Shown piece after piece: positions 1-51,458 of a stretch of 51,458 bases of DNA. Made by a program: the position numbers and the translations under genes. This DNA is from a virus. A model generated the notes under the pieces. The model was not told where the DNA came from. It was given only the letters and a program-made list of their open reading frames with translations, and did not search any database. The stretch spans positions 1 through 51,458 of the IMG/VR virus record IMGVR_UViG_3300028907_000006, one strand, 5' to 3'. How positions within the stretch are numbered: position 1 is the stretch's first letter; the number at the start of each line of letters is the position of its first letter.

Positions 1-127
1 AAAAGTAAATGGCTGGGTTGGAATGCTACTGCTAAAGTCTATGCCTTGGCGTATAGTGCTAAGTTTGTAAAAGACATAACTGATACAACCAAAAGCCAAA
101 TTCAAGGAATTTTAGACCAAGGCTATA
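1..127. repeat. Terminal direct repeat (assembly overlap / circular closure), identical to 51332..51458
   Basis: Read directly: nt 1..127 (aaaagtaaatggctgggttgg...ggctata) recur base for base at 51332..51458 and run to the window end. Confidence 0.95.
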
Positions 128-519
128 ATGAAGGCTGGGGTACAGATCAAATTGCTTCTGCGATTGAAGAATTGTATTTGACTGACATAATCCCTTACAG
201 AAGTGAGGTCATAGCTCGAACAGAAATTGTACGGGCTTCAAACTACGGCTCCCATATGGGGGCTAAGAAAACTGGTTTGAAGTTGAATAAGGAGTGGATT
301 GCTACTCCGGGGGCGAGAACTCGCCCAGCTCATGCGGCGGCTAACGGTCAAACTGTAGGGATTGATGATCCATTTATTGTTGATGGAGATAAGTTGATGT
401 ATCCAGGAGATACTTCACTTGGAGCCAAAGCCTCAAATGTAATTCAATGTCGCTGTGCTTCTGGCTATGTAAGATCGGCAGAAACGTTAAAACCAGTTGA
501 GAAGCCTAAACCAGTTTAA
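1..519 (+). CDS. Head morphogenesis / minor capsid protein (SPP1 gp7 / Mu F-like), C-terminal part; the gene wraps the contig junction (N-terminal part at 51014..51458)
   Basis: The frame is open from nt 1 (KSKWLGWNATAKVYALAYSAKF...) and matches the frame open at the window end. It lies immediately after the portal gene. The joined gene is 837 nt / 278 aa. Family assignment is from gene order and general sequence character. Confidence 0.7.
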   Translation, partial: KSKWLGWNATAKVYALAYSAKFVKDITDTTKSQIQGILDQGYNEGWGTDQIASAIEELYLTDIIPYRSEVIARTEIVRASNYGSHMGAKKTGLKLNKEWIATPGARTRPAHAAANGQTVGIDDPFIVDGDKLMYPGDTSLGAKASNVIQCRCASGYVRSAETLKPVEKPKPV

Positions 520-656
520 AAACCTAAGCCACCCAAATTCATTCAATGACGTTAAAAAATACAAAGTGTAAAGAAGTATCGGCGATTGGTTTAAGGAGGA
601 GTTTCAATGACTACAATACCTTACTCATCAGAATTGTTTGGGGGAGGTGACGCTTG

Positions 657-1679
657 GTGAATAAATTTAGAGTGCCTTTTGAATTGAAGTCTTTGGACTT
701 GGATGAAGGCACGTTCGAGGGTTATGCTTCTGTATTTGGTAATGTTGATGACGGCGGCGATGTAATTGAGCCCGGGGCTTTTACCAAAACGCTACAAGAG
801 CGTGGGGGCAGAATCAAAATCTGTTGGAACCATGATCCGTATGAGCCCATTGGTACTCCAATTTCAATGACTGAGGACAGCAAAGGGCTTTTGGTGAAAG
901 GCAAAATCTCGAAAACTCGGAGGGGCATGGATGTCCTTACTCTTATGCGTGATGGCGTCATAAACGAGCTGTCTATTGGATACAGTCTTATCAAGCATAA
1001 GATGGATGGAAGAATCAGAAAAATCACCGAGCTAAAGTTGTGGGAGTTTTCGCCTGTTACTTGGGCGATGAATCCGCAAGCTCAAATATTGGGGGTGAAA
1101 TCGGTAATGCCTTTTGGAGATTTACCTTTGGCTGATGCTGGTGTGGGTTGGGATGGTGCGGCGGCTGAGAAGAATATTCGTGCTTGGGCTGGCGGACCAA
1201 ACAAAGACGATGTTGATTGGGAGAAATATGCTAAAGGGTTCTTTTGGGTGGACCCAGAGAACTCCGACAACTTCACCGGATACAAATTACCATTCGCAGA
1301 TGTTGTTGATGGGGAGCTAAAAGCAATTCCCGCAGGAATCTTTGCTGTTGCTGGCGCAGTACAAGGTTCTCGTGGAGGGGTTGATATAGATGATTCAGAG
1401 TTGGATAAGGTAAAAAGTGTTGTTGCGAAGTATTACGAGAAAATGGAAAAAACTCCTCCTTGGAGTAAGGAGGAAAAAGCTGGGCGTATGCTGTCTGGAG
1501 CTAATATCCAACTAATACGTTCAGCGGTATCTGCTCTTCAGGCACTTCTGGAAGCCGCTGAGCCAGTCACGGAACTAGAAGCCGCTGGAAAAGAAGCCGA
1601 CCAAAAGGTCACTTCTACAATCGAACAGCTTGACGCTGAGCTGAAACAATTTATTATTGAGAAAGGTAAGGTGAATTAG
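657..1679 (+). CDS. Prohead maturation protease (HK97 / S78 family) with a long C-terminal scaffold-like extension
   Basis: The N-terminal 150 aa (EGTFEGYASVFGNVDDGGDVIEPGAFTKTL, ICWNHD, ELSIGY) is typical of HK97 prohead proteases. It sits directly upstream of the major capsid gene. The GTG at 657 is 6 nt after GGAGGTGA; the TTG at 654 listed in the ORF track is too close to the RBS. Confidence 0.85.
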   Translation: MNKFRVPFELKSLDLDEGTFEGYASVFGNVDDGGDVIEPGAFTKTLQERGGRIKICWNHDPYEPIGTPISMTEDSKGLLVKGKISKTRRGMDVLTLMRDGVINELSIGYSLIKHKMDGRIRKITELKLWEFSPVTWAMNPQAQILGVKSVMPFGDLPLADAGVGWDGAAAEKNIRAWAGGPNKDDVDWEKYAKGFFWVDPENSDNFTGYKLPFADVVDGELKAIPAGIFAVAGAVQGSRGGVDIDDSELDKVKSVVAKYYEKMEKTPPWSKEEKAGRMLSGANIQLIRSAVSALQALLEAAEPVTELEAAGKEADQKVTSTIEQLDAELKQFIIEKGKVN

Positions 1680-1680
1680 G

Positions 1681-2853
1681 TTGGAAGAAACCAAAAAAGC
1701 AATCCAAGGTTTGAACGACACTTGGGTCGAATTCAAGAAGATTTTGGAGAGGCAAGATGCAGAAATCAAAATGTTCGGGGCGGCGAAAGCCGAAACCCAA
1801 GAAATCCTGTCTAAACTCAACACCCGGCTGGATGACTTTGAAGTAAAGTTGAACCGGGCGTCACACCAGATCGCTTCTGCCGTTGTGGCTGAATCCAAAA
1901 TGTATCAAGAAGCGTTCGTGAAATGGGCTCGGTATGGTTCCGTGTCGGCTGACGAACAGAAATTCCTCCGGGTTCCCGAAGAACAAAAATCGCTGAATGC
2001 TACCGTCGGCAGTGCCGGGGGCTATCTGGTTACCGACGAATTTGTGGCCGAAATCCTGAAAAATGTTGTTGAGTTTTCTCCGATTCGCTCCATCGCCAGG
2101 GTTCGTACCACTTCGCAACGTTCCGTGAAAATTCCCAGCAGAACCGGCACCTTTTCGGCGGCTTGGGTCGCAGAGCAAGGCACCCGGTCTGAGACCACCG
2201 GATTGGCGTATGGCCTGAAAGAAATTCCCACCCATGAAGTGTATGCTCTGGTTGATATCTCCAAACAGGAGTTGGAAGACAGCGCATTCAATATGGAGGC
2301 AGAACTCCAAGCGGAGTTTGGCGAGCAATTCGGCGTGGCTGAAGGCACCGCATTTGTTTCCGGCACCGGCATCGGCAAGCCCGAGGGTTTCACCGTCAAT
2401 TCGGACATTTCCTACACCGCTGGCGGTCATGCATCTCAGCTCAATTCTGGGGATGCTCTTGTATCGCTGTTCTATGCACTCAAAGGCGTGTATGCTAATA
2501 ACGGTTCGTGGGTTCTGAACCGCACAACTCTCGGAGTTGTCCGCAAACTGAAAGACGGCACCGGGGCATACATTTGGCAACCCAACTATCAAGTAGGTCA
2601 ACCACCGTCCATTCTCGGTCGGCCTTATGTGGAAGCTACCGACATGGCCGACATCGGTGCAAATGCATTCCCGATTGCCTTTGGCGATTTCCGAAAAGGC
2701 TACATCATTGTTGATCGCACCGACATCGAAGTTCAGCGTGATCCCTATACCCAAGCAACTTCTGGTAATGTTCGGTTTATTGCCCGCAAACGGCTGGGCG
2801 GCCAGCTCGTTATTCCCGAAGCTGTACGGCTGTTGAAGATCGCCACTTCCTAA
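1681..2853 (+). CDS. Major capsid protein, HK97 fold
   Basis: 390 aa with an N-terminal coiled-coil delta-like region. Motifs GGYLVTDEF, SAAWVAEQGTR and FGDFRKGYIIVDR are typical of the HK97 MCP family. It follows the protease. Confidence 0.9.
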   Translation: MEETKKAIQGLNDTWVEFKKILERQDAEIKMFGAAKAETQEILSKLNTRLDDFEVKLNRASHQIASAVVAESKMYQEAFVKWARYGSVSADEQKFLRVPEEQKSLNATVGSAGGYLVTDEFVAEILKNVVEFSPIRSIARVRTTSQRSVKIPSRTGTFSAAWVAEQGTRSETTGLAYGLKEIPTHEVYALVDISKQELEDSAFNMEAELQAEFGEQFGVAEGTAFVSGTGIGKPEGFTVNSDISYTAGGHASQLNSGDALVSLFYALKGVYANNGSWVLNRTTLGVVRKLKDGTGAYIWQPNYQVGQPPSILGRPYVEATDMADIGANAFPIAFGDFRKGYIIVDRTDIEVQRDPYTQATSGNVRFIARKRLGGQLVIPEAVRLLKIATS

Positions 2854-2882
2854 TGTAGCTTATTTGAAAGGGGGGAGATTCT

Positions 2883-3428
2883 TTGTCCTACAATAATGTT
2901 GATAACTACTTGGAACAAGGTGGCTCAACTTGGAAGATTGGCGGCCAACTCGATATTATCAGCGGTGGAGCGCAAACGGTTGAATCCGGGGGCACTCTTA
3001 CAGTTGAATCTGGTGGCGTAGCAAACATTGATTCCGGGGGCAAACTTACGGTTGACTCCGGGGGTCAAATTTTGTTCGGGGCTGGCGCCAAACTTTCTCA
3101 TGCTATTACTGCCGCATCTTCGGCTCAAACTCTGTCTCTGCCTGGGGTATACCAGATCAATGGAACTAGCACTTGGGTGGATGACGTCATAACTCTGCCG
3201 GCACCTACTACCAATGGCGAGTTCTTCGAGTTCTTCGCCAAAATTCCTACGTCAACCGCAAGTGTGGCTATTACCAGCACTGGACCCAATATTGTTAACT
3301 TCCTGGGTGGAGCTGGTGTGGTAATCAAACTTTTCGGCGGCGGCTACGCCAAACTTCAAGCTATGGGCTCCACTTGTTGGGGGGCGGTTATTACCGCATG
3401 TTCTAGCGGCTCTTATGTTGTTGCCTAG
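2883..3428 (+). CDS. Hypothetical structural protein with SGG-x-(L/V)TV(E/D)SGG repeats
   Basis: TTG start 5 nt after AAAGGGGGGAG. N-terminal repeats: IISGGAQTVESGGTLTVESGGVANIDSGGKLTVDSGGQ. It directly follows the MCP gene (decoration or fibre candidate). Confidence 0.55.
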   Translation: MSYNNVDNYLEQGGSTWKIGGQLDIISGGAQTVESGGTLTVESGGVANIDSGGKLTVDSGGQILFGAGAKLSHAITAASSAQTLSLPGVYQINGTSTWVDDVITLPAPTTNGEFFEFFAKIPTSTASVAITSTGPNIVNFLGGAGVVIKLFGGGYAKLQAMGSTCWGAVITACSSGSYVVA

Positions 3429-3472
3429 TGTAAATCAAAAACAAAATTTGTAATAGCAGGAGGGGCATAATA

Positions 3473-4294
3473 ATGACTGAAAACGTTATGGCTGAAGTGA
3501 CGACCGAGGCCAGGAAAAAGAAGGTAGCAATTGTTGGTTTTGCTGAAACATCTCGCCACATGGCTCCTTACTCGGATGAGTCTTTTGAAATTTGGGGTCT
3601 GAATGAGCTCTACATGCAGATTCCCAGGTGGACTCGCTGGTTTCAACTCCATTCAAGAGAAGTATTTGTTGATGACTTTTCAGATCGGGATAAGGAGCAT
3701 GTGGAACATCTTTCCAAGATGACGTGCCCCATCTATATGTGTCGCCATTACGAGGATATTCCCAACAGCATTCCATTTCCGCTTGAAGAGGCCATCAAAT
3801 ACTTTAGCCTGTGCCCCAAGCGTGAGGCTTGTAAGGTTGAAGGCAAAAGTTGTATGGCTTGTCGTGAAATGGATGCGTATTTCACAAACTCCATATCATA
3901 CATGATCGCTCTTGCGATTATGGAGGGGTTCGAGGAAATTCATGTGTATGGCGTCGACATGGCTCAAGATACTGAGTATGGTACGCAAAAACCCAGTTGC
4001 GAGTTCTTTATTGGCTGGGCTCGGGGTCAAGGCATTGAGGTAGTATTACCCAAAGAGGCAGATTTATGCCGCACCTTCTGCTATTACGGATATGAAAAAG
4101 AACCGCAGATCAAGCAAAAGTTCCGCTTGAAAAAAGATGAGATGGAACGGCGCATCAAGGAACATGAAGAAGAAATCAGAAAAATTGATGCGTCCATGCA
4201 AGATTTGACAAACAAAAAAGTTCTTCAACATCGGTTTATAGACCACTTGCGAGGAGGGTCACAAATTTGTGACTACTTTATTCGCAATTGGTAA
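3473..4294 (+). CDS. Hypothetical protein; candidate sialyl/nonulosonate-transferase-like enzyme (CstII/GT42- or Maf/DUF115-like architecture) with a C-terminal coiled coil
   Basis: Strong RBS (AGGAGGGG-N7-ATG). The N-terminal KKKVAIVGFAETS...EIWGLNELY and later YFTNSISYMIALAIMEGFEEIHVYGVDM parallel, from memory, CstII KKVIIAGNGPSL...DVFRCNQFY and RITSGVYMCAVAIALGYKEIYLSGIDF. The functional call is an inference. Confidence 0.45.
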   Translation: MTENVMAEVTTEARKKKVAIVGFAETSRHMAPYSDESFEIWGLNELYMQIPRWTRWFQLHSREVFVDDFSDRDKEHVEHLSKMTCPIYMCRHYEDIPNSIPFPLEEAIKYFSLCPKREACKVEGKSCMACREMDAYFTNSISYMIALAIMEGFEEIHVYGVDMAQDTEYGTQKPSCEFFIGWARGQGIEVVLPKEADLCRTFCYYGYEKEPQIKQKFRLKKDEMERRIKEHEEEIRKIDASMQDLTNKKVLQHRFIDHLRGGSQICDYFIRNW

Positions 4295-4314
4295 AAATGT
4301 AAGGAGGGAATAAA

Positions 4315-4740
4315 TTGGCTAACAAAGACTTGTTTAACAATTTGGCTGTTTACGGCCAGCTGAATGTTACCATCACTAGCACCAGTGCTCGTGTTGGCGA
4401 CATTGTGGATCGCAAAGGCTACGAATCAGTGCTGGCGATTATGTCTGCGGGGCAATCCACTGCAGGTAGTACCAGCGCAACTGTATTTACGCTTATTCAT
4501 GGAGATTCCTCCGGTCTGGGTGATGGCGCTGTAGTCACCGACGATTATCTCATCAACAACACTACAGCGGCTTCTTGGACTTGGACTTCTACCGGGAGTG
4601 ATGGTGATGTCGAGCGTGTAGGCTATCTTGGCGACAAACGGTATCTCCAAATGAGTGTGGCCTGTGCCACCACTAAAGAATCTGTGCCTGTTGGGTTCTT
4701 CATTTTCGGAAATCCCAGGAGTGCCCCGGTTTCCACCTAA
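4315..4740 (+). CDS. Small Ser/Thr/Gly-rich hypothetical head-module protein
   Basis: TTG start after AAGGAGGGA; 141 aa. S/T-rich tracts include VTITSTSARVG, SAGQSTAGSTSATV and TWTSTGSDG. Confidence 0.55.
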   Translation: MANKDLFNNLAVYGQLNVTITSTSARVGDIVDRKGYESVLAIMSAGQSTAGSTSATVFTLIHGDSSGLGDGAVVTDDYLINNTTAASWTWTSTGSDGDVERVGYLGDKRYLQMSVACATTKESVPVGFFIFGNPRSAPVST

Positions 4741-4758
4741 TAGAAGGGGGTGCCGATA

Positions 4759-5058
4759 TTGTCTGTATTTGGCGGAGCTAAAAATGGATTCAGTTCAATA
4801 GCTTCTGTATCCAGCAGTGCGGTTACTACTTTATTGGGCGAAAACTTCGACAGACTCAATCTTACATTGTATAACATAAGCACGGGTACAATTCTTGTGG
4901 GCTTTAATCTCACTCCAACTTCCTCTGTTTATAGTTATGCGTTGTCCGGTTCTTCTGCTATGTTGAAAGTTGATTCTTGGCAAGGGGCGGTATATGCTTT
5001 GGCGTCCAGCTCTGGTTGCTCGGTTACGGCTTTTGAAGTGGCTGTATCTACAGGGTAG
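4759..5058 (+). CDS. Small Ser/Thr-rich hypothetical head-module protein
   Basis: The TTG at 4759 is 6 nt after AGAAGGGGGTG; the GTG at 4750 in the ORF track overlaps the RBS. The 99 aa include SSIASVSSSAVTT and LTPTSSVYSYALSGSS. Confidence 0.5.
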   Translation: MSVFGGAKNGFSSIASVSSSAVTTLLGENFDRLNLTLYNISTGTILVGFNLTPTSSVYSYALSGSSAMLKVDSWQGAVYALASSSGCSVTAFEVAVSTG

Positions 5059-5197
5059 GTGGTTTGATGTTTTCAAAAGTCAAACGTCCAAAAGTAACAA
5101 TTGAGGCTGTTGTATATCGAGCTAACGGACAAGTTGAAGTGCTGGGGGAGTTAAAGTCAACTTCCCCAGCCAAAAAACTCTGGAGAGGAGTGAAAAA

Positions 5198-5590
5198 ATG
5201 GCTGCGGATGATGTAATGGTAACTGATTTGGGCTTACAAATTGTGGCTAAAAGGATTGCCGGTCAAGGAACTGAGCCCATTTACATTCATTGGGGAAAAG
5301 GCACAACCGCTAATGCGGCGGCAGAAACAACTTTGGGTCTATGGTCCACGGCTGAGAACAGCGTGCTTGGAACTTCCACGTACATTACCACCAATACCAC
5401 TCTTGATACGTATCAAGTGACTGGTACTATAACGGCGGCTTCCAGCCAAGCCATTACCGAAGTTGGATTGTTTGATTCGGCTTCTGGTGGTACCAATGTT
5501 CTCTTTATGCGGGGCATGTTTGATCCCATCAACGTCAATATTGGCGATTCGATTGCTTTCACCATCAAAACTGTATTCGACCAAGCATAG
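5198..5590 (+). CDS. Hypothetical protein, paralog of 18014..18451
   Basis: RBS GGAGAGGAG. The pattern (L/I)...G......I..GKGTT...A.TTLG....E...G.....T......Y..TG.I.......I.E.GLFD...GG.N.LF.R is shared with the 145-aa distal-tail ORF. Confidence 0.55.
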   Translation: MAADDVMVTDLGLQIVAKRIAGQGTEPIYIHWGKGTTANAAAETTLGLWSTAENSVLGTSTYITTNTTLDTYQVTGTITAASSQAITEVGLFDSASGGTNVLFMRGMFDPINVNIGDSIAFTIKTVFDQA

Positions 5591-5601
5591 GGGGTGCTAT
5601 T

Positions 5602-5850
5602 ATGGCACTGTCCTACACGATTCGCAAAGTTTACAAGCGAGAAAAGCACCATACAGTAGTGGTGCTTGATTTAAGCAACGGCCAAGAAACGTCCTTTGTG
5701 CTTTCTCCGGTCGATTTTGCCGCTGTTACAGCGACTTCTCAAGCTCGGGCTGTAGTCAAGGCAAAAGTAGTTGAGGCTGTACGACAAATTGCAGTGTATG
5801 AAGCTGTTGTAGATTATTTGCAAACTTTGGAAGGGTCGGTGATTACATGA
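5602..5850 (+). CDS. Hypothetical protein (82 aa)
   Basis: ATG after GGGGGTG. Its stop overlaps the next start (ATGA at 5847). Confidence 0.5.
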   Translation: MALSYTIRKVYKREKHHTVVVLDLSNGQETSFVLSPVDFAAVTATSQARAVVKAKVVEAVRQIAVYEAVVDYLQTLEGSVIT

Positions 5851-6158
5851 TAGCATACACCACCGCCCCAATTTCTGTAAATTCTGCTACAACCACCACA
5901 ATTTTATCTTGGACTGGCGATGGAGTTACGGCTTTTGCTGGATTTTTAGCCCAAGGTCAAGTTCCTGCTGTATACTCGTTGTGTGTTAGCAGCAGTGCGT
6001 TATACAAGTATCAAACTAATGGCGCAGACATGACCGCGTTTGTACTTGATAAGCCATGGATTCCAGCAAATGGTTCCTCCTTCGCGATTACTGTATACCA
6101 CGAAGCTCCAGGAGCAAAAACGTTTACAGGTACGATTTTAGGCGCAACAAGCGGATAA
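5847..6158 (+). CDS. Small Ser/Thr/Ala-rich hypothetical protein (103 aa)
   Basis: ATGA coupling to the upstream ORF. The sequence is T/S/A-rich (TTAPISVNSATTTTILSWTG). Confidence 0.5.
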   Translation: MIAYTTAPISVNSATTTTILSWTGDGVTAFAGFLAQGQVPAVYSLCVSSSALYKYQTNGADMTAFVLDKPWIPANGSSFAITVYHEAPGAKTFTGTILGATSG

Positions 6159-6166
6159 GAGGGTTG

Positions 6167-6204
6167 GCCCGCAGCTCAAAAGGTTGCGGGCTATCCATTT
6201 TATT
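6167..6204 (+). terminator. Candidate intrinsic terminator/attenuator inside the late operon
   Basis: GCCCGCA(6167-6173)...TGCGGGC(6185-6191) form a stem extendable by G-U pairs. It is followed by TATCCATTTTATT. Confidence 0.4.
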
Positions 6205-6217
6205 GGAGGTGAGAATT

Positions 6218-6625
6218 TTGCAAAATGAGTTAATAAAAGATGTTATTGTACTTCATACCACAGCTTCTGCCTTGACAGCAACTACCGTAGGTAGTGGGAT
6301 TTTGGTTCATCCGTTCCGGTCTGGAATGCTATACCTACGGCCTGAAACAGTTTCGGGAACTAGCCCGAATATGCTTTATAAAATAGAAACTTCGCCAGAT
6401 AACGCAAGCTGGTATCATTGCGCAATCTTGATCGACAAAGACACCACCGGAAACCTAACCCGCACGACTTCACCCACGACGACAAACGAATATAAGGTGA
6501 CATCTTCCGCATATTCCCATATGTGCCAAGTTGACAACATGGCCCGATATATCCGCACGAATGTTGTGATCGGTGGCTCAACTCCGAGTTTTGCGGTTGA
6601 TGCGCAGTTGGTGCTCTATGGCTAG
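6218..6625 (+). CDS. Hypothetical protein (135 aa)
   Basis: TTG at 6218 lies 7 nt after GGAGGTGAG. The longer ORF-track start at 6056 overlaps 5847..6158 and crosses the hairpin. Confidence 0.5.
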   Translation: MQNELIKDVIVLHTTASALTATTVGSGILVHPFRSGMLYLRPETVSGTSPNMLYKIETSPDNASWYHCAILIDKDTTGNLTRTTSPTTTNEYKVTSSAYSHMCQVDNMARYIRTNVVIGGSTPSFAVDAQLVLYG

Positions 6626-7511
6626 AAAAGGGGTTATATTTCCAGTAGGAGCTTCGGGAGCTTGGGATGATACCAGCACTAGTTGCGGTTGCCCTTGCGT
6701 ATTGTATCATGGAAATCATGTATATCTGTATTATAGCGGCACCACTGAGGGAACTTATTTTCGCACGGGGTTAGCTATATCCAAAGATGGAGTCAACTTT
6801 GTTAAAAAGGGGGCTGTTGTAGTTTTTGGAGCGGCGGGGCAAATAGATACAAGAGAAATTCGTGACCCATCAGTCATTTATAAAGACAACCATTTCTGGA
6901 TGTATTACCGGGCAAAAACTGACTCTGGAGGGTATAATTATGGACTAGCATTAGCTATATCCAAAGACGGAGTCAACTTTGTTAAAAAGGGAATTGTGCT
7001 ACCGCTAGGAGCTTCTGGGGCTACTGATGATGCGGCTATGGCCGTACCTTCAGTTGTGTATAACCACGGCCATGTTTGGTTGTATTATGCGGCTTCTCCA
7101 AATGGGAGCTTACATTATTGTTCTTTAGCAGTATCTAAAGATGGCGTCAATTTTGTGAAGAAGGGCGTGGCGGTCACTATTGGGTCATCATCGGAGATGG
7201 ATGCTACTACTGTTTGGGGTGGGAGGGTTTTAGTTTATAACAACTGGTTTTTGAATTGGTATCATGGAGTATATTGGAGTTCTGGGTACTATGACCGAAT
7301 ATTTTTTGCAGTGTCTAAAGACGGCATGAATTTTGTAAAGAAAGGCGTTTCAGTGCCTTTTGGAGCTTCTGGAAATTGGGATGATGGAGCAATCTATGAG
7401 GGTGGAGCCATGATTAAAGATGGATATTTCTGGTTGTATAGGTCGAGCAACGATCAAATTACATCCAAAATTGGTTTAGATTGTTACCCAGTCCAACAAT
7501 ATTTCCAATAA
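6618..7511 (+). CDS. Beta-propeller protein with four near-identical ~60-aa blades (GH32/43/130 / DUF377-like S-x-D-G-x-x-F motif)
   Basis: The ATG at 6618 overlaps the upstream stop (ATGGCTAG). (A/V)(I/V)SKDG(V/M)NFVKKG occurs four times, each preceded by GASG.WDD...P.V.Y....W.YY. Confidence 0.65.
   Translation: MARKGVIFPVGASGAWDDTSTSCGCPCVLYHGNHVYLYYSGTTEGTYFRTGLAISKDGVNFVKKGAVVVFGAAGQIDTREIRDPSVIYKDNHFWMYYRAKTDSGGYNYGLALAISKDGVNFVKKGIVLPLGASGATDDAAMAVPSVVYNHGHVWLYYAASPNGSLHYCSLAVSKDGVNFVKKGVAVTIGSSSEMDATTVWGGRVLVYNNWFLNWYHGVYWSSGYYDRIFFAVSKDGMNFVKKGVSVPFGASGNWDDGAIYEGGAMIKDGYFWLYRSSNDQITSKIGLDCYPVQQYFQ
6771..7350 (+). repeat. Intragenic tandem repeat: ~38-40-nt conserved core (ttagctatatccaaagatggagtcaactttgttaaaaaggg) recurring at 180/174/180-nt spacing
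   Basis: The cores start at 6771 and 6951 with one mismatch between them. More diverged copies lie around 7125 and 7305. Confidence 0.8.
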
Positions 7512-7527
7512 AAGGCGGTGATGGGTA

Positions 7528-9315
7528 TTGGCTCACAACAAGCAAAAGGGCTTTTGGTTAAGCCAATATGGCTCTGCCGCTGGCGGAACTGTACTCAATG
7601 AAAAGACAATCTCCGGGGGAGCAAAAGCTGGGTTGTATATTTTAGACACCGCCGGTAAAATTTTGACTGCGACTGAAAGCAAAATCTCCGGGTTGAGGGG
7701 CTTTTCTGCTTCGGTAATAAAATCCGGGGGTTCAAAAATTGCTCCTGTACGTTCTCTGGTGGCTAATATTGGTATAATAGCCACTTCTACTTTAGAGTGT
7801 GGTAGATTCTCAGTCACGAGTAAATTGACTGGGGGAATAGCCCACATTTCTTCTTCGGTTGCCCGGCTCCTTGCTTTCGGAAAAACTCTGCTCGCAGAGA
7901 TCGCTGGGAGCGGTTTAATACTTCGATTGTCGTCCATATCTAAAATCGGAGAATCCAATAACAGTGTATTGTTAACTAGGTCGGTTCAAGCAGTAAAGTT
8001 TGGTTTCAGCTCTGCTTCAAACTCGATTGTTAGGGCTGTTTCAAACATAATCTCTGGTTCAGTCAAATTGACTGGGTATACGAATTATGGGCTTCAATTC
8101 TTGAAGACAATTCTCGGAGGAATGAAAACCGGGCTTTCAATCCTTCGGGCTAACTCCAACACCATAACTTCAAGCTCAAAAATTTCTGGGTATAGCCCGA
8201 GAGGTGCCTACAGAAATATTGCGGGCACAATCGAACCGCTGAACTCCATAGCTAGAAGTACAACAAATACCATAACTTCATTAGCTTCAACCGCTGGAGC
8301 TATCGTCAGAACGATTGGGAATATACTGTCTGCTGTTGTAGATTTGTCGGGGTTGCTATTAAAGGGCAATCAGCTTAGCAAAATATTGAGTGCTGGAGCG
8401 GATATTGGAAATAACTTACTCCGACAGGCATCTGTTGCAAAAGAATCGACTTCAAGTTTGGCTGGGGCAATATCTCGTGGTGTTTTCAAATTCGCAACGA
8501 TTGCAATAAAATCCTCCGGGGCTAAAGTAGTGTATGTCACAAAAGCAATGTCTAATGTGATACAGCCATATATTGAAACCGTAAATAGTACAGCTAGAAC
8601 TCTATACAAACAAGTGGCCGTGTATGGTTTGGTAGATCGCTTATTTGCTTTTACCAAAGTTATTGTTGGCTATATAGACAATAGTCTGTCGCTGTTGAAA
8701 GGTTCCTACAAGATCGTGTATGGAAACTTGAGCCTGGGAGGGGCAATCAATATCCTCCGGGGGCTAGTGTTGTCTGTAGAATCTTCTATACAAGGAACTT
8801 TGCCCCGGACAATATCGGTTGAAAAATCTCTGGGGGCAATCGCTTCTGGGGCTTTAACCAGAATCTCTCAGGTAATAAAATCCAGCGCCATTAAATTGTC
8901 TGGGTCAATTATTCGAGGGGCTTTGGCTACAAAAGATATTGTGGGTTATGTCGACAACTCTGCTATTTTGATTCGTGACTCCGTAAAATATATGGGTTCA
9001 CAAATAAAAGTGGGGCTAGAAGACATCCACAAAGCGGCGGTCAAAGTAGTGCCTGGGTACATTCAACTGGTTGTAACTGTACCCAGAGCTGTATCCAGAG
9101 AATTGATTATCTCAACAGCTAAAATCTCCGGGGCGGTTCTAAAATCCACGGCCAGAGTATTAGGTGTTGCTCTTGTGTCGGTAGAATCGTTGCTATCCAA
9201 ACTCTTTAGCGGAGCTATACTGCATCCCATCATTAATCTGTTAGGTACATTTATTACAAGAATCGGTTTGCTTGGCGAGCATATATCCCGGTTCGACAAG
9301 GAGGGCAGATTCTAA
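7528..9315 (+). CDS. Large repetitive low-complexity protein (595 aa; Ser/Ile/Leu/Gly/Ala/Lys-rich, degenerate K(I/L)(S/T)G repeats)
   Basis: Long uninterrupted ORF between the head and connector genes. Recurrent SKISGLRG, SKLTGGIA, VKLTGYTN, SKISGYSP, IKLSGSII and AKISGAVL. I recognise no family. Confidence 0.55.
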   Translation: MAHNKQKGFWLSQYGSAAGGTVLNEKTISGGAKAGLYILDTAGKILTATESKISGLRGFSASVIKSGGSKIAPVRSLVANIGIIATSTLECGRFSVTSKLTGGIAHISSSVARLLAFGKTLLAEIAGSGLILRLSSISKIGESNNSVLLTRSVQAVKFGFSSASNSIVRAVSNIISGSVKLTGYTNYGLQFLKTILGGMKTGLSILRANSNTITSSSKISGYSPRGAYRNIAGTIEPLNSIARSTTNTITSLASTAGAIVRTIGNILSAVVDLSGLLLKGNQLSKILSAGADIGNNLLRQASVAKESTSSLAGAISRGVFKFATIAIKSSGAKVVYVTKAMSNVIQPYIETVNSTARTLYKQVAVYGLVDRLFAFTKVIVGYIDNSLSLLKGSYKIVYGNLSLGGAINILRGLVLSVESSIQGTLPRTISVEKSLGAIASGALTRISQVIKSSAIKLSGSIIRGALATKDIVGYVDNSAILIRDSVKYMGSQIKVGLEDIHKAAVKVVPGYIQLVVTVPRAVSRELIISTAKISGAVLKSTARVLGVALVSVESLLSKLFSGAILHPIINLLGTFITRIGLLGEHISRFDKEGRF

Positions 9316-9662
9316 TGGCTCTCAGGGATCAAGATTTTGAAATTTGGCAGGGCGAAGAAAAAGACGTGTATTTTACAATTACCGGGGACAGTAGTGAAGT
9401 CAAGGATTTGACTGGAGCCACTATAACCTGGAAAGCCATGAGACATCCGTCGAGTACAGCCGCAGACATAACTTGTACCACTACAGATTATATTACCATA
9501 AGTGGGGCTACATCAGGAATATTCAAATTGGCTTTGGCTTCTTCTCACTCCACCGGAGTTTGGGGGAAATTTTATCACGAAGCCAGAGTTGTAGACACAT
9601 TAAGCTATTCTGAAGTTGTAGCTACTGGTCTCATGATTATCAATCGGAGTGGTACTCTGTAG
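9315..9662 (+). CDS. Hypothetical small beta-sandwich-like protein (115 aa)
   Basis: TAATG overlap with the upstream stop; RBS AAGGAGGG. The pattern D..F.IWQGE.KDVYFTI....  DLTGATITWKA resembles Ig-like phage accessory domains. Confidence 0.5.
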   Translation: MALRDQDFEIWQGEEKDVYFTITGDSSEVKDLTGATITWKAMRHPSSTAADITCTTTDYITISGATSGIFKLALASSHSTGVWGKFYHEARVVDTLSYSEVVATGLMIINRSGTL

Positions 9663-9673
9663 GGGGTGAAAAA

Positions 9674-10285
9674 GTGTCGTTGACTTTAGTTGTTGAGCCA
9701 GTGGAAGAACCATTAGAGTTGGATGAAGTTAAAGACTATCTAAAAGTGGACCACGACTATGATGATGCTTTAATAGCGGAGTTGATAACAACAGCCAGAA
9801 TTATGGCTGAGAAAGAGTTGAGAAGAGCTTTATTGACGCAAACTTGGGAATACTCCTTGGACGGAGTTCCTGGGTCATATGACGGTTCTAATCTACCTTC
9901 TGATTGGCCTTGGTCGCTGATTCCGGCAGGAAAAGGCTATTTGGAATTGCCTTTGCCCCCACTACAATCGGTAGATTCTGTATCATACTACGATTTAGAC
10001 AATGTATCCCACACATTCTCCACCAGCAATTATTCGGTCAGTACTCGGAGCACTCCCGGTAAAATCTACTTGAATAACGGCTGTGTTTGGCCTTCAGAGT
10101 TGAGATCGCATGAGTCCATGGTAGTAAAGTATATTGCTGGTTGGACTTATCCGGGGCAAATTCCTGCGGCCATTCGTATGGGGTTGAAGCGTTGGGTGGC
10201 GTATATGTATCAGAATCGAGGGGATGAGAATATTCCAATTGAAACCAGAAAGCTCTTTGAGCCGTATAGGGTGGTGAGGCTTTGA
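9674..10285 (+). CDS. Head-tail connector / adaptor (gp6-like, Phage_connect_1 type)
   Basis: LELDEVKDYLKVDHDYDDALIAELITTARIMAEKELRRALLTQTW is the characteristic N-terminus of this family. GTG start after GGGGGTGA. Confidence 0.8.
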   Translation: MSLTLVVEPVEEPLELDEVKDYLKVDHDYDDALIAELITTARIMAEKELRRALLTQTWEYSLDGVPGSYDGSNLPSDWPWSLIPAGKGYLELPLPPLQSVDSVSYYDLDNVSHTFSTSNYSVSTRSTPGKIYLNNGCVWPSELRSHESMVVKYIAGWTYPGQIPAAIRMGLKRWVAYMYQNRGDENIPIETRKLFEPYRVVRL

Positions 10286-10620
10286 AAAAAACTCCGATAG
10301 GGCAATACGACCAACGAATTATCATCCAACAATTGACTCGAACTTCTGATGATATGGGCGGCCACACAGAAGCCTGGAGCACATTTGCTACTGTTTGGGC
10401 GAAGGTAGATGACTTTTCTGGAGATGAGGCATTCAAAGCCAATCAAATACAAAGTTCTGTGAATTATCGGGTCAAGATTCGGTATTTGTCCGGAGTCACG
10501 CCAGAGATGAGAATCAAGATGGGTTCTCGATACCTTAAAATTCTGGCGGTATTGAACCCAGAATTTAGCGATTGGGAGTTGGAACTATCCTGCGAGGAGA
10601 TTCCCCAAGGGGGTAGTTAA
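10282..10620 (+). CDS. Head-closure / head-tail joining protein (SPP1 gp16-like, Phage_H_T_join)
   Basis: YDQRIIIQQ...DDMGGHTEAWSTFATVWAKV...E...A.Q......YRVKIRY matches the family pattern. TTGA overlap with the upstream stop. Confidence 0.8.
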   Translation: MKKTPIGQYDQRIIIQQLTRTSDDMGGHTEAWSTFATVWAKVDDFSGDEAFKANQIQSSVNYRVKIRYLSGVTPEMRIKMGSRYLKILAVLNPEFSDWELELSCEEIPQGGS

Positions 10621-10621
10621 T

Positions 10622-11089
10622 ATGGAAACAACATTTACTTTTGACGGCTTTGAAGAAGTTGTTAAAGTCTTGGAGCAAATACCTAAGTCAGCCAAAAAAG
10701 AAATCTATGACGTGGTTAGCGTGAACGCAGAGGAGATAAGGACAAACGCCATAAAACTTGTGCCTGTAGATACAGCTATGCTAAAAACTAGAATTCAAGT
10801 CAAACGTCCAGTAAAAGGGCATGACTGGACTCAAGTACAGGTTGGCGCTCCAATAGAGTATGCGGCCCACGTCGAGTTTGGGACAAGGCCACATTTTCCT
10901 CCAACGTCAGCTCTAACCAGTTGGGCCAGAAGGCACGGTATGCCCGGCAAAGAATTTGTAATTGCCCGAGCCATATCAAAAAGAGGCACCAAAGCTCAGC
11001 CATATCTCTTCCCTGCTTTGGAGAAACAAAAAGCAACTTTCTTGAAGGATGCTAAAGACATGATGAAAAATCTGGGGAGGAGGAAATAA
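10622..11089 (+). CDS. HK97 gp10-family neck/tail-attachment protein
   Basis: PIEYAAHVEFGTRPHFPP is the hallmark of the HK97 gp10 family. The position in the neck module fits. Confidence 0.75.
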   Translation: METTFTFDGFEEVVKVLEQIPKSAKKEIYDVVSVNAEEIRTNAIKLVPVDTAMLKTRIQVKRPVKGHDWTQVQVGAPIEYAAHVEFGTRPHFPPTSALTSWARRHGMPGKEFVIARAISKRGTKAQPYLFPALEKQKATFLKDAKDMMKNLGRRK

Positions 11090-11473
11090 ATGCAGACTAA
11101 ACTGCTACACGTCCAAAAAGCCGTGTATGGCTTATTGAGTGCGAGTACACTCCTCCCAGCACTCTATGATGAAGTTCCAGAAGAAACAGCATTCCCATAT
11201 TTAACCATAGGCGAATTTACTGAAGAACGCTTCGACACTATGGGAATTTATGGATCTGAGATAACTTTCAACCTTCATGTGTGGAGTCAATATCGGGGGT
11301 TCAAGGAGTGTTACGGATATTTAACAGTTATTGACGGGCTATTGGATTATGCCAATATAACTAGCACCGGATTTACCAACATATTTATTCGCAATGAAAT
11401 GGTGAATACATTTATTGATCCCGATGGCGTTACCAGACATTTAGTGACTAGGTACAGAACGGTGGTGCAATAG
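11090..11473 (+). CDS. Tail completion / tail terminator-like protein (DUF3168-like)
   Basis: LYDEVPEETAFPYLTIGEFTEE...ITFNLHVWS; located just before the tail tube genes. Confidence 0.6.
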   Translation: MQTKLLHVQKAVYGLLSASTLLPALYDEVPEETAFPYLTIGEFTEERFDTMGIYGSEITFNLHVWSQYRGFKECYGYLTVIDGLLDYANITSTGFTNIFIRNEMVNTFIDPDGVTRHLVTRYRTVVQ

Positions 11474-11474
11474 G

Positions 11475-11678
11475 TTGGACTCTTTCAAATTAAAGTTGTT
11501 GTATGCTTTGGTTAGTAACTTAGCCAATACCATCAACTTGATTCTAGAGCTTTTGGAAAATCCGAAGGAGGAGGAGGCAAAAGTTTGCCCCCATCAACAC
11601 CGCACGGATATGTCTACCATGGGAGGGCTTCACTGGATTTGTAAAGACTGTGGATTTGAATATGAGGGGGGTGAATAA
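11475..11678 (+). CDS. Small zinc-ribbon-like protein (67 aa)
   Basis: CPHQH...CKDCG motif. TTG start with a weak RBS. Confidence 0.4.
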   Translation: MDSFKLKLLYALVSNLANTINLILELLENPKEEEAKVCPHQHRTDMSTMGGLHWICKDCGFEYEGGE

Positions 11679-12443
11679 ATGGCTGGTACTGTCCTAAAAA
11701 ACTGTAAGGTTTATGTTGACGGTTATGACTTGAGTGGCTATACCAATCAAATAAATCTCGACTATGGCTGTAATTTACAGGACAATACGGTGTTCGGGCA
11801 AGACACAAAAACTGTAGTCCCAGGTTTGTATGAGGTTGGACTATCCGTAAGTGGTTGGGCTGAAACTCTAGCCAATAGCACCAACAGCGAATGGAAATCT
11901 GAAGACGTGGCTTGGAATAAAGCCGGGAGTACATCAGATCAAGTGGCGGCTGTTTGTCCTACTTCTTTTGCCGCCGGGCAACCAGTTTACTGGTTCAAGG
12001 GGGCAGAAGGTGATATAAAGTTTGGCGGTAAGGTTGGAGATTTGAATGCATACAGCGCCAATCTAAAGGCTACTGGCGGCCAACTTTATCGAGGAACAAT
12101 TGTTGACGCCAGCACAATTGTTGGCACCAGTAGATCGACTACAAGCGCAATCTATAACGTGGGTGCTCCCAACGCAACTCAACTAACATATGCAGTGTTG
12201 GAGCTTTACAAACTTACTTCTTCAACGGCTACGGTGTTGGTGTCTATCCAAAGCGCAACTGCTATTGGGTTTGCTTCTCCTACCACGCAATTTACATTCG
12301 CAATCAGCACCGGAACTCCTAAAGGAGTATTTGGCGACGGTGTGGATGTATCTACAAGTGCGGCATATTGGAGGGCGGCTTACACCATTACCGGACAAGC
12401 CACGGATTTGATCGGAGTTATGGTTGGAATATCCCACGTATAA
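11679..12443 (+). CDS. Tail tube protein paralog 1 (254 aa, Ser/Thr-rich C-terminal extension)
   Basis: RBS GAGGGGGGTGA. The N-terminus MAGTVLKNCKVYVDGYDLSGYTNQINLDYGCNLQDNTVFGQDTKT parallels 12549..12977. The position fits a major tail protein. Confidence 0.6.
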   Translation: MAGTVLKNCKVYVDGYDLSGYTNQINLDYGCNLQDNTVFGQDTKTVVPGLYEVGLSVSGWAETLANSTNSEWKSEDVAWNKAGSTSDQVAAVCPTSFAAGQPVYWFKGAEGDIKFGGKVGDLNAYSANLKATGGQLYRGTIVDASTIVGTSRSTTSAIYNVGAPNATQLTYAVLELYKLTSSTATVLVSIQSATAIGFASPTTQFTFAISTGTPKGVFGDGVDVSTSAAYWRAAYTITGQATDLIGVMVGISHV

Positions 12444-12448
12444 CTGTT

Positions 12449-12516
12449 CGCTCCAGCCAGATTGACGAATCTATGCAGGCTTGCCCCACCTGTGGCTGGA
12501 GCGATAATTTTTATTT
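12449..12516 (+). terminator. Long stem-loop plus T-tract between the two tube paralogs (candidate partial terminator)
   Basis: CGCTCCAGCCA (12449-12459) pairs with TGGCTGGAGCG (12493-12503), an 11-bp perfect stem. It is followed by ATAATTTTTATTT. Confidence 0.4.
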
Positions 12517-12548
12517 GGGGAAAATTAAATTTACAAGGAGGACAAAAA

Positions 12549-12977
12549 ATGGCTGGTGTAGTGCTTCGGAACGCTTATGTGTGTATGGGTATCGGGTCGG
12601 CTTCGAGTTTTGAAATCACGAGCTACGTGAAATCAGTGGAGATCGACTATGGGAGTGACCTTCAAGACAATACTTCTATGGGGAGCAACACAAAAACTTC
12701 TATTGCTGGGCTTCTTGACTGGGGTGTAAAGTTGGAGTTGTTGAACGACTATGCCTCTGGTACAGTTGATTCCTTCTTCTTTACCTATGTTGGTTCCACT
12801 GCGGATTTGAGAATTGCTGTACGTCCAACCACTTCAGCCCTGGGCGTCAATAATCCCGAATATTATGGGGCTGTAGCCATTGAAAAATATCCGCCAATCG
12901 CTGGTTCGGTCGGTAATGTTGCAACGGCTTCTATCAACCTCAAAGCGGCATCGAGTATGGGCCGCAGAACTGCCTAA
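12549..12977 (+). CDS. Tail tube protein paralog 2 (142 aa; probable major tail protein)
   Basis: ATG at 12549 after AAGGAGGAC. MAGVVLRNAYVCMG...VEIDYGSDLQDNTSMGSNTKT. It lies immediately upstream of the tail assembly chaperone. The ORF-track start at 12462 crosses the hairpin. Confidence 0.65.
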   Translation: MAGVVLRNAYVCMGIGSASSFEITSYVKSVEIDYGSDLQDNTSMGSNTKTSIAGLLDWGVKLELLNDYASGTVDSFFFTYVGSTADLRIAVRPTTSALGVNNPEYYGAVAIEKYPPIAGSVGNVATASINLKAASSMGRRTA

Positions 12978-13035
12978 TTCTGGCTAGAATCTATTTGAAA
13001 ATTTTGATTGACTAAAACTGTGGGGGGTTTTAACT

Positions 13036-13392
13036 ATGGGGCTGAGAGATACAATTCTAAGAAAAATGGACTTGAAAGAAGAAAAGGTGTTTGTGCCGGA
13101 ATGGGACGTTGAAGTTATTGTAAGAGAACTTACTGGGATTCAACGTTCCAAGTTGATCGATGAAATTCAAAAAGACCAACTACAAGGAGCTGACCTCAAT
13201 TCTCTGGAGTTGTATACAACCTTGATTATCCAATCGGTGATTGATCCTGAAACCGGGGAGTTTGTATTTACTCCTGAAGACAAGCAGGCATTGAGTGAAA
13301 AATCGGGGTCGGCCATGGAAACAATCGCTAAAGTTGCACTGAAGCTAAGTGCGCTGAATCCAGAGAATAAGTTGGGAAAGCCCTCATCCTAA
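13036..13392 (+). CDS. Tail assembly chaperone (gpG-like)
   Basis: It lies between the tube and tape-measure genes and has a slippery heptamer near its 3' end. Confidence 0.75.
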   Translation: MGLRDTILRKMDLKEEKVFVPEWDVEVIVRELTGIQRSKLIDEIQKDQLQGADLNSLELYTTLIIQSVIDPETGEFVFTPEDKQALSEKSGSAMETIAKVALKLSALNPENKLGKPSS

Positions 13393-13541
13393 ACCCAGAG
13401 CGCAGATTCTACTTTGAATTGGCTCTACAACTGGGTTGTACCGTGAATGAATTGCTCTCCTCCATTTCGTCGAGCGAATTGACGGAGTGGGGGGAGCTTT
13501 TCAAAATCAAAGCCATAGAAGCGGAGCAGGCAAGGAGGTGA
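13036..13541 (+). CDS. Tail assembly chaperone frameshift product (gpGT-like; -1 shift at 13374..13380)
   Basis: The -1 frame extension encodes ...NPERRFYFELALQLGCTVNELLSSISSSELTEWGELFKIKAIEAEQARR. The ...LA..LG.T..EL....S..EL.EW... pattern is typical of T-type extensions. Confidence 0.65.
13374..13380 (+). promoter_or_regulatory. -1 programmed ribosomal frameshift slippery heptamer G GGA AAG
   Basis: In the zero frame this reads ttG GGA AAG. The -1 frame is open from 13371 to the TGA at 13539..13541. Lambda G/GT uses the same heptamer. Confidence 0.75.
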
Positions 13542-13545
13542 GAAT

Positions 13546-16074
13546 TTGGCCTCTACAACAATTGGAGAACTCTGGGTATCAATTGGTGTCAAAGCCGATG
13601 ACTTGAAAAAAGGCTTAAATAGCGCAGTCAGTGCTGTAAAAGCGGCTAAGAGTGAAGCGGCGGCTGTCTCGGGGCTTATTGCTACAGGCATGGTTGCGGC
13701 CACAGCGGCGGCTGGAGCTTTTGGATTAGCATCTTTGAAAATGGCCGGAGATATGGAGCAGTCACAAGTTGCGTTCTCCGTTATGCTAGGCTCTGCTGAA
13801 AAAGCAAAGACGGTATTGGAAGAGCTGAAAACATTTGCGGCTGAAACGCCATTTGAATTTCCAGAATTACAAGCGGCAGGCAGAAAATTACTGGCTTTTG
13901 GAACATCTGCCGAAGATTTACAATCAGAGCTTCGGAGATTGGGCGATATTTCATCTGGTATCGGAGCACCTATTGGAGAGATTGCGGAACTGTACGGCAA
14001 GGCTCAAGTACAAGGGCGGTTGTTTGCAGAAGACATTAATCAATTTCAGGGTCGGGGCATACCCATAGTTCAAGCACTGGCTAAGAATTTGGGCGTGGTT
14101 CCGGAACAAATCAGACAAATGGTAACAGACGGTAAAATTGGTTTCAAAGACTTACAAGAAGCTGTGAAATCACTTACCAATGAAGGCAGTCAATTTGGCG
14201 GAATGATGGAAAAGCAGTCACAAACCTTATTGGGCTCGGTATCTACCGTAACAGACAACGTAAAGACTGTAGTCACCGCTTTTGGCGAGAGCTTAATGAG
14301 CGCATTCAATGTTACCGAGAAAGTACAAGCATTTGGCTTAGCCATGCAAGGCATAGCTAAAGACTTGGCTGGAATTACAAACACTATTAAAGAAGCTGGG
14401 CTACAAGCGGCCATAGATTCTCTAATTGATCCCAAAGTTCAAGCTGGTATCGTTGCTCTAGGCGGTGCATTGATCGGTTCGCTCGTTCCGGGGCTGATTG
14501 CGGCGTACACGCAATTTGTAGCTATGTTACCTACAATTACAGCTACGGCTTTGGCTATGGCTCCTTGGATAGCGGCTGGAGCGGCTTTGGCCGCAACAGC
14601 GTATTTAATCTACAGAAATTGGGAGCCAATTAAAACATTCTTCTCTGGTCTTTGGACCGATATAAAAACACATTTCTCCCAATCAATTACCAGAATTATT
14701 GAGTGGGTAAAAGAGTGGGGGGCCACCATACTCTTGTTTACAACTGGTCCATTCGGAGCTATGCTGATTTACATCATCAAGCATTGGGAGGATGTAAAAG
14801 CCACATTCTTGAAGTATGGCGGCTTGATTCTTGATGGATTAGAGTGGCTAGTGGGCGGTATTTGGTCGATTATAAAGACCATCGCTGAGCCATTTATTTG
14901 GCTTGGAGCTACGGCTATTGAGTGGGGGTCAAAACTGGTTGAGGGTCTTTGGAATGGGCTGTCTAGTATGGGCGGCTGGCTACTCGATAAAATCTGGGGT
15001 TGGGCGGTAGGCATTAAAGATTGGGTCAATGAGGCGTTTGGTATTGAATCTCCATCGAAGGTATTTGCAGAGATCGGAGAACAATTGTCTGCTGGTTTAA
15101 TTCAAGGCTTGGCTAGAACGTCCAATAAAGTAAAAGATCAAGCGTTGAGCGTAGTCTCAGAAGTTATTGGAGCTGTAACTAATTTAACGCAGGAGTACAA
15201 TAACAATATCTCTTCTGCTCTAGACAAATTGGCTAGTGGTGAAGCTCAATTCACCCAAGAATATGTAAGACAACTGTCCTCCAGGGAACAAGCTCTATAT
15301 GGCTGGGTGGGGCTATTCGAACAAATACCCAAAACAGCTAAAATATCTGGAGACCAACTTATTTCCAATCTCAAAGAGCAAGTCATGGCTTTAGCTACGT
15401 GGAGAAGCCAAGTTCAGGAGTTAGCCCGCAAAGGAATCTCCGAGGGGCTATTGAAAGAAATTCAAGACATGGGACCAAACGCACAGCCCCAAATAGCGGC
15501 TCTGATATCCATGACTGACGAGGAGCTTACAAGCTATCAAAAGCTGTGGAAAGACAAGCATGAACTTGCAAAAGTACAAGCCGTTGGGGAATTAGTTGAT
15601 TTGAAAGAGCAAACAAATGCTGAAATCGAAGCTCTAAGATTAAAGACCAACGAACAACTGCTTGGGTACGCAGTAGATTTTGTTGGTAAAATATCAGACT
15701 TGAAAGATGATACGCTGGAAAAACTTGGAGAATTATCCAAAGGCGGCATAGGCATAGGCGAATCCCTTATCATGCAAATCATGGCTGGTATAGCCAACAA
15801 AAAAGAGGATTTATCCAAAGCGATACAGGATTTGACTTCCATGGGCTCGGTGTTGCCCGGAGGAGGAATTGTTACTGTACCGGCTATGGCTGGAGGAGGA
15901 ATTGTTACTAGACCAACGCTGGCTTTAATCGGAGAATCCGGGGCTGAGGCGGTGGTTCCTCTCGACAGGTATGGCGGTGGCAATAATATCACTGTAAATA
16001 TCTATGGACCAGACCCAGATGAAGTTGTGGATGTAATGTATAGGAGATTGGTAACTGCTGGGGTGAGGTGGTAA
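13546..16074 (+). CDS. Tape measure protein
   Basis: 842 aa, Ala/Gly-rich and helical, with central hydrophobic segments. Carries AETPFEF..LQAAGRKLLAFG and QFQGRGIPI (TP901-type core) and C-terminal GGGIVT...ALIGESGAEAVVPL. Confidence 0.9.
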   Translation: MASTTIGELWVSIGVKADDLKKGLNSAVSAVKAAKSEAAAVSGLIATGMVAATAAAGAFGLASLKMAGDMEQSQVAFSVMLGSAEKAKTVLEELKTFAAETPFEFPELQAAGRKLLAFGTSAEDLQSELRRLGDISSGIGAPIGEIAELYGKAQVQGRLFAEDINQFQGRGIPIVQALAKNLGVVPEQIRQMVTDGKIGFKDLQEAVKSLTNEGSQFGGMMEKQSQTLLGSVSTVTDNVKTVVTAFGESLMSAFNVTEKVQAFGLAMQGIAKDLAGITNTIKEAGLQAAIDSLIDPKVQAGIVALGGALIGSLVPGLIAAYTQFVAMLPTITATALAMAPWIAAGAALAATAYLIYRNWEPIKTFFSGLWTDIKTHFSQSITRIIEWVKEWGATILLFTTGPFGAMLIYIIKHWEDVKATFLKYGGLILDGLEWLVGGIWSIIKTIAEPFIWLGATAIEWGSKLVEGLWNGLSSMGGWLLDKIWGWAVGIKDWVNEAFGIESPSKVFAEIGEQLSAGLIQGLARTSNKVKDQALSVVSEVIGAVTNLTQEYNNNISSALDKLASGEAQFTQEYVRQLSSREQALYGWVGLFEQIPKTAKISGDQLISNLKEQVMALATWRSQVQELARKGISEGLLKEIQDMGPNAQPQIAALISMTDEELTSYQKLWKDKHELAKVQAVGELVDLKEQTNAEIEALRLKTNEQLLGYAVDFVGKISDLKDDTLEKLGELSKGGIGIGESLIMQIMAGIANKKEDLSKAIQDLTSMGSVLPGGGIVTVPAMAGGGIVTRPTLALIGESGAEAVVPLDRYGGGNNITVNIYGPDPDEVVDVMYRRLVTAGVRW

Positions 16075-17996
16075 AGTTGTCTGACGTTTTTAGAATAGCT
16101 GGATACAATCGCAATGACGATATTATGAGGCTGAAGGGTTTTTCGGCCACTAAAGCCACAGACAACCGTAACAACTCTGCCTCCTTCGATGTTAAAGACG
16201 GAGATGAGCCAGCTAGAGGACAAGAGTTTTTGTTGAGAGATGAAACTCAAGGGAGTGTGGCTACACTCTATCCGATAGCTGGTAGCACTCCTACCAGCCA
16301 AATTACATCCAATTATCGGGGGCTGATGCTTGAGGTATTAAGTGATGTAAGGGTATCCCAAATTGGAATTAAGACAGATTCTGCGGCCACTACGGTGTAC
16401 TTTTGGAAAGTTGCTAGCGGAGATTACACGCTGGAGACTGAGTTGTTGTCGGGCACTCCGACATACTCCGGTGGATACAGTTCTCTAACTTTAACAGATG
16501 ATTTACGTTTGGGACCAGGATTCTATGCTATTATAGCCAAAGGAACGGCTTTGGGTGTTGGATATTATGCAGGCTTTTGGTCTGGTACAGATTCTTACGC
16601 TGAGGGCAAGCATTTGTATTATTATGATAGCTCCTCAGCTCCAGCTCATGGGCTTAGCATGTTGTATAGCCCGGGAGTGGGGGCCAGCGCATCTTTTCCT
16701 CCCAGGGGCATATTTGTCTATTACCCATTGACTGTAAATTACAGATACTTCTGTGGAATTGTGGATCAAGTACAGCAAGACCCAAGAGATCGTGACTCTG
16801 ACTATTGGCACGTAAGTTGTAGGGATTACACATATTCTCTCGACAAAAAATTGGTTCAAGAGATTTACACCAATACTAAAGTGGATGAGATCGTTCTGGA
16901 TTTAATAGCAAAATATGCAGATGAGTTTACAACAACTAACGTACAAACCAATGGGCCACAAGTAGAAAGAAAAGTGTTTGACTATAAGCACATGAGCGAT
17001 TGCTTGACGGCTCTAGCGGAGTATGTAGGTTGGTCTTGGTATATAGATTCTGCTAAAGACTTACACTTTTTTGAACCAGATACAGCTTCTGCTACTGCCC
17101 CGGAAACAATTACCGCTTCTAACTGTAACAAATTCAAATATCAATTGGATTCTCAAGAGTTAAGAAACAGAGTGTACGTGAAAGGGGCATACTACCTTTC
17201 TGACGAGTACACTCACGAGATCGTTGCTGACGGGCTAGCCAAGGCTTGGACTATGCCATATCCTCCCAAGGAATTGACTTTAGAAGTTGGGGGCATACTC
17301 CAAACTGTAGGTCAAGAGAATATAGACAATGAAGATGATTATGACTATATGTATAACACAACCGAGAAGACAGTCAGAATGTCGGATCATGATACAGCCC
17401 CAAGCCCATACCCAGCGGCTGGAGTCACTATGGCTTTTAAGTTCAAATTTGACCTCCCGGTAATAGCCATGAAAGAGGATGAAACCAGCCAACAAGCTAT
17501 TGCGGCGGCTGAGGGCGGTGACGGTATTTACGAACACATAATCGTGGATGAATCGTTGAACTCGAACCGTGATGCTGAGATGAGGGCAGAAGAGGATTTA
17601 AGACAATATTCAAACCCAAAAGTTAAAGGCAGTTTTGAGACATATACAAGAGGATTTGAGCCCGGACAAGTTGTCTATATCAACATATCGTCAAGAGGAA
17701 TAGACAACTATTTTGTGGTTCAACGAGTGTCTCAAAGGGTCGAAGGTAAGACTTGGAAATACACAGTAGAATTTGGGGGCAGAATTAAAGGGTTGGAGGA
17801 TGTATTCAAAGCAATTCTTTCTGCTAAAAAAGACAGCAAAGACAAGGATGCGGCTTACGTTCAAAAATTCAAGACGATGACTGGCGGCACATTTTCAATA
17901 ACTTCGGCCAGCTCATATTTGATCCGAACTCCCAAATACTATAAAATGGGTGACGCAGATGCGATTATGGGATTTACAGCAGTAAATTCCTCATAG
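16068..17996 (+). CDS. Distal tail / baseplate-hub-like tail protein (642 aa)
   Basis: It lies immediately after the tape measure gene. The central segment (DYWHVSCRDYTYSLDKKLVQEIYTNTKVDEIVLDLIAKY...MSDCLTALAEYVGWSWYIDSAKDLHFF) resembles gpD/gp27-like hub proteins. The start could be GTG 16068 or TTG 16077. Confidence 0.6.
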   Translation: MVKLSDVFRIAGYNRNDDIMRLKGFSATKATDNRNNSASFDVKDGDEPARGQEFLLRDETQGSVATLYPIAGSTPTSQITSNYRGLMLEVLSDVRVSQIGIKTDSAATTVYFWKVASGDYTLETELLSGTPTYSGGYSSLTLTDDLRLGPGFYAIIAKGTALGVGYYAGFWSGTDSYAEGKHLYYYDSSSAPAHGLSMLYSPGVGASASFPPRGIFVYYPLTVNYRYFCGIVDQVQQDPRDRDSDYWHVSCRDYTYSLDKKLVQEIYTNTKVDEIVLDLIAKYADEFTTTNVQTNGPQVERKVFDYKHMSDCLTALAEYVGWSWYIDSAKDLHFFEPDTASATAPETITASNCNKFKYQLDSQELRNRVYVKGAYYLSDEYTHEIVADGLAKAWTMPYPPKELTLEVGGILQTVGQENIDNEDDYDYMYNTTEKTVRMSDHDTAPSPYPAAGVTMAFKFKFDLPVIAMKEDETSQQAIAAAEGGDGIYEHIIVDESLNSNRDAEMRAEEDLRQYSNPKVKGSFETYTRGFEPGQVVYINISSRGIDNYFVVQRVSQRVEGKTWKYTVEFGGRIKGLEDVFKAILSAKKDSKDKDAAYVQKFKTMTGGTFSITSASSYLIRTPKYYKMGDADAIMGFTAVNSS

Positions 17997-18013
17997 TTTG
18001 GGGGGCTACCAAT

Positions 18014-18451
18014 ATGTTAAAAGTATCAGGTAATTGGAGATTTTTTCTCGACGGAGAACTGGTGTTGGAAAAACACAATCTCGTTACATCCAGCGGTCTT
18101 GAAGCTTTAGCCAAGCTATTGTCTAATGAAGAGTCCAATGATTGCGACATAAGAATCGCTTGGGGGACAGATAATACTGCGGCGGCGGCTGGGGACGATA
18201 CTCTGGGAGCAGAATCTGGTAGACGTCCAATTGTTACCAGGTATCGTTCCAGCAACAGCGTGGAGTTCCGGGCTTATTTTTTAGCCTCAGAAGCCGTTGG
18301 AACTTGGTACGAGTTTGGAGTATTTCTATGGGGTACAGCTGACGCTGACTCTGGAGATTTACTTTGCCGATTGGTGGAAGGTGCTGGAGTAACAAAAACC
18401 AACGTCCAGCTATTGACGGCTGAAATAACTATTACATTTGCGGCGGCTTAG
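18014..18451 (+). CDS. Hypothetical distal-tail protein, paralog of 5198..5590
   Basis: ATG after GGGGGG. NLVTSSGLEALAKLL......IRIAWGTDNTAAAAGDDTLGAE...E.GVFLWG...DSGDLLCRL shares its pattern with the head-module ORF. Confidence 0.55.
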   Translation: MLKVSGNWRFFLDGELVLEKHNLVTSSGLEALAKLLSNEESNDCDIRIAWGTDNTAAAAGDDTLGAESGRRPIVTRYRSSNSVEFRAYFLASEAVGTWYEFGVFLWGTADADSGDLLCRLVEGAGVTKTNVQLLTAEITITFAAA

Positions 18452-18464
18452 GGGGTGACGATAT

Positions 18465-19208
18465 TTGTATGCTTTCAAAGATGGTGTAGATACAGTAAAC
18501 TCCACAAACATGAATCAATTACTCACAATACAAAACTTTACAAACTTGTTTGAGGGTTCTTGGTTCGACAGCTACACTGGTGGAGTTACAGACTCAGCGG
18601 CATTATCCTCCTATGAATACGCTGTAAGGGTTACAACCACATCTTGCCATTTCACTCGGGTCGAGCTTGAGGCCAGAATAGATGGTGCTGGGGAAGATTT
18701 GACTGTATCTCTTATGAGTTCCGGGTTTGATCCTGTTGCGGGGTTAGAAGGAACTGCCCTGGCTACATTCGTGATTCCAAAGGAATTTATTGACGCTTCT
18801 GCGGCGTATATATCCATACCCATAAACTACTCTGGGTTGACTGCTTCAACGTACTACTATTTGAAAATAGCCAAAGCAGGAGATGGAACTAACCACGCCC
18901 ATATCAAGGGTAGCAATTCAACTTCTGGTTTAGCGGCTCAACCAGTGTATCAACGGTCGGCTGGTTCTGGAGCTTGGAGCGCAAGTACAGGAAATATAAA
19001 TTTTCATGCCGTGAGTGGAATTTCTGGTGCTTTATACCACACAATATATGGCGATAATGGGATTATAACCAACTCCTACACGGCTGGGAAGGTATCTCGC
19101 ATATATTTCTATTTGCCCCCGTCAGATGGAGCTGATGGAGGAATTAGGCAATATGTGGATGTTACTTGGTCTGGAGCTTATGTGTCCTACGGAACGGTGG
19201 TGGGATAA
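18465..19208 (+). CDS. Hypothetical tail fibre/baseplate protein (247 aa)
   Basis: TTG 6 nt after GGGGGTGA, in the distal tail module. Confidence 0.5.
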   Translation: MYAFKDGVDTVNSTNMNQLLTIQNFTNLFEGSWFDSYTGGVTDSAALSSYEYAVRVTTTSCHFTRVELEARIDGAGEDLTVSLMSSGFDPVAGLEGTALATFVIPKEFIDASAAYISIPINYSGLTASTYYYLKIAKAGDGTNHAHIKGSNSTSGLAAQPVYQRSAGSGAWSASTGNINFHAVSGISGALYHTIYGDNGIITNSYTAGKVSRIYFYLPPSDGADGGIRQYVDVTWSGAYVSYGTVVG

Positions 19209-19633
19209 TGGGAAATTTACTACCATTTGTAGCCAGACTTTCTATGGCTAGAACTACAAGCACAACAAAGCTAGTGGACCTGTCTGGGTCTGCCCCGGCG
19301 TGGAATACGGTTTTAGATTATGATGGAGTGGGTTGTCTAAAACAACTTTGGGCCACACTCAGCGGAGCAGGTACAACGGGACAAATGATAGAGATTGTTA
19401 TTGATGGCTCTACCGTTTGTTTGGGGTATTTCTCCGATAAAGCCGCAGCCACATACTATCCACATTTCGGCATATATCAAATTCCAACTACTCCGGCAGA
19501 TGCTATGACTACAGACGGAGCTTGGAGCAAACTCAACTTAAATTTCCGTAGCAATTTAACCATTCGAGCTTATCAAACGGCCACCAGCCAAATTGATGTG
19601 TATTATGTACTTGATGTAGTTAGTAGATCGTAG
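19208..19633 (+). CDS. Hypothetical distal-tail protein, tandem paralog A (141 aa)
   Basis: The ATG at 19208 overlaps the upstream stop (TAATG). ...LDYDGVGCLKQLWA...IEIVIDGSTV...IDVYYVLDV parallels 19646..20074. Confidence 0.55.
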   Translation: MGNLLPFVARLSMARTTSTTKLVDLSGSAPAWNTVLDYDGVGCLKQLWATLSGAGTTGQMIEIVIDGSTVCLGYFSDKAAATYYPHFGIYQIPTTPADAMTTDGAWSKLNLNFRSNLTIRAYQTATSQIDVYYVLDVVSRS

Positions 19634-19645
19634 GAGGAGGACATT

Positions 19646-20074
19646 ATGATTGATATAATTGCTATGCCTTTGCTCCTACAGGCAAAGAAAGACACATATA
19701 CTCAAGCATTTGACTCGGGGTATGTGGGAGCAGGAACTTGCTCTTGGGTAAGTCTGCTCGATTATTGGGGCAGGGGTTCTTTGAAAAGGATCGGGGCAGA
19801 GCTTCATGCCGCAGGGGCGGCTATGCCCGCAATTCGCATAAGCATTGATGGCTCGACTTTTAGCGTGGGTAAACTCTCGACTGATGGAAGTTCTCTGTAT
19901 CTTCCTACAATAAATTTCTATTCTGCTAACAGCACTTCCACCATAGCTTTTACCAATTTGTCTTCTGGAGATCAGCAAGAGGTGGATATACCATTCTCAT
20001 ACAATCTCTTGATTGAAGGTAACAACAGTTTAGCCAATCAGCTACAGGTTTATTGGCAACTTGATGTAGAATAG
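19646..20074 (+). CDS. Hypothetical distal-tail protein, tandem paralog B (142 aa)
   Basis: RBS AGGAGGAGG. ...LLDYWGRGSLKRIGA...IRISIDGSTF...LQVYWQLDV. Confidence 0.55.
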   Translation: MIDIIAMPLLLQAKKDTYTQAFDSGYVGAGTCSWVSLLDYWGRGSLKRIGAELHAAGAAMPAIRISIDGSTFSVGKLSTDGSSLYLPTINFYSANSTSTIAFTNLSSGDQQEVDIPFSYNLLIEGNNSLANQLQVYWQLDVE

Positions 20075-20087
20075 CGGAGGAGAATTT

Positions 20088-21074
20088 ATGATATTTAAGT
20101 CAGGGCTGATTGCCGCAACTCCAGACTATCGTGACTGGAGGGTCGGTAATTTATACTCATTACCAAGCGAATTACCGCTTTACCATAATATGGATCACCT
20201 ATTGCCTAAAGTCAGAGACCAAGGGAAGTTTGGAACTTGTGTGGCCTTTGCCGGAGTTTGTATCAAAGGGATTCAAGAGGCATTAAATTATCCGGGAGCT
20301 GACTATGAGTTTAGCCCACTACATTTGTACTCAGAAGCAAAAGAGATTGATGGGTATAAAGATTCTGAAGGCACCACTCTAAAAGCTGTAATGTCTGTAC
20401 TGAAAAATAGGGGAATTTGTTTTGAGGGCAGTTTTCCTTACTCGCTTATGTCTTGGCCTGAGCTTCCAAAAATGAATGATTCTTTGCGAGAAGAAGGATT
20501 GAAGTTTGTTATAGGAGGGTACGCATTAGCCCAAACCGAACAAGAAATTAAATTCCAACTCTCTTGTAATCAACCAGTTCTCGGGGGAATATTAGTTACA
20601 GAGAGCTTTGTGGAAGGAGTTGATGGAGAGGGCTATGTGCCTATACCCAGAGGAACATATCTGGGAGGGCACGGCATAGCGGTAATAGGATATGACGATA
20701 CGAGAGAAAAGAACGGTCATGTTGGATTTTTCAGGGTTCAAAACAGTTGGGGTTCTTCTTGGGGAGACAAAGGAAGATGTTGGATTCCATACGACTATTT
20801 CAGGATGGTAGATAAGGATTTGGGATACAGGTATTGGCCCGAATCCATGTCTAGTGTGGATTTGATTCTCCCTATTCAACAAGCAAATAAGATTGTGTTT
20901 TTTGTTGGGTCTAAAGATGTGGAAATTGATGGAAGAAAATGGACTATGCATACAAAGTTGAAGATTGATTCAGAAACCAATCGGGTCATGGTTCCTCTTC
21001 GGGCTATCGGAGAAATGCTTGGATACAAAGTATTTTGGGAGAATGGAAAAATCCTAATGATGAGAGGTGGTTGA
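20088..21074 (+). CDS. Papain-family (C1A) cysteine peptidase fused to a Cu-amine-oxidase-N-terminal-like (stalk/cell-wall-associated) domain
   Basis: The catalytic motifs are in order: PDYRDWR, RDQGKFGTCVAFAG (Cys), GGHGIAVIGYDD (His), VQNSWGSSWGDKGRCWIPY (Asn-Ser-Trp). The C-terminal 70 aa (VEIDGRKWTMH...VMVPLRAIGEMLGYKVFWENG) resemble the Cu_amine_oxidN1 fold found in Bacillota. Confidence 0.8.
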   Translation: MIFKSGLIAATPDYRDWRVGNLYSLPSELPLYHNMDHLLPKVRDQGKFGTCVAFAGVCIKGIQEALNYPGADYEFSPLHLYSEAKEIDGYKDSEGTTLKAVMSVLKNRGICFEGSFPYSLMSWPELPKMNDSLREEGLKFVIGGYALAQTEQEIKFQLSCNQPVLGGILVTESFVEGVDGEGYVPIPRGTYLGGHGIAVIGYDDTREKNGHVGFFRVQNSWGSSWGDKGRCWIPYDYFRMVDKDLGYRYWPESMSSVDLILPIQQANKIVFFVGSKDVEIDGRKWTMHTKLKIDSETNRVMVPLRAIGEMLGYKVFWENGKILMMRGG

Positions 21075-21077
21075 TAG

Positions 21078-21341
21078 TTGACTGAAAATGTTGGAGAGTA
21101 TGGGGTAGCTATTGTAGCTCTTTGGGTATTATACAGCGTTATAAAAGAACTTTCCAATCACAAAAAATCTCAACCCAGTCAAGTATCTCATGACGCTGTT
21201 ATGTATCAACAAGAATGGCTACAAGCTCAACGCCAAAGCATTTGTAAGATAGAAACCGATGTTTCCCGAGTTTTGGAAACATCTCTTATCAACTCAAGAA
21301 AGCTGGATGAAATCATACGAATAACACAAGAGAGGAGCTAG
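21078..21341 (+). CDS. Small membrane protein (one N-terminal TM helix; lysis-cassette accessory or holin-like)
   Basis: The hydrophobic stretch YGVAIVALWVLYSVI is followed by a charged helical tail. It lies between the peptidase and the holin. Confidence 0.45.
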   Translation: MTENVGEYGVAIVALWVLYSVIKELSNHKKSQPSQVSHDAVMYQQEWLQAQRQSICKIETDVSRVLETSLINSRKLDEIIRITQERS

Positions 21342-21343
21342 GT

Positions 21344-21520
21344 ATGGAAGTTAAAAAGTGGTATCAATCAAAAACTATTTGGGTCAATATAATCCTGCTG
21401 GCCGGCCTTTTTTCCCAATCGCTAGTTGGATTAGACTTGAGCGCAGAAGAGCAGGGGTCAATAATTGTACTCATCAACTTGATCCTCCGAGTTATTACCA
21501 AACAGCCCCTGGGTAAGTAG
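21344..21520 (+). CDS. Holin (58 aa, two TM segments); not in the ORF track because it is under 60 aa
   Basis: My translation: MEVKKWYQSKTIWVNIILLAGLFSQSLVGLDLSAEEQGSIIVLINLILRVITKQPLGK. The ...SKT.W.N......LS.E....I...IN..LR..T pattern is typical of Bacillota phage holins. The ORF ends 1 nt before the amidase start. Confidence 0.6.
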   Translation: MEVKKWYQSKTIWVNIILLAGLFSQSLVGLDLSAEEQGSIIVLINLILRVITKQPLGK

Positions 21521-21521
21521 C

Positions 21522-22088
21522 ATGAGAGTTTGTATTGACCCGGGCCACGGCGGCTCAGACAGCGGAGCTGTTGGAATCAACGGTCTTTTGGAAAAAACAA
21601 TCAACCTTAACATAGCTTTGAAAGTACAACAATATCTAAAAAGAGCTGGGTTTGTTGTTGGGTTGACTAGAGACAAAGATGAGTTTGTATCTTTAGAGCA
21701 AAGAGTGAAGACAGCAAACTCTGGTTTCTACAATGCTTTCATATCCATACATTGTAATTCTTCGACTGGAGGAGTTGCTGAGGGGCTAGAGATTTGGTAC
21801 CCAAATAATGTAGGAGTTTTTAATTGGGAGTCCAACGTAGTTCTGGCTTACATTTTGCAAAAGAACTTGTTGATATCCTCCGGGGCTAAAGATCGTGGCT
21901 TGAAAACCATGACAGAGGAGCAAAAGGAGTTTTATGTACTCAGAAATACGCTGGTTCCAGCGGCTCTTGTAGAATGTGGATTTTTATCCAGTTTTAAGGA
22001 ATCTGCCCTGCTTGGGGAGGAATTTTATTTGGAGAAAATCTCTTTGGGAATCTTTCATGCTGTGAGCTCATTTGTTAAACTAAAATAA
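21522..22088 (+). CDS. N-acetylmuramoyl-L-alanine amidase endolysin (Amidase_3)
   Basis: CIDPGHGGSDSGAVG, ISIHCNS and ECGFLS motifs. Confidence 0.9.
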   Translation: MRVCIDPGHGGSDSGAVGINGLLEKTINLNIALKVQQYLKRAGFVVGLTRDKDEFVSLEQRVKTANSGFYNAFISIHCNSSTGGVAEGLEIWYPNNVGVFNWESNVVLAYILQKNLLISSGAKDRGLKTMTEEQKEFYVLRNTLVPAALVECGFLSSFKESALLGEEFYLEKISLGIFHAVSSFVKLK

Positions 22089-22093
22089 AAATT

Positions 22094-22124
22094 GGGGGGC
22101 TTTTGCCCCCCTCATTTTTATTTT
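22094..22124. terminator. Bidirectional intrinsic terminator at the convergence of the late and early arms
   Basis: GGGGGGC-TTTT-GCCCCCC (22094-22111) is flanked by AAAATAAAAATT upstream and TCATTTTTATTTT downstream. Confidence 0.85.
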
Positions 22125-22329
22125 AGCTTTGTTTAATTTTGTTTAGGTATTTTTGATAGGTGTCTTCCAGGTGTTCTTTTGCCCCTTTGATCCATTGCGG
22201 GGTACCACATTTTTGGGCGCAAGCTAGTGCTTTTTGGGCTTCAAATAGTTTGGCTTCGAGTTCTTTGAGGGTGTCCTCGGCATCCTCATCTTTGAATCTG
22301 TGGGGGTCAAAGTATTCGCTTCTTTTCAT
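22123..22329 (-). CDS. Hypothetical protein (68 aa, helical)
   Basis: It has its own promoter cassette (P1) and the RBS AAGGAGGAAG. Confidence 0.55.
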   Translation of the reverse strand: MKRSEYFDPHRFKDEDAEDTLKELEAKLFEAQKALACAQKCGTPQWIKGAKEHLEDTYQKYLNKIKQS

Positions 22330-22373
22330 TTTTTCTTCCTCCTTTGTATTTTTGTTTTTCTCTTGTTACTACA

Positions 22374-22402
22374 AGTATAACTCGTTTACTCTAAAAAGTA
22401 AA
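22374..22402 (-). promoter_or_regulatory. Early promoter P1 (minus strand: TTTACT-N17-TATACT) within a reiterated cassette
   Basis: On the plus strand, agtata lies at 22374-22379 and agtaaa at 22397-22402 with a 17-nt spacer. The flanking cassette 22340-22440 is shared with P3, P5 and P6. Confidence 0.6.
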
Positions 22403-22553
22403 GAGTTATTTTGTAAAATTTTTGGAAATTTTTTAGTTTTTACAATAATTAAATATTTGGGTAAAATAGACAGAGAAAATTACACAGATAAATACTAGTC
22501 AAACTATTTTCAAATGTCTTCTAGTATGTAAAAATTTTGTCTGAATTGAATAA

Positions 22554-22580
22554 GAGCGCAACGAAAAACTCGTTGCGCTC
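22554..22580 (-). terminator. Intrinsic terminator candidate ending the long early operon
   Basis: GAGCGCAACGA-AAAAC-TCGTTGCGCTC is an 11-bp perfect stem. On the minus strand it is followed by TTATTCAATT. Confidence 0.55.
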
Positions 22581-22590
22581 CAGTTTCATT

Positions 22591-22812
22591 TTACTTTTTG
22601 GCTTCTCGAAGTATCCAAGACACTTTTGCTTCAGCGGCTTTCCATAGATGGTAGAAGATCGTGTCTTGCTCGGGGTCGCATATTTTATACATTTCTTCAG
22701 CCAAATCTCTGTCCCTTATGGCCTCTCTCAAAAGCTCTTCCAAACTCATCCCTCCTACCTTACAACTTGAAACAACATTCCGCAAACTATCCCAGCCACT
22801 AACCAAAACCAA
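22591..22812 (-). CDS. Hypothetical protein (start uncertain: TTG 22812 or ATG 22749)
   Basis: An ORF is present. The internal ATG (MSLEELLREAIRD...) is preceded by GGTAGGAGGG. An alternative 25-codon hydrophobic ORF overlaps the 5' part. Confidence 0.4.
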   Translation of the reverse strand: MVLVSGWDSLRNVVSSCKVGGMSLEELLREAIRDRDLAEEMYKICDPEQDTIFYHLWKAAEAKVSWILREAKK

Positions 22813-22828
22813 AAATTTTGCGGTAATT

Positions 22829-23137
22829 TCATACTTGTACCTCCAAACCTGTAGGCAGTTTTACAAATACTTTATTGTCTCTCAGTATAACTTCTTGATA
22901 CAGGGGAAAAGGCTGGTCCAAGTCTTTTTCCACAATTCCTCCAGCATTATTATAAGCCACCACAGATCGGGTTTTTCCATCATCAATTACGACTGGTCCA
23001 AATGCGGCCAAGACTTTAGCCGCCACAATTGTTAGCTCATTCCACTCATCAAAATTTTCACTGCTTGTAACATTCTCAAGCCCATTAGCCAATTCTTCGA
23101 TTTCTTTTATGCGTAAAATTGTTTGAAGTACATTCAT
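22829..23137 (-). CDS. Hypothetical protein (102 aa)
   Basis: ORF on the early strand, preceded by AAGGAGCTATGATATG. Confidence 0.5.
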   Translation of the reverse strand: MNVLQTILRIKEIEELANGLENVTSSENFDEWNELTIVAAKVLAAFGPVVIDDGKTRSVVAYNNAGGIVEKDLDQPFPLYQEVILRDNKVFVKLPTGLEVQV

Positions 23138-23138
23138 A

Positions 23139-23309
23139 TCATAGCTCCTTGAAAATGTATTTTAGTGCCAAATAAGCTCCTCCGAGAACCCAAGTCCATA
23201 TCGCCAGAGCAATTACAAAATCGGTAATTGTTTCTTGTATTCCACAATGACTAGCCATTAGAATAAAAGTTGGTACTAGAATCCAAGCAACTAGCTTCAA
23301 GAAATCCAT
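23139..23309 (-). CDS. Small membrane protein (56 aa); not in the ORF track
   Basis: My translation: MDFLKLVAWILVPTFILMASHCGIQETITDFVIALAIWTWVLGGAYLALKYIFKEL. It has two hydrophobic helices and abuts its neighbours. Confidence 0.4.
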   Translation of the reverse strand: MDFLKLVAWILVPTFILMASHCGIQETITDFVIALAIWTWVLGGAYLALKYIFKEL

Positions 23310-23310
23310 A

Positions 23311-23460
23311 TCAATCTTCTTCCTCAGAAATTAGTTCTTGTCCGCAACAACAACGATAGCGTAAAACTCCCTTGATAACAGCCCCAACAAAATTTACTTT
23401 ACAGCTCCTGTTACAAACAGGGCACTTAAACTCCACAACATAGCTTTTAGGCTCGTCCAT
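23311..23460 (-). CDS. Small zinc-ribbon protein (49 aa); not in the ORF track
   Basis: My translation: MDEPKSYVVEFKCPVCNRSCKVNFVGAVIKGVLRYRCCCGQELISEEED. It carries CPVC...CCCG and the RBS TTGGAGGAC. Confidence 0.4.
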   Translation of the reverse strand: MDEPKSYVVEFKCPVCNRSCKVNFVGAVIKGVLRYRCCCGQELISEEED

Positions 23461-23576
23461 GAGTCCTCCAATTTTAGGTTTGATGGTGGGTCGCTAGCCC
23501 AAAAGCCGCTGGTGCCAAGGAGCTAAGATTACAAATACAGCCAATACCTTTACCAAAAATTTCATGTGTTTTCCTC

Positions 23577-23828
23577 CTATACTCCAAAAATCCATTTGTC
23601 TACAAAGAATACTATTGCCCCCAAAATAATTTGACTGACTACCATGGATTTGTACTTCCCATCAATTTGTTTCTCGACTTGGCTCAAAAACCAAGCTCCT
23701 GGTACAGCCAATATTCCCCAACGAGCAATATACATAAGGTGAATTGCGGGATCATAATTCTCCCATACTTGAAAAGCCAAATCTCCATATTGCGTCAACG
23801 CTATCAACAATCCTTGATTCTCTATCAC
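23577..23828 (-). CDS. Membrane protein (83 aa)
   Basis: Two or three hydrophobic segments (WGILAVPGAWFL, VVSQIILGAIVFFV). Confidence 0.5.
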   Translation of the reverse strand: MIENQGLLIALTQYGDLAFQVWENYDPAIHLMYIARWGILAVPGAWFLSQVEKQIDGKYKSMVVSQIILGAIVFFVDKWIFGV

Positions 23829-23876
23829 TGTTTGACCTCTCCAATTCGCTTACAATATACCACCTGCGGGGTACAT

Positions 23877-24296
23877 TTACACCAACTCCATAAAGTTGAT
23901 TGTTTTAATCCATTCCATAAAGCCGTTGGGATATGCGTTTCCCAATTTCGGTTTCTGATTGGACGCCAGCGGAGGATTATCATACAGCCCGAATTGCTGT
24001 TTGTAATCCATAAAATCGCTGGGGTCCAAAACTCCGTCTCCATTCAGATCGCATGCTCGGAACACCTCCGGGGTCAAGCGGTCTCTGCCCGCAGACACAT
24101 TTCCTTGGATATAATAGTAGTCATCTTGGGTAATTTTTCCATCACGATTAGCGTCCAAATTCGGCGTGTTAGCTACATGGGCGGCAACAATAACAGGCGT
24201 GAGCGGTACAACAGGAACAAAAAGCGGTGCGGCCTCAACGATAGGAGCTACCATAAGCAAAGAAGTTACAACAAAAGCTCCAAGCAATTTTTTCAT
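23877..24296 (-). CDS. Secreted protein with a dockerin-like double Ca-binding repeat
   Basis: Signal peptide MKKLLGAFVVTSLLMVAPIVEA. Two loops match the dockerin/EF-hand pattern D-x-N-x-DG: DANRDGKITQDDYYYI and DLNGDGVLDPSDFMDY. RBS AAGGAGGAG. Confidence 0.65.
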   Translation of the reverse strand: MKKLLGAFVVTSLLMVAPIVEAAPLFVPVVPLTPVIVAAHVANTPNLDANRDGKITQDDYYYIQGNVSAGRDRLTPEVFRACDLNGDGVLDPSDFMDYKQQFGLYDNPPLASNQKPKLGNAYPNGFMEWIKTINFMELV

Positions 24297-24299
24297 GAT

Positions 24300-24467
24300 T
24301 TACTCCTCCTTTGTATTGTCAGCAGTTTTATAGCTGATGTGTGGCGTGAGTGGGTTAGGAAATTTGGGTGGGGGCCAACCCGGATATATTTGCTCCACAG
24401 ATCGTTCTTCGATTATACGTTCAACCAATTGACCGTCTTGATATTTCTCTGTAATAATTCTTATCAA
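24300..24467 (-). CDS. Hypothetical protein (55 aa)
   Basis: The TTG at 24467 is 4 nt after GGAGGTG, just past the SNF2 stop. The ORF-track start at 24491 would overlap the helicase. Confidence 0.4.
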   Translation of the reverse strand: MIRIITEKYQDGQLVERIIEERSVEQIYPGWPPPKFPNPLTPHISYKTADNTKEE

Positions 24468-24468
24468 A

Positions 24469-25821
24469 TTACACCTCCAACAAAGATTCAATCAAATTTT
24501 CATTATCCATTAACGCTTTGTAAATTCTCTCGTCAATTGTTTTCGTTCCAGGAATTTGCGCCATCAAGTAGTAAAATTTTACATTGCGGCGTTGCCCCGG
24601 GCGGTGTAGTCTTTTCTTACTCTGTTTGTACTGCCATAAAGCGTGGGACAGCGTGTAATATATCGCATATCGGGCTTTTGTGAAATCAATCCCTTCTGCC
24701 CCGGCCGCAATTTGTACTACCAACACATCTTTCCAAGAATCAAATTCATCCACTCTTCCAGACACTTCAGCCACATGTTTTCCAAGAGATTTTGCTACCG
24801 AGATTATGTTTTTGATGTCTTTTTTGAATTTAGCAAACACGACTACAGGCTCATCTATTCCTTCTAATATTTCATACAACACCTCCTGTCTGGATTTGTC
24901 TATTTCTTCAACACCTCCTTCTGTAGGCAAATATCCGCTTGTAAGTTGCTGTAATCTGGTTATAAGGGCCAATATATTTCCGGGGTCAACTGCTCCAGAT
25001 TCCAACATTAGACAACCTTCTTTTTGTAACTCTTTATAGTGCTTTTGGGCTATTTTAGACATATCGTAAGGCACTATAATTTCTTGTACTTCTGGTAAAT
25101 CAAGATCGACTTTAGCTGTAAATGCTCGACTTAACATTTTTTCAGTGAGTTCATCCAAATTCTTGTATGGATTCTTCTTGTCTAGCATTAAGAATCCACC
25201 TACCGCCAATACCCAATTGGCGTATCTTTGCTTGAAATCGTTATAGCTAGTTCCAAACACCTTTGGGTCTAGGAATTTGTACTGGCCGTATATATCCAAC
25301 GGAGATTGCGCCAAAGGGGTTCCAGTAGCTATGAACCTGTTGGGAACTGCTTTTCCCAATTGAGCCATGAATTTGGATATTTTTGATCCTGGGGTTTTTA
25401 TTCTGTGACTCTCGTCACATATTACAGCGTCCCATTTCCTTTTCAGCACAAATTGTTTGAATGGTTCTCTCCACACGCTATCGTAGTTGTTTATAACAAC
25501 TTCTACCCCATCAAAATTCTCTTCAGTCAAGTTTTTAAGGACAGCACCAGACTTACTACTGCCTGGAAGATTAGATACATTTATAACTTGTATTTTTTCG
25601 TTAGGTGCGTGCATGGCTATTTGAGGCTCCCAAACTCTACAAACTTTCTTCGGGGCTAATATCAATACACGCTTGAATCCTTTGTTAACTATCAAATCCA
25701 CAATTATTTTGGTTTTTCCTGAACCCATATCCAAAAATAGTGCTCCACAATTTTTATCCATAAGGTATTTTATGGCGGCTATTTGATGAGTCCAAGGTTT
25801 TGTGTGGAATTTAAGTTCCAT
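24469..25821 (-). CDS. SNF2-family (SF2) DNA helicase/translocase
   Basis: LDMGSGKTK (Walker A), ICDESHRIK (DExH) and KRLHRPGQRR (motif VI). Confidence 0.9.
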   Translation of the reverse strand: MELKFHTKPWTHQIAAIKYLMDKNCGALFLDMGSGKTKIIVDLIVNKGFKRVLILAPKKVCRVWEPQIAMHAPNEKIQVINVSNLPGSSKSGAVLKNLTEENFDGVEVVINNYDSVWREPFKQFVLKRKWDAVICDESHRIKTPGSKISKFMAQLGKAVPNRFIATGTPLAQSPLDIYGQYKFLDPKVFGTSYNDFKQRYANWVLAVGGFLMLDKKNPYKNLDELTEKMLSRAFTAKVDLDLPEVQEIIVPYDMSKIAQKHYKELQKEGCLMLESGAVDPGNILALITRLQQLTSGYLPTEGGVEEIDKSRQEVLYEILEGIDEPVVVFAKFKKDIKNIISVAKSLGKHVAEVSGRVDEFDSWKDVLVVQIAAGAEGIDFTKARYAIYYTLSHALWQYKQSKKRLHRPGQRRNVKFYYLMAQIPGTKTIDERIYKALMDNENLIESLLEV

Positions 25822-26095
25822 TATTTATCACCTTTTTAACATCGTTCAAACTTCTAGCCACTAAACATATTGCCCCGGCTTTCTCCCATTTAGCCAAATT
25901 CAGTTGTTGTTTCTTGGTAGGATTTTGCCCCGGCTGTTTGACTTCTATTCTTAGACAGCGACCATTCCAACAGCCATTTATGTCTGGCCTACCGAACTGG
26001 AAGGAATTACCCATCACCTTTTCTGCTACGCAACCAGTTACTCTGTTGTTAAGATATTCGAGAATGGATGCAGTGATGGAAGTCTCAAGTGGCAA
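25811..26095 (-). CDS. VRR-NUC domain nuclease
   Basis: GRPDINGCWNGRCLRIEVKQPG....Q..L.KWEKAGA fits the VRR-NUC PD-(D/E)XK pattern. Pairing with an SNF2 helicase is classic. Confidence 0.75.
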   Translation of the reverse strand: MPLETSITASILEYLNNRVTGCVAEKVMGNSFQFGRPDINGCWNGRCLRIEVKQPGQNPTKKQQLNLAKWEKAGAICLVARSLNDVKKVINNGT

Positions 26096-26418
26096 TTTTT
26101 TACATCTCCTTCCAAATTTTTATCGTCCAGATAATAGTGTGCGAACACTTTTCGAGTGTCGATATTAAACAACTTTTGAACTTCGGGCAAATTCTCGTTG
26201 ATGGCGTCAAACACCAATCCTCTCAAGAAACAAAACTCCACCGCTGAACTCAAATACTCTCCATGCCTACAAGTCCAAAGAATTAGCTTTGCCCCCCGGC
26301 TTTGGAGATTTAGCAATACGTCTATTATAGCCAAATTCGGTTGCCCTATCTCCGGGAATTGATCCTCCACCAATAGCCCGTCAAAATCAATCGCCAGTAT
26401 CAGTGGTAAATTCTTCAT
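26038..26418 (-). CDS. HAD-superfamily phosphatase-like protein (possible deoxynucleotidase)
   Basis: The N-terminal LAIDFDGLLV carries the DxD motif. Small phage HAD architecture. Confidence 0.55.
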   Translation of the reverse strand: MKNLPLILAIDFDGLLVEDQFPEIGQPNLAIIDVLLNLQSRGAKLILWTCRHGEYLSSAVEFCFLRGLVFDAINENLPEVQKLFNIDTRKVFAHYYLDDKNLEGDVKNCHLRLPSLHPFSNILTTE

Positions 26419-26743
26419 TTTCTGAACTCCTTATTTTCTCCACAAGCCAAACTCTCATCCAACCCTGGGCGTCAATCTTTTTCAGTTGTATAAATACATC
26501 AGGGTATATGGCTTGATACTTATCTGCCACGGCAAGTTTTAGCTCCTTGAAGGCTTCTTCGCTCTTGTCTAACTTTATACCAAAATCCATTCTCGCCCAG
26601 TATTCGAGAAGCCCATATAAACTTCCAAAGGCTTCTGCTTGTTTCTTCAACTGAGATTTGTATTCTTCAGGAAGATAGCAAAAATGAGCTTGATACAAGC
26701 CGTCAACAGTCTTAATGGGGTAGTGTATTTTTTTCAACATCAT
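26387..26743 (-). CDS. Hypothetical protein
   Basis: ATGATG at 26743/26740 lies after AAGGAG, inside the 3' end of the ThyA-like gene. The longer ORF-track start at 26803 is unlikely. Confidence 0.45.
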   Translation of the reverse strand: MMLKKIHYPIKTVDGLYQAHFCYLPEEYKSQLKKQAEAFGSLYGLLEYWARMDFGIKLDKSEEAFKELKLAVADKYQAIYPDVFIQLKKIDAQGWMRVWLVEKIRSSENEEFTTDTGD

Positions 26744-27401
26744 TGTCTCCTTCATACAGATGTAACGACCCAGCAATATGCGTGTACGAGCCAAGCTCCA
26801 CACCCAGTTCCATAGCTAATTTTGTTTGCATACAACTGAATGCGAACACGTCATAAGGAAATCCCAACCAAATATCGTTGCTTCTCATATATGTTGTTCC
26901 ATATAAAGCTCCTTCCCGGAGCAAATATTGAAGACAGATCGTACACGGCAAATCTTTTGTTGATATCGGGCTGGGTTCTTTTATGTGTATGATAGCTTGC
27001 CGAGAATTTGGATCCAAGGTGAGAAGTTGTTTAACGTATTCCCATTGGTCGAACATGTACTTGTTGTGTATTCTGTACCCATATGCAGAGTTCAACGTGA
27101 CTCCATCATCGGACATATCTTTCCAAAATTTGGCGTATGGCAATATGTCCGATAGTTTGTTGCTACCAGATAGATACCATAGCAACTCTCCAACAGCGTA
27201 TTTTATAGACATTTTTCTTACTGCCGATTGAAGGATATTGTTCCGGGGCTCAGTCAAGATCGTCACCGCATTTATGACTTCTCCTATGACTGGTTTGTAC
27301 CGGGATTTCATGACTTTTTCTTGAGACAACAGTATTTCGTACCATTCATCCCAGATTTCTGTTATGTTATTTCTCTCCACAACGATTCCAGAATATACCA
27401 T
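26712..27401 (-). CDS. ThyA-fold pyrimidine-nucleotide C5 hydroxymethylase/methylase, predicted dCMP-specific (T4 gp42-like)
   Basis: ELLWYLSGSN, DPNSRQAII, the catalytic Cys in DLPCTICLQY, and MRSNDIWLGFPYD. Compare E. coli ThyA QRSCDVFLGLPFN and T4 gp42 MRSNDVVFGFRND, both recalled from memory. Asp sits where ThyA has Asn177. Confidence 0.7.
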   Translation of the reverse strand: MVYSGIVVERNNITEIWDEWYEILLSQEKVMKSRYKPVIGEVINAVTILTEPRNNILQSAVRKMSIKYAVGELLWYLSGSNKLSDILPYAKFWKDMSDDGVTLNSAYGYRIHNKYMFDQWEYVKQLLTLDPNSRQAIIHIKEPSPISTKDLPCTICLQYLLREGALYGTTYMRSNDIWLGFPYDVFAFSCMQTKLAMELGVELGSYTHIAGSLHLYEGDNDVEKNTLPH

Positions 27402-27414
27402 TACAAATGTCCTC

Positions 27415-27831
27415 CTATTTGGATTTCCAATACACCGGCACTATCAAGGTTCGCTCGAATAGCTCTTTGAATCCTTTTCTGATTTTGTCTACATCCATAT
27501 TCTCCTTTCTTTTAGACAATCTATCTTTTACAACTTTAGTGTCTTCATCCACAAATATGACTTTAGCCCCAAGCTGTATCATGCGTCTTTCCAACCTTGT
27601 TAAATCGGACCAAGTCAATCTTCGGTCGGCGATTTCTTGATACACGAATTGTCCGTAGCAAAATCTGTCTGCAATTATATTATACTCCTTCGACTTGTCT
27701 ATTAGCTCGGAAAAAAATTCATGGTCGTAAGGACAACTGCAATGTACTATTCTAGCCTCAAACAAACCAGCCAAGTTCCGGGCTAATGTGGATTTTCCAG
27801 TCCCATCGCATCCTTCAAGAACCCATAGCAC
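27415..27831 (-). CDS. dNMP (thymidylate-type) kinase
   Basis: The P-loop LEGCDGTGKSTL resembles the thymidylate kinase E-G-x-D-G-x-GK-S/T motif. Adjacent to the ThyA-like gene. Confidence 0.65.
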   Translation of the reverse strand: MLWVLEGCDGTGKSTLARNLAGLFEARIVHCSCPYDHEFFSELIDKSKEYNIIADRFCYGQFVYQEIADRRLTWSDLTRLERRMIQLGAKVIFVDEDTKVVKDRLSKRKENMDVDKIRKGFKELFERTLIVPVYWKSK

Positions 27832-28393
27832 GATGCTTTTCCACCTCTCTCAAGAAATTTGACAACATTCGCTCTCTCTTGACTTTGGATGTATCAACCC
27901 TGATTGTATTGAATCCAGCCTCTCTAAAATATTCCACGCTATTGGTTACAGTTCTCCATTTATTACGGAGTATGGATTCATTTATCGGTTTTCCGCCATT
28001 TCTTTCCAATATTCTTTGGAGACAAACTTCTAGGGGTGGGGCTAATACCAGAATCAAAATGTTCCTGTCTTTATGGTATGGTTTTAGTGTGTCTATCGTA
28101 GGAGCTTTGACTGTTGAAAACATCACTCCTTCCATAAGTATATCGTGTTCTGGAAATTCTTGTACGGCGAACGCTAGAGCATCATTCATAATTTGGAAAT
28201 TCTTGTATCTATCCATACCTCCAGAAGTCTTATTGTATTTTCCAAGAGCTACCCAAGAAATATCCTTGAATACAGTTACTTCTTTGCCTTTATCTCCGAC
28301 AATCTCCCAATTGGAAATTTGTCTCATAGAATTAGGGAATGTGGATTTGCCCGAGCCATTACAGCCCCTAATATTCACCAACATTCTTTTCAA
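27815..28393 (-). CDS. P-loop kinase/NTPase of unknown substrate
   Basis: Walker A IRGCNGSGKSTF in a 192-aa small-kinase-like architecture. Confidence 0.5.
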   Translation of the reverse strand: MKRMLVNIRGCNGSGKSTFPNSMRQISNWEIVGDKGKEVTVFKDISWVALGKYNKTSGGMDRYKNFQIMNDALAFAVQEFPEHDILMEGVMFSTVKAPTIDTLKPYHKDRNILILVLAPPLEVCLQRILERNGGKPINESILRNKWRTVTNSVEYFREAGFNTIRVDTSKVKRERMLSNFLREVEKHRAMGS

Positions 28394-29411
28394 CGCCAGT
28401 CAATCCCTTCTGTATCCAAAGTTTTTTTCTTGCCGGCCTGATACCACGCCATCCTCCCAGTTCTCCTAACATGTGGGGCTCAAACAAGTTCCGTCGAATT
28501 TGAAATATGTTGTCCCATAAATCTCGCTGTTCTGGAAAATTCTCTTGGTAAAACAATAGATTTTCCAACTGGCGGTCGTGATGAAATCCTCCGTACCTTG
28601 CACCCTTGAAAAGATTGCGCCAACTACAAATTTTGTTAACTACAGACATCACTGGTATGGTCTCCAACGGAGCTTCTGCCGCACTTACAACAATTTTCAA
28701 ATACCCATCCAAACGGCGCATATCTCCAGCCGTCACCAATTTCTTTTTGTCGAACAAGTCTGCTTTCTCGTCATGGTAGAATATGTTGAATAGCCCGGAT
28801 GTAAGATTGCTACTGTCTTTCCAGCTGTACCCTCCTCCCATCAACTCCAAGTCTATCAACCCATTATTGTTAAAGGTTGTTATAGCTTCCATGAATAAGT
28901 CCACAGAGAATCTACCCATATACTTCCAAGAATTTAACTCATGCTCTATGGATTGAAAATTGTTCCGGGGGCTATCGCTATTAGCCAAACAATACAGCCA
29001 ATTAGTTGGGTCTTGAGCCGCAACTTCAAGAAACTGAACCATAAGCGGTACAAACCAATCCATATTCTTGACGTATTTTCTGGAGGAGTTGAATACAAGT
29101 TTGTCCTTGTACTTACTCCAGAATTTTTCCAAAGACGTAGTATTTAATTGCCTCAATTTATGGATAGGTATTTTATCCAATAAATATATGGCTGTTATCT
29201 CGCAATAAGTCATAGAGTGTAGCCAAGCCAAGTATATACAATTATCAGAGTCCAAATTGTTTATTACAGCGTATTCTCCAAGCGTCAACGGATCTATGGC
29301 CGGAGCATATTTTTGGTACTCTATGAACTTTTTTAATCTCCAAGGATGTCCTGTATCTCCTGGTATATTCACAATAACACCTCCATATGTAACTGGGGGC
29401 TGAGCCCCCAA
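28368..29411 (-). CDS. Hypothetical protein (334-347 aa), unrecognised family; candidate nucleic-acid-modifying enzyme by context only
   Basis: Long ORF. The likely start is the GTG at 29372, 5 nt after GGAGGTG, because a GGGGGCT/AGCCCCC hairpin (29392-29406) lies in the longer 5' extension. Confidence 0.5.
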   Translation of the reverse strand: MGAQPPVTYGGVIVNIPGDTGHPWRLKKFIEYQKYAPAIDPLTLGEYAVINNLDSDNCIYLAWLHSMTYCEITAIYLLDKIPIHKLRQLNTTSLEKFWSKYKDKLVFNSSRKYVKNMDWFVPLMVQFLEVAAQDPTNWLYCLANSDSPRNNFQSIEHELNSWKYMGRFSVDLFMEAITTFNNNGLIDLELMGGGYSWKDSSNLTSGLFNIFYHDEKADLFDKKKLVTAGDMRRLDGYLKIVVSAAEAPLETIPVMSVVNKICSWRNLFKGARYGGFHHDRQLENLLFYQENFPEQRDLWDNIFQIRRNLFEPHMLGELGGWRGIRPARKKLWIQKGLTGVEKNVGEY

Positions 29412-29416
29412 AAAAT

Positions 29417-29854
29417 CTATTGTTCGTCCCAGTCACCCTCGTCATCTTCCCAGTCCTCATCGGTTTTTGCCGGCTTGGCTTGGGTAGTCAATTTTTTGTA
29501 GGCTAACAACTTCGCTTTGGGGTTTCCATTGTATTCTTCGTGTATGACGTCGATAATGACGGCCTTGCCGACCAGTTTGTCGAGATCAATTGCGACTTTT
29601 CCATCTGCCTTCAAGCCCAGAGCTTCCAAGAACAGCTTCAATTTCCAGAGAGATTTTTCAGTGAGAACAATATTGTCGTAAACAATAGCCCCCACACTGT
29701 TTCCTTTGGTAACTTTGGATTTTACAACCAGCATGTCGTTCCCAGTTGAGGCCACTTTTTCCTCGATAGAATCAATCACCGCAACATGTTGGCCCTCTTC
29801 ACAAAGTACAAATGCTTCTACTCCGGTGAGATCAACTTTGAGCTTTCTTGCCAT
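29417..29854 (-). CDS. DUF669-like ssDNA-binding protein with an acidic C-terminal tail
   Basis: Its position next to a Sak4-like ATPase fits, and the tail DEDWEDDEGDWDEQ is SSB-like. Confidence 0.6.
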   Translation of the reverse strand: MARKLKVDLTGVEAFVLCEEGQHVAVIDSIEEKVASTGNDMLVVKSKVTKGNSVGAIVYDNIVLTEKSLWKLKLFLEALGLKADGKVAIDLDKLVGKAVIIDVIHEEYNGNPKAKLLAYKKLTTQAKPAKTDEDWEDDEGDWDEQ

Positions 29855-30590
29855 TAGTTTTTTCTCCTTTCACCAATTGCATTATTTTGGAGTATGATGG
29901 GTCTAACAACATTTTAGGCAGTTTAACTTGGGCCGGTTTTTGGGTTTTCACCCAATAGTATGGGTTCGGGGCTAAATGAATTGCGTGGCGGCTAATTTCT
30001 TTTGTCGTTCCATCACTCCCTTCAACTTCTTGAGTGACTACAGTTGTGTGTATTCCATAATTCGCCATAGCTTCCAGATATGTCCTTGCTCCCTTACTAA
30101 CATTTGGTCGAACGTCTGGGGTGATTTCATCTTCCATACCTTCTATCGCATCAGTCACTTCGTGGCAAGTAAGGACAACAACTTTTTTGGCTGAGAGCGA
30201 ATGAAGTTTTTTGATGAGCTCCTCCGTATCTGTTTTCAGATCACCCCAATTTTGTTGCGTCATCCTCCTCCCTTTTTTGATAACATTAGAATCAACCCAC
30301 TCATTTACCACCAATGAAAAAGTGTCTACCACAACTGTTTTATACTCTTCATCGGCGGCCAATTCTCCGAGAAGCTGTTTGAACTCGTTGAGATCGTTGA
30401 CTATAACGGCTTTGATCCCTTTGACTTCTCGGATTGTATTTGATCCATTATCTCCTATCCCCACATACAGTAGCGGTTTGGGGAATGTGGATGAAATGTG
30501 AGTTTTGCCCGAACCAGATTTCCCATACACCACCCACAATTGCTTGTGGGCTACACTCTCTATATCCACAGCCGACTCAAGTATTCCCAT
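29832..30590 (-). CDS. Sak4-like / AAA_24 RecA-fold recombination ATPase
   Basis: Walker A VYGKSGSGKT. The ATG at 30590 follows AGGAGCTAGC immediately after the exonuclease stop. Confidence 0.75.
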   Translation of the reverse strand: MGILESAVDIESVAHKQLWVVYGKSGSGKTHISSTFPKPLLYVGIGDNGSNTIREVKGIKAVIVNDLNEFKQLLGELAADEEYKTVVVDTFSLVVNEWVDSNVIKKGRRMTQQNWGDLKTDTEELIKKLHSLSAKKVVVLTCHEVTDAIEGMEDEITPDVRPNVSKGARTYLEAMANYGIHTTVVTQEVEGSDGTTKEISRHAIHLAPNPYYWVKTQKPAQVKLPKMLLDPSYSKIMQLVKGEKTNGKKAQS

Positions 30591-30591
30591 G

Positions 30592-31527
30592 CTAGCTCCT
30601 CTCAACAAAATCCTTCTCTATGATGTAATCCACATCTGCCCCGGAAAATTCTGCATTACAGATTGGTCTGAAGTCACAGAATTTACACTGGCTATTTACA
30701 CATTTAATCTTGTTTTTATCACCTCTTTTCAAAATATCTTTCACCATATACACAAAACTCTCCCAAACAGCGTCTACCATGGGGGGCATTATATCCAATC
30801 GGTGACGGAAAAAATTATTTGGGATATTTTGGCGGTAGTTTTCGGCTTGACTCAATATGTGGGGGTCAACTATGCCTAGCTCCTCGCAAGCTCTGAGCCA
30901 ACTCTGCGGCGTTATTTTACTGGATTGAGCGGCAGAGAATCGCTTTGATTTGACTAACCAAACAGGCTTGTCTGCCGGTCGGCTCCTAATATAATCCCAC
31001 AAAACTTGATTAGGCAATTTCCCAGACATTAGTTGTCTCGCTTTGGCGTATAAACAAACCTGTTGGTTCATTACCAATTCGCTAATGTCGGGGGCATAGG
31101 TGAATGTTTTATGCTCTCCTATTGTACCGTCAGAATATAATTCATCTATCACCCCATTAAACAACACGAGTTCTTTTTTGTATCGGAACAACTCTATGTT
31201 GAATTCTTCTTCGGTTTTCTCTGGGAGTTCGTCTGCCCCCCAGACTTGATTGTAGTCAGAAAATATTGTTTGAATATCATCCAAGTAGTTTTCACCCAAC
31301 TCGCTCTGTTGATCTGATGGAAGAGCATAAAAGTTGTCTTTTATCTCCTCCAAGATCGCTTTTATTTGGTTTGGATCGTTCCTTACTTGAAGGAGTTTGT
31401 GGAAATCTCCTCCAAAAGTAAGTGGACGAACAATTTTTTTAGGCTTGATACATTTTACATATCGAAGCCAATGTTTATAGGGGCAACTCATGAACGAGTT
31501 TATCCGGGAATAGGAGAATGTAATCAT
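30592..31527 (-). CDS. Cas4/RecB-like PD-(D/E)XK exonuclease with a C-terminal Cys cluster
   Basis: N-terminal SYSRINSFMSCPYKHWLRYV and C-terminal CVNSQCKFCDFRPIC (Fe-S-type Cys pattern). Confidence 0.75.
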   Translation of the reverse strand: MITFSYSRINSFMSCPYKHWLRYVKCIKPKKIVRPLTFGGDFHKLLQVRNDPNQIKAILEEIKDNFYALPSDQQSELGENYLDDIQTIFSDYNQVWGADELPEKTEEEFNIELFRYKKELVLFNGVIDELYSDGTIGEHKTFTYAPDISELVMNQQVCLYAKARQLMSGKLPNQVLWDYIRSRPADKPVWLVKSKRFSAAQSSKITPQSWLRACEELGIVDPHILSQAENYRQNIPNNFFRHRLDIMPPMVDAVWESFVYMVKDILKRGDKNKIKCVNSQCKFCDFRPICNAEFSGADVDYIIEKDFVERS

Positions 31528-31563
31528 TATTCTCCTCCTCTCATATTAAATTGGTTATGTAAA

Positions 31564-31581
31564 GGCCAACTTGCGTTGGCC
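31564..31581 (-). terminator. Hairpin (GGCCAAC-loop-GTTGGCC), possible attenuator/terminator
   Basis: A 7-bp perfect stem just downstream of the 31590 stop. On the minus strand it is followed by TTTACATAACC. Confidence 0.35.
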
Positions 31582-31589
31582 CAGGCGAA

Positions 31590-32015
31590 TTATTTGCCTT
31601 TTTTGGCAGGGGCTTTTTTCTTGGCCGGAACGATGGGCTCAATTTCTTCAAAATCATCGTCATCATCGTCGTCATCATCGTCAAAATCATCTTCTTCTTC
31701 TTCTTCGGTTTCTTCTTCTACAGGCTCAGGGGCTTTTTTGGCTTCTTTCTTGGGCTTGGCCTCTTTCTTGGGCTTGGATCCACGAACCACTACCGGGGGG
31801 GCATCAGCCAGAGACACGATTCTGTTGGCAAATCTGGGGTTTTTCGGGTCGATTTGAAGCCCAGTTTTCCTGTCAAATTTGAGCTCGGTGCCATCGGCTT
31901 TCTCTATGGCGATTTCTGTCTTGGTTACAGATTTCACCGGATATTCTTTGCCGATTCGCATACCTGTAAACCCAATGATAGCCACCATTTCACCTTTCTT
32001 CAAACTTGAGAACAT
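31590..32015 (-). CDS. Hypothetical protein: KNPRFAN-motif domain + Lys-rich linker + poly-Asp/Glu tract + Lys-rich tail
   Basis: The N-terminal domain is shared with the C-terminus of 34465..34956. The acidic run is EEETEEEEEDDFDDDDDDDDDDFEE, flanked by KPKKEAKPKKEAKK and KKKAPAKKGK. Confidence 0.6.
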   Translation of the reverse strand: MFSSLKKGEMVAIIGFTGMRIGKEYPVKSVTKTEIAIEKADGTELKFDRKTGLQIDPKNPRFANRIVSLADAPPVVVRGSKPKKEAKPKKEAKKAPEPVEEETEEEEEDDFDDDDDDDDDDFEEIEPIVPAKKKAPAKKGK

Positions 32016-32048
32016 GTTTTCTTCCTCCTTTAATTATTTGATAATTCT

Positions 32049-32077
32049 ATTATATCTGTTTGCTTTGAAAAAGTAAA
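32049..32077 (-). promoter_or_regulatory. Early promoter P7 (TTTACT-N17-TATAAT)
   Basis: On the plus strand, attata lies at 32049-32054 and agtaaa at 32072-32077 with a 17-nt spacer. Upstream of 31590..32015. Confidence 0.5.
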
Positions 32078-32085
32078 GATCAATT

Positions 32086-32406
32086 TTAGCTGGATACTGT
32101 GGTGTTTAGCCATGAGGAGTATAGAATTGTTGATCCTGTAATGTCTGATGAAGTTCCTCCTTGATAAGTTATAGCGGTAGATGTGGATGTGTAGGTTATT
32201 CCTACTGTTATATTTGTGTATTGCCGATTTTGCCTTGGGTCTTGCCCCCACCTTTGGTCTGTAATAACTCCTCCTTTCACCACCCGGTAATGCTCGTGGC
32301 CGCATTTGGGGCACTCTAGTTTGTATTCTCCGTCCACAGAGAGATCGAGATCAAATTGGACGTACCCGCCACATTCGTGGCAATACAACTCTTGGCGTTC
32401 TTTCAT
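32086..32406 (-). CDS. Zinc-ribbon protein with a Ser/Thr-rich tail
   Basis: CHECG...CPKCG. Confidence 0.5.
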   Translation of the reverse strand: MKERQELYCHECGGYVQFDLDLSVDGEYKLECPKCGHEHYRVVKGGVITDQRWGQDPRQNRQYTNITVGITYTSTSTAITYQGGTSSDITGSTILYSSWLNTTVSS

Positions 32407-32419
32407 AACCTCGCTCCTT

Positions 32420-32677
32420 TTACAAAGACTTTATTCTACTCAGCAACTTTTGTAGATCATCATCGGTCAAATTTTTGACTACATCCTTGGCTACAGGGTT
32501 GCAAAAGTCTATCATCCAGCTCCATATGGATTCGCCATAAAATTCTATCGCTGTAAGCTCCCACCGCCCTTCGCTGTTGCTGTATACGTTGGCCCCATAG
32601 CCATTAGCAAATCGGTACACTCTTTGTAATTTATCTGGTCTAATTGGACTGAGTCTCTCCAAACACGGTCGTATCAT
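32420..32677 (-). CDS. Hypothetical protein (85 aa)
   Basis: ORF on the early strand with ATGA-type overlap to its upstream neighbour. Confidence 0.5.
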   Translation of the reverse strand: MIRPCLERLSPIRPDKLQRVYRFANGYGANVYSNSEGRWELTAIEFYGESIWSWMIDFCNPVAKDVVKNLTDDDLQKLLSRIKSL

Positions 32678-32850
32678 TTTTGCCCTCCCAACTCCATCTC
32701 AAGTTGGATTATTTTTTGGGTTTGATGTTGGATAGTAAAGTATATGGCTACATCTATCAGCCCAACCAGGAGTATAGCGGCCAGCATAACGGCCAAAAGT
32801 CTTTGTTCTAGGCGACACATACGTGCCGCCCAGCGTTCGTTGCTAGTCAT
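32674..32850 (-). CDS. Small membrane protein (58 aa)
   Basis: ATG at 32850 after GAGGAGGAG, with a TAATG overlap to the upstream stop. TM helix LLAVMLAAILLVGLIDVAIYF. Confidence 0.45.
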   Translation of the reverse strand: MTSNERWAARMCRLEQRLLAVMLAAILLVGLIDVAIYFTIQHQTQKIIQLEMELGGQK

Positions 32851-33227
32851 TATTCTCCTCCTCTCACAATTTCTGCTGACCCCAACGTTGATCCTTTTGG
32901 TGACAATTCCATGGCTTGCTCCATATATTTTTCTGTAATCAGCTCCTTGAAATCGCACCCATTCTCTTTCCAATCAATCCAGAATTTTGCGCTATTTTGT
33001 TGGGTAGCGAGGAGGATTACAGCTATTGTAAACCACTCGCTATTCTTTACATCATCGGGGTTGTGTTTTTTATTGGATATGCTCTCATGCGTGTTTAGGG
33101 CTGACCGAATAATCCTATGTCTAAACCCATCAATAATTTCCATTGCCGGTTCAACTAGGATTCCAAACAATCTCTCGGGATAATCATTCACCGTGTTTTC
33201 AAAATGTACTTCTACTGACCTCATCAT
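32850..33227 (-). CDS. Hypothetical protein, paralog of 33626..34024
   Basis: ATGATG at 33227/33224 after AAGGAGGAAAA. VHFENTVNDYP...IIRSALNTHESIS...FWIDWKENG parallels VEFKATVNDCG...IIKSSLDTHGDIS...FWVDWKNSN. Confidence 0.5.
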   Translation of the reverse strand: MMRSVEVHFENTVNDYPERLFGILVEPAMEIIDGFRHRIIRSALNTHESISNKKHNPDDVKNSEWFTIAVILLATQQNSAKFWIDWKENGCDFKELITEKYMEQAMELSPKGSTLGSAEIVRGGE

Positions 33228-33244
33228 TTTTCCTCCTTCTAACC

Positions 33245-33475
33245 TTAAATATCGTAGCACCAGCCGTAAGGAATAGGATTGTGTCCTTTGCCTATATGGT
33301 ATGAAAAGAGTAAACCGCCCACCTCCCAACCAGAACCTGCTACTATCGCTCCTTCATTCGTTAATCCCAACCAATATCCGGGCTTGAAGTTAAAATTTAA
33401 TGCTCGGAAATTCTCTTGTACCTGTACTTTGAACTTCAATTCTTTTATCCCCAAGTCAAAAACTCTTGTTCTCAA
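33245..33475 (-). CDS. Hypothetical protein (76 aa)
   Basis: First ORF after promoter P2; RBS AAGGAGGGAA. Confidence 0.5.
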   Translation of the reverse strand: MRTRVFDLGIKELKFKVQVQENFRALNFNFKPGYWLGLTNEGAIVAGSGWEVGGLLFSYHIGKGHNPIPYGWCYDI

Positions 33476-33525
33476 CGTTTTTCCCTCCTTATTTGGTTTT
33501 CAAAGTTCCCTCTCTTTCTATACTT

Positions 33526-33554
33526 ATTATAACTCGTTTACTCCGAAAAGTAAA
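33526..33554 (-). promoter_or_regulatory. Early promoter P2 (TTTACT-N17-TATAAT) within a reiterated cassette
   Basis: On the plus strand, attata lies at 33526-33531 and agtaaa at 33549-33554. The palindrome ATAACTCgTTTACT/AGTAAAGAGTTAT spans the spacer. Confidence 0.6.
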
Positions 33555-33594
33555 GAGTTATTTTGGAAAATTTTTGGAAATTTTTATGTATTTT

Positions 33595-33616
33595 GGGCGG
33601 TGCCGAAGCACCGCCC
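33595..33616 (-). other. GC-rich hairpin (9-bp stem; UUCG tetraloop on the minus-strand RNA) at the gene 3' end
   Basis: GGGCGGTGC-CGAA-GCACCGCCC. No downstream U-tract on the minus strand. Confidence 0.6.
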
Positions 33617-33625
33617 GGATTCGCT

Positions 33626-34024
33626 TTAGTGTAACCCTTCGGCCACCTCCACTTCATCATAATCGAAGTTTAGCGTGGTACCATATCCGTTGACCTCCAC
33701 TGACCCCAGGTATTGGTTCGGGGCCATTAATTCGTTGGTTCGCCGGAGTATTTCTGGCGGAGTCAGCTTCGAGAAATCGTTGGAGTTTTTCCAATCGACC
33801 CAAAACTTTGAGCTGACTTCTTCCGACACGAAAAGGATGATTGCTATTGTCATCTTTTCGCTCTCTCGGAGCATCTCCGGCATTGACTCCGAGATGTCTC
33901 CGTGGGTGTCTAGCGAAGATTTGATGATTGCCCTTCTCATGAGGTCGATCATCGGGGCTATCGCTTTGGGTAACCCACAATCGTTTACCGTTGCCTTGAA
34001 CTCCACCTTTACGTTGTTAGCCAT
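33626..34024 (-). CDS. Hypothetical protein, paralog of 32850..33227
   Basis: Single-gene unit between promoter P3 and the hairpin at 33595. Confidence 0.55.
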   Translation of the reverse strand: MANNVKVEFKATVNDCGLPKAIAPMIDLMRRAIIKSSLDTHGDISESMPEMLRESEKMTIAIILFVSEEVSSKFWVDWKNSNDFSKLTPPEILRRTNELMAPNQYLGSVEVNGYGTTLNFDYDEVEVAEGLH

Positions 34025-34071
34025 TTTTGTTTCCTCCTTCTTTGTATTTTTGTTTTTCCCTTGTTACTACA

Positions 34072-34100
34072 AGTATAACCTATATACTCTAAAAAGTAAA
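34072..34100 (-). promoter_or_regulatory. Early promoter P3 (TTTACT-N17-TATACT) within a reiterated cassette
   Basis: On the plus strand, agtata lies at 34072-34077 and agtaaa at 34095-34100. Confidence 0.6.
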
Positions 34101-34181
34101 TACCCATTTTGGAAAATTTTTGGAAAATTTTTGAAATTTTTCTGGCCTGTCTCATCGGCGGCGGTAGGCCATTTCCACCGG

Positions 34182-34199
34182 ACAGCCCGTGAGGGCTGT
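34182..34199 (-). other. GC-rich hairpin at the gene 3' end
   Basis: ACAGCCC-GTGA-GGGCTGT, 6 nt beyond the stop at 34205. Confidence 0.5.
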
Positions 34200-34204
34200 T
34201 TCGA

Positions 34205-34423
34205 CTATTCTTGGAGAAATTTCATGTCGGCAACTTCTCCAGTCATTTCCCCATTCCCTCTTTTATCCAGACAATCCTGGCATGGGACTTCCAATTGGAT
34301 ATAATCGTATCCAGACCCATCCTTTCTTGCCCTCGCCCAAAGTTCTACGTCATGAGACATTACCTTGATGTACTCGAACCCAGCCCGGTCCAACATCTCC
34401 GCTACCAGCCAATACTTAATCAT
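34205..34423 (-). CDS. Hypothetical protein (72 aa)
   Basis: ORF with RBS AAGGAGGATAC. Confidence 0.5.
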   Translation of the reverse strand: MIKYWLVAEMLDRAGFEYIKVMSHDVELWARARKDGSGYDYIQLEVPCQDCLDKRGNGEMTGEVADMKFLQE

Positions 34424-34464
34424 TTTTGTATCCTCCTTTGTTTTATTTGAGGCGGTGGGTTGGC

Positions 34465-34956
34465 TTACGCCAACTCCACCTTATTTGCGAACCGGGGATT
34501 TTTAGCGTTGATTTGTTGTAAGGTTTCTTCATCGAACACCAGGATTTTTCCGGTGGAATTATCCGATTGGCCGGCTTTGGTATTGACGTAGATTCTTCCA
34601 TTCTCGATTCGCTCCACCGGGAATCTTCCAATCACCATCCCGGTGAATGCCTTCAAGATAACTTCTTTGGGTTGTTTTTTGGCTTGAATCCGGGGTTGCG
34701 CTTGATGGTTAGCGATTTTACATTTGCTACAGATCGTATCCAATTTCGGGTTGGCATTTTTTCCTTTGTATTCGCACCCGCACGCCCAAGTTTTCTTTTT
34801 CATTTTCTTTTCCTCCTTATTAGCTTTTTGAATTTGGAATATTTCACTTTCTTGAAGTTCTTTCTCTATCGCTTGGTCCACTACTTTTTTGCTAGCCATT
34901 CCAATCTCCTCCTCCACGATTTGATTCCATTGCTTCGGAAACATCCTTTTCGTCAT
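34465..34956 (-). CDS. Hypothetical protein: Lys-rich N-terminus, Cys4 zinc ribbon, C-terminal KNPRFAN-motif domain
   Basis: CGCEY...CSKCK, and FTGMVIGRFPV...FDEETLQQINAKNPRFANKV, which is shared with 31590..32015. Confidence 0.55.
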   Translation of the reverse strand: MTKRMFPKQWNQIVEEEIGMASKKVVDQAIEKELQESEIFQIQKANKEEKKMKKKTWACGCEYKGKNANPKLDTICSKCKIANHQAQPRIQAKKQPKEVILKAFTGMVIGRFPVERIENGRIYVNTKAGQSDNSTGKILVFDEETLQQINAKNPRFANKVELA

Positions 34957-34982
34957 TTTTTCATTCCCTCCTTGTTACTCTT

Positions 34983-35011
34983 ATTATATTCGATATACTT
35001 CTAAAAGTAAA
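34983..35011 (-). promoter_or_regulatory. Early promoter P4 (TTTACT-N17-TATAAT)
   Basis: On the plus strand, attata lies at 34983-34988 and agtaaa at 35006-35011. Confidence 0.55.
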
Positions 35012-35054
35012 TACCTTTTTTGGAAATTTTTATGTATTTTTTGTTTTTATTTTT

Positions 35055-35076
35055 GGGGCTGGTGTTACCCAGCCCC
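35055..35076 (-). other. GC-rich hairpin at the gene 3' end
   Basis: GGGGCTGG-TGTTAC-CCAGCCCC. An A-rich tract follows on the minus strand. Confidence 0.55.
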
Positions 35077-35083
35077 ACCCTTG

Positions 35084-35272
35084 CTACTTGGAGATTTTCT
35101 TTTGGTACTCTTGCACCAGATTCTCGGAAATCTCCACCACCTTACAAACTAGGATTGTCCTTACTTGTTCCGGGAGTTCCCACCATCCGTCCGGGCCAAC
35201 TGCCTCTTGAACTTCTTGTAAAATCTCCTTCGCTGTATAGAGTTCGATTTCCAACCGCTTGATGTAGTTCAT
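35084..35272 (-). CDS. Hypothetical protein (62 aa)
   Basis: Single-gene unit between P5 and the hairpin. Confidence 0.5.
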   Translation of the reverse strand: MNYIKRLEIELYTAKEILQEVQEAVGPDGWWELPEQVRTILVCKVVEISENLVQEYQKKISK

Positions 35273-35309
35273 TTTTTCTTCCTCCTTTTGTTTTTCCCTT
35301 GTTACTACA

Positions 35310-35338
35310 AGTATAACTTACTTACTCTAAAAAGTAAA
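35310..35338 (-). promoter_or_regulatory. Early promoter P5 (TTTACT-N17-TATACT) within a reiterated cassette
   Basis: On the plus strand, agtata lies at 35310-35315 and agtaaa at 35333-35338. Confidence 0.6.
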
Positions 35339-35417
35339 TACCCATTTTGGAAAATTTTTGGAAATTTTTTGGAAATTTTTTGTTTTTGGGCGGGAGCTAA
35401 ACTAGCCCCCACAATTA

Positions 35418-35594
35418 TTATTTCCCTTCTAATGCTTTCAGATATTCTTGGACGTATTCTTGATGGGTTTTTCTTGCTATCTCCTTTATTGTTTCTGGCA
35501 CATATTCCCACTCCGGGCTATCCATCATCCGTGTAATCATAACTCCTACGGCATATGTCCTATTCATGGCCGCATAACGTTTGTCGTCATTCAT
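35418..35594 (-). CDS. Hypothetical protein (58 aa); not in the ORF track
   Basis: My translation: MNDDKRYAAMNRTYAVGVMITRMMDSPEWEYVPETIKEIARKTHQEYVQEYLKALEGK. RBS GGGAGGAAATAAAATG. It abuts the stop of 35596..35778. Confidence 0.5.
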   Translation of the reverse strand: MNDDKRYAAMNRTYAVGVMITRMMDSPEWEYVPETIKEIARKTHQEYVQEYLKALEGK

Positions 35595-35595
35595 T

Positions 35596-35778
35596 TTATT
35601 TCCTCCCTTCTTTTTGGCACTTCGGGCAAATCCGGCCTGGGATATAAACTGGGGCTTTTTTGTTGTATTCGGGTTCGTAGGTGCATCCGCATTTGTAGAT
35701 ATTCCATCCGCTAACTACCTTCAACGCTGCTGGACTTAATGTTATCCCCAGTTTTTCGTTGGTACATTTGAAGCTCAT
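35596..35778 (-). CDS. Zinc-ribbon protein (60 aa)
   Basis: CGCTYE...CPKCQ; first ORF after P6. Confidence 0.5.
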   Translation of the reverse strand: MSFKCTNEKLGITLSPAALKVVSGWNIYKCGCTYEPEYNKKAPVYIPGRICPKCQKEGRK

Positions 35779-35811
35779 TTTTTCTTCCTCCTTGTTTCTC
35801 TTGTTACTACA

Positions 35812-35840
35812 AGTATAACTCGTTTACTCCGAAAAGTAAA
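35812..35840 (-). promoter_or_regulatory. Early promoter P6 (TTTACT-N17-TATACT) within a reiterated cassette
   Basis: On the plus strand, agtata lies at 35812-35817 and agtaaa at 35835-35840. Confidence 0.6.
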
Positions 35841-35876
35841 GAGTTATTTTGTAAATTTTTTGAAAATTTTAGGGAG

Positions 35877-37586
35877 TCATTTGACTCCCCAAGCTCCTAC
35901 AGAAATTTCAACATCCAGCGGCACTTTTAGTTGTATATCAAAATGCTCTAATACTTCTGGGCGAATCATGATTTCTCTTATCTCCTTGCTGGCTTGTTTT
36001 ACATATTCCTTTGGTAGATCAATCAAGATCGAGTCATGAATTGTACCCACAATTTTTAGATCGTATTTTGAACGGAGCTTTTTGGATATTTCAACGGCGG
36101 CCAACAGAAGAAGATCGTTGGCGGTACTCTGAACTGGAGTATTAATGGCTTGACGAATGGCTTTGCCCCGCAAATATTGGTCTTGATTATAAATGTCTGG
36201 TATGGGGCGAAACCGACCAAACATATTGGCGATTCCTCCCAGAGATTCACAAAGTATTTCCATATTTTTGTGCCATTTCAATAGGTTGGGATATTTGTGG
36301 AAAAACAATTGTCTGTATCGTTCGGCTTCGGCCAAGGACACCACTGTATCGTAACTGTCGAAGGCATAATTCACAAATCCTTTAGCGGCCATACCATACA
36401 AAAATCCAAAATTTACGGCTTTGGCTCTTGTACGGTATTCTCCCTTGACTTGAGCGGCGGACAACCCAGTTATTGACTGGGCGGTCAATGTATGAATATC
36501 TCCTCCCTCATGGTAAATTTTTAACATGTTTCTTTCATTCGCATATTCGGCGGCTATTCTCAATTCTATTTGGGAATAGTCCACCTCAATCAATGCCCTA
36601 TGGGGCGGTGCTGTAAATAACCCACGCAATTCTGGTTTTCTCGGAACTTGTTGTAAATTAGGGTCGGAGCAACTTGTGCGGCCAGTTACTACGTTGGTTA
36701 GATGGAACGTTGGGTGAATTCTACCGTCGTGGCGAATGTACTTCGGCCATGCGTTTAAGAATTTGCTGTTGGCTCCATAGTAAAATTTGTAGTCCATTAG
36801 TTGCTCTGCTAGCGTGAATCCCTTAGCCCGCAAACGTCGGAGAACTTTGGCATCAGCTGAGGGGCTACCAGTTTTTTGAGACAATTTAATCGTGGGGAAA
36901 TTTAACTGGTTGAATAATAAATCGGACACTTGCTTGGGGCTATTCCAATTTATAGGGTGTTGGTCGTTTAACACTTGTAATTTGGCGTCGGCTTCTTTTT
37001 TGTACCTTTGTTGGGTAATTTTTAATGATTCTTGATCCAGATAGATTCCATCGGATTCGGCTTGGCGGTACATCAAATATGCCGGTCTGAGAATCTTATG
37101 GTAAGATTTCCATTGACCCGGGTTCATTCTTTTGTGAAAATATTGGAATAATTCCCAAGTATATTGGAGATCCAACTTTAGGTACTCCACAACTTGCTCG
37201 GATTTTTCCAGCTTCAGCTTTTTGCCTACATCCCAATTTTCCACTCCGAGATAGCGTTGAGCCATGTCCTTTAGTCCGTGGGGCACGGACAAATCATATG
37301 CTGTGCCGAGCAACATAACATCGTAGTGTATGGGTAATTTTAGTTTCAAGTGCCTCTCCATAAAAAGTGTATCGAATTTCCCATTCTGAAAGACAGTTCT
37401 AGACTTTTGACTCCTAATATTACCCATCAACCGAAGTAGATGGCCCGTCTCATATGGGATTTCGTATATGTTATATGACTTTAGCGGCTCTTGAATTGAC
37501 TCAGCCAGCCCTACGCCCACATAATTTATCATGTCTTTATATCGGTCCAAGCCTGTGGTTTCTATGTCTATGACGGCGTATTTCAT
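35877..37586 (-). CDS. Family-A DNA polymerase with an N-terminal 3'-5' exonuclease domain
   Basis: YAVIDIETTGLD (Exo I), DYSQIELRIAAE (motif A), RTRAKAVNFGFLYGM (motif B), GTIHDSILID (motif C). The ATG at 37586 overlaps the primase stop (ATGA). Confidence 0.9.
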   Translation of the reverse strand: MKYAVIDIETTGLDRYKDMINYVGVGLAESIQEPLKSYNIYEIPYETGHLLRLMGNIRSQKSRTVFQNGKFDTLFMERHLKLKLPIHYDVMLLGTAYDLSVPHGLKDMAQRYLGVENWDVGKKLKLEKSEQVVEYLKLDLQYTWELFQYFHKRMNPGQWKSYHKILRPAYLMYRQAESDGIYLDQESLKITQQRYKKEADAKLQVLNDQHPINWNSPKQVSDLLFNQLNFPTIKLSQKTGSPSADAKVLRRLRAKGFTLAEQLMDYKFYYGANSKFLNAWPKYIRHDGRIHPTFHLTNVVTGRTSCSDPNLQQVPRKPELRGLFTAPPHRALIEVDYSQIELRIAAEYANERNMLKIYHEGGDIHTLTAQSITGLSAAQVKGEYRTRAKAVNFGFLYGMAAKGFVNYAFDSYDTVVSLAEAERYRQLFFHKYPNLLKWHKNMEILCESLGGIANMFGRFRPIPDIYNQDQYLRGKAIRQAINTPVQSTANDLLLLAAVEISKKLRSKYDLKIVGTIHDSILIDLPKEYVKQASKEIREIMIRPEVLEHFDIQLKVPLDVEISVGAWGVK

Positions 37587-39517
37587 TGTACGTTGCCCCT
37601 TTCCATTCCAATACCTTTCCATATAGCTTCGCCAGATTTTGGGTGTCTAGCTTCTCTATAAGTTGTCTTCATGTATCGGTTGAAGTCATGGTATTTCTCT
37701 GGCTGTCGTCCAGTTGCTAGACAATAATTTACATACGATTCATACATTACACGCTTTACTACGATAAAGTTATTTGCTACTACGCATTTTTGTTTTACAT
37801 AAGCGTGTATGGAATCGCTATCTTGCCTTAGCATATCCACCAGAGCTTTACTGGATTTTGGATTCGGCATAGTCTTTAAGGGAAGAAAACTCAATATGTG
37901 CGGCAATACAGATTCTATATTCTTGGAGGAACACAATTTATTTACATAATCGTTGTTAAGCCTCAAGGCGTGTGGCATAGCCAATATTCTCATGCGCTCG
38001 TAGAACGCATCTGACTTCTCCTCCAATTGTAGCGGTAATTGATTAAAGGAGAAAACCAATTTGGCGAATGACACAAAAAAGAATGGGTCTTTGCCCTTCT
38101 TCTCATGCATGATATGATCTCCACCAGTTATTTTCTTTATATTGTCTATGGAGCTTAGTGGTAGGGATGAGTTGTCGGCGCAAGAGTTTAGGAGCTTTCC
38201 ATACAGTTGTGATGGGTAAAATTTTCTGTTAAGATCGTGCATAGACAAGGAGCTTACATTTTTAGCCCCCACCAACGATTCCATGAATCTTATGAGTACA
38301 GATTTTCCAGTATTGGATGGCCCGACCAGAGTCAAAAAAGTCTTCAACCCACGGTCGGAAATCAATGTATAAGCCATGTACGACATCAACAATTCTAACT
38401 CCGGGGGCAACAATTTTACTTCTCCAACCAGAAAATCGTACAACATGGTGTTCTCAAAAACTTTATTGGTTGGAGTATAGTTGTGAGGAATTTGTATCAT
38501 CTGCAGATATTTTTTGTCGTGAGGCAACAACTCCTTACGGCGTATATCCCAAACACCGTTGAGAAAATTTATCAAATTTTTGTCTGCGTCTAAGCTGCTA
38601 GACGATTGTTGTAATTCTGGCTCTTTTAACAAGAGCTTAAATACATCAGAAATTCTTGCGTGGGTAATTAGGTGTGGTGCTACTACCAGTTCTTGGATAA
38701 TTTTTTGTACTTCTAGGCTGGACTCTCGGAACACTCCTTTGTGGTATTTGTATACTTCATTACCCATTACAAACACTTCCCGGCTGTCCTTAAAGTAATC
38801 CACAATTGCTCGGGCATTTATCTGGGCTGGCACTCCTTTGGCGTTATAGAGTACAAATGGATTGTCTCCGGCCACCTCATAGCGTTGCGTGTTGTTAAGT
38901 ATTTTTTCAAGCTCCTCCGGGCTCATGGGTTCTTCAAACACAATCTTGTTGATGATATCCGCCATAGCCCGAAGTTGATTTTCACTGGCCCCAGATCGCT
39001 TATAAGCCATCAAGTGCGTAAATAATTTGGCGTTTCTTCCATCTCCTTCTTTTAAGTTGTAAAGAGATTCGCATTTGATTTGAATGACTGTAAATTCTAG
39101 TGGAAGAGGAGCTATTTGTTTGGAGTTGTTGAATTTTCTTCCTTCGGTGCCGTAGGGCAAAATTACATACCCTTTTTTAGCCACTCGGTAGTCACATTTT
39201 AATCCACAAGGAAGAATCATTCCAACCTTTTGCTTGTACTGGGTATCGGTCTCAAAATATAGGTGTAATCCCTTTGGCGTTTCTGCCGTAAGAGTATCTA
39301 TTCCCAACGCTTTTATAACTCTCTTGGCTTTGTCCTTGCCCTCATCTATGTCTACTACAATATATCCTTTTCTAACCCACCAGCCTATTTGCCCTCCATT
39401 ATTTACGTGGGCTTTTGCTTTGAATACGTTGATTACATCCCGGTCAATTCGCTCTTTGCCCCGGCAACGCACATAAGAATCTCCACCAATTAGCTCGTCA
39501 AATTCTTCGATTCGCAT
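37583..39517 (-). CDS. Bifunctional primase-polymerase / SF3 (D5/P4-type) helicase
   Basis: The N-terminal prim-pol-like region has GYIVVDIDEGKD. The C-terminal Walker A is LTLVGPSNTGKS with D5_N-like spacing. Confidence 0.8.
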   Translation of the reverse strand: MRIEEFDELIGGDSYVRCRGKERIDRDVINVFKAKAHVNNGGQIGWWVRKGYIVVDIDEGKDKAKRVIKALGIDTLTAETPKGLHLYFETDTQYKQKVGMILPCGLKCDYRVAKKGYVILPYGTEGRKFNNSKQIAPLPLEFTVIQIKCESLYNLKEGDGRNAKLFTHLMAYKRSGASENQLRAMADIINKIVFEEPMSPEELEKILNNTQRYEVAGDNPFVLYNAKGVPAQINARAIVDYFKDSREVFVMGNEVYKYHKGVFRESSLEVQKIIQELVVAPHLITHARISDVFKLLLKEPELQQSSSSLDADKNLINFLNGVWDIRRKELLPHDKKYLQMIQIPHNYTPTNKVFENTMLYDFLVGEVKLLPPELELLMSYMAYTLISDRGLKTFLTLVGPSNTGKSVLIRFMESLVGAKNVSSLSMHDLNRKFYPSQLYGKLLNSCADNSSLPLSSIDNIKKITGGDHIMHEKKGKDPFFFVSFAKLVFSFNQLPLQLEEKSDAFYERMRILAMPHALRLNNDYVNKLCSSKNIESVLPHILSFLPLKTMPNPKSSKALVDMLRQDSDSIHAYVKQKCVVANNFIVVKRVMYESYVNYCLATGRQPEKYHDFNRYMKTTYREARHPKSGEAIWKGIGMERGNVQ

Positions 39518-39870
39518 CCATCCACCGCCCTGTCTATTGTTGTAGTATACATGGTAGAATCTGGTGTATTCAACCAGCGTTCTAGACGTAGCATTTTGTT
39601 ATCTATGGCCTGAAACAACTCGTAGGAGTTAAAGTTGAATATCATCATTACATGATTCATGACTATAAATACATCCGCTAATTCATCCAGAACTTTATCG
39701 TGTAAATTAGTTTGGGCGGCTTCGTGGTTTGGATATCTGGGGTATTTAGCCAACACTGCGGCCAGCTCGTTCAACTCCTCTATCGCTACCATAATCTGGT
39801 TATTGAATCCATACAGTTGTTGGGCTTTAGACAATACCTTCTTCAGATACTCCGGGCTGTACTCAATCAT
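39490..39870 (-). CDS. MazG-like all-alpha nucleoside-triphosphate pyrophosphohydrolase
   Basis: VAIEELNELAAVLAKY...LDELADVFIVMNHV carries the EExxE...D metal-binding helices of the MazG/dUTPase-like family. Confidence 0.65.
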   Translation of the reverse strand: MIEYSPEYLKKVLSKAQQLYGFNNQIMVAIEELNELAAVLAKYPRYPNHEAAQTNLHDKVLDELADVFIVMNHVMMIFNFNSYELFQAIDNKMLRLERWLNTPDSTMYTTTIDRAVDGCESKNLTS

Positions 39871-40342
39871 TTCTGTCCTCCTCCGAATAGCTGGAAAAAT
39901 GTACTACATTGACGTGGCCCGATTCTAATATGTTTTGAGTTTGTTGAGAGATCGGTTGCTGGCGCCCATAATACACGTTCGAGATTCCAGCTAACACGAT
40001 TGCCCGGGCACACGCTTCGCAAGGGTATCGAGTTACATACAGCCAACAACCGGTCAAATCTTGTTTGGCGTTGATTATGGCGTCTATCTCCGCATGAACG
40101 CTTCTACAATCGGAGGGCAGTCTGTGATTTTTGCTGTCGTCACCGTATTTGTCCTGGCGCATACAACTGTACGTGCATGACGGCACGGACACATTAGCCC
40201 CGAAGGATATGATTCTGGCGTCGTTTTTGTGCTGGGTTCGATTGTAACGAACTATGACCGCCCCTACAGACACCTTTCTACAAGTGGATTGCATGCCAGC
40301 ATACTGAGCGGCCAGCTCCATTAGTTTTTTAGTTGTAACCAT
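39863..40342 (-). CDS. dCMP deaminase
   Basis: Zinc motifs VHAEIDAI and PCEACARAI, with size typical of ComEB/T4 cd-type deaminases. Confidence 0.85.
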   Translation of the reverse strand: MVTTKKLMELAAQYAGMQSTCRKVSVGAVIVRYNRTQHKNDARIISFGANVSVPSCTYSCMRQDKYGDDSKNHRLPSDCRSVHAEIDAIINAKQDLTGCWLYVTRYPCEACARAIVLAGISNVYYGRQQPISQQTQNILESGHVNVVHFSSYSEEDRND

Positions 40343-40938
40343 ATTTCCTCCTTTATCTGGCGTGGGGTTATTTTCTGGTCTGTATAATATCCTCCGGTAG
40401 CAACCATGTAATCGCTAGGCGGCCATTGTATCGGGATTTTGAATACATCTTCTGTGAGAGAGCATACATTTACGCCTGTGGCTTCGAGCTGGTATGACGG
40501 GTTTTTACACTTTTTGGTTTTGGTGTATTGGCACCCAGCGCACCCACCTACTCTGAAATATTTTCCATTTGGATAAGATATTGAGAGAGATCGAGAGAGC
40601 TTATTGAGAGCATTTCGGGTCAAGTAGTGGAGCCCAGTACGCATAAAGTACAGTCTTGACTTGGATGCGTCAACTTTCGGGTACACAGGAAAATAGTCTT
40701 TGGAGTGAGCGATGACGCATATTATATAGAAGCAATTTTTTCTCGGCATATTGCCGAACAGAGGAGTTTTTGGGGGGCAACATGGACGGTTATTAAAGTT
40801 AGCGCACTGGTGGTCGTGGGTACACCACCAAGTTTGTTGCTCGGGCTCATAGTGTTGGAGGATTCTCTCGGGAGTTATGCGGGTACATAATACTTGGTAT
40901 TTGACTCCTGCTTTTGACTCCAGTTGTAGCGAGATCAT
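40321..40938 (-). CDS. Cys-rich putative metal-binding protein (DUF2284-like?)
   Basis: CANFNNRPCCPP and GGCAGCQ motifs. The family assignment is tentative and from memory. Confidence 0.4.
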   Translation of the reverse strand: MISLQLESKAGVKYQVLCTRITPERILQHYEPEQQTWWCTHDHQCANFNNRPCCPPKTPLFGNMPRKNCFYIICVIAHSKDYFPVYPKVDASKSRLYFMRTGLHYLTRNALNKLSRSLSISYPNGKYFRVGGCAGCQYTKTKKCKNPSYQLEATGVNVCSLTEDVFKIPIQWPPSDYMVATGGYYTDQKITPRQIKEEIWLQLKN

Positions 40939-41231
40939 ATCATGCGCTCCAATGCTTTCAACTTTCTACAGACTTTACAGATCGTGTGGAGCCCATCTCT
41001 TGAAATCTTGTTTTGATGGAACTCCGACGCAGGCTTGAATGTAAGACATCTTTTACAAAATTTGTCTGGCGGCGTGGGAATCTGCGTTGGCCCCGACCAT
41101 GAGGAAGAATATTGTTTCATACACTCCTTACACCAAGATTGTCTCTGGTCTGGACTCTTTTTACTCTTGAAGAACTCGTTGAGGGCTTTGTTTTGCTTAC
41201 ACTTAGCGCATCTTTTCTGGTGTTGGTACAT
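40935..41231 (-). CDS. Double zinc-finger protein; first gene of the early operon (candidate regulator)
   Basis: Two CxxC...F......CKxC units (CAKCKQNKALNEF...CKECM and CKRCLTFKPASEF...CKVCR). Basic overall. Confidence 0.5.
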   Translation of the reverse strand: MYQHQKRCAKCKQNKALNEFFKSKKSPDQRQSWCKECMKQYSSSWSGPTQIPTPPDKFCKRCLTFKPASEFHQNKISRDGLHTICKVCRKLKALERMI

Positions 41232-41256
41232 AAATTTCTCCTTTCTCTTTCCTATT

Positions 41257-41285
41257 ATTATATCGTAAAATGTTAGATTAGTAAA
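41257..41285 (-). promoter_or_regulatory. Early promoter P8 (TTTACT-N17-TATAAT), the outermost promoter of the minus-strand arm
   Basis: On the plus strand, attata lies at 41257-41262 and agtaaa at 41280-41285 with a 17-nt spacer. Confidence 0.55.
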
Positions 41286-41340
41286 ATCTTTTTAGACTGG
41301 GTATATGGACGATTGGGGGTGGAGTTGGACGGAGTTGGGG

Positions 41341-41410
41341 TTGGAGAGTTATTGTATTATGGTCTTGGAGAGTTATTGTATTATGGTCTTGGAGAGTTAT
41401 TGTATTATGG
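41341..41410. repeat. Tandem 24-bp iteron TTGGAGAGTTATTGTATTATGGTC x 2.9
   Basis: Perfect copies at 41341-41364 and 41365-41388, with 22 nt of a third at 41389-41410. Preceded by GGAGTTGG sub-repeats. Confidence 0.9.
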
Positions 41411-41422
41411 AGTGTGAAAATA

Positions 41423-41436
41423 CGAACGTACGTTCG
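41423..41436. promoter_or_regulatory. Perfect 14-bp palindrome CGAACGTACGTTCG (operator-like), copy 1
   Basis: Self-complementary. The extended 20-mer AAAATACGAACGTACGTTCG recurs inverted at 41793-41812. Confidence 0.7.
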
Positions 41437-41792
41437 GGAGAGCAATCTTGTAAATTATGGAGGAAATCTTGGAGTGTTTTTTCGGTTAATTATTGGGAAA
41501 ATATGGATGAACTTGGATCAGCGAAATTCTGTGGATGAGTTTGTGGTAAGTCCCATGCGCGGCACTTAAAATTAAAAAAACGTAAGTATCAGAATGGGAA
41601 AATTTTGCTGTAATAATTGCTTCCTATTTAGGAATATATTAGGCTAAAATACAGAGAAATAGGTACTTATAAAGGATTATCAAAAAATAGAAATTTTACA
41701 AAGTTCTTTCAGAAGTAACTGAGGCTGAGTACAATAAAGAGTGTTGATAAAATTAGGTACTTTTAGAAGGTCTTGATAGGCAAAAAAATCAC

Positions 41793-41806
41793 CGAACGTA
41801 CGTTCG
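41793..41806. promoter_or_regulatory. Perfect 14-bp palindrome CGAACGTACGTTCG, copy 2
   Basis: The same 14-mer, followed by TATTTT (the reverse complement of the copy-1 flank). Confidence 0.7.
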
Positions 41807-42023
41807 TATTTTTTGGGAAAATTTCTTCAGGTAAAAAAAGGAAATGGGTTCTATCTTGGTTTGCCAGAGAGTGTATTATGTGGGGTTCGAGGTGCTATCA
41901 ATGCTTGTTATCAGAGTTTTACTATTTCAGTAAAATTGAGGGAAATTTTAGAAAGTGCCTTGGATAGAAACTGGGCGAAAAAACGTAAATTCCTTGGCGC
42001 CGTGAGTAAAAAAGGGTTAATAC

Positions 42024-42036
42024 TTAGTATATAATA
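42024..42036 (+). promoter_or_regulatory. Shared 13-mer TTAGTATATAATA (candidate -10 region of a plus-strand promoter)
   Basis: The identical 13-mer also occurs at 42822-42834. It contains TATAAT, and there is no good -35 at 17 nt. Confidence 0.35.
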
Positions 42037-42342
42037 TTGTTTTTTCTGCCTAAAAATCGTAGCTACTTATACAATAAAAATATTGTAGAATACAAAAGAA
42101 TATATATAAAATATACGTTTTTTTAAGTGTAAAAAAATTGCTTTTAGAAAAAACTATAAAAAAAGTGAAAAAGGAAAATATAGGGTTTGTTGAAATTTTT
42201 TAATAGTCGTTTTTTATAAAAAGGAATTTGCTAAAAAAAACGTACCACATTTTTTTGAGTACTGCGAGAAGTAAGAAGGAATTATTGTAAAAATATCGAA
42301 TATTTTACTTAGTGAGAGTATGAGAGCGAGGAGGTTGGAGAT

Positions 42343-42750
42343 TTGGGTTGGTACCGGGCTACTGAGAGGGCATTATACCTATATTGGGGGGCAGACTTAA
42401 GGAAGAAATCTTTGGAACTAATGTTGGAGGAGATGAGTGATGGACGCATAACAGCAAATTATGAACTCAGAGAGTGGTCTTTCTCGGGTGTGGGCGGTGG
42501 AGTGGATAATATCGTTCTGGCTAAAATTAAGTTGGAAAGTGAATTGGCTAGAATCGAAAAGATAATAGAAATAGTGAGTGAGGCTCTCAACAGATTAGAG
42601 GAGGATGAGTTAAATTTGGTGAGAGCTGTGTATTGGGAAAAGAAAGGTTGGGAGGATGTATGTTGTGGAATGGGTATGGATAAAAATTCCTACTATAAGC
42701 GGAGGAGGGGCATAATCAAAAAATTGAGCTGGCTGTTGGGATTTGATTGA
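42343..42750 (+). CDS. ArpU/RinA-like late transcriptional activator (sigma-region-4-like)
   Basis: TTG after GAGGAGG. 135 aa immediately upstream of terS, as in many Bacillota phages. The C-terminal ...KNSYYKRRRGIIKKLSWLLG is typical of the family. Confidence 0.6.
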   Translation: MGWYRATERALYLYWGADLRKKSLELMLEEMSDGRITANYELREWSFSGVGGGVDNIVLAKIKLESELARIEKIIEIVSEALNRLEEDELNLVRAVYWEKKGWEDVCCGMGMDKNSYYKRRRGIIKKLSWLLGFD

Positions 42751-42757
42751 TTATGGA

Positions 42758-42809
42758 GGGAAAAAATCGGGAAAAAATCGGGAAAAAATCGGGAAAAAAT
42801 CGGGAAAAC
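42758..42809. repeat. Tandem 11-bp repeat GGGAAAAAATC x 4.7 (helically phased A6 tracts)
   Basis: Copies start at 42758, 42769, 42780 and 42791, with a partial copy at 42802. Confidence 0.9.
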
Positions 42810-42821
42810 TTTTGAGTGTTT

Positions 42822-42834
42822 TTAGTATATAATA
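42822..42834 (+). promoter_or_regulatory. Candidate late promoter -10 region (TTAGTATATAATA) downstream of the phased A-tracts
   Basis: TATAAT at 42828-42833. There is no canonical -35 (TTGAGT is only 10 nt away), consistent with activator dependence. Confidence 0.4.
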
Positions 42835-42863
42835 GATATAGTTGAATATATGTGGCTGTGGTT

Positions 42864-42884
42864 GATTGATGATTGATGATTGAT
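42864..42884. repeat. Tandem heptamer GATTGAT x 3 (TGA in all three frames)
   Basis: Read directly; located immediately upstream of the terS RBS. Confidence 0.85.
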
Positions 42885-42904
42885 GCTTGAGAGGAGGTGA
42901 GACT

Positions 42905-43420
42905 GTGGGTTATAAAGGTGCTGGTATTAGTCCTCCAGATCGCAAAATTTTTGGAACATATAGCAATGGGCTAGTTCTTGAGTTGTTGACTCCAGAAGTG
43001 AGTAAGAAAATTTGTAACTTGGTTCGTGTTGGGAACTACTTGGATACAGCGGCCGCAGCTTGTGGCGTTACCAGAGCTACGCTTCACCGATGGTTGCGTA
43101 TAGGAAACAAAGATTTAGAGATGGGCCGCAAAACAGTTCACTCCCGCTTTGTAAATCGGGTTCATAGAGTCATGGCTGAATCTGAACTTTTGTCTCTCGC
43201 AATGCTGAACGATCATGGGTTGAAATCGTGGCAAGCGGTTGCTTGGAAGATGGAGCGGAGATTCCCGGAACGTTGGGGGAAGAGCTACAAGGCTGAGATT
43301 GAATTGACTGGAAAAGATGGTGGTCCAATTGAGATCGGAGATGCTAGAAAACAACTCCTTGGCCGACTATTTGCGGATGAACCCAGTCTTGGGGAAACAG
43401 AAAATAGCGAGGATGAGTGA
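42905..43420 (+). CDS. terS: Terminase small subunit
   Basis: The GTG at 42905 is 5 nt after GAGGAGGTGA. Helix-turn-helix AAACGVTRATLHRWLRIG. The stop overlaps the terL start. Confidence 0.7.
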   Translation: MGYKGAGISPPDRKIFGTYSNGLVLELLTPEVSKKICNLVRVGNYLDTAAAACGVTRATLHRWLRIGNKDLEMGRKTVHSRFVNRVHRVMAESELLSLAMLNDHGLKSWQAVAWKMERRFPERWGKSYKAEIELTGKDGGPIEIGDARKQLLGRLFADEPSLGETENSEDE

Positions 43421-44636
43421 TTCTGAAGCATTAGAGTTGATGTATAATTGGTCTTTTTGGGCCAGGCCAAATCAAATTCCTCCTTCGGCTGTAGATTGGA
43501 GTACATGGTTGATATGTACCGGGCGTGGCTGGGGGAAAACTCGGACTGGTGCTGAGTGGGTGAGATGGTTGGCTGAAAGCGGTAAATTTGGGAGGATTGC
43601 TCTGGTCGGGGCTACGGCGGCTGACGTCAGAGATATCATGATTGAAGGAGACAGTGGGATAAAGGCTGTTTGTCCTCCATGGAACTATCCTAATTATGAG
43701 CCCAGCAAGCGGAGATTGACTTGGCCTAATGGCGTCCGGGCTATCGCATATTCTGCTGAAGAACCAGCCCGGTTGAGGGGGCCACAGCATCATGCGGCTT
43801 GGGCCGACGAATTGGCTAGTTGGAAATATCCTGAGACATACGATATGCTGTTGTTAGGGTTGCGGCTAGGGGTTAAGCCAAGAGTGGTAGTCACAACCAC
43901 TCCTAAACCAATCAAAATCATACGAGAATTGGTGAAAGACGACACCACCACAGTAACTACTGGGAGCACTTTTGAAAATCGAGCTAATCTGGCTAAGACA
44001 TTTCTAAATGAAGTCACAAAGAAGTATGAAGGCACTAGGCTCGGGCGCCAAGAATTGTATGCGGAAATTCTTGAAGATGTCGAGGGGGCTTTGTGGAATC
44101 GGGACATGCTGGAAGCTGTAAGGGTGTCTACAGTTCCAGACATGAAAAGAATTGTAGTTGCCGTTGATCCTTCGGTTTCTAACAATGAAAATTCGGCTGA
44201 GACTGGAATTATAGTTGTTGGTCTGGGGGTAGATGGTAATGGGTATATCATCGATGATAAAAGCATGGTAGGTTCTCCCGACGAATGGAGCAGTGAAGTC
44301 ATAGCTCTCTATAACAAACACAAAGCAGATCGAATTGTTGTTGAAGTTAATCAAGGTGGAGATTTGGTTGAGACTGTTTTGAGAACCAAATTCACGAGGG
44401 CGCCAATTAAGAAGGTTCATGCTTCCCGGGGCAAACAAACAAGAGCTGAGCCGGTGGTAGCTTTGTACGAACAAAAGAGAGTTAAACATATTGGATTTTT
44501 TCCTTTTCTGGAAGATCAACTCTGCTCTTGGGTCCCAGGAATAAGTAAGAGTCCAGACAGAATGGATGCTCTTGTTTGGGGGATTACAAGTTTGATGCTT
44601 GAAAATGAGCCGACTTTGCGGGTCAGGCGTTTATAA
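43413..44636 (+). CDS. terL: Terminase large subunit
   Basis: ATG at 43413 (GGATGAGTGA overlap with the terS stop). WSFWARPNQIPP...LICTGRGWGKTRTGAEW (Walker A) and a C-terminal RNaseH-like nuclease region (VAVDPS...). Confidence 0.9.
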   Translation: MSDSEALELMYNWSFWARPNQIPPSAVDWSTWLICTGRGWGKTRTGAEWVRWLAESGKFGRIALVGATAADVRDIMIEGDSGIKAVCPPWNYPNYEPSKRRLTWPNGVRAIAYSAEEPARLRGPQHHAAWADELASWKYPETYDMLLLGLRLGVKPRVVVTTTPKPIKIIRELVKDDTTTVTTGSTFENRANLAKTFLNEVTKKYEGTRLGRQELYAEILEDVEGALWNRDMLEAVRVSTVPDMKRIVVAVDPSVSNNENSAETGIIVVGLGVDGNGYIIDDKSMVGSPDEWSSEVIALYNKHKADRIVVEVNQGGDLVETVLRTKFTRAPIKKVHASRGKQTRAEPVVALYEQKRVKHIGFFPFLEDQLCSWVPGISKSPDRMDALVWGITSLMLENEPTLRVRRL

Positions 44637-44649
44637 GGGGGCGTGGGGG

Positions 44650-45429
44650 TTGAGAAAAATAACTCAGTTGTGTCTGGGTACAGTTCAACTTGGTATGCCT
44701 TATGTTACCAAAAAACCAAAATTGAAGGATTCATTGGAGATTCTTGCGTTTGCTGAGAGCGCAGGAATTTCTTGTTTTGATACAGCTCAAGCCTATGGTA
44801 CAGCGGAGGAGATTTTGGGTACATTCGGTATGGGTGGAGACAGAAAGGTGATTACCAAGTTACACCCGGATGCTACAAGGGTCGATATTCAACTGTCGTT
44901 GGATAGATTGGGTGTAAGTAAGGTGTTTGCTTTTTTGTTGCATCGGCCCAGCCATATGTATTCGTATGGAATCGCTCACCGTATGAGAGAGTTGAGAGAG
45001 CAGGGTTATTGCGATCATGTGGGAGTATCTGTGTATGATAAAGGAGATGCTATTTGGGCGGCTAATGCTGATTGGGTTAGCGCCATAGAATTTCCTTATA
45101 ACTTGTTGTGTAAGGAGCTGGATGATTCTCCCTTCTTCGACTTGGCGGCAGGGAAGGTGCTGATAGCAAGACAGCCATTCGCTAAAGGTGAATTGTTCCG
45201 CTGTGGGATGGACTTCTTTGGGGTGAATCGGGCTCAGGCGTGTCTGCAATTTGTTATGAATCATATACCCAGGTTCGACTATGTGGCCTTCGGGGTAGAT
45301 GATTTAAGACAATTGCAGGAGAATGTTGAGGGCTCAAAGAAAAGCGTGCCGATGATGGAATCCAATCGAATTTGGAGAGAATCATTGAAGCTCAACGCTT
45401 ATCTGCCGCCCAGTTTGTGGGCCAATTAG
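44650..45429 (+). CDS. Aldo/keto reductase-family oxidoreductase
   Basis: LGTVQLGMPY...SAGISCFDTAQAYGTAEEILG is the AKR N-terminal signature. TTG at 44650 after AAGGGGGCGTGGGGG. Confidence 0.65.
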   Translation: MRKITQLCLGTVQLGMPYVTKKPKLKDSLEILAFAESAGISCFDTAQAYGTAEEILGTFGMGGDRKVITKLHPDATRVDIQLSLDRLGVSKVFAFLLHRPSHMYSYGIAHRMRELREQGYCDHVGVSVYDKGDAIWAANADWVSAIEFPYNLLCKELDDSPFFDLAAGKVLIARQPFAKGELFRCGMDFFGVNRAQACLQFVMNHIPRFDYVAFGVDDLRQLQENVEGSKKSVPMMESNRIWRESLKLNAYLPPSLWAN

Positions 45430-46128
45430 ATGGGTGTTGTAGCTATCGTTCAAGCTCGACTAGGGTCAACTAGGTTGCCTGGAAAAGTTCTAATGGACTT
45501 GGAGGGGCAACCCATGTTGTATAGACAACTTGAAAGAATCAAAAGAAGTAGGTTGTTGGATGATGTGGTGGTAGCAACCAGCTGTTTGGAGAAAGATAAT
45601 GCTTTGGAAGAGTTCTGCTGGCGTGTAGGGGTTGCATGCTACCGGGGCTCAGAGAAGGATGTTCTGAGTAGGTATTTGGCTACCGCTTATCATATTGGGC
45701 TTTCTGATGGTGATAGTATAGTTCGATTGACTGCAGATTGTCCGTTGACTGATTGGCGCATGATAGATCGGGTTATACTGAACCACAAGAAGTATGGAGC
45801 AGACTATACGTCAAATGTAATTCCTCCTACTTATCCTGATGGATTGGATGTAGAAGTTTTTACACTTGATACATTGGAGAAAGCCTGGATTCATAACAAT
45901 AAAGTTCATTGCGAAGATTGTTCGGAACATGTTACGACCCACATGAAAGATTTGAAATACTTCAAGACCATAAGTGTAGTGGGTGAAGAAGATTTGTCTA
46001 GGCTGAAGTGGTCGGTAGATACTATGGACGATTTGATGTTTGTGAGGGGGGTGTATAAAAAGTTGTTTAAGTCCAATCCCGACTTCGGGGCAGAGGAAAT
46101 TTTGGAGCTGTATGGCAATCGAATTTGA
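45430..46128 (+). CDS. SpsF/COG1861-type cytidylyltransferase (acylneuraminate cytidylyltransferase-like; candidate CMP-sugar synthetase)
   Basis: VAIVQARLGSTRLPGKVL N-terminal motif. Confidence 0.7.
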   Translation: MGVVAIVQARLGSTRLPGKVLMDLEGQPMLYRQLERIKRSRLLDDVVVATSCLEKDNALEEFCWRVGVACYRGSEKDVLSRYLATAYHIGLSDGDSIVRLTADCPLTDWRMIDRVILNHKKYGADYTSNVIPPTYPDGLDVEVFTLDTLEKAWIHNNKVHCEDCSEHVTTHMKDLKYFKTISVVGEEDLSRLKWSVDTMDDLMFVRGVYKKLFKSNPDFGAEEILELYGNRI

Positions 46129-46168
46129 CTGGATACAATAAGAGAGTGTAAATGAAGGAGGGGCAATT

Positions 46169-47416
46169 GTGAATTTTTCCGAGTCAGACGTGGCGTTGGA
46201 AAGAGCTTTACAAGTTATTCCAAATGGGACATGTACGTTCTCAAAATCTCGAACCATGCTCCCGGTCGGGCATAGCCCATTTTATGCAGACAGAGGATTT
46301 GGCGGTCATCTGTGGGACATTGATGATAATGAATTTTTGGACTTGACTATGGGGCTAACTGCGGTCACTCTCGGGTATAGACACAAAAGAGTGGACCAAG
46401 CAGTTATGGCTCAAGTAAAAAGGGGAGGAGCTATTTTCTCTCTGCCTCAAAATTTGGAAATTACCGTGGCTGAACGAATAATTGATATGGTTCCTTGTGC
46501 CGAGATGGTGAGATTTGGCAAGAATGGGTCTGATGTAACTGCTGGAGCAGTAAGATTGGCTCGATATGTTACTGGGCGAGATATGGTGTTGTGTTGCGGC
46601 TACCATGGTTGGCAGGATTGGTACATCGGCACTACCGGGAGGAATGGGGGCGTGCCGGCGGTTGTATCGGAGTTGACTAAACAATTTCGGTACAATGATA
46701 TTCTTCACCTCACTGTTCTGTTGGAGAAGTATGAAGGCCAAGTTGCTTGCGTGATTATGGAGCCAATGAATAGGGTTTTTCCCGTTCCTGGCTTTTTGCA
46801 ATCGGTACAAAATTTGTGTAAGAAATATGGCGTGATATTTATTTTGGATGAAGTTATTACCGGATTCCGTTTTGCAAATGGCGGGGCTCAGGAGTATTTT
46901 GGAATTGTTCCTGATATGTGTACTCTTGGAAAAGGGATTGCCAATGGGTATCCTCTATCAGCTGTTTGCGGCAAACGAGAATTGATGGAGGAGTTCTCCA
47001 AGATACACTTCTCATTCACCTACGCCAGTGACTCGATTGCTTTAACAGCGGCTAATACTACGTTGTTGGAGTACAAGTATGGAGATGTCTGTGAGAAGTT
47101 AGCTGAGCGTGGAGAAAAGTTGAAGACGGAGTTAAACAAGAGTATTCGGGAGATTGGGATCACGCATTTAATTTCTTCGGTCAGCGGCCATCCGGCTTGG
47201 TCTCATTTCAACTTCAAAGATGATGTGGTTAAAAGCGAGTTTTTGAAGCAAGTACACTCTCTTGGAATATTGACTGCAGGTACAAATAATTTGTGCTATA
47301 TGCATACAGACGCAGATATTGATTATGCTCTATGTATGTACGAGATAGCATTTGAGCGTTTGGCCTCTCTTGATTGGACTAAAGCTGATTGCTTGGTTGA
47401 GAGGGGGGTCAGATAA
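46169..47416 (+). CDS. Class-III PLP-dependent aminotransferase (glutamate-1-semialdehyde aminomutase-like)
   Basis: GTG after GAAGGAGGGG. DEVITGFRF and the PLP-lysine region CTLGKGIANGYP. Confidence 0.75.
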   Translation: MNFSESDVALERALQVIPNGTCTFSKSRTMLPVGHSPFYADRGFGGHLWDIDDNEFLDLTMGLTAVTLGYRHKRVDQAVMAQVKRGGAIFSLPQNLEITVAERIIDMVPCAEMVRFGKNGSDVTAGAVRLARYVTGRDMVLCCGYHGWQDWYIGTTGRNGGVPAVVSELTKQFRYNDILHLTVLLEKYEGQVACVIMEPMNRVFPVPGFLQSVQNLCKKYGVIFILDEVITGFRFANGGAQEYFGIVPDMCTLGKGIANGYPLSAVCGKRELMEEFSKIHFSFTYASDSIALTAANTTLLEYKYGDVCEKLAERGEKLKTELNKSIREIGITHLISSVSGHPAWSHFNFKDDVVKSEFLKQVHSLGILTAGTNNLCYMHTDADIDYALCMYEIAFERLASLDWTKADCLVERGVR

Positions 47417-47946
47417 TGAAAGAAGTATCCTTCAAGGCGTTGAAAAAAGAGGACATGGCTCAGATCGTGGAATGGAGAAATTCTACTGTTGGTGTATTGC
47501 GTACTCCATTCTTGATGACTAAAGATATGCAGGAGGAGTTCTATGAAAGAACGGTCTGTGATCGTGGGGCTGATTCCAGATATTTCGCTATTCATTTTGA
47601 TGGTTCTCTGGTTGGTATGGCAGGCGTAAACAACATATCTTGGGAGAACCGCAATGGAGAAATCTCTTTGTTAGTCAATCCGAAGTTGCGGGGCAAAGGG
47701 ATCGGCTCTATGGCTGTTTTGGAAATTTTGCGTATCGGATTCAACTGCATGAACTTGGAGAATATCTATGGCGAGTGCTATTTCAGCAATCGGGCTGGAA
47801 TAAAGTTCTGGGAATCGCAAATTGAAAGGTTTCATGGATACACGGCTATCCTTCCCAACAGAAAGTTCTTTGGAGGAGAATACCACGACTCATTGTACTT
47901 CTCCTTTAATCGTAAAACTGTTTGGGAGGGGGGCGAACGTGTATGA
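47416..47946 (+). CDS. GNAT N-acetyltransferase (PseH-like)
   Basis: L.KEDMAQIVEWRNS......P and the GNAT core RGKGIGS. TAATG overlap with the upstream stop. Confidence 0.65.
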   Translation: MKEVSFKALKKEDMAQIVEWRNSTVGVLRTPFLMTKDMQEEFYERTVCDRGADSRYFAIHFDGSLVGMAGVNNISWENRNGEISLLVNPKLRGKGIGSMAVLEILRIGFNCMNLENIYGECYFSNRAGIKFWESQIERFHGYTAILPNRKFFGGEYHDSLYFSFNRKTVWEGGERV

Positions 47947-48911
47947 GGCTCAAATTTATTGCTGAGATGAGCGCAAACCACAACGGTTCTTTGGAGAGGG
48001 CGTTAAAGATCGCTGAAATGGCCGCTGGAGCTGGCTGTTTTGCGCTGAAGCTCCAAACATACACTCCCGAAGAAATTACAATGGACCCAGAGCTGAGGAA
48101 AATTTATGAAGTAGGACAAACGCCCAGGGAATGGCACAAAGATATTTTCAATCATTGTAAGGTGCTAGGCATACGCTGTTTTTCGTCCCCATTCAGCGTT
48201 GGTGCCGTCGATTTTCTGGAACAATTTGAGCCCTGGGCGTACAAAATATCCAGCTTTGAGATTGGGGATTTGGAGTTGGTAAAAGCCGTAGCCAAAACAA
48301 AGCGGAACGTTGTTATGTCTATTGGAATGGCGTCGAAGCTGGAAATTCAATTGGCTTTGGATACGCTGAGGGAATATGGGGCGGCGTCAATAACTCTATT
48401 GAAATGTACTTCGGCTTATCCTGCTCCGGTCGAGAATATGAATTTGATTACATTGCTTGAAATGAAAAGGTTGTATAAAACCGAGGTGGGAATATCAGAC
48501 CACAATTTATCCCATTTGCCTTCGCTAGTGGCTATTTCACTTGGGGCTACTATGGTTGAAAAACACTTTACGTTGAAGCGGAGCGATGGTGGGATTGACT
48601 CCATGTTTTCGATTGAGCCCGGGGAGATGGTTGATTTAATCGCTCAAGCCGGTTGGGTTGAAAAGATTGCGGGCAAAGTCCATTTTGGTCCCACTCCCGG
48701 AGAACGTGTGGATTTGAAAAGATCGCTACATGTTGTTGAGGATTTGAAGAAAGGCGATGCGCTAGGATTCAACAACGTAAAGGCTCTCAGGCCGGCTGGA
48801 GGGTTAGCCCCCAAGACTTTATACAGCATACTCGGGGCTCATGTAAATAAAGATGTATCTGCTGGCTCTCCGTTGACGATAGACATGGTTGAATTCGGGA
48901 GGGTTAAATAA
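47943..48911 (+). CDS. NeuB/PseI-family nonulosonic-acid synthase (PEP-condensing) with a C-terminal SAF-like domain
   Basis: FIAEMSANHNGSLERALKIAEMAAGAG..ALKLQTY and ISDH. The ATG at 43 of 47943 overlaps the GNAT stop (ATGA). Confidence 0.8.
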   Translation: MRLKFIAEMSANHNGSLERALKIAEMAAGAGCFALKLQTYTPEEITMDPELRKIYEVGQTPREWHKDIFNHCKVLGIRCFSSPFSVGAVDFLEQFEPWAYKISSFEIGDLELVKAVAKTKRNVVMSIGMASKLEIQLALDTLREYGAASITLLKCTSAYPAPVENMNLITLLEMKRLYKTEVGISDHNLSHLPSLVAISLGATMVEKHFTLKRSDGGIDSMFSIEPGEMVDLIAQAGWVEKIAGKVHFGPTPGERVDLKRSLHVVEDLKKGDALGFNNVKALRPAGGLAPKTLYSILGAHVNKDVSAGSPLTIDMVEFGRVK

Positions 48912-49894
48912 TGAGGGGGGCTACAGTTTTAATCACTGGCGGCACAGGGTCATTCGGAAAAGCATTTGTAAAACACATTTTGAATTTTGGATATGGCGTT
49001 AAAAAAATCATTGTCTTATCTCGGGATGAGCTCAAGCAATCGGAAATGGCTGTGGAGTTTAACAATGACGACAGGCTAAGGTTCTTTATTGGTGATGTCC
49101 GTGATAAAGATCGTTTAATTAGGGCATTTTACGGAGTGGATTATGTTATTCATGCGGCGGCTTTGAAGCGAATCGAGGTGGGTGAATATAATCCAGGAGA
49201 ATTTCTGAAGACTAATGTGTTGGGTACACAAAATGTTGTTGAGGCGGCAATAACTTGTGGCGTCAAAAAGTGTATGTTACTGAGTACAGATAAAGCCTGT
49301 GCTCCAGTTAACACATATGGGAAAACAAAGGCGTTGGCTGAATCCCTTTTTGTTGCGGGCAATTCCTACTCGGGCATGAATTTGCCGAGATTTTCTGTTG
49401 TTAGATACGGTAATGTGCTTGGTAGCAGGGGTAGTGTAATCCACCTATTCAAGGAGCAAGCTAAAACCGGGACAATAAAGATAACAGATTTGGGAATGAC
49501 TCGGTTTTGGATCACTCTCGACAGCGCAGTACAGTTTGTATTGGATTGTCTCTGCGTTATGAAGGGTGGAGAAATTTTTGTACCCAAACTCCCGAGTATG
49601 AGGGTTATGGACTTAGCTATGGCGATTGCCCCTAACACAAAAACCGAGGTGATTGGGGTTCGTCCGGGCGAGAAGATTCATGAGTATATGATAAACAAGG
49701 ATGAATCCCGCCATGCTTTGGATGATATGTCTAGGTACATTATTTATCCAGAGTATCAATTTTGGGGGCAAACGGCCTATTCTGGAGTTCCTGTACCTGA
49801 AGGTTTTGAATACTGTAGCCATTTGAATGACGTATGGTTGAGCGTGAAGGAGTTGAAGGAGGTTGTTTCAAAAGATAAGGGGTTTGTGGTATAA
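48911..49894 (+). CDS. pseB: UDP-GlcNAc 4,6-dehydratase (PseB/FlaA1/CapD-type SDR)
   Basis: VLITGGTGSFGKAF, LSRDELKQ, RFFIGDVRD and NTYGKTKALAESLF (YxxxK). Confidence 0.8.
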   Translation: MRGATVLITGGTGSFGKAFVKHILNFGYGVKKIIVLSRDELKQSEMAVEFNNDDRLRFFIGDVRDKDRLIRAFYGVDYVIHAAALKRIEVGEYNPGEFLKTNVLGTQNVVEAAITCGVKKCMLLSTDKACAPVNTYGKTKALAESLFVAGNSYSGMNLPRFSVVRYGNVLGSRGSVIHLFKEQAKTGTIKITDLGMTRFWITLDSAVQFVLDCLCVMKGGEIFVPKLPSMRVMDLAMAIAPNTKTEVIGVRPGEKIHEYMINKDESRHALDDMSRYIIYPEYQFWGQTAYSGVPVPEGFEYCSHLNDVWLSVKELKEVVSKDKGFVV

Positions 49895-51077
49895 GCAATC
49901 TCAATCGTTTAGGGCCACAATAATACAATTGGCTCGGAGGGCTATTTGGTCCCCAGTAAATTACGAGTCATTAGCCAAGGAGGGTTACGGTCAGAACGTA
50001 TATGTATTTGCTTGCGTCAGGCAGATCGCTATGGCGGCTTCAGGAATCAACTGGGTGCTGTATCAAAAAGGAAAATCGTTGAAGGAGATCGAGAATCACC
50101 CTTTGATTGACCTGTTACAGAGACCCAATCCAGACCAGGGATTCAGCAGGTTCTTGGAGAATGTAATTGGCTATCTTATGTTGTCGGGCAACTCCTATAT
50201 TGAGAGTGTATCTCCAACAACTGGTCCTCCGAGAGAGTTATATGTGCTGAGGCCAGATCGTATGAGGGTTATTCCTGGAAACTCCATACAGCCTGTGGCC
50301 GGATATGAGTACAGTGTAGGAATGAGTAAAGTTCCATTTGATGCGAAAACTGTGCTCCATTTGAAGTTGTTTAATCCGTTGGATGATTGGTACGGTATGT
50401 CGCCACTTCAGGCGGCGGCTCGGTCGGTAGATCAGAACAACGAGAGCAAAGCCTGGAACGTGGCTCTGTTGCAAAATTTCGCTCAACCTGCAGGAGTATT
50501 TAAGACAGAGCAAAACTTGGATGACGAGCAGTACAACAGGCTTCAGGGGGAGTTCAACTCCAAATATCCGGGGTCACCTAATGCTGGCAGGGCAATGTTA
50601 TTAGAGGCAGGAATGTCCTGGGAAAGCATAAGTCTATCTCCAGCAGATATGGCTTGGATAGAGGGTCAAAAGTTGTCTGCTAGAGAAATCGCCATAGCGT
50701 TCGGAGTTCCTCCAGAGATGATTGGAGACAATACCAATAAAACGTATTCCAACTACCAAGAAGCCAGATCAGCATTCTATGAAGAAACGATATTGCCCCT
50801 GTTGGATTGGATTCGAGATGAGTGGAATAATTGGTTAGTTCCACTTTTTGGAGACAATCTCTATTTGGATTACGACCGGGATGATATTGAGGCACTTCAA
50901 GAATCTCGTGACGCCACTTGGGCCAGAGTTCAAAAATCTTGGTGGATAACACTCAATGAGGCAAGATCAGCTACTGGTTACGACGATGACCCAGATTTCG
51001 GCGACATGTATCAATGGCAGTTGAATCCAAAAGCTCCTTCTGCGGAAACAGAAACAAAAAGCAATTTCCCTTTTTAG
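49863..51077 (+). CDS. Portal protein (HK97 family)
   Basis: GNSYIE, LFNPLDDWYGMSPLQAA and IAFGVPPEMIG are typical of Phage_portal. The start is uncertain (TTG 49863 overlaps the pseB-like 3' end). Confidence 0.85.
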   Translation: MFQKIRGLWYKQSQSFRATIIQLARRAIWSPVNYESLAKEGYGQNVYVFACVRQIAMAASGINWVLYQKGKSLKEIENHPLIDLLQRPNPDQGFSRFLENVIGYLMLSGNSYIESVSPTTGPPRELYVLRPDRMRVIPGNSIQPVAGYEYSVGMSKVPFDAKTVLHLKLFNPLDDWYGMSPLQAAARSVDQNNESKAWNVALLQNFAQPAGVFKTEQNLDDEQYNRLQGEFNSKYPGSPNAGRAMLLEAGMSWESISLSPADMAWIEGQKLSAREIAIAFGVPPEMIGDNTNKTYSNYQEARSAFYEETILPLLDWIRDEWNNWLVPLFGDNLYLDYDRDDIEALQESRDATWARVQKSWWITLNEARSATGYDDDPDFGDMYQWQLNPKAPSAETETKSNFPF

Positions 51078-51458
51078 GCGATGCCGCTGGTGACAGGGCG
51101 GCGTATTGGAAGGCATATGATTCTTCGAGAGAAGAATATGTGCCTTTTTTTCAGAAGTCAATCGCAAAAATTTTCAGGAGCGAATTGACTTTATTGAAAC
51201 GTGCGATATTGGCCGGAGAAGAAATTTCTACAGCCATAAAAGACAAACCGTGGATGTTGATGTATTCTTCCTTGGCTTCAGAAATCGTGCCCCGATTCGC
51301 CCAAGATTCTTTTGATTCATTGATGCAAGTAAAAAGTAAATGGCTGGGTTGGAATGCTACTGCTAAAGTCTATGCCTTGGCGTATAGTGCTAAGTTTGTA
51401 AAAGACATAACTGATACAACCAAAAGCCAAATTCAAGGAATTTTAGACCAAGGCTATA
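51014..51458 (+). CDS. Head morphogenesis protein (SPP1 gp7/Mu F-like), N-terminal part; continues at nt 128 after the 127-bp terminal repeat
   Basis: The frame opens at 50990 and the first start is the ATG at 51014, overlapping the portal 3' end. There is no stop before the window end, and the sequence 51332..51458 equals 1..127 in the same frame. Confidence 0.65.
   Translation, partial: MAVESKSSFCGNRNKKQFPFLGDAAGDRAAYWKAYDSSREEYVPFFQKSIAKIFRSELTLLKRAILAGEEISTAIKDKPWMLMYSSLASEIVPRFAQDSFDSLMQVKSKWLGWNATAKVYALAYSAKFVKDITDTTKSQIQGILDQGY
51332..51458. repeat. Terminal direct repeat, identical to 1..127
   Basis: Direct comparison of the two ends. Confidence 0.95.

Follow-up and report, generated by a model that had tools for sequence, protein, structure and literature searches.

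Genomic Context and Gene Structure

The DNA analyzed here is a single 51,458-nt stretch of viral origin (IMG/VR record IMGVR_UViG_3300028907_000006, positions 1 to 51,458), hereafter referred to as the window. The two ends of the window share ~127 bp of identical sequence, and the resulting junction is spanned by a related contig (L086, 93–95% nucleotide identity); together, these findings identify the sequence as a complete circular phage genome of ~51.3 kb. The gene order is TerL, sugar cassette, portal, MuF, protease, capsid, orf181 and then the 273-aa gene that is the subject of this work. The sugar cassette is held between TerL (43317–44636) and portal (49863–51077), and across the circular junction its end lies ~5 kb upstream of the 273-aa gene. 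The replication module encodes a family A DNA polymerase and a primase-helicase, and no integrase was seen when the ORFs were scanned with Pfam, from which the phage appears to be lytic. The features of the head region are as follows.

1681–2853, + strand: major capsid protein, HK97 type (PF05065, E 2.7e-80); an alternative candidate acceptor
2883–3428, + strand: orf181, separating the capsid gene from the putative enzyme gene; its product is all-beta, rich in Gly, Ser and Thr, and carries SGGxLTV(E/D) repeats (low-confidence structure model)
3458–3463, + strand: Shine-Dalgarno sequence AGGAGG, read from the sequence
3473–4294, + strand: coding sequence of the putative CMP-nonulosonate transferase, GT42-like, 273 aa (ATG start, stop codon included)
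3515–4102, + strand: predicted Rossmann-type catalytic domain, aa 15–210 (AlphaFold2 model, Foldseek, HHalign and conservation over 243 sequences)
3959–3988, + strand: loop of aa 163–172 (MAQDTEYGTQ), a putative short counterpart of the CstII lid that contains E168 and Y169 (pLDDT dip, HHalign, conservation and inteins in relatives)
4103–4288, + strand: predicted long C-terminal helix, aa 211–272, with coiled-coil character (AlphaFold2 secondary structure; weak coiled-coil Pfam matches in relatives)
4315–6158, + strand: orf141, orf102, orf130, orf82 and orf103, small and mostly Ser/Thr-rich head-module proteins; further candidate acceptors

With respect to the gene itself, the original prediction described a 273-aa ORF with a perfect ribosome-binding site, located two genes past the major capsid gene. 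Both parts of this description are borne out, as the ATG is preceded by AGGAGG with a 9-nt spacer, and the ORF is the second one downstream of the capsid gene, after orf181. The sequence motifs that had been quoted are likewise present (KKKVAIVGFAETS at aa 15–27, EIWGLNELY at aa 39–47 and YFTNSISYMIALAIMEGFEEIHVYGVDM at aa 136–163), and the CstII segments cited for comparison were accurate, being contained in a CstII sequence that is equal to PDB 2wqq at 289 of 291 residues. The neighboring orf181, for which the structure model is poor (pLDDT 61), may serve as an acceptor or as a head decoration protein, and the C-terminal helix of the 273-aa protein could function in oligomerization or in docking onto the acceptor.

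Similarity to GT42 Sialyltransferases

Searches with the 273-aa protein alone returned nothing in NCBIfam, only noise in a phmmer comparison with PDB sequences (adenylate kinase, ARF), and noise-level matches restricted to the C-terminal helix in PHROGs. In Pfam, the protein reached 12.5 bits against PF06002 (CST-I), for which the cutoff is 25 (E 0.1, aa 140–168 only), and sub-threshold matches to this same entry were observed for 11 of 61 family members, with a best E of 0.0023.

Comparisons at the level of the family were based on an alignment of 61 family sequences (A1), which provided the input for the HMM, the AlphaFold2 model and the HHalign tests. When the A1 HMM was run against PDB sequences, the best nine matches were GT42 sialyltransferases (CstII at E 2e-3 to 6e-3, followed by CstI and 9c08), with the alignment extending from the N-terminal strand to the strand bearing the GxD motif. 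The AlphaFold2 model (pLDDT 86, pTM 0.78) consists of an alternating beta/alpha domain (aa 17–191) followed by one long helix (aa 211–272). The best 13 chains identified for this model by Foldseek in the PDB are all CstII or CstI (E 7e-6 to 1e-4, probability 1.0), the next match having an E of 0.027, and the TM-scores to these structures are modest (0.38–0.46). HHalign of A1 with a GT42 profile, constructed from 27 sequences around CstII, gave a probability of 80.6% and an E of 1.3e-5 over 130 columns.

Taken together, three independent tests (profile, Foldseek and HHalign) place residues ~15–210 nearest to the GT42 sialyltransferases CstII and CstI. A sialyltransferase-like fold had been set beforehand as a check on the original prediction, and GT42 proved to be the best match in each of these comparisons. 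Nonetheless, the 273-aa protein is GT42-like rather than a member of GT42, given that it scores below the Pfam cutoff, possesses a reduced lid and lacks an alignable counterpart of His188 of CstII. Signals for the MptE-like/DUF115 family were also encountered and were weaker than those for GT42: PF01973 did not match the 273-aa protein, 6 of 61 relatives matched it weakly (best E 0.027), and DUF115/MptE-like viral proteins are found among the BFVD structural matches of the model.

Donor-Site Residues and the Lid-Equivalent Loop

In terms of the donor site, HHalign pairs G22, N44, G160-V-D162 and Y169 of the 273-aa protein with Gly8, Asn31, Gly152-Ile-Asp154 and Tyr162 of CstII, respectively, and sets the T138-N139-S140-x-S142 cap against the CstII Thr131/Ser132 loop. 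This is the same motif pairing that had been proposed earlier on the basis of a CstII-like order and spacing of segments. Certain positions do differ, specifically N9-G10 of CstII, which is replaced by F23-A24, and Tyr156, which is replaced by A164; in addition, position 162 is either Asp or Asn across the family. Among polar side chains, those of H60 and E168 alone are invariant over 243 distinct members of the family (242/243 each). The glycines G22 (241/243) and G160 (243/243) are near-invariant, and S140 and S142 are conserved.

A catalytic His or Asp equivalent to His188 of CstII had also been set as a check, and this is the weak point of the comparison, as no such residue can be aligned and the family instead presents the invariant H60 and E168. 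In CstII, His188 is the catalytic residue and Asn51 participates in acceptor binding (PMC4202792). The HHalign alignment to the GT42 profile ends at CstII residue 163, a C-terminal sub-profile failed to align with the His188 region in either local or global mode (12.6% probability), and no conserved His is found after residue 160 in the 243 sequences, H60 being the only invariant His. An ungapped register anchored by pairing P193 with P213 would position E168 at His188; HHalign instead sets Y169 on Tyr162, and for this reason we claim no His188 equivalent. In the AlphaFold2 model, the strand that carries GxD is followed by a loop of ~10 residues (163–172), over which pLDDT dips, and then by a helix. 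H60 is located at the end of strand 3, which would correspond topologically to the position of Asn51 in CstII.

Since the region that contains the CstII lid and His188 is unalignable, the catalytic mechanism is offered here as a proposal. The critical residues reported for Maf enzymes are acidic residues and a conserved Ser, with no His among them (bioRxiv 10.1101/2020.06.03.131540), which renders a Glu base plausible in the 273-aa protein as well.

Further evidence on the E168-Y169 loop is provided by inteins, which interrupt 15 of 262 family proteins at two sites flanking these residues, the first between GVDMAxD and (S/T)EY and the second between (S/T)EY and SxQRPSCE. All 15 begin with Cys1 and end in (H/S)N followed by Ser/Thr, most contain a LAGLIDADG-type block, and one matches Pfam Intein_splicing. 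Conserved functional motifs are the characteristic homing sites of inteins, and the targeting of this loop therefore supports its importance. The same observation bears on whether the protein is an enzyme at all. Its location among head genes, along with a long C-terminal helix such as those of scaffolding-type proteins, would suit a noncatalytic head assembly or decoration protein that has retained a Rossmann-like fold. Such a role would leave unexplained why the invariant polar and glycine residues, which lie at the ends of strands and in helix caps, match a nucleotide-sugar site, why inteins target the E168-Y169 loop, and why the gene is linked to nonulosonate (NulO) biosynthesis genes, and we consider it highly improbable.

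A Pseudaminic Acid Cassette in the Phage Genome

The original prediction presupposed that the phage encodes a nonulosonic acid pathway of its own. This pathway is present at 44599–49894 and comprises six genes.

44599–45429, + strand: aldo/keto reductase, the 5′-most gene of the cassette (PF00248, E 2e-18)
45430–46128, + strand: cytidylyltransferase of the CMP-sugar synthetase type (KdsB/PseF-like), the predicted maker of the CMP donor (PF02348, E 2e-30)
46169–47416, + strand: class-III (HemL-like) aminotransferase, presumed stand-in for PseC (PF00202, E 1e-48)
47416–47946, + strand: GNAT N-acetyltransferase (best match PseH, below cutoff)
47922–48911, + strand: PseI, pseudaminic acid synthase of the NeuB family (TIGR03586, 345.9 bits vs a cutoff of 340.25; PF03102 plus SAF domain)
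48911–49894, + strand: PseB, inverting UDP-GlcNAc 4,6-dehydratase, the first step toward pseudaminic acid (TIGR03589, 443.8 bits vs a cutoff of 407.75; PF02719, Polysacc_synt_2)

Because PseB and PseI both score above their NCBIfam equivalog cutoffs, we assign this cassette to a pseudaminic acid pathway, albeit one with a non-canonical aminotransferase. A PseG-like gene was recognized neither in the window nor in the related Pse-type cassettes of contigs L086 and L087. Among the 41 ORFs of this genome scanned with Pfam, which cover all but the smallest, no other glycosyltransferase was found, and within this set the earlier statement that the 273-aa ORF is the sole transferase-like ORF holds.

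Distribution of the Family

An exhaustive search for relatives of the 273-aa protein yielded 5,461 representative clusters (50% identity) at E ≤ 1e-3 and 2,234 at E ≤ 1e-30, and 625 homologous clusters were returned in one search, all of them labelled hypothetical and devoid of Pfam domains. On the strength of these numbers, a chance ORF at 3473–4294 can be rejected. Relatives are encoded on 411 IMG/VR contigs, out of 2.9 million viral contigs. A survey of 185,579 species genomes identified only 28 loci, which come from scattered phyla and in every case lie on short MAG contigs, and among 50,697 GenBank phage records there was one match, in Microcystis phage Mvi-Yong1342-1 (33% identity). The family is thus essentially confined to uncultivated phages. 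A protein 98% identical to the 273-aa protein comes from sample SRR28820821. The Microcystis phage protein is currently annotated as a 'type 11 methyltransferase'.

The usual arrangement consists of the major capsid gene, a gene for one small protein, the family gene and then head-tail connector genes. This post-capsid position is retained in phages with PF05065 capsids, in phages with PF03864 capsids and in phages with P22-type portals. The proteins encoded immediately upstream (the −1 neighbors) have a median Ser plus Thr content of 24%, compared to 13% for all neighbors; they belong to several unrelated clusters, yet are consistently Ser/Thr-rich and low in charge.

Linkage to Nonulosonate Biosynthesis Genes

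Co-occurrence of the family with NeuB-like genes was the second check set beforehand, and it proved strong in both directions. The counts given here rest on HMMs prepared from the pathway genes, as an initial tblastn screen underestimated the linkage. A NulO gene was found within 10 kb of the family gene in 13 of 32 loci having at least 7 kb of upstream sequence, with NeuB present in 7 of the 32 and a cytidylyltransferase in 8. The other 19 long loci contained no NulO gene within 10 kb; at least one of them, the 82-kb contig L051/L135, carries NeuB ~15 kb from the family gene, which makes 13/32 an underestimate. In the opposite direction, the family was present within 10 kb in 18 of 79 NeuB-anchored viral loci, relative to a background of 411 of 2.9 million viral contigs, although this set of loci is not phylogenetically independent since the NeuB queries were taken from family-carrying phages.

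The family gene is also embedded within NulO operons. In L047 and L068, the order is NeuB, family gene, NeuC (255.1 bits vs an equivalog cutoff of 235.9) and cytidylyltransferase, and L010 starts in the same manner before the contig ends. All three steps to the CMP-sugar are already covered in these operons, which leaves the embedded gene spare as a consumer of the product. Other arrangements include L174 (capsid, X, family, family, NeuB, family, PseB, cytidylyltransferase), L185, in which the family gene adjoins NeuB, and L161, in which two family copies are followed by a methyltransferase, a pyruvyltransferase, a cytidylyltransferase and NeuB. In L087, an unrelated phage with a P22-type portal, PseB, NeuB, GNAT and class-III aminotransferase genes precede the portal gene, and the family gene follows the head genes. 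Overall, the family is genomically linked to genes for NeuB-family synthases and CMP-sugar synthetases, and its association with pathways of the Pse type as well as the Neu/Leg type agrees with the role of a general CMP-nonulosonate transferase.

These loci also speak to the possibility that the protein is a pathway enzyme rather than the final transferase, acting either as a replacement for PseG (the UDP-sugar hydrolase) or as a modifier or hydrolase of the CMP-sugar. This proposal would account for the lack of a recognizable PseG in the window and in the L086 and L087 cassettes, and the fold superfamily does include proteins other than glycosyltransferases, such as the MptE pyrophosphokinase (PF01973 description). 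The operons of NeuB-family synthase, NeuC and CMP-transferase genes, however, need no hydrolase, as NeuC (above cutoff) is itself a hydrolyzing epimerase, and the family gene is present in them nonetheless. Many loci place the gene beside the capsid gene and have pathway genes nowhere in the vicinity, and the residues aligned with CstII are those of its donor site. We therefore regard a role within the pathway as very unlikely.

Candidate Acceptors

With respect to the acceptor, the conserved position in the head module, the restriction of the family to phages and the Ser/Thr-rich nature of the neighboring proteins all point toward head proteins of the virion. The same conclusion is suggested by the apparently lytic character of the phage and by the scan of 41 ORFs, in which no second glycosyltransferase capable of assembling an underlying glycan turned up. 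Capsid or decoration proteins, the acceptors suggested in the original prediction, would be consistent with both the conserved synteny and the composition of the neighbors.

The other type of acceptor to be considered is a host glycan (LOS, capsule, S-layer or flagellar), which a CstII-type enzyme might cap with the effect of receptor change or superinfection exclusion rather than virion decoration. CstII and CstI, the closest structures, do use sugar acceptors, and in L047, L068 and L010 the gene is part of a sugar operon that has no recognizable adjoining capsid gene. An enzyme acting on surface glycans would nevertheless be expected to have cellular relatives, and hardly any members of the family occur in cellular genomes. 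Its post-capsid position, maintained in many unrelated phage lineages, leads one to expect co-expression with late head genes. The survey of 41 ORFs provided no second glycosyltransferase for an underlying glycan, and the family A DNA polymerase, the primase-helicase and the lack of a visible integrase suggest a lytic phage. In light of these points, capping of host glycans appears unlikely as the function of this family.

Proposed Function and Mechanism

In line with the original prediction, which the comparisons support, our preferred interpretation is that the 273-aa protein represents a new phage family of CMP-nonulosonate-dependent glycosyltransferases with a GT42-like fold. We assign this statement as a whole a probability of roughly 0.65, the fold by itself being more secure than this figure and the identity of the acceptor less so. 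The enzyme would be a soluble, single-domain glycosyltransferase with a CstII-like (modified GT-A/Rossmann) fold that uses a CMP-nonulosonate donor, which in this phage would be CMP-pseudaminic acid (CMP-Pse) supplied by the phage's own cassette.

A plausible sequence of events can be formulated on this basis. Late in infection, the cassette would convert UDP-GlcNAc to CMP-Pse, a route that is assigned from homology of the pathway genes and in which the PseG step is missing. Judging from the CstII alignment, the CMP-sugar would then be bound by the G22 loop, N44, the T138-N139-S140-x-S142 cap, G160-V-D162 and Y169. A general base, either E168 in the lid-equivalent loop or H60, may activate the acceptor hydroxyl for an inverting transfer. 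The acceptors themselves would be Ser/Thr residues of head proteins encoded nearby, namely proteins of the orf181 class, the small head proteins or the capsid protein. The presumed outcome, suggested by synteny, is a virion decorated with bacterial-type sialic acids.

Relationship to Known Systems

Among characterized enzymes, CstII and CstI (GT42, PF06002) provided the sole significant Foldseek and profile match. The phage protein shares with them a single Rossmann-type modified GT-A domain. By the HHalign pairing, and apart from the substitutions noted above, it also resembles them in the order and spacing of the donor motifs, in which an N-terminal beta-strand with a Gly loop and an xxN element after strand 2 are followed by a Thr/Ser-rich helix cap ahead of YMxAxAI, then by G-x-D behind the following strand and by a Tyr that pairs with Tyr162. 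The phage family is expected to use a CMP-nonulosonate donor. The differences are also considerable. Sequence identity is ~15%, below the Pfam cutoff, and the ~30-residue lid of CstII (155–188) is represented by ~10 residues in the phage protein. The catalytic His188 of CstII and His202 of CstI have no alignable counterpart, with the invariant H60 and E168 found in the phage family instead, and the membrane-association C-terminus of CstII is replaced by a long helix. Moreover, the phage-only family resides in head modules, and its acceptor is probably a protein rather than Gal or Sia on LOS.

In terms of biology, the best functional analogy is offered by Maf (PF01973; PDB 5mu5), which carries out NulO O-glycosylation of a polymerizing structural protein and whose critical acidic and Ser residues may be set beside the invariant E168, the Asp/Asn at position 162 and the conserved S140 and S142 of the phage family. 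In Maf enzymes, the donor region of the central domain bears a structural relationship to CstII, and Pse, Leg, Neu5Ac or Kdo is placed directly on Ser/Thr residues of a structural protein that self-assembles (bioRxiv 10.1101/2020.06.03.131540). Tandem paralogs occur in the phage family. Maf genes, too, often occur in several paralogs, and the architecture seen in 5mu5 comprises large N- and C-terminal domains around the central domain. The 273-aa phage protein, by contrast, contains one catalytic domain plus a long helix and has neither the N- nor the C-terminal Maf domain, and 5mu5 was not among its best 50 Foldseek matches. Maf is also a bacterial protein encoded at flagellar loci, whereas the 273-aa protein is encoded by a phage and lies below the PF01973 threshold. 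In fold the protein works like CstII, and in biology it is closest to Maf. It scores below the thresholds of both families and differs from CstII in the lid and His188 and from Maf in domain architecture, and we conclude that these proteins form a large new family, specific to phages, in the CstII/Maf fold class.

As for glycosylation of phage virions, tailed-phage virions are generally taken to be unglycosylated, with mycobacteriophages as a recent exception, in which phage glycosyltransferases of Che8 and Rita glycosylate capsid proteins to form a glycan shield and the glycosylation genes map close to the 3′ end of the genome (PMC11256854). The mycobacteriophage genes differ from the present system in being located outside the head module, and they are not known to involve a NulO pathway or a GT42-like fold. 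In the literature that we searched, the mycobacteriophage system was the sole precedent found for a glycosylated tailed-phage virion, and neither nonulosonate transferases encoded by phages nor capsids modified with NulO were found to have been described. The mycobacteriophage virion glycosylation of Freeman et al. (2023) reportedly relies on conventional glycosyltransferases and does not use nonulosonic acids.

Carried to its full extent, the interpretation would be that this family of >5,000 clusters gives many uncultivated tailed phages a head coat of O-linked nonulosonates (pseudaminic, legionaminic or neuraminic acids) attached to Ser/Thr-rich decoration or capsid proteins, through a novel H60/E168 catalysis unlike that of every characterized sialyltransferase family. 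We put this broader version forward tentatively, at somewhat less than even odds. If it is correct, nonulosonic acid decoration would be a common property of phage heads in environmental viromes and would represent a widespread, previously unrecognized class of virion post-translational modification, one that affects the dealings of phages with host surfaces, lectins, grazers and immune systems and that accounts for the presence of costly NulO pathways inside phage structural modules. At the level of the proteins themselves, thousands of hypothetical entries would acquire a name and a testable function. The 273-aa protein also offers a compact, soluble candidate enzyme for protein sialylation or pseudaminylation, and its conserved residues point to a sialyltransferase-fold active site that operates with no canonical His.

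Inteins and genomic context of the putative transferase family

Within the family of GT42-like putative CMP-nonulosonate transferases, inteins were found in 15 of 262 proteins, where they display Cys1 and a C-terminal (H/S)N followed by Ser/Thr. Members with large inteins measure 506-633 aa (P0247, P0256, P0263, P0270, P0299, P0309, P0339, P0366, P0367 and P0380), and those with mini-inteins 375-459 aa (P0251, P0277, P0303, P0318 and P0383). A LAGLIDADG-type block is present in the larger inteins, the shorter ones being the mini-inteins. The insertions occupy two distinct sites on either side of the invariant E168-Y169 pair, which in the numbering of the window protein correspond to aa 166/167 and aa 169/170 (nt ~3968-3982). 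The window protein itself is intein-free.

Some phages carry two or three family paralogs in tandem, as at the following viral loci:

L174:8463-11625, tandem family paralogs
L161:6155-7524, tandem family paralogs
L186:10356-11875, tandem family paralogs
L121:14868-16267, tandem family paralogs

At L174, the paralogs are interspersed with NeuB, PseB and a cytidylyltransferase gene immediately 3′ of the capsid gene. Genes for class-I SAM methyltransferases were also observed repeatedly beside or close to the family gene, at four loci:

L084:4560-5198, class-I SAM methyltransferase
L087:9170-9823, class-I SAM methyltransferase
L161:7520-8239, class-I SAM methyltransferase
L081:4566-5225, class-I SAM methyltransferase

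At L161, the methyltransferase gene is followed by one for a polysaccharide pyruvyltransferase. This recurrence of modifying enzymes near the family gene suggests that the sugar or its acceptor may be modified further.

The sole GenBank phage homologue, with 33% identity over aa 16-212, is encoded by Microcystis phage Mvi-Yong1342-1 (L085:8905-9708; PP496355.1, XAN61349.1). Its GenBank annotation, 'type 11 methyltransferase', is probably a mis-annotation. The gene lies directly upstream of the small terminase gene in this phage, not behind the capsid gene.

Sugar cassette and head-neck region of the window

The pseudaminic-acid cassette of the window (44599-49894, +) is non-canonical. Its aminotransferase is of class III (HemL-like) and not of the DegT/PseC type, and no PseG-like gene was found for it in the window. 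The first gene of the cassette encodes an aldo/keto reductase and shares 38 nt with the 3′ end of TerL.

The capsid gene is separated from the head-tail adaptor by ~6.8 kb with about eleven genes of unknown function (2883-9662, +), an unusually large interval at such a position. Small, Ser/Thr-rich proteins are numerous among their products. Two of the genes, both within the head-neck region, are listed here with the adaptor:

6573-7511, +, 312-aa protein with GH32N/GH130/GH43-type beta-propeller signatures
7528-9315, +, 595-aa low-complexity protein, Ser/Gly/Ala/Ile-rich, directly after the preceding gene
9674-10285, head-tail adaptor (phrog_442)

The 312-aa protein contains the internal repeat 'AISKDGVNFVKKG', and the 595-aa protein gave no family match. 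The 6573-9315 region may encode a glycan-binding or glycan-processing virion protein adjoining the putative glycosylation system.

Genome ends and other modules

The window begins and ends with the same ~127 bp (1-127 and 51332-51458). This assembly overlap indicates a complete, circular genome of ~51.3 kb. A MuF-like gene runs across the junction, and in the related contig L086 this gene holds ~830 bp more than in the window.

In the lysis module (20088-22088), the endolysin gene adjoins an unusual partner:

20088-21074, +, fusion protein with a papain-like Peptidase_C1 and a Cu_amine_oxidN1 domain
21522-22088, +, Amidase_3 endolysin

The window also carries, at 26712-29411 (-) and 39863-40342 (-), a gene set of the kind by which phages typically hypermodify thymidine in their DNA:

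26712-27401, -, thymidylate-synthase-like gene
27415-27831, -, thymidylate-kinase-like gene
27815-28393, -, 5-hmdU DNA kinase (PF18748, 79 bits)
28368-29411, -, amino-acid:DNA transferase-like gene (PF18724, 24.5 bits, slightly under cutoff)
39863-40342, -, dCMP deaminase

Follow-up and report, generated by a model that had tools for sequence, protein, structure and literature searches.

Which DNA base does a phage produce when an enzyme with the residues of a dCMP hydroxymethylase is encoded within a gene cassette that has so far been shown to act only on thymine? This question is raised by a stretch of viral DNA of 51,458 nucleotides (IMG/VR record IMGVR_UViG_3300028907_000006, positions 1 to 51,458), called the window below. 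To our knowledge, thymine is the base that carries every amino-acid or polyamine hypermodification known from phage DNA; the known hypermodifications of cytosine are sugars, a carbamoyl group and a hydroxyl group. An original prediction, made from the letters of the window, had proposed a dCMP-specific hydroxymethylase or methylase on a thymidylate-synthase (TS) scaffold and, as its consequence, modified cytosine in the DNA. In the reading that we favour, to which we attribute a probability of about 0.5, 5-hydroxymethyl-dCMP (5hm-dCMP) would be made, incorporated as 5-hydroxymethylcytosine (5hmC) and then phosphorylated and substituted in DNA, yielding a hypermodified cytosine.

Results

The features on which the analysis is based are collected in Table 1. 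The reading frame of the TS homolog and the strings by which it had been recognised (ELLWYLSGSN, DPNSRQAII, DLPCTICLQY and MRSNDIWLGFPYD) are all present at 26712-27401 on the minus strand; the frame begins with ATG, and AGGAGG is found 9 nt upstream. The predicted TS scaffold was borne out by matches to PF00303, at a Pfam E-value far beyond chance, and to phrog_5131 (E 6.7e-47). As criterion for the fold we used the catalytic Cys together with the ThyA core residues E58, Y94, R166, D169, H207 and Y209; the corresponding E72, Y107, C153, R173, D176, H214 and Y216 were aligned and invariant. The best solved relative was the CMP hydroxymethylase MilA (E 1.7e-33), with thymidylate synthases at about 1e-17, and all NCBIfam thymidylate-synthase equivalogs scored far under their cut-offs (for example 77 vs 327 bits). 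The protein stops 13 residues beyond the HLY motif and therefore lacks the C-terminal segment of ThyA. A canonical ThyA was rejected on these equivalog scores, on the missing closing segment and on the replacement of Leu143/His147/Asn177 by Asp/Thr/Asp.

Table 1. Positions of the genes and residues discussed in the text
Feature	Position	Strand	Basis
Predicted dCMP 5-hydroxymethylase (5hm-dCMP synthase), TS fold, 229 aa	26712..27401	-	PF00303 (E 3.5e-26), MilA match, residue signature
Asp184 codon GAC, equivalent of ThyA Asn177 / T4 gp42 Asp179, pyrimidine-specificity residue	26850..26852	-	Alignments, conservation
Active-site stretch Asp150-Leu-Pro-Cys153-Thr154	26940..26954	-	Positions interpreted via PMC13326640, PMC8670742
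Tmk-like dNMP kinase, 138 aa, predicted to phosphorylate the hydroxymethylated mononucleotide	27415..27831	-	PF02223 E 3e-10; phrog_761
P-loop DNA nucleobase kinase, 5-hmdU DNA kinase family (5-HMUDK), 192 aa	27815..28393	-	PF18748 E 3.4e-22
Divergent amino-acid:DNA transferase (ADDT / aGPT-Pplase clade 2 fold), 347 aa	28368..29411	-	PF18724 sub-threshold; AF2 fold
HAD-type phosphatase, accessory, candidate nucleotide phosphatase, 126 aa	26038..26418	-	NF046079, phrog_24386/phrog_1238
dCMP deaminase, 159 aa	39863..40342	-	PF00383 E 1.1e-17; phrog_174 E 1.5e-34
Nucleoside-triphosphate pyrophosphohydrolase, candidate dCTPase, 126 aa, adjoining the deaminase	39490..39870	-	phrog_2245 E 2.2e-13

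The proposed Asp at the position of ThyA Asn177 was recovered by two kinds of alignment. MAFFT L-INS-i placed Asp184 at position 177 in E. coli ThyA numbering, and HMMER alignments to solved structures set the same Asp opposite the Asn of B. subtilis ThyA ('gnpfNvf') and opposite the Asp of MilA. Alignment with ThyA, gp42 and SPO1-type enzymes, suggested earlier as a check, thus gives Asp and not Asn at the specificity position. The comparison strings held as well: E. coli K-12 ThyA does read QRSCDVFLGLPFN, and T4-type gp42 of RB32, through which our comparison with T4 gp42 was made, has MRSNDVVFG-FRND. A single G-to-A change would turn the GAC codon of Asp184 into one for Asn.

At ThyA positions 126/143/146/147/167/169/177 the protein carries the signature R-D-C-T-S-D-D, as does T4-type gp42. 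Asp at 177 was found in 120 of 120 close homologs (one 99%-identical protein and 119 at 57-68% identity), in all 80 related viral loci, with identity down to 29%, and, by an alignment-based count, in all but one of the 150 nearest cluster representatives from a set of 1.84 billion; the full seven-position signature was kept in the same 120/120, 80/80 and 149/150. Since it is conserved across these sets, Asp184 is not a sequencing accident. Within the clade, the Asp/Thr pair at 177/147 occurred without exception in the 80 viral loci.

The positions that discriminate between members of this family have been validated experimentally (PMC13326640, PMC8670742, PMC5175136). Replacing Asn177 of thymidylate synthase with Asp (N177D), or Asp179 of the T4 hydroxymethylase with Asn (D179N), swapped the pyrimidine preference (cited in PMC13326640 and PMC8670742). 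Position 147, flagged by MetaGPA (PMC8670742), is Thr (Thr154) in our protein, in T4 gp42 and in MilA, with Asn in dUMP hydroxymethylases and His in ThyA. Asp150, in the same active-site stretch as the catalytic nucleophile Cys153, occupies the position of ThyA Leu143, where an acidic residue means water access and a hydroxymethyl product (PMC13326640); the dUMP hydroxymethylases examined have Asp there as well, and this position separates hydroxymethylase from methylase, not C from U. Asp176 is the retained ThyA D169. Because 5-hydroxy-dCMP synthases of the RB69 gp48 type have a diagnostic Asn at this position, that assignment was discarded. Arg134 and Ser174 form the Arg126'/Ser167 pair typical of 2'-deoxynucleotide-specific members, as opposed to Lys133'/Ala176 (PMC5175136); the latter pair is absent, and a CMP hydroxymethylase of the MilA/BcmA type was rejected on this ground.

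As judged from its residues, none of the known sequence hallmarks of a dCMP hydroxymethylase is missing from the protein. We infer dCMP as its substrate from the established mutagenesis at N177/D179; at the level of the enzyme the original prediction stands, and is made stronger by Thr147, Asp143, Asp169 and the Arg126/Ser167 pair.

What the original prediction had overlooked is the cassette directly upstream, composed of the Tmk-like kinase, the PF18748 kinase and the ADDT-like protein, and its modified cytosine (5hmC or 5mC) is to this extent incomplete. Since the TS-type gene is the last member of this kinase/kinase/ADDT cassette, the modification probably goes further than 5hmC. The DNA kinase scored 79.4 bits against PF18748, for which the curated cut-off is 27, and has the P-loop GCNGSGKST; G10, K16, D61, E88 and R131 were conserved over 80 PF18748 kinases. 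It falls in a clade seen only with TS homologs of the Asp type. When kinases from Asp-type and Asn-type contexts were compared, no sharp specificity-determining position was found; there were soft contrasts, for example E/D vs K/P/V at residue 82.

The neighbouring protein scored 24.5 bits against PF18724, just short of the curated cut-off of 26.2. Most of its 312 homologs had no Pfam call and few reached PF18724. Its AF2 model (pLDDT 93) had PaMx11 gp46 (8z2m) as sole real structure match in the PDB (TM 0.50/0.58), and the matches in BFVD were named ADDT proteins (probability 1.00, TM up to 0.76); at the level of the predicted model, the ADDT fold is confirmed. The family has an invariant Cys262. 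A colinear alignment of very low confidence puts this residue opposite gp46 Cys247, with Val/Asn opposite Glu243/Thr244. Catalytic and base-reading residues are not transferable from gp46, since hhalign, run with the family against gp46 and against gp46-like proteins, returned a probability below 1% and detected no relationship. PDB sequence searches with the ADDT-like protein (as single sequence and as family profile), the DNA kinase and the pyrophosphohydrolase returned nothing meaningful, and PADLOC gave no match for the cassette proteins. The accessory HAD-type phosphatase scored 97.7 bits against NF046079, under the cut-off of 165, and a homolog lay close to the TS homolog in 67 surveyed loci.

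The cassette recurs in relatives. The kinase was coupled with the Asp-type TS homolog in 49 of 116 distinct Asp-type contigs; an ADDT-like gene was present in 44 of these 49 and never without the kinase. Seen from the kinase, 56 loci had an Asp-type and 29 an Asn-type TS homolog, and none had both. The main Asp-associated PF18748 kinases form one clade. Fusions of Asp-type TS with Tmk-like proteins are common among family representatives, fusions of ADDT with the PF18748 kinase also occur, and tailoring genes such as GATase are found in relatives of the cassette. The same TS clade was also paired with glycosyltransferase-like genes, namely PF20691 TAGT and phrog_842 beta-glucosyl-HMC-alpha-glucosyltransferase. 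We downgraded these neighbours as proof of 5hmC: most phage 5mYOX dioxygenases now appear thymine-specific (PMC13229309), so that being 'TET-associated' leaves the acceptor base undecided.

A megablast of the 7-kb cassette region against 50,697 phage records gave no match, and there is thus no close cultured relative. The nearest one, Agathobaculum phage AB434P2, has 56.7% protein identity and lacks the kinase/ADDT pair; GenBank names its homolog a dUMP hydroxymethylase, a product name that is probably wrong. Judged from this relative, the host of the present phage is probably a Clostridium of the Oscillospiraceae type. A primase-anchored scan returned nothing.

Discussion

The favoured route to a hypermodified cytosine would begin with attack of Cys153 on C6 of dCMP, the N3/N4 face of the cytosine being read by Asp184. 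The methylene group of 5,10-methylene-tetrahydrofolate would be transferred to C5, and the exocyclic methylene would be hydrated, not reduced, giving 5hm-dCMP. The Tmk-like kinase and host enzymes would convert this to the triphosphate, the phage family-A polymerase would put 5hmC into DNA, and the dCMP deaminase and the NTP pyrophosphohydrolase would balance the pools in T-even style. After replication, the PF18748 kinase would phosphorylate the 5-hydroxymethyl group in DNA, and the ADDT-fold enzyme, probably via its invariant Cys262, would swap the phosphate for an amino acid or amine. The resulting base may protect the phage DNA against nucleases of the host.

What is directly observed is the fold, the set of signature residues, and a cassette that recurs in relatives. 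In favour of cytosine speak the signature identical to that of gp42 and its conservation, MilA as best solved relative, the recurrence of the cassette, the fusions, the companion genes usual for cytosine-modified contigs and, with the reservation made above, the pairing of this TS clade with glycosyltransferase-like genes. A kinase acting on 5hmC has moreover been proposed for TET-bearing contigs (PMC8256090). That kinase and transferase would act on 5hmC rather than 5hmU is the more speculative part of our reading. The PF18748 kinases and ADDTs that have been characterised by experiment all work on 5hmU-derived bases, and the phage dioxygenases that co-occur with kinase, ADDT and GATase are thymine dioxygenases (PMC13229309). 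The kinase offers no sharp specificity residue, and the divergence of the ADDT-like protein prevents a confident mapping of the Cys/Glu pair onto gp46. Neither the kinase nor the ADDT domain is in the MetaGPA list of domains enriched on cytosine-modified contigs, which therefore gives no direct experimental link to the cassette. Our literature search found no paper linking 'dCMP hydroxymethylase' with 5-HMUDK or aGPT-Pplase, and two papers on the pathway report no test of 5-HMUDK on 5hmC DNA.

A second explanation leads back to uracil: the phage deaminase could in principle turn 5hm-dCMP into 5hm-dUMP, after which 5hmU in DNA would be the substrate of 5-HMUDK and ADDT. T-even dCMP deaminases act in vitro on 5-substituted dCMP, and besides the deaminase gene of the window, a deaminase lies within 1.5 kb of the kinase in four relatives (L016-L019). 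This route would also spare the known kinase/ADDT pairs a change of base. However, the deaminase did not associate with the kinase: it was detected in 16 of 49 kinase-bearing and 14 of 67 kinase-less Asp-type contigs (Fisher p = 0.20), although a scan anchored on the deaminase showed absences judged from limited flanks to be unreliable. Orthologs occurred in kinase-type and kinase-less relatives alike, one of them, with 47% identity, on a TAGT-type contig without the kinase, and of the 30 Asp-type contigs that carried a deaminase, 24 had the pyrophosphohydrolase as well. A deaminase is the norm for cytosine modifiers, since its domain is the second most enriched one on cytosine-modified contigs (MetaGPA, PMC8670742); dCMP deaminase, NTP pyrophosphohydrolase and Tmk-like kinase are typical companions of TS homologs on the physically selected contigs of the MetaGPA table. 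In addition, 5hm-dCTP would remain in the pool, and a direct, simpler route from dUMP occurs in nature. We consider this passage through 5hm-dUMP unlikely.

Less probable still is a dUMP hydroxymethylase that has Asp in spite of its substrate, in which case the cassette would be an ordinary thymidine-hypermodification system. The gene context is alike in kind to those of M6, ViI and PaMx11, and the association with 5-HMUDK and aGPT-Pplase/ADDT is the sole feature that argues for the family of SPO1 gp29. Sequence identity is slightly higher to SPO1-like dUMP hydroxymethylases (31-32%) than to gp42 (about 26%), a 2021 metavirome survey named such neighbours dUMP hydroxymethylases, and the GenBank label of the AB434P2 homolog agrees. 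Against this stand the swaps of preference by N177D and D179N, and the residues of the four dUMP hydroxymethylases from cultured phages that were compared (CampHawk, CP-51, Se-B and Clover): each has Asn177 and Asn147, where our protein and its clade have Asp and Thr. SPO1-, CP-51-, ViI- and M6-like enzymes further have a one-residue loop insertion before position 177 that is absent here, as is the long C-terminal extension of dUMP hydroxymethylases (229 vs about 390-430 aa).

An XP12-type dCMP methylase forming 5-methylcytosine, the other half of the original alternative, would fit Asp177 taken alone, as in the engineered N229D thymidylate synthase (cited in PMC13326640), but is very improbable: position 143 is Asp, where methylases keep water out with a bulky hydrophobic residue, the choice for hydroxymethylase being supported also by Thr147 and Asp169, the ThyA C-terminal segment is missing, and the neighbouring DNA kinase requires a hydroxymethyl group.

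Returning to the hypermodified cytosine, a dCMP-type hydroxymethylase inside a cassette of this kind predicts an undescribed cytosine modification of the amino-acid type. Tentatively, and with a little less than an even chance of being right, we propose that the cassette may be the first cytosine-directed kinase/amino-acid-transferase route, fed by pre-replicative 5hmC from a gp42-like enzyme and leading to adducts unreported in any genome. An example of such an adduct would be N-alpha-aminoacyl-5-methylcytosine.

The phages concerned form a widespread, large and mostly uncultured lineage. If the kinase/transferase pair works on 5hmC, its product would be a new chemical class of DNA base, and the substrate range would be widened for two enzyme families of interest for enzymatic tagging and sequencing of 5hmC. 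Metavirome clusters to which the name 'thymidine hypermodification' was given on Pfam domains alone would then have to be read anew; earlier surveys annotated the neighbouring TS homologs from Pfam and could have counted some cytosine-type clusters as thymidine-type. Even on a conservative reading, the TS homolog offers a simple test in its residues at 147 and 177, by which the kinase-bearing loci fall into two non-overlapping groups.

Comparison with known systems

The clusters with TET/5mYOX enzymes resemble the present one by joining a source of 5-hydroxymethylpyrimidine to P-loop kinases, ADDTs or glycosyltransferases (PMC8256090, PMC13229309). There, however, a dioxygenase makes the hydroxymethyl group on DNA, and the dioxygenases linked to kinase and ADDT are thymine-specific (PMC13229309); here a pre-replicative enzyme of the dCMP type is predicted. 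The 5-hydroxy-dCMP synthases of RB69, DLP3 and RL38JI (PMC13326640) share N177D and an acidic residue at 143, and often an adjacent Tmk-like kinase and HAD phosphatase, but their D169N is lacking in our protein. MilA, from mildiomycin biosynthesis (PDB 5b6d, 5jnh), has Asp143, Thr147 and Asp177 in common with it. MilA is a bacterial enzyme of secondary metabolism with 325 aa, whose Lys133'/Ala176 favours ribonucleotides, whereas Arg134/Ser174 of our protein are as in deoxy-specific enzymes.

With the thymidine pathway of M6, ViI, PaMx11, SP10 and PhiW-14 (dUMP hydroxymethylase, dNMP kinase, 5-HMUDK and aGPT-Pplase/ADDT), our locus shares the logic of the cassette, the PF18748 kinase family and the ADDT-fold transferase. 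In every characterised case this cassette hypermodifies thymidine through 5hmU (PMC13229309). The entry enzyme differs, with Asn147/Asn177, the loop insertion and a larger size there and Thr/Asp in a short protein here; the kinase belongs to a separate clade, and the profile comparison of the ADDT with gp46 fails. T4 gp42 has the same TS fold, identical residues at R126, D143, C146, T147, S167, D169 and D177 and a loop of equal length, despite its low overall identity, and in both cases a dNMP kinase, dCMP deaminase and NTP pyrophosphohydrolase are encoded as well. In the T-even phages 5hmC is glucosylated, whereas here the enzyme has a DNA nucleobase kinase and an amino-acid:DNA transferase as partners.

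Results

The reading frame singled out in the original prediction is a real gene, with AGGAGG 9 nt upstream of its ATG; its 229-residue product contains ELLWYLSGSN, DPNSRQAII, DLPCTICLQY and MRSNDIWLGFPYD, and the proposed thymidylate synthase (TS) scaffold was recovered by both Pfam and PHROG profiles. A canonical thymidylate synthase could be rejected, all NCBIfam equivalog cut-offs for that enzyme being failed widely (e.g. 77 vs 327 bits). The closest solved structure was MilA, a CMP 5-hydroxymethylase (E 1.7e-33), whereas genuine thymidylate synthases reached just ~1e-17. The ThyA and gp42 strings quoted in the prediction agreed with thyA of E. coli K-12 and with RB32 gp42, a T4-type protein. 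Asp indeed occupies the Asn177-equivalent position: Asp184 (codon GAC, 26850-26852) lies opposite Asn of B. subtilis ThyA and Asp of MilA in HMMER alignments against solved structures.

Seven positions (126/143/146/147/167/169/177, ThyA numbering) were compared after alignment with MAFFT L-INS-i; they are R-D-C-T-S-D-D in the window enzyme and R-L-C-H-S-D-N in ThyA. The discriminating residues are drawn from two experimental studies and a structural one. At position 177, Asn selects U and Asp selects C (PMC13326640, PMC8670742). Position 143 is acidic in hydroxymethylases and bulky hydrophobic in methylases, and Asn at 169 marks 5-hydroxy-dCMP synthases (PMC13326640); residue 147 differs between cytosine-modified and unmodified contigs (PMC8670742), and R126'/S167 go with deoxyribonucleotides, K/A with ribonucleotides (PMC5175136). 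Since the signature is identical to that of T4-type gp42 at all seven positions, the window enzyme is very probably a 2'-deoxycytidylate hydroxymethylase, a predicted new and distant member of the gp42 kind (26% identity). A 5-hydroxylase was rejected because Asp176 is retained at position 169, and a ribonucleotide enzyme because of the deoxy-type residues at 126 and 167.

The Asp-type state (Asp177) appears to be fixed throughout a large family, since Thr147 was paired with Asp177, and Asn147 with Asn177, in all but one protein (P0330, below). The protein database held 2,539 homologs at E <= 1e-10, and the 120 of these examined (57-99% identity) all had Asp177; Thr147/Asp177 was found in 80/80 viral-contig loci listed, at identities down to 29%. 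When 1.84 billion cluster representatives were scanned exhaustively with HMMER, 634 scored E <= 1e-30, and among the best 150 of them Asp177 was present in 149 and the full gp42 signature in 140. The sole exception among these 150, protein P0330, has Asn177 with Thr147 and Gly167 (loop NMRGNDMWLG-TPYN) and may be a natural reversion.

The exact terminal direct repeat shows that the window holds an entire phage genome, which closes into a circle of ~51,331 bp. A Mu-F-like head gene runs across the repeat junction, and family-A polymerase, primase-helicase, terminase, portal and tail genes are present. While the enzyme reading of the original prediction held, it had missed the directly upstream same-strand genes, which encode a Tmk-like protein, a member of the 5-hmdU DNA kinase family (hereafter the kinase) and a protein resembling amino-acid:DNA transferases (ADDT). 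Homologs of the ADDT-like protein (n = 312) are mostly unannotated; a small number match PF18724, and several occur as fusions with the kinase. Its AlphaFold2 model, built from a 52-sequence alignment (pLDDT 93, pTM 0.91), had a sole meaningful match in the PDB, the 5-PmdU glycinyltransferase PaMx11 gp46 (TM 0.50/0.58; all others <=0.17), and in a viral structure library it matched named amino-acid:DNA transferases (probability 1.00, TM up to 0.76). Cys262 is invariant across the family, and the alignment with gp46 Cys247/Glu243 was too unreliable for its counterpart or the base specificity to be read.

Features of the window
Feature	Coordinates	Strand	Details
Direct terminal repeat	1-127 and 51332-51458		exact, 127 bp
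Small secreted protein	23877-24296	-	dockerin type I / EF-hand calcium-binding repeats; PF00404 E 3.7e-6
Small ORF between TS homolog and HAD phosphatase	26387-26803	-	138 aa from GTG start; no match in Pfam or PHROG
TS-fold enzyme, predicted dCMP hydroxymethylase	26712-27401	-	229 aa, ATG start; PF00303 E 3.5e-26, phrog_5131 E 6.7e-47
Tmk-like dNMP kinase	27415-27831	-	upstream of TS homolog; PF02223 E 3e-10
5-hmdU DNA kinase family member	27815-28393	-	PF18748 E 3.4e-22, 79.4 bits
ADDT-like protein	28368-29411	-	347 aa; PF18724 24.5 bits, sub-threshold (cut-off 26.2)
HAD-type phosphatase			downstream of TS homolog
dCMP deaminase and NTP pyrophosphohydrolase			side by side, ~12 kb from cassette
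DUF2284 predicted metal-binding protein (205 aa) and Cys-rich zinc-finger-like protein (98 aa)	40321-41231	-	directly upstream of deaminase/pyrophosphohydrolase pair
Large terminase	43317-44636
Nonulosonic-acid-type sugar cluster, six genes	44599-49894	+	aldo/keto reductase, CMP-sugar cytidylyltransferase (PF02348), class-III aminotransferase, GNAT, NeuB-family synthase, PseB-like 4,6-dehydratase
Portal	49863-51077

The small ORF next to the TS homolog is probably ~117 aa long, starting from an internal Met; relatives carry two or three small genes of no known function in the same gap. DUF2284 homologs occurred in just 5 of the first 93 loci. The sugar cluster lies between the large terminase and portal genes; NeuB-type genes are near-absent in cultured phages (3 weak matches in 50,697 records), and no glycosyltransferase was found among the window ORFs scanned. 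The dockerin-type protein hints at a cellulosome-bearing or related Clostridia host.

In a TS-anchored survey, partner genes differed among loci of the window's clade (at least 50% identity): kinase and ADDT, TAGT-like or phrog_842 (beta-glucosyl-HMC-alpha-glucosyltransferase-like) genes, both sets together, or a set as in phage AB434P2 (sugar-kinase-like, cytidylyltransferase-like and unknown proteins). A kinase-anchored survey added 80 loci (alignment A2). Among the kinase-bearing loci listed, the TS was Asp-type in 56 and Asn-type in 29, including roughly 158-kb and M6-like contigs, and none had both. In a simple neighbour-joining tree the main Asp-associated kinases formed a single clade, sister to an Asn-associated one, with three long-branch exceptions outside. 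Merging same-contig loci left 116 distinct Asp-type contigs among the loci listed (10-kb flanks). The kinase was present on 49 of them; 44 of these 49 also carried an ADDT-like gene, found on no contig lacking the kinase, and 11 a glycosyltransferase-like gene. Coupling of an Asp-type TS to kinase and ADDT is common and phylogenetically coherent. Fusions of Asp-type TS to Tmk-like kinase were common (~440-530 aa; P0245, P0246, P0255, P0260, P0285, P0288), ADDT-like proteins were fused to the kinase in P0153, P0155-P0157, P0205 and P0230 (~530 aa), and one protein, P0303 (616 aa), joined TAGT to an Asp-type TS.

At one locus (L009, 7024-7926) a glycosyltransferase-like gene (phrog_842, also matching a TAGT-derived profile) clusters with ADDT and kinase and adjoins Fe-ADH and HAD genes; ~10 further loci share this combination (e.g. 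L094, L110, L112, L118, L123, L130, L131). Such phages may carry two types of modification, or an adduct that is itself glycosylated. Most phage 'TET' homologs now seem to be directed at thymine (PMC13229309), so glycosyltransferase neighbours leave the acceptor base unfixed. In the Asn-type sister clade (L134, L139, L145, L148) the kinase sits within a ~580-640-aa protein and the TS homologs have ~390-430 aa, so that the two lineages differ in domain architecture besides the specificity residues.

Discussion

The substrates assigned here to the cassette proteins all rest on sequence signatures and gene context. Asp- and Asn-context kinases showed no sharp group-specific residues, and as neither kinase nor ADDT yielded a specificity read, the readings of which base is decorated are graded. 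At a probability of about 0.5 we favor that 5hmC would be incorporated in DNA and then acted on by kinase and ADDT. On the physically selected cytosine-modified contigs of MetaGPA, dCMP deaminase, PRA-PH pyrophosphohydrolase and thymidylate kinase were among the most enriched domains; the window deaminase is therefore to be expected in a cytosine modifier, as in T4. The domains of the DNA kinase and of ADDT are both absent from the MetaGPA enriched-domain table, which so gives no direct backing.

The deaminase might instead convert 5hm-dCMP to 5hm-dUMP, with the canonical pathway thereafter. This appears unlikely, since the deaminase did not track the kinase cassette (16/49 contigs with vs 14/67 without the kinase, within +-10 kb among the loci listed; Fisher p = 0.20), and a deaminase-anchored scan placed orthologs at other sites of several kinase-type contigs, while a TAGT-type contig that lacks the kinase has one too. 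Use of dUMP by the Asp enzyme is more doubtful still, at odds with the perfect Asn/Asn vs Thr/Asp split and with classical mutagenesis (N177D, N229D, D179N; cited in PMC13326640 and PMC8670742). The original prediction had allowed hydroxymethylase or methylase; the former stood, and the latter is highly improbable given Asp150 and the absence of a C-terminal closing segment.

If 5hmC in DNA is the substrate, cytosine would bear an adduct of a class not seen before; if deamination comes first, the phage would reach a known class by a new biosynthetic detour. In both cases, TS homolog positions 147 and 177 should be checked before a metagenomic cluster is called 'thymidine hypermodification'. 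A 2021 metavirome survey named neighbouring TS homologs 'dUMP hydroxymethylase' on Pfam annotation. The only cultured relative, Agathobaculum phage AB434P2 (OP172633; L001/L092; 3838-4500, 56.7% identity), has an enzyme called 'deoxyuridylate hydroxymethyltransferase' in GenBank, yet with the Thr147/Asp177 cytosine signature, and the name is probably wrong. Its neighbours are HAD/sugar-kinase-like, cytidylyltransferase-like and two unknown proteins; the kinase/ADDT pair is absent, and no deaminase was detected in the 44-kb record.

We found no earlier description of the coupling of an Asp-type TS to kinase and ADDT, and, among the papers searched, none joining 'dCMP hydroxymethylase' with 5-HMUDK or aGPT-Pplase. 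Kinase action on 5hmC was proposed, not demonstrated, for TET-bearing contigs (PMC8256090), and two papers on the pathway report no test of the kinase on 5hmC DNA. Phage dioxygenases found with kinase, ADDT and GATase were recently shown to act on thymine (PMC13229309).

Compared with known enzymes, the window enzyme is nearer in sequence to MilA (K-D-C-T-A-D-D) than to gp42, yet has deoxy-type ribose residues. In the dUMP hydroxymethylases of CampHawk (SPO1-like), CP-51, Se-B (ViI-like) and Clover (M6-like) the signature is R-D-C-N-S-D-N, and the loop is one residue longer. Kinase and ADDT together are the mark of thymidine hypermodification, in which dUMP hydroxymethylase leads to 5hmU in DNA, then 5-phosphomethyl-dU and an amino-acid adduct (PMC5889632, PMC8989533). 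The window system resembles such a cassette with its entry enzyme swapped for a predicted cytosine-type one.

What the first reader, a model, noticed from the sequence alone, without database searches (positions are those of the whole stretch)
27415..29411. dNMP kinase plus a second P-loop kinase and a 334-347-aa orphan next to the hydroxymethylase: candidate hypermodification module
Three overlapping or abutting genes lie immediately upstream of the ThyA-like gene in transcription order. The first is the 334-347-aa ORF of no family I recognise. The second is a 192-aa P-loop protein (GCNGSGKST). The third is a thymidylate-kinase-like dNMP kinase (EGCDGTGKST). The dNMP kinase is expected for phosphorylating a non-canonical dNMP, as T4 gp1 does. 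The extra kinase and large orphan recall the 5-hydroxymethylpyrimidine DNA kinase + transferase pairs that build thymidine hypermodifications post-replicatively. If the base here is 5-hmC rather than 5-hmU, this would be an undescribed variant. This is a context argument only.
Basis: inference. Interest (0 to 1): 0.7.

Follow-up and report, generated by a model that had tools for sequence, protein, structure and literature searches.

The report
Phage DNA-base kinase and transferase module
An uncultured gut phage carries the kinase and transferase pair that other phages use to attach amino acids or amines to thymine in DNA, but here the pair sits next to a hydroxymethylase built for cytosine, a combination I did not find described.

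Summary
The three genes are real, co-oriented and overlapping as described.

- **Kinase.** The 192-aa P-loop protein is a clear member of the 5-hmdU DNA kinase family (PF18748, 79 bits). It keeps every residue invariant in the tested SP10 and M6 kinases.
- **"Orphan".** This protein (334 aa from GTG 29372) is a divergent amino acid:DNA transferase (AADT, formerly aGPT-Pplase2). Support comes from a profile chain to characterised enzymes (E 1.3e-56, then 8e-17), fold matches to PaMx11 gp46 (TM 0.59) and to viral AADT models, a conserved catalytic Cys262, and fusions to the kinase in relatives. It lacks the Glu-Thr metal dyad and the DxDPxY motif.
- **dNMP kinase.** The 138-aa protein is Tmk-like.
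- **Unexpected part.** The adjacent ThyA-like enzyme carries the cytosine signature (PCT, MRS, Asp at E. coli N177), as do T4 gp42, MilA and phage VPE25. It does not carry the dUMP-hydroxymethylase signature (PCN, NRS, Asn). All 15 syntenic metagenomic loci with a detected ThyA-like gene share this.

So the hydroxymethyl group enters as 5-hm-dCMP. Whether the kinase and transferase then act on 5hmU made by the phage's conserved deaminase (my pick, about 0.42) or directly on 5hmC (about 0.32) is unresolved. Either way this is a new variant of a known kind.

The parts
28368..29372 (-). Divergent amino acid:DNA transferase (AADT / aGPT-Pplase2 superfamily), here called the 'A1 clade'. 334 aa from GTG 29372; the ORF is open to TTG 29411 (347 aa). 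Predicted catalytic Cys262 (347-aa numbering) lies in the motif K-I-C-S-W-R-N-L-F-K.
   Evidence: PF18724 24.5 bits against a cutoff of 26.2; 22 of 38 family members hit PF18724. hhalign A1 vs bridging clade A6: 100%, E 1.3e-56. A6 vs characterised AADTs (A3): 98.8%, E 8e-17. Direct A1 vs A3: E 4.8e-5, with Cys262 aligned to Cys247. AF2 model pLDDT 92.4. Foldseek: PDB 8z2m TM 0.51/0.59, the only real superposition; BFVD AADT models E down to 5e-10. Fusions to PF18748 in relatives.
27815..28393 (-). 5-HMUDK-family DNA nucleobase kinase, kinase domain only (192 aa). There is no HMUDK_hel helical domain.
   Evidence: PF18748 3.4e-22, 79.4 bits. tblastn finds 409 phage records, including SP10 gp186 (36% identity) and ViI-like phages (Det7, Dickeya LIMEstone1) among those listed, plus 56 Pseudomonas records. 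All invariant positions (N7, R9, G10, N12, G13, G15, K16, D61, E88, G89, R127, R131, K135) are shared with the SP10 and M6 kinases.
27415..27831 (-). Short Tmk-like dNMP kinase (138 aa).
   Evidence: PF02223 3e-10. TIGR00041 1.2e-12, below its cutoff. It is homologous to the kinase directly upstream of the cytosine-type hydroxymethylase in Enterococcus phage 9183 (9.5e-9), Lactobacillus phage ATCCB and VPE25. A ribosome-binding site precedes the GTG start.
26712..27401 (-). Cytosine-type pyrimidine hydroxymethylase (dCMP hydroxymethylase-like ThyA homologue, 229 aa).
   Evidence: PF00303 3.5e-26. The best solved relative is MilA, a CMP 5-hydroxymethylase, at 1.7e-33, against about 1e-17 for thymidylate synthases. 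The signature PCT / MRS / Asp at E. coli N177 is shared with T4 gp42, MilA and VPE25-type enzymes. dUMP hydroxymethylases have PCN / NRS / Asn instead. The Xp12 dCMP methylase differs (PCP / LRS) and keeps the thymidylate-synthase C-terminus that this protein lacks. The score is far below all NCBIfam thymidylate-synthase cutoffs.
26387..26737 (-). Conserved ORF of unknown function (117 aa as publicly called; ORF open to 26803). It always follows the hydroxymethylase in related loci.
   Evidence: phmmer hits in 14 syntenic loci (E 1e-7 to 4e-19) and in 18 of 80 hydroxymethylase loci. No Pfam, PHROG or NCBIfam match.
26038..26418 (-). BT0820-family HAD-type phosphatase (126 aa), a candidate nucleotidase of the pre-replicative cassette.
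   Evidence: NF046079 6.7e-28, below its cutoff. DxDG motif visible. Conserved after the hydroxymethylase in syntenic loci and present in LysYB1.
39863..40342 (-). dCMP/dCTP-type cytidylate deaminase (159 aa) in the same long minus-strand gene array. It is the enzyme needed if 5-hm-dC nucleotides are converted to 5-hm-dU nucleotides.
   Evidence: PF00383 1.1e-17. Homologues are present on 12 of 12 sufficiently long contigs that carry the module (contig names cross-matched).

Best explanation
The region is a two-stage pyrimidine hypermodification module.

**Stage 1, before replication.** These steps are inferred from family signatures.
- The ThyA-like enzyme hydroxymethylates dCMP, not dUMP, to give 5-hm-dCMP.
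- The adjacent Tmk-like dNMP kinase phosphorylates the modified nucleotide. Host NDP kinase and the phage PolA then put it into DNA.
- Part of the 5-hm-dC nucleotide pool is deaminated by the phage's conserved dCMP-family deaminase (39863-40342) to 5-hm-dU nucleotides. New DNA therefore carries 5hmU at thymine positions, probably alongside 5hmC.

**Stage 2, after replication.** These steps are inferred by homology to tested enzymes.
- The 334-aa AADT-superfamily protein uses Cys262 to attack C6 and expel the phosphate, forming an exocyclic C5 methylene. It then captures a free amine- or hydroxyl-bearing metabolite (an amino acid or polyamine).
- No PLP, radical-SAM, FAD or other tailoring enzyme was found among the genes scanned around the module or in the replication-gene array, so the appended group is probably left unprocessed.
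- The result is a bulky, charged thymidine derivative that blocks host nucleases.

**How firm each part is.** Gene identities, conserved motifs, synteny and gene fusions are shown. The cytosine entry point is a strong inference. The deamination step, the identity of the target base and the donor molecule are inferred.
For: **Kinase membership.**

**Transferase superfamily membership, with the cysteine kept.**

**Functional coupling of the pair.** The two proteins are fused into one polypeptide in relatives (P0033, P0035-37, L010, L015, L017, L049, L067).

**Cytosine-type hydroxymethylase.** Three co-varying signature positions are shared with T4 gp42, MilA and VPE25. VPE25 DNA was shown experimentally to be modified at cytosines, with digestion patterns consistent with glucosyl-hmC (PMC4999554). 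All 15 syntenic loci with a ThyA-like gene carry Asp at the N177 position.

**Why 5hmU is the preferred target.**
1. Every characterised kinase/AADT pair acts on 5hmdU (PMC8989533, PMC11472151, PMC13458397).
2. A1-clade proteins with identical active-site motifs occur next to a dUMP-type (Asn) hydroxymethylase in Lysinibacillus phage LysYB1. They also occur inside ParB + Tet_JBP + P-loop kinase clusters of the kind shown to be T-dioxygenase pathways (PMC13229309). No motif separates these from the window's clade, and the tree does not resolve them.
3. The deaminase is on 12 of 12 long module-bearing contigs.
4. Phage deaminases of this Pfam family that accompany Asp-type ThyA homologues can convert 5hmdCTP to 5hmdUTP, and they yield 5hmdU in DNA in vivo (bioRxiv 10.1101/2024.12.05.627091).
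Against: - No phage is known to make 5hmU through a cytosine-type hydroxymethylase. It is a roundabout route when Asn-type enzymes exist.
- The deaminase is also present in close relatives that have the hydroxymethylase cassette but no kinase or transferase (L161-L164). It may simply supply dUMP, as T4 cd does.
- In the preprint's screen, all seven deaminases that produced 5hmdU were linked to methylase-type ThyA homologues, not hydroxymethylase-type ones.
- The dNMP kinase plus hydroxymethylase pair is the same cassette found in glucosyl-hmC-type phages, which points to 5hmC in the DNA.
- The A1 clade lacks the Glu-Thr metal ligands that are essential in tested AADTs (PMC13458397), so its chemistry may differ.
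- Nothing here was tested biochemically.
Confidence: 0.42

Rival explanations
1. The enzymes are the same, but the post-replicative pair acts directly on 5-hydroxymethylcytosine. The pathway would be dCMP to 5-hm-dCMP to 5-hm-dCTP to 5hmC in DNA, then a 5-phosphomethylcytosine intermediate, then a 5-(aminoacyl- or aminoalkyl-)methylcytosine. That would be a class of cytosine hypermodification not yet described. The deaminase would only feed dUMP to host thymidylate synthase, as in T4.
For: - It is the most parsimonious reading of a tightly linked, co-oriented array of transferase, DNA kinase, dNMP kinase and Asp-type hydroxymethylase, conserved across loci whose transferases are only 40-57% identical.
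- The dNMP kinase + hydroxymethylase cassette is shared with phages of the VPE25 group; VPE25 DNA is experimentally modified at cytosines (PMC4999554).
- Close relatives carry the cassette alone, or with a dUTPase-family gene as T4-type hmC phages do.
- Two different AADT subclades (A1 and A6-like) have each been joined to this cassette.
- Cys attack at C6 works on cytosine as well as uracil, as in DNA C5-methyltransferases and dCMP hydroxymethylase (established chemistry).
- Loss of the Glu-Thr metal dyad shows the active site has been remodelled.
Against: - The A1 active-site motifs are identical in members tied to thymine-derived 5hmU (LysYB1 and the Tet_JBP/ParB clusters). No cytosine-specific signature appears.
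- D-associated members are not resolved as a separate clade (36% bootstrap).
- The kinase keeps all residues invariant in 5hmU kinases.
- Every tested family member uses 5hmdU.
Confidence: 0.32
2. This is a classical thymidine hypermodification pathway. Despite its Asp, the ThyA-like enzyme hydroxymethylates dUMP (supplied by the dCMP deaminase), exactly as in SP10, M6 or ViI.
For: - The close homologue of this enzyme in Agathobaculum phages AB434P2/P3 is annotated as 'deoxyuridylate hydroxymethyltransferase'.
- The gene set (dCMP deaminase, hydroxymethylase, dNMP kinase, HAD phosphatase, DNA kinase, AADT) mirrors the hmU-phage suite described in PMC8989533.
Against: - That annotation is automatic.
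- Three signature positions match T4 gp42, MilA and VPE25 rather than SPO1 gp29, SP10, M6 or ViI-like enzymes.
- The N177/D179 switch is an experimentally established determinant of uracil versus cytosine specificity (Liu & Santi 1992, as used in bioRxiv 10.1101/2024.12.05.627091).
- The best solved relative is a CMP hydroxymethylase, by 16 orders of magnitude in E-value.
Confidence: 0.07
3. The A1-clade protein is not a group transferase. After the kinase step it would resolve the 5-phosphomethyl intermediate in another way. One option is reduction back to a methyl group (5hmU to T, or 5hmC to 5mC), the unexplained 'thymine-forming' branch seen in SP10 and PhiW-14. Another is that it acts as a non-catalytic partner of the kinase.
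For: - The A1 clade lacks the Glu-Thr dyad and the DxDPxY motif of tested transferases.
- In several Tet_JBP clusters an A1 gene sits directly beside a classical AADT paralogue, which suggests non-redundant roles.
- M6 gp51 with borohydride yields thymidine (PMC8989533), so reduction of the methylene intermediate is chemically accessible.
Against: - The all-helical protein has no recognisable hydride-cofactor domain.
- In the window and most relatives A1 is the only AADT homologue, so a pathway ending in a plain methyl group would make the kinase step pointless as a defence.
- The invariant Cys and the many invariant polar residues argue for catalysis.
Confidence: 0.1
4. The two P-loop proteins are ordinary nucleotide-pool kinases, and the large protein is an HhH-type DNA glycosylase or repair protein unrelated to base modification.
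For: Weak P-loop matches to dNK and AAA families. PHROG labels such as 'terminase small subunit' and 'thymidylate kinase'. The AADT fold is distantly glycosylase-like (PMC11472151).
Against: - The specific PF18748 score is far above the generic matches.
- The PHROG labels are known mis-annotations of tested 5-HMUDKs; SP10 gp186 is itself labelled 'terminase small subunit'.
- Among solved structures only the gp46 entries (8z2m, 8z2n) superpose well (TM about 0.5-0.6); the next best is 7ugk at 0.35 and the rest are about 0.1-0.2.
- The protein is fused to the DNA kinase in relatives.
Confidence: 0.04

Closest known systems
Pseudomonas phages M6 (gp51 AADT, gp54 5-HMUDK) and PaMx11 (gp46/PUGT, gp49): reconstituted thymidine hypermodification pathways (PMC8989533, PMC11472151)
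   Same: A DNA nucleobase kinase and a Cys-dependent helical transferase are encoded next to a ThyA-family hydroxymethylase. The kinase domain is homologous. The transferase shares the fold and the catalytic cysteine.
   Different: - Their hydroxymethylase is the Asn (dUMP) type; the window's is the Asp (cytosine) type.
- Their kinases carry a C-terminal HMUDK_hel domain; the window's does not.
- Their transferases have the Glu-Thr metal dyad and DxDPxY motif, which the window protein lacks.
- They have tailoring enzymes (PLP, radical SAM, FAD, acetyltransferase); none was found among the genes scanned around the window's module.
Bacillus phage SP10 (gp185/gp186, alpha-glutamylthymidine) and Lysinibacillus phage LysYB1 (M3_0048 to M3_0054)
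   Same: LysYB1 is the only cultured phage with an A1-clade protein (44% identity), and the gene lies directly upstream of a 5-HMUDK. The window kinase is 36-37% identical to the SP10 and LysYB1 kinases.
   Different: - These are 144-kb Herelleviridae with an Asn-type dUMP hydroxymethylase.
- The LysYB1 protein has an extra ~250-aa C-terminal domain shared with SP10 gp185.
- HMUDK_hel is present as a domain or a separate gene.
Delftia phage PhiW-14 gp109 and Acinetobacter phage SH-Ab 15599 DADT (putrescine and 1,3-diaminopropane transferases; PMC13458397)
   Same: The pathway is a single transferase step with no downstream tailoring, which is the likely situation here.
   Different: These are classical Pplase2 enzymes that depend on a metal bound by the Glu-Thr dyad. 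Their substrate is 5-PmdU derived from dUMP hydroxymethylation.
T4 gp42 / gp1 / cd, and the Enterococcus phage VPE25/9183 cassette (pre-replicative 5hmC pathway followed by glucosylation)
   Same: An Asp-type hydroxymethylase with the same three signature positions, an adjacent dNMP kinase (Tmk-like as in 9183, VPE25 and ATCCB; gp1-like in window relatives), and a dCMP deaminase.
   Different: Those phages decorate 5hmC with glycosyltransferases. The window has a DNA base kinase and an AADT homologue instead, and no dCTPase or dUTPase gene was found among the ORFs scanned.
Xanthomonas phage Xp12-type pathway with modified-cytosine-selective deaminases (mSCD-B5; bioRxiv 10.1101/2024.12.05.627091)
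   Same: An Asp-type ThyA homologue combined with a dCMP_cyt_deam_1 deaminase. It is a precedent for a thymine-position nucleotide being made by deaminating a 5-modified dC nucleotide (5hmdCTP to 5hmdUTP, shown in vitro).
   Different: The Xp12 enzyme is a methylase (PCP / LRS, with a thymidylate-synthase-like C-terminus and a DHFR neighbour). It has no post-replicative kinase or transferase. The window's deaminase lies 12.5 kb from the hydroxymethylase.
ParB-dependent phage T-dioxygenase clusters (5mYOX + ParB + P-loop kinase + AADT; PMC13229309)
   Same: A1-clade genes with identical motifs sit in ParB-like, A1, P-loop kinase, Tet_JBP arrays (L024, L028, L045, L047).
   Different: There the hydroxymethyl group is made on DNA by oxidising thymine. 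The window has no Tet_JBP gene and makes the group on a nucleotide.

Membership tests
5-hmdU DNA kinase (5-HMUDK, Pfam PF18748) | Sequence match to the family model above the curated threshold | tested here: met
   79.4 bits against a cutoff of 27, E 3.4e-22. The precomputed annotation of the public gene call agrees.
5-hmdU DNA kinase (5-HMUDK, Pfam PF18748) | P-loop and other residues invariant in experimentally active kinases (SP10 gp186 kinase domain, M6 gp54) | tested here: met
   N7, R9, G10, N12, G13, G15, K16, G51, Y53, G59, D61, E88, G89, S93, T94, P120, R127, R131, K135 and K145 are invariant across 7 sequences, including SP10 and M6.
5-hmdU DNA kinase (5-HMUDK, Pfam PF18748) | C-terminal helical domain (HMUDK_hel, PF18723) fused to the kinase or encoded nearby | tested here: not met
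   The window protein has only 192 aa, and phmmer with the SP10 helical domain finds nothing in the window. Relatives encode the domain as a separate gene near the deaminase (L011, L015, L017, L067). A C-terminal deletion of SP10 gp186 is still active (PMC8989533), so the domain is not essential.
5-hmdU DNA kinase (5-HMUDK, Pfam PF18748) | Phosphorylates the 5-hydroxymethyl group of 5hmU in polymeric DNA | not testable with these tools
   Needs an in vitro assay on 5hmU DNA (SP8) and 5hmC DNA (T4gt).
Amino acid:DNA transferase (AADT / aGPT-Pplase2, Pfam PF18724) | Sequence match to the family model above the curated threshold | tested here: not met
   24.5 bits against a cutoff of 26.2. 22 of 38 clade members match at E<=0.01, best 7.5e-7. 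M6 gp51 scores 159.6 bits.
Amino acid:DNA transferase (AADT / aGPT-Pplase2, Pfam PF18724) | Homology to characterised members by profile comparison | tested here: met
   A1 vs A6: 100%, E 1.3e-56, 309 columns. A6 vs A3 (PaMx11 gp46, M6 gp51, PhiW-14 gp109, SH-Ab 15599 DADT and others): 98.8%, E 8e-17. 19 of 30 A6 members match PF18724 at E<=0.001 (best 4.2e-23; P0235 scores 66.8 bits against the 26.2-bit cutoff). Direct A1 vs A3: 68%, E 4.8e-5.
Amino acid:DNA transferase (AADT / aGPT-Pplase2, Pfam PF18724) | Two-helix-bundle fold of PaMx11 gp46/PUGT | tested here: met
   Model pLDDT 92.4. 8z2m TMq 0.51 / TMt 0.59; all other PDB hits are TM 0.35 or below. BFVD has 9 hits at E<=1e-3, and the named ones are all AADT-domain proteins, TM 0.54-0.83.
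Amino acid:DNA transferase (AADT / aGPT-Pplase2, Pfam PF18724) | Catalytic cysteine (PaMx11 Cys247) | tested here: met
   Cys262 is invariant in 38 of 38 members and aligns with Cys247 in the hhalign comparisons.
Amino acid:DNA transferase (AADT / aGPT-Pplase2, Pfam PF18724) | Metal-coordinating Glu-Thr dyad four and three residues before the Cys (E243/T244 in PaMx11, E222/T223 in SH-Ab 15599), essential in tested enzymes | tested here: not met
   The aligned positions 258 and 259 are Val/Thr/Ile and Gly/Asn/Pro in the A1 clade. The dyad is kept in the bridging clade A6. Its essential role is shown in PMC13458397.
Amino acid:DNA transferase (AADT / aGPT-Pplase2, Pfam PF18724) | N-terminal D-x-D-P-x-Y motif, invariant in classical members | tested here: not met
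   Invariant in A3 (D22, D24, P25, Y27). The aligned A1 stretch reads V-P-x-I-x-P.
Amino acid:DNA transferase (AADT / aGPT-Pplase2, Pfam PF18724) | Transfers a free amino acid or amine to 5-phosphomethyl-dU in DNA | not testable with these tools
   Needs reconstitution with the kinase, substrate DNA and donor panels.
dCMP (cytosine-type) hydroxymethylase, T4 gp42 / MilA type | Asp at the position of E. coli ThyA Asn177 (T4 gp42 Asp179) | tested here: met
   The window reads GFPYDVFAF. The same holds in all 15 syntenic loci with a ThyA-like gene, and in T4 gp42, MilA, VPE25, 9183 and ATCCB.
dCMP (cytosine-type) hydroxymethylase, T4 gp42 / MilA type | Thymidylate-synthase fold with the catalytic Cys, but without the thymidylate-synthase C-terminal segment that closes the site for hydride transfer | tested here: met
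   PF00303 3.5e-26. PC(153)T aligns with E. coli C146. The protein ends 13 residues after H-L-Y, whereas E. coli ThyA and the Xp12 methylase continue for 50 aa or more.
dCMP (cytosine-type) hydroxymethylase, T4 gp42 / MilA type | Product is 5-hm-dCMP | not testable with these tools
   Needs an enzyme assay, or co-expression with a dNMP kinase followed by LC-MS.
dUMP hydroxymethylase, SPO1 gp29 type (the usual entry enzyme of thymidine hypermodification) | Asn at the N177 position, with the co-varying PCN and NRS motifs | tested here: not met
   SPO1 gp29, SP10, LysYB1, M6 and a ViI-like enzyme have PCN (ICN in ViI-like) / NRS / Asn. The window has PCT / MRS / Asp.
Thymidylate kinase (dTMP kinase) | Match to the equivalog model above threshold, and full length with a LID region | tested here: inconclusive
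   TIGR00041 47.9 bits against a cutoff of 83.25. PF02223 40.5 bits against a cutoff of 27. The protein is 138 aa, versus about 200 aa for typical Tmk (my own knowledge). The P-loop and a D-R-F motif are present.

The most novel reading that the evidence does not exclude
The kinase and transferase pair acts on 5-hydroxymethylcytosine. A widespread clade of gut Clostridia phages would then replace cytosine with 5hmC, phosphorylate it in the polymer, and attach an amino acid or polyamine to the methylene carbon. That would be the first non-sugar, kinase-dependent hypermodification of cytosine. It would also supply the first 5hmC-specific DNA kinase and transferase as tools.
Probability: 0.3. Interest if true: 0.85.

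Novelty: new variant of a known kind. Interest (0 to 1): 0.66.

Why it matters
Kinase plus AADT hypermodification has so far been treated as thymidine-only chemistry, fed either by a dUMP hydroxymethylase or by a T-dioxygenase. Here the same machinery is wired to a cytosine-type hydroxymethylase, recurrently, in a clade of uncultured phages apparently associated with gut Clostridia. There are at least 15 IMG/VR loci, and two different transferase subclades are involved.

Either outcome is new.
- If the pair acts on 5hmC, a new chemical class of modified cytosine exists. The enzymes could become 5hmC-selective labelling tools for epigenomics.
- If 5hmU is made by deaminating 5-hm-dC nucleotides, one hydroxymethylase feeds two modified bases. 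That extends the Xp12 logic (a thymine-position nucleotide made from a modified dC nucleotide without a thymidylate synthase) to hydroxymethylated bases.

The A1 clade also shows that the AADT fold can work, or do something else, without the metal dyad thought to be essential. All of this can be tested directly with three or four recombinant proteins and existing substrates (T4gt and SP8 DNA).

Tried and rejected
**Searches that found nothing**
- Single-sequence and A1-profile searches of PDB sequences found no significant match and did not return gp46; the only entries, at E 0.4-1, were unrelated proteins. Only fold comparison and a bridging clade made the link.
- No solved structure matches the kinase, so base-contacting residues could not be inspected.
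- NCBIfam added no names for the kinase or transferase.

**Comparisons that were uninformative**
- hhalign of A1 against single sequences (M6 gp51, ViI gp160) gave nothing useful. Whether A1 equals Iyer's 'clade 1' could not be settled that way. Pfam gave no clade-1 or clade-3 hit for the window protein.
- BLASTP of the window protein against SP10 gp185 found nothing. SP10 gp185 shares only the C-terminal domain of the LysYB1 fusion.

**Attempts to separate 5hmC-users from 5hmU-users within the A1 clade**
- Motif comparison found no difference.
- The NJ bootstrap was unresolved: all-D monophyly 36%, LysYB1 grouped with D members 62%. A first, slower bootstrap script timed out.

**Tests of the deaminase route**
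- Co-occurrence came out 12 of 12, but relatives without the kinase or transferase have the deaminase too. The test therefore does not discriminate.

**Readings considered and rejected**
- dCMP methylase (Xp12-like) for the ThyA homologue: rejected on signature, the missing C-terminus and 25% identity.
- A link between the nonulosonic-acid sugar island (44.6-49.9 kb) and the module: no co-occurrence in related contigs, so I treat it as separate.

Full report
**1. Observation**

The window is a ~51-kb phage genome.
- It has terminase, portal, structural and lysis genes on the plus strand.
- A long minus-strand replication and nucleotide-metabolism array runs from about 41.2 kb down to 23.9 kb.
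- The same contig is public as ENA ERZ27257507 k141_285244, and part of it as Logan SRR8554103.

The three ORFs of the finding are on the minus strand exactly as stated:

| Coordinates | Length | Relation to the next gene |
|---|---|---|
| 28368-29411 | 347 aa from TTG | overlaps the next by 26 nt |
| 27815-28393 | 192 aa | overlaps the next by 17 nt |
| 27415-27831 | 138 aa | 13-nt gap before the ThyA-like gene |
| 26712-27401 | ThyA-like, 229 aa | |

The first gene most likely starts at GTG 29372 (334 aa).
- A GGAGG ribosome-binding site lies about 7 nt upstream.
- The public gene call uses this start.
- Family alignments begin there.

Ribosome-binding sites also precede the dNMP kinase and ThyA-like starts. 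For the DNA-kinase TTG start, the nearest purine-rich stretch is about 12 nt upstream, and an in-frame ATG 9 nt downstream is an alternative.

**2. The 192-aa protein is a 5-hmdU DNA kinase family member**

- It scores 79.4 bits (E 3.4e-22) against PF18748, whose cutoff is 27. The next best matches are generic P-loop noise.
- tblastn finds 409 phage records. Those listed include SP10 gp186 (36% identity) and ViI-like phages (Det7, Dickeya LIMEstone1), the lineages in which the kinase activity was demonstrated; 56 records are from Pseudomonas phages (PMC8989533).
- An alignment with the SP10 and M6 kinase domains shows 21 invariant positions, including the NxRGxNGxGK(S/T) P-loop.
- The PHROG label 'terminase small subunit' is a propagated mis-annotation. 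It is also attached to SP10 gp186.
- The window protein lacks the HMUDK_hel domain (PF18723) that is fused in SP10 and M6. Relatives encode that domain separately near the deaminase.

**3. The 'orphan' is a divergent amino acid:DNA transferase**

Pfam gives only a sub-threshold PF18724 (ADDT) hit: 24.5 bits against a cutoff of 26.2. PF18724 is the family of M6 gp51, which scores 159.6 bits.

The protein has 312+ homologues. I aligned 38 of them as A1. The A1 profile reaches 375 clusters at 50% identity among 1.84 billion proteins.

Homology to tested enzymes was established in three ways.

*(a) A profile chain.*
- The weaker hits form a bridging clade, A6. Its consensus shows both classical motifs (DxDP, ETxLC) and A1 motifs (FGRF, RYxGYYxDR, LGE).
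- A1 vs A6: hhalign 100%, E 1.3e-56.
- A6 vs A3: 98.8%, E 8e-17. A3 is ten classical AADTs, including PaMx11 gp46, M6 gp51, PhiW-14 gp109 and SH-Ab 15599 DADT.
- 19 of 30 A6 members match PF18724 at E<=0.001, best 4.2e-23; P0235 scores 66.8 bits, above the 26.2-bit cutoff.
- Direct A1 vs A3 gives E 4.8e-5. The landmarks align in order: Y69~Y51, R111~R93, P135~P116, G166~G144 and C262~C247.

*(b) Fold.*
- The AF2 model has pLDDT 92.4 and is all-helical.
- Against the PDB, the only real superposition is PaMx11 gp46/PUGT (8z2m, TM 0.51/0.59). Every other hit is at 0.35 or below.
- Against viral models there are nine hits at E<=1e-3. [quoted passage not shown]

*(c) Context.*
- The protein is fused N-terminally to a PF18748 kinase in several relatives (P0033, P0035-37, P0085, P0110, L010, L015, L017, L049, L067).

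Cys262 is invariant and corresponds to the catalytic Cys247 of gp46 (PMC11472151).

The clade lacks two features of tested enzymes.
- It lacks the Glu-Thr dyad that binds the essential metal. Positions 258/259 are V/T/I and G/N/P (PMC13458397).
- It lacks the N-terminal DxDPxY motif.

It has its own invariant set instead: NLTSG..N..Y.D, and GG(F/Y)HHDRQL plus a C-terminal extension. So the protein works like an AADT and belongs to the superfamily, but it is a distinct clade and not a typical PF18724 member.

**4. The 138-aa protein is a short Tmk-like dNMP kinase**

Its nearest phage relatives are the kinases directly upstream of the hydroxymethylase in Enterococcus phages 9183 and VPE25 and in Lactobacillus phage ATCCB. 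In relatives of the window this position is taken by a T4 gp1-like kinase (GxxGxGKDTF).

**5. The neighbouring ThyA homologue is cytosine-type**

This is the result that changes the picture.
- Its best solved relative is MilA, a CMP 5-hydroxymethylase (E 1.7e-33). Thymidylate synthases score about 1e-17.
- At the position of E. coli Asn177, the established uracil/cytosine switch, it has Asp.
- Two further positions co-vary with it, as the table shows.

| Group | Members compared | After the catalytic Cys | Before R166 | At N177 |
|---|---|---|---|---|
| Cytosine hydroxymethylases | T4 gp42, MilA, VPE25, 9183, ATCCB, the window | C-T | M-R-S (MilA M-R-A) | Asp |
| dUMP hydroxymethylases | SPO1 gp29, SP10, LysYB1, M6, ViI-like | C-N | N-R-S | Asn |
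| dCMP methylase | Xp12 | C-P | L-R-S | Asp |

- VPE25 DNA was shown experimentally to be modified at cytosines, with digestion patterns consistent with glucosyl-hmC (PMC4999554).
- The Xp12 methylase keeps a thymidylate-synthase-like C-terminus and has a DHFR neighbour. The window protein stops 13 residues after H-L-Y and is only 25% identical to it. I therefore read it as a hydroxymethylase.
- All 15 syntenic IMG/VR loci with a detected ThyA-like gene have Asp.
- The same criterion is used by others to predict dCMP substrates (bioRxiv 10.1101/2024.12.05.627091).

**6. Comparative anatomy**

Related loci show a conserved core of dNMP kinase, Asp-type hydroxymethylase, an unknown ~117-aa ORF and a BT0820-type HAD phosphatase.
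- The core occurs alone in close relatives (L158, L160-L165, L167 and others).
- Elsewhere it is preceded by the transferase + DNA kinase pair.
- Accessory genes inserted between them vary: dUTPase-family, DUF1599/MazG-like, GT-A-like glycosyltransferase and SAM methyltransferase.
- Some relatives use an A6-type transferase that keeps ETxLC (L157, L175, L179).

The post-replicative pair therefore looks like an add-on to a pre-replicative cytosine-type cassette, acquired with two different transferase subclades.

A dCMP-family deaminase (window 39863-40342) is on 12 of 12 long contigs with the module. It is also present in relatives without the pair.

Outside this lineage, A1-clade genes occur in three other settings.
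- Lysinibacillus phage LysYB1, next to a 5-HMUDK, HMUDK_hel and an Asn-type hydroxymethylase.
- ParB-like, A1, P-loop kinase, Tet_JBP arrays, sometimes with a classical AADT paralogue alongside. These match the T-dioxygenase clusters of PMC13229309.
- Next to radical-SAM genes.

Active-site motifs are identical across all these contexts. An NJ bootstrap does not separate the Asp-associated members from LysYB1.

**7. Mechanism and its uncertainty**

*Shown:* gene identities, motif conservation, fusions and synteny.

*Strongly inferred:* the hydroxymethyl group enters as 5-hm-dCMP. The DNA kinase phosphorylates a hydroxymethylpyrimidine in DNA. The Cys262 protein then displaces the phosphate through a C6 adduct and an exocyclic methylene, and adds a nucleophile.

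*Unresolved:* which base is the target.

For 5hmU made by deamination (about 0.42):
- All tested family members use 5hmdU.
- A1 motifs do not differ from those of thymine-linked members.
- The deaminase is strictly co-conserved with the module.
- There is direct precedent for 5hmdCTP to 5hmdUTP by phage deaminases that accompany Asp-type ThyA homologues.

For 5hmC directly (about 0.32):
- Parsimony of the linked array.
- The cassette is shared with phages of the VPE25 group, whose DNA is modified at cytosines.
- The deaminase is not specific to module-bearing phages.
- In the preprint, the 5hmdU-producing deaminases were all linked to methylase-type enzymes.

The remaining probability goes to a non-transfer role for A1 (0.10), dUMP use despite the Asp (0.07) and unrelated functions (0.04).

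The donor is unknown. No PLP, radical-SAM, FAD or other tailoring enzyme was found among the ORFs scanned around the module and in the replication-gene array, so an unprocessed amino acid or polyamine adduct is most likely. The only such enzymes seen elsewhere in the window belong to the sugar island described in section 10.

**8. Literature check**

Full-text searches and reading of PMC8989533, PMC5889632, PMC11472151, PMC13458397 and PMC13229309 found only thymidine-directed kinase/AADT pathways. PMC8989533 refers to the neighbouring enzymes generically as 'dUMP hydroxymethylase'. I found no description of the pair combined with an Asp-type hydroxymethylase.

**9. Host and distribution**

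- A scan of 185,579 species' genomes found only three loci. All are MAG contigs: Ca. Avilachnospira, Acutalibacteraceae and Bacteroidales.
- The nearest cultured-phage match for the hydroxymethylase is in Agathobaculum phages.
- The clade appears to consist of uncultured phages, perhaps of gut Clostridia, that were not found integrated in any isolate genome in this scan.

**10. Verdict**

It is a new variant of a known kind. Interest 0.66.

In passing, the phage also carries a six-gene nonulosonic-acid pathway between the terminase and portal genes. It is not shared with related contigs.

Noticed in passing
window 44599-49894 (+): A six-gene nonulosonic-acid (pseudaminic/legionaminic-like) sugar pathway sits between the terminase large subunit and the portal gene. 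It comprises an aldo/keto reductase, a CTP_transf_3 CMP-sugar synthetase, a class-III aminotransferase, a GNAT acetyltransferase, NeuB+SAF, and a PseB/FlaA1-like dehydratase. No glycosyltransferase was seen. Its target (virion, host surface or DNA) is unknown. Only four distant relatives turned up in IMG/VR, none on module-bearing contigs.
   Followed up: partly
window 40321-40938 (-): A DUF2284 'predicted metal-binding protein' (205 aa) lies directly upstream of the dCMP deaminase. Relatives (L011, L015, L017, L067) have a separate HMUDK_hel gene upstream of the deaminase in that region. No homologue was found in the related loci.
   Followed up: partly
window 26387-26803 (-): A conserved ORF (117-138 aa) overlaps the end of the hydroxymethylase gene and always follows it in related phages, whether or not they have the kinase/transferase pair. 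It has no family match in Pfam, PHROGs or NCBIfam.
   Followed up: partly
window 29395-29409 (-): A perfect 6-bp stem with a 3-nt loop (GGGGGC-TCA-GCCCCC) lies in the short gap between the DUF669 gene's stop and the ribosome-binding site of the transferase gene. It is preceded, not followed, by a T-run, so it does not look like a terminator.
   Followed up: no
window 31590-32015 (-): A 141-aa protein with a lysine-rich KKEAKPKKEAKK stretch followed by a run of about 25 Asp/Glu residues (EEEDDFDDDDDDDDDDFEE). It could be a DNA mimic or a histone-like early protein.
   Followed up: no
window 23877-24296 (-): A 139-aa protein with an N-terminal hydrophobic, signal-like stretch. Pfam gives EF-hand matches above or near threshold and a Dockerin_1 match of 27.5 bits (cutoff 22.9); the precomputed annotation marks these as faint. 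It hints at a cellulosome-bearing Clostridia host.
   Followed up: no
L002 7016-8935 (LysYB1 M3_0048) and L004 5171-7861 (SP10 gp185): The LysYB1 protein is an A1-clade transferase fused to a ~250-aa C-terminal domain. That domain is 44% identical (E 1e-63) to the C-terminus of SP10 gp185, the uncharacterised 896-aa protein just upstream of the SP10 kinase. The N-terminal 640 aa of SP10 gp185 has no detectable family. This may bear on the still unidentified glutamate transferase of SP10.
   Followed up: partly
L009 4651-5469, L049 2015-2845, L067 11610-12455, L013 11630-12055, L016 11633-11920: Relatives insert different accessory genes between the DNA kinase and the hydroxymethylase: a GT-A-like glycosyltransferase (DxD motif), a SAM methyltransferase, a dUTPase-family protein, and a DUF1599/MazG-like 95-aa protein. 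This suggests a combinatorial set of end products in this phage clade.
   Followed up: partly
L024 9399-12274, L034 8546-12535, L045 132-3019: A1-clade genes are embedded in ParB-like, A1, P-loop kinase, Tet_JBP arrays. In L034 the order is Tet_JBP, A1, classical AADT, Ploopntkinase3. Here an A1 member and a classical AADT are adjacent paralogues, which implies non-redundant roles.
   Followed up: partly
L001 (Agathobaculum phage AB434P2, OP172633.1) 7994-8656: The gene annotated 'deoxyuridylate hydroxymethyltransferase' has the cytosine signature (NCT / MRS / Asp). It is probably mis-named. No kinase or AADT homologue lies nearby.
   Followed up: partly

Follow-up and report, generated by a model that had tools for sequence, protein, structure and literature searches.

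An incomplete pseudaminic-acid-type gene cassette between the terminase and portal genes of a phage, and a putative sialyltransferase-like gene beside its capsid gene

The bacterial biosynthesis of pseudaminic acid (Pse) relies on the enzymes PseB, PseC, PseH, PseG, PseI and PseF, among which PseB performs the first committed step and PseI joins PEP to a hexose to give a nine-carbon acid. A variant of the corresponding gene cluster, ordered PseB-PseC-AKR-CT-AT3-PseG-PseH-PseI and containing a trio made of an aldo/keto reductase (AKR), a cytidylyltransferase (CT) and an aminotransferase (AT3), occurs in flagellin, capsule and O-antigen loci. In such clusters, transferases of the Maf/PseD-PseE type (DUF115) move CMP-Pse or CMP-Leg to Ser/Thr residues of a structural protein. 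The trio is also visible in the O-antigen locus of Legionella pneumophila Sg6/Sg12 (PMC3694923), and a fusion of an SpsF-type CT with an AKR in a Vibrio Pse cluster has been proposed to replace NeuA (PMC7371886).

The sialyltransferases Cst-I and Cst-II of Campylobacter jejuni belong to the CAZy family GT42 and use CMP-Neu5Ac as a donor. With respect to phages, glycosylation of the virions of mycobacteriophages Che8 and Rita reportedly depends on ordinary GT families and on nucleotide sugars of the host. According to the account of Freeman et al. 2023 given in PMC11256854, phage-encoded transferases put glycans on the major capsid proteins of both phages, which provides a precedent for virion glycosylation. 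In Acinetobacter baumannii prophages, EpaA, in which a CTP_transf_3 cytidylyltransferase is fused to an aldo/keto reductase, and EpaB convert Pse to 8-epi-Pse (PMC12053666).

The window considered here, i.e., the whole stretch of DNA that was analysed (51,458 nucleotides), begins and ends with an exact 127-nt repeat, so that the assembly closes into a circle, its true length being 51,331, and the phage genome is complete. Six co-directional, overlapping ORFs, ordered AKR-CT-AT3-GNAT-PseI-PseB, occupy positions 44650-49894 on the + strand between terL and an HK97-type portal gene (NCBIfam matches are given as bits versus the curated cut-off):

42905..43420, + strand, probable small terminase subunit, 171 aa (position; also called as a gene in L120, an independent assembly)
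43389..44636, + strand, large terminase subunit, terL (Pfam Terminase_6N 85 bits, Terminase_6C 48.9 bits; gene call)
44650..45429, + strand, aldo/keto reductase AKR, first cassette gene (PF00248 Aldo_ket_red, 67 bits)
45430..46128, + strand, SpsF/COG1861-like cytidylyltransferase CT (PF02348 CTP_transf_3, 106.7 bits)
46169..47416, + strand, class-III (GSA-aminomutase-like) PLP aminotransferase AT3 (PF00202 Aminotran_3, 166.4 bits)
47416..47946, + strand, GNAT N-acetyltransferase in the PseH slot (best family PseH TIGR03585, 43 vs 93.1)
47943..48911, + strand, pseudaminic acid synthase PseI, PseI/NeuB family (TIGR03586, 345.9 vs 340.25; NeuB and SAF domains)
48911..49894, + strand, inverting UDP-GlcNAc 4,6-dehydratase PseB (TIGR03589, 443.8 vs 407.75; Polysacc_synt_2, 308 bits)
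49863..51077, + strand, HK97-type portal (TIGR01537 portal_HK97, 215.6 vs 112; PF04860, 292 bits)

An earlier note, made from the letters of this DNA, had described these six ORFs and assigned each to a family; all six are present at these coordinates, and the assignments were borne out by profile searches (Pfam, NCBIfam). Direct reading of the junctions likewise confirmed the overlaps it had reported, namely TAATG at 47414 (AT3/GNAT) and 48909 (PseI/PseB), and ATGA at 47943 (GNAT/PseI). Since this ATGA couples GNAT to PseI, the start of PseI lies at 47943 (322 aa), and a start at 47922 was rejected. The terL ORF, open from 43317 with a called start at 43389, stops at 44636; AKR starts with TTG at 44650 behind a Shine-Dalgarno-like GGGGG run, CT with ATG at 45430, immediately 3' of the AKR stop, and AT3 with GTG at 46169, preceded by AAGGAGG. 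The widest intergenic gap within the cassette measures 40 nt, and the portal gene, starting with TTG at 49863, overlaps the end of PseB (49894) by 32 nt.

Relatives that share this portal type have terL next to the portal gene; in 16 IMG/VR loci in which a recognisable portal homologue occurs together with a terL relative, 30-165 nt separate the two genes. The view that the cassette was inserted at a junction that is normally tight thus holds, as does its placement within the late packaging/head operon. This operon starts with the small terminase gene, whose product has no match in Pfam and is identified from its position only. Promoter-like or terminator-like sites are not enriched in the region 41000-51458, and the cassette would be co-transcribed with the head genes.

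PseB and PseI are equivalog-level matches to the bacterial enzymes, PseI by a margin of just 5.6 bits. GNAT falls below the cut-off of PseH, and the sugar could be some other 5,7-diamino nonulosonate. The CT scores only 29.7 against a cut-off of 205.7 for the canonical PseF (TIGR03584); as a CT of this type is the sole cytidylyltransferase of bacterial clusters such as L117, it is probably a CMP-nonulosonate synthetase acting as a functional analogue of PseF. The AKR, which opens the conserved AKR-CT-AT3 trio, reaches 199.8 bits against an HMM built from the AKRs of bacterial clusters, and its translation contains the motifs FDTAQAY, ITKL and LLHRP, which, read by eye, are compatible with an intact D-Y-K-H tetrad. 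Similarly, the PLP-lysine motif TLGKG was read in AT3, whose best NCBIfam match is the GSA-aminomutase-like PRK06209 (354 vs 486) and whose nearest non-self relatives among 5.8 billion proteins searched are at most 55% identical. Bacterial locus L117, annotated gene by gene, served as the reference for tblastn identities, which amount to 55% for PseB, 45% for CT, 44% for PseI, just 27% for AKR, and 20% between GNAT and PseH. The GNAT shares 42-48% identity with GNATs adjoining homologues of a gene of the head module, p273, in phage loci L152, L194 and L203, and by these identities is assigned to a phage-type lineage.

PseC, PseG and Maf are absent from the entire window (tblastn; HMMs built for this analysis, run at E<=1), in agreement with the earlier note for the first two. 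Without PseC and PseG the phage pathway is incomplete and cannot run alone as written. The idea of a self-sufficient six-gene pathway has accordingly to be abandoned, since bacterial clusters containing the trio nearly always have both genes (PseC in 67/80, PseG in 61/80). Nor is the "extra" reductase a peculiarity of the phage: around bacterial AT3, an AKR was found in 71 of the 80 loci and a CT in 68, and the trio is a conserved bacterial unit. The regular presence of PseC beside the trio also argues against bacterial AT3 as a substitute for PseC; in phage loci L213 and L194, AT3 recurs without PseC, and it might be the aminotransferase in phages. No candidate gene in the phage accounts for the UDP-sugar hydrolase step (PseG).

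The consensus order in bacteria is PseB-PseC-AKR-CT-AT3-PseG-(PseH)-PseI, and the cassette is collinear with a locus from a Bacillota MAG (L075, Maf-AKR-CT-AT3-PseG-PseH-PseI-PseB-PseC). With the bacterial copies found, its genes share no more than 27-58% identity. The best explanation of these resemblances would be a host-derived, long-resident and trimmed copy of a bacterial Pse cluster like those in Bacillota flagellin-glycosylation islands. The trio and a GNAT in the PseH slot are common to both, whereas the phage copy lies in a head operon, lacks PseC, PseG and Maf, and is associated with a transferase of another family. Compared with EpaA/EpaB, the phage also bears Pse-tailoring genes, with the two domains of EpaA side by side but on separate genes, AKR preceding CT; their partner is a class-III aminotransferase instead of an SDR dehydrogenase, and PseB and PseI, the core enzymes, are encoded as well. 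Instead of belonging to a prophage moron, the cassette occupies a late head operon in a phage that is apparently lytic, and its proposed target is the virion, not the capsule.

The transferase is encoded in the head module, which continues across the ends of the window:

51185..51458, continuing at 128-519, + strand, Mu F-like head morphogenesis gene (translation across the junction; PF04233 in L120)
654..1679, + strand, prohead serine protease, S78 (PF04586, 96.4 bits)
1681..2853, + strand, HK97-fold major capsid protein, candidate glycan acceptor (PF05065, 267.6 bits)
2883..3428, + strand, 181-aa protein rich in Gly, Ser and Thr, containing SGG repeats and encoded between the capsid gene and p273 (composition, AF2)
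3473..4294, + strand, p273, GT42-like putative CMP-nonulosonate glycosyltransferase (AF2 model/Foldseek and family profile)
4315-4740, 4750-5058 and 5198-5590, + strand, three small Ser/Thr-rich proteins directly 3' of p273

The Mu F-like gene resumes at 128 because the ends of the window are the 127-nt assembly repeat. Two genes 3' of the major capsid gene, p273 is a new finding, a previously unrecognised enzyme with a predicted sialyltransferase-like fold beside a capsid gene. As a single sequence it matches nothing in Pfam, PHROG or PDB. Searched with Foldseek against the PDB, its AF2 model (pLDDT 82) retrieves Cst-II/Cst-I, the only solved structures that match it, as its top 12 hits (prob 1.00, E 3.6e-6 to 2.6e-4), the first match beyond them appearing at E 0.13; TM-scores with Cst-II are modest (0.36-0.46). 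A profile of the p273 family, which comprises about 4,460 clusters at 50% identity (E<=1e-10), ranks Cst-II/Cst-I as the top 8 among PDB sequences (best E 9e-4), in an alignment that covers the nucleotide-binding half only and superposes the shared motifs KKV-I-G, F-[VW]-x-x-N-x-x-Y and Y-M-x-A-x-A-I-x-x-G-[YF]-x-E-I-x-x-x-G-[IV]-D. Sequence identity is 14-18%; p273 differs from Cst-I/Cst-II by GFAxS in place of GNGPS, an Ala aligned with Tyr156 and a C-terminal helix of 60 residues, and no counterpart of the Cst-II catalytic base His188 was located in it. Structural matches in BFVD include a GT29 protein and a giant-virus DUF115 protein, a likeness to the Maf/PseD-PseE transferases whose role is proposed for p273, although p273 is less than half their size and shows no sequence match to them (tblastn, own HMM, Pfam). 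Taken together, p273 is a putative GT42-like transferase, proposed to use the cassette product as its donor.

Six sugar genes and a sialyltransferase-like p273 beside the capsid gene suggest that the phage probably glycosylates its own head with this sugar, and the link to virion glycosylation drawn in the earlier note, whose overall interpretation is partly supported, thereby gains independent support. Late-expressed glycosylation of a head protein with a nonulosonic acid, by the cassette and p273, is given somewhat better than an even chance. With the cassette translated within the late packaging/head operon, PseB would commit UDP-GlcNAc to the pathway, GNAT would acetylate the 4-amino intermediate, PseI would condense PEP with the free hexose and the SpsF-like CT would make the CMP-activated nonulosonate, with AKR and AT3 probably tailoring the sugar. 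Transamination at C4 (PseC) would be supplied by the host or done by AT3, and UDP hydrolysis (PseG) would be supplied by the host. During head assembly, p273 would consume the CMP-sugar and O-glycosylate the capsid protein or one of the small Ser/Thr-rich proteins encoded nearby. Its presumed donor (CMP-Pse-like) and protein acceptor differ from the CMP-Neu5Ac and lipooligosaccharide of the Cst enzymes, and, as distinct from Che8 and Rita, this phage encodes much of the donor pathway, would use a nonulosonic acid and has a sialyltransferase-like transferase.

The 181-aa protein (20% Ser+Thr, just 5 homologues found, a low-confidence all-beta AF2 model with pLDDT 61) is possibly a head decoration protein and a candidate acceptor; in L123, L194, L205 and L212, too, this place is taken by small S/T-rich proteins. 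The three small proteins 3' of p273 (PHROGs 5707 and 5417, function unknown) contain 23%, 28% and 22% Ser+Thr, compared with 9-14% for most replication/enzyme genes, and are candidates for further acceptors or decoration proteins.

Nonulosonate genes lie close to p273 homologues in 13 of 80 IMG/VR loci, the majority of p273-bearing loci having none in the available flank. They are absent from 330 kb across 35 terL-relative loci, and NeuB-like genes occur in only 3 of 50,697 GenBank phage records. Four other phage lineages share the architecture of p273 in a head module with nonulosonate-type genes:

L123: MTase-NeuB, then terL-portal ... MCP-p154-p273
L173/L210: oxidoreductase-CT, then Mu-type portal ... 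MCP-?-PseB-MTase-p273
L194: AT3, then scaffold-MCP-p146-p273-GNAT
L213: PseB-NeuB-GNAT-AT3, then P22-type portal ... MTase-p273

In several unrelated head modules p273 homologues stand 1-2 genes 3' of the capsid gene, a constant place which is hard to explain for an enzyme acting on the host surface; one homologue from a cultured phage precedes terS instead. Late remodelling of a host structure (flagellin, S-layer, capsule or LPS, for instance), in which the products of the cassette and p273 would attach a nonulosonate or modify one already there, is in this respect rather unlikely; it would mask receptors, excluding competing phages or keeping progeny off debris. Such remodelling would agree with the lipooligosaccharide, non-protein substrate of Cst-I/Cst-II, with the Maf/PseD flagellin transferases adjoining the parent cluster type in bacteria, and with epaA-epaB, the only experimentally proven phage-borne Pse genes, which modify the host capsule (PMC12053666). 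EpaAB is, however, prophage-borne, whereas here no integrase was found among the ORFs scanned and the genome carries a full replication and nucleotide module, which favours a lytic phage, as this one probably is, over lysogenic conversion; late expression would also leave little time for surface turnover.

A plain auxiliary metabolic cassette, boosting the host Pse flux, e.g., for a Pse-dependent structure needed by the phage, with p273 unrelated, is considered improbable. A review lists pseI among the auxiliary genes of marine phages (PMC6359870), and the two missing steps make the cassette dependent on the host pathway, but p273 and nonulosonate genes co-occur across lineages, and the sole structural relatives of p273 use CMP-nonulosonates.

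The attachment of a nonulosonate to hypermodified bases of the phage DNA appears very improbable. The DNA itself is probably hypermodified, as genes of the early region include one for a 5-hmdU DNA kinase (PF18748, E 3.4e-22), one for a thymidylate-synthase homologue and one weakly matching an amino-acid:DNA-transferase; these genes, however, belong to the replication module on the opposite strand, whereas the cassette and p273, as parts of the head module, would be expressed late, and p273 accompanies capsid genes in phages. To our knowledge, no nonulosonate-DNA adduct has been described.

An assembly chimera or bacterial contamination, which the odd location of a metabolic gene block within a metagenomic contig might evoke, is effectively refuted, and excluded as far as sequence alone allows, by the circular assembly, by starts and stops that overlap at both sides, by analogous layouts in other phages, by the recovery of both cassette junctions at 99.7-100% identity in three other assemblies from different runs, and by a phage-like codon usage. 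The same phage was found in ENA ERZ27257507 and in the Logan assemblies of SRR8554428 and SRR8554429. The codon usage of the cassette correlates with that of the structural genes at r=0.83 (structural versus replication genes, 0.77), and its GC content is 0.441, versus 0.451 for the structural genes.

The six genes of the cassette lie on the + strand between the stop codon of terL (44636) and the start of the HK97-type portal gene (49863), in the order aldo/keto reductase (AKR), SpsF-like cytidylyltransferase (CT), class-III aminotransferase (AT3), GNAT, PseI and PseB. The cassette and the head genes to which it is joined are organized as follows:

44650, + strand: TTG start of AKR, 14 nt past the terL stop, with a G-rich ribosome-binding run upstream (junction read)
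45430, + strand: ATG start of CT, immediately past the AKR stop (junction read)
46169, + strand: GTG start of AT3, with AAGGAGG upstream (junction read)
47414, 47943 and 48909: coupled junctions TAATG (AT3/GNAT), ATGA (GNAT/PseI) and TAATG (PseI/PseB)
49863, + strand: start of the portal gene, overlapping the end of PseB by 32 nt
654-1679: S78 protease, head module
1681-2853: HK97-fold capsid, head module
3473-4294, + strand: p273, a protein of 273 aa with a Rossmann-like N-terminus, two genes past the major capsid gene

The genome is closed, since 127 nt are identical at both ends of the window (1-127 and 51332-51458, an exact direct repeat), giving a true length of 51,331 bp; the repeat arises where the assembly of a circular or terminally redundant genome overlaps itself, and a Mu F-like gene spans the junction. 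The genes of the HK97-type head module stand in their usual order, from terL through the HK97-type portal and the S78 protease to the HK97-fold capsid, the cassette being its sole interruption. The placement of the cassette in the late transcription unit, as proposed in the earlier note, agrees with the coupled junctions, the overlap with the portal gene and a consensus scan of 41000-51458, in which promoter-like and terminator-like sites showed no excess over shuffled sequence; taken together, these features argue for a single late operon.

The cassette is not an assembly artefact. The AT3 protein recurs unchanged in three further assemblies, namely ENA ERZ27257507 and the Logan assemblies of SRR8554428 and SRR8554429, whose contigs match the window at 99.7-100% identity across both cassette borders. 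With respect to its position, relatives of terL at 39-70% identity are encoded by 35 IMG/VR loci, and in all 16 that have a recognisable portal homologue this gene follows terL after 30-165 nt, so that the survey of relatives bears out the suggestion that the cassette is an insertion at the terL-portal junction. A locus with 9.8 kb between the two matches (L029) looked like a second insertion, until Pfam revealed the ordinary order of terL, MuF, protease, capsid and tail genes with the portal elsewhere; the junction is thus not a general cargo hotspot. Except for a 300-nt match in terL, blastn gave no nucleotide relatives of the region in GenBank phages. The cassette has clearly been long resident in the phage lineage, judging from a GC content and a codon usage that match those of the structural genes (codon-usage correlation r=0.83, vs 0.77 between structural and replication genes); consistently, a search of 5.8 billion proteins gave no relative of AT3, itself excepted, above 55% identity.

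Profile searches of each ORF against NCBIfam and Pfam families confirmed the assignments made from motifs for all six genes, with scores of GNAT and CT below the PseH and PseF cut-offs. PseB, the last gene, is an inverting UDP-GlcNAc 4,6-dehydratase (TIGR03589, 443.8 bits for a cut-off of 407.75), and PseI, the fifth, exceeds its cut-off by a narrow margin (TIGR03586, 345.9 vs 340.25 bits) and scores 225.7 bits with the NeuB_NnaB model, below the cut-off of 399.65. The fourth gene, GNAT, has PseH as its top NCBIfam family, at 43 bits for a cut-off of 93.1; it stands where PseH stands in the collinear arrangement and shares 20% identity with the bacterial PseH of an Anoxybacteroides cluster (L117), vs 42-48% with the GNATs located beside p273 homologues in three other phage loci (L152, L194, L203). 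CT, the second gene, matches CTP_transf_3 (106.7 bits) and stays far below the cut-off of the canonical PseF model (29.7 vs 205.7 bits), AT3, the third, is a class-III aminotransferase closest to the GSA-aminomutase-like PRK06209, and the first gene, AKR, matches the aldo/keto reductase family. The reported lack of canonical PseC and PseG was upheld: no window ORF matched PseC, the DegT-type C4 aminotransferase, by tblastn or with an HMM of 66 bacterial PseC sequences (E<=1), and neither the UDP-sugar hydrolase PseG nor Maf was detected anywhere in the window by tblastn or HMM. Two steps are therefore missing from the pathway that the phage encodes, the UDP hydrolysis and, unless AT3 performs it, the C4 transamination.

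AT3 homologues of about 50% identity were taken from 80 bacterial genomes spread over many phyla, and HMMs were built from these loci. Within 10 kb of AT3, AKR occurs in 71 loci, CT in 68, PseC in 67, PseI in 64, PseB in 63 and PseG in 61; most often the genes are arranged as PseB-PseC-AKR-CT-AT3-PseG-(PseH)-PseI. The Anoxybacteroides cluster comprises, gene by gene, a Maf/PseD-like protein, a methyltransferase, PseB, AKR, CT, AT3, PseG, PseH, PseI and PseC, with every canonical enzyme above its cut-off, canonical PseF absent and CT as the sole cytidylyltransferase. In a Bacillota MAG (L075) the order is Maf-AKR-CT-AT3-PseG-PseH-PseI-PseB-PseC, which is exactly that of the phage cassette once PseG, PseC and Maf are removed. 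The reductase, which the earlier note had treated as an extra gene pointing to a variant sugar, is accordingly no phage-specific oddity, AKR-CT-AT3 being a conserved bacterial unit. The idea that AT3 supplies the aminotransferase of the pathway survives in part: in 67 of the 80 bacterial loci AT3 is found together with PseC and works alongside it, so that it is not simply a stand-in for PseC there, and a straightforward replacement is not proven; AT3 may nevertheless fill this role in phages, where it recurs without PseC.

Gene fusions suggest that the members of the trio are functionally linked. P0225 (L209, 228-2246), a natural fusion of a CTP_transf_3 CT with AT3 from a bacterial flagellar-region locus, offers Rosetta-stone evidence that both act together; the genes after it encode a second cytidylyltransferase, a Gfo/Idh/MocA oxidoreductase and a DegT aminotransferase, and the locus also hints that the CT of the trio may not always be the sole CMP-transferase. 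EpaA, from an A. baumannii prophage, is a CT-AKR fusion that turns Pse into 8-epi-Pse together with the dehydrogenase EpaB (PMC12053666), and a similar SpsF-CT+AKR fusion from a Vibrio Pse cluster has been proposed as a substitute for NeuA (PMC7371886). The trio also occurs in the O-antigen locus of L. pneumophila Sg6/Sg12 (PMC3694923), and no experimental work on it was found in the literature. Like EpaA, the cassette combines CTP_transf_3 and Aldo_ket_red domains, as separate adjacent genes instead of a fusion; unlike EpaA/EpaB, it has no adh_short_C2-type gene corresponding to EpaB, and its third member is a class-III aminotransferase. We infer that CT produces the CMP-sugar, with AKR and AT3 tailoring the nonulosonate through reduction of a keto intermediate and/or transamination.

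A candidate for the use of this sugar is p273. Single-sequence searches with p273 gave no match in Pfam, PHROGs or PDB, and its more than 625 homologues are all annotated as 'hypothetical', the signal coming only from the family alignment, the structure model and the profile. The AlphaFold2 model, built from 43 homologues (pLDDT 82), retrieved with Foldseek the Campylobacter jejuni sialyltransferases Cst-II/Cst-I (GT42) as the top twelve PDB matches (prob 1.00, E 3.6e-6 to 2.6e-4), with TM-scores of only 0.36-0.46, and the first non-Cst match at E 0.13. Independently of the model, the family profile HMM placed Cst-II/Cst-I as the top 8 among PDB sequences (best E 9e-4), the motifs KKVaivGfaeS, FeiWglNelY and YMiAlAi-eGf-EIhvyGVD aligning with KKVIIAGNGPS, FDVFRCNQFY and YMCAVAIALGYKEIYLSGID of Cst-II. 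The protein is thus predicted to adopt the Cst-like modified GT-A/Rossmann fold, of the GT42 type, found in CMP-nonulosonate-binding enzymes. The HMM alignment with Cst-II covers the nucleotide-binding half only and ends before His188, no equivalent of the catalytic histidine being located, and a conserved Ala occupies the position aligned with Tyr156; in Cst-II, His188 is the catalytic residue and Tyr156/Tyr162 are the phosphate-binding residues. The family-invariant H60, E168, Y169 and Q172 are candidates for the catalytic or phosphate-binding residues of p273. Among predicted viral structures its neighbours are uncharacterised phage proteins, a GT29 protein and a giant-virus DUF115 protein. 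An exhaustive profile search returned 5,427 clusters (50% identity) at E<=1e-3, including 4,460 at E<=1e-10. The sole homologue in a GenBank phage, XAN61349.1 of the Microcystis phage Mvi-Yong1342-1 (L211, 11905-12708; 33% identity), lies just before terS, and its annotation as a 'type 11 methyltransferase' is probably wrong; this cultured phage could serve as an experimental model for a p273 homologue.

The function proposed for p273 derives from its genomic company. Among 80 p273-bearing IMG/VR loci, many of which are short, 13 have NeuB/PseI-like, PseB, CT, AT3 or phage-type GNAT genes in the available flank; of the approximately 25 with at least 8 kb upstream, 9 do. No nonulosonate gene occurs in the 35 loci (330 kb) related by terL, and NeuB-like genes were detected in only 3 of 50,697 GenBank phage records. 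As in the present genome, where p273 sits inside the structural module, a post-capsid placement is found in L123, L173, L194, L205 and L212. The gene order in the phage loci annotated in detail reads as follows:

L123: methyltransferase and NeuB, then terL, portal, MuF ... capsid, a 154-aa protein, p273
L173/L210: Gfo/Idh/MocA oxidoreductase and CT, then Mu-type portal, MuF, protease, E-type capsid, one gene, PseB, methyltransferase, p273
L194: AT3, then Gp46-like scaffold, capsid_4-type capsid, a 146-aa protein, p273, GNAT
L213: PseB-NeuB-GNAT-AT3 directly before a P22-type portal, with p273 past the head genes
L205 and L212: capsid followed by small proteins and p273; sugar genes not seen

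The first four lines share one architecture on differing head-gene backgrounds, and the phages of the last may draw on a CMP-sugar of the host. Neither PseC nor PseG turned up in any of these p273-bearing phage loci. From this association with NeuB, PseB, CT, AT3 and GNAT genes, it is suggested that p273 may transfer a nonulosonate from a CMP donor. In three further IMG/VR loci (L134, L175, L199), the p273 homologue is directly preceded by a short NeuB-like gene (about 230-260 aa) that apparently has no SAF domain, and the two could form a minimal two-gene unit of synthase plus transferase. Two AT3 homologues considered as contig-mates of p273 homologues, P0185 and P0208, both turned out to belong to bacterial capsule or Pse loci.

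Possible acceptors occur around p273. The 181-aa protein encoded between the capsid gene and p273 contains 20% Ser+Thr, and the three proteins past p273 22-28%, vs 9-14% in most enzymes and replication proteins; equally Ser/Thr-rich small proteins, barely alignable to each other, fill the same slots in other phages. This composition fits candidate O-glycosylated head decoration proteins. The model of the 181-aa protein, built from 5 sequences (pLDDT 61), was too poor for meaningful fold matches.

Upon expression of the late operon (terS-terL-cassette-portal-MuF-protease-capsid-p181-p273, p181 being the 181-aa protein), PseB, GNAT, PseI and CT, assisted by PseC and PseG of the host, or by AT3 as the aminotransferase, would increase the supply of a CMP-activated Pse-type sugar, which AKR and AT3 may modify, and p273 would move it onto Ser/Thr residues of the capsid or a decoration protein during head assembly. 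The main rival, a conversion of the host surface by a lysogen, has its precedent in EpaAB, which works in this way; it is less likely here because the scanned ORFs include no integrase and the genome carries DNA polymerase A, a primase-helicase, an SNF2 helicase and nucleotide-metabolism genes. Extending the capsid reading, the large and unnamed p273 family of sialyltransferase-like phage enzymes, for which neither Pfam nor PHROGs has a model, and the variable nonulosonate genes of head modules would represent a capsid 'sialylation' system widespread among environmental tailed phages, with AT3 engaged in a PseC-independent route or in the making of a new nonulosonate, a proposal we regard as possible while stopping a little short of calling it probable. 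If it is true, the heads of many phages would be covered with bacterial sialic-acid-like sugars.

Nonulosonic acids are best known as virulence and motility glycans of bacteria and, to our knowledge, the only phages with demonstrated virion glycosylation are a few actinobacteriophages, which use ordinary sugars. The enzyme families concerned are known, as are phage-borne Pse genes, namely EpaAB and pseI, the latter noted as a phage auxiliary gene (PMC6359870), and capsid glycosylation, described for mycobacteriophages (PMC11256854). What seems new is the nonulosonate pathway in a head operon combined with a sialyltransferase-like gene by the capsid gene, recurring across lineages, with a virion glycan as its candidate product; no description of such a combination was found in the literature, which is a weak absence, subscription journals being thinly covered. 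If confirmed, it would assign a function to a large group of phage proteins now annotated as 'hypothetical' and introduce a new class of protein-acting CMP-nonulosonate transferases, which are sought for glycoengineering and Pse conjugates. The capsids of soil, groundwater and sediment phages may then bear an acidic glycan coat, which could influence adsorption, stability, aggregation and recognition. Attention is also drawn to AKR-CT-AT3, a trio conserved in thousands of bacterial Pse clusters and yet uncharacterised, and the capsid protein, the neighbouring small proteins, p273 and the cassette constitute a concrete minimal system for testing.

The remaining head-tail module is standard, with connector and tail genes, tape measure, C1 peptidase and Amidase_3 lysin. 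In the head-neck region (6573-9315), a 312-aa protein with four SKDG(V/M)NFVKKG repeats and weak matches to GH32/GH43/GH130 beta-propeller hydrolases precedes a 595-aa Ser/Thr-rich repetitive protein, and the pair is possibly a glycan-binding or depolymerase fibre. Another group of genes probably forms a thymidine hypermodification module, and the virion DNA is probably hypermodified:

26712-27401, - strand: thymidylate-synthase homologue
27815-28393, - strand: 5-hmdU DNA kinase (PF18748, E 3.4e-22)
28368-29411, - strand: amino-acid:DNA transferase, a weak match (PF18724, 24.5 bits, just below the cut-off of 26.2)
26712-29411 (- strand) and 39863-40342: extent of the module, which also includes a dCMP deaminase

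The host may belong to the Bacillota, according to weak hints: in the lysis region (20088-22088 and 23877-24296) the fusion of a papain-like C1 peptidase with a Cu_amine_oxidN1 domain and the Amidase_3 lysin, close by a small secreted protein bearing a dockerin/EF-hand-like motif, the ArpU/DUF722-like regulator gene at 42343-42750, and the collinearity with the cluster of the Bacillota MAG. The nearest cultured relative of the capsid protein is that of a Rhizobium phage (46%). Upstream of the late operon, an AT-rich stretch (41300-42900; GC 0.35-0.37, GC skew up to 0.51) contains perfect tandem repeats of 24 nt x 2.9 at 41341-41410 and 11 nt x 4.6 at 42758-42808, together with the palindrome CGAACGTACGTTCG at 41423 and at 41793, the latter reported for both strands; these elements are possibly late-promoter, regulator-binding or packaging signals.
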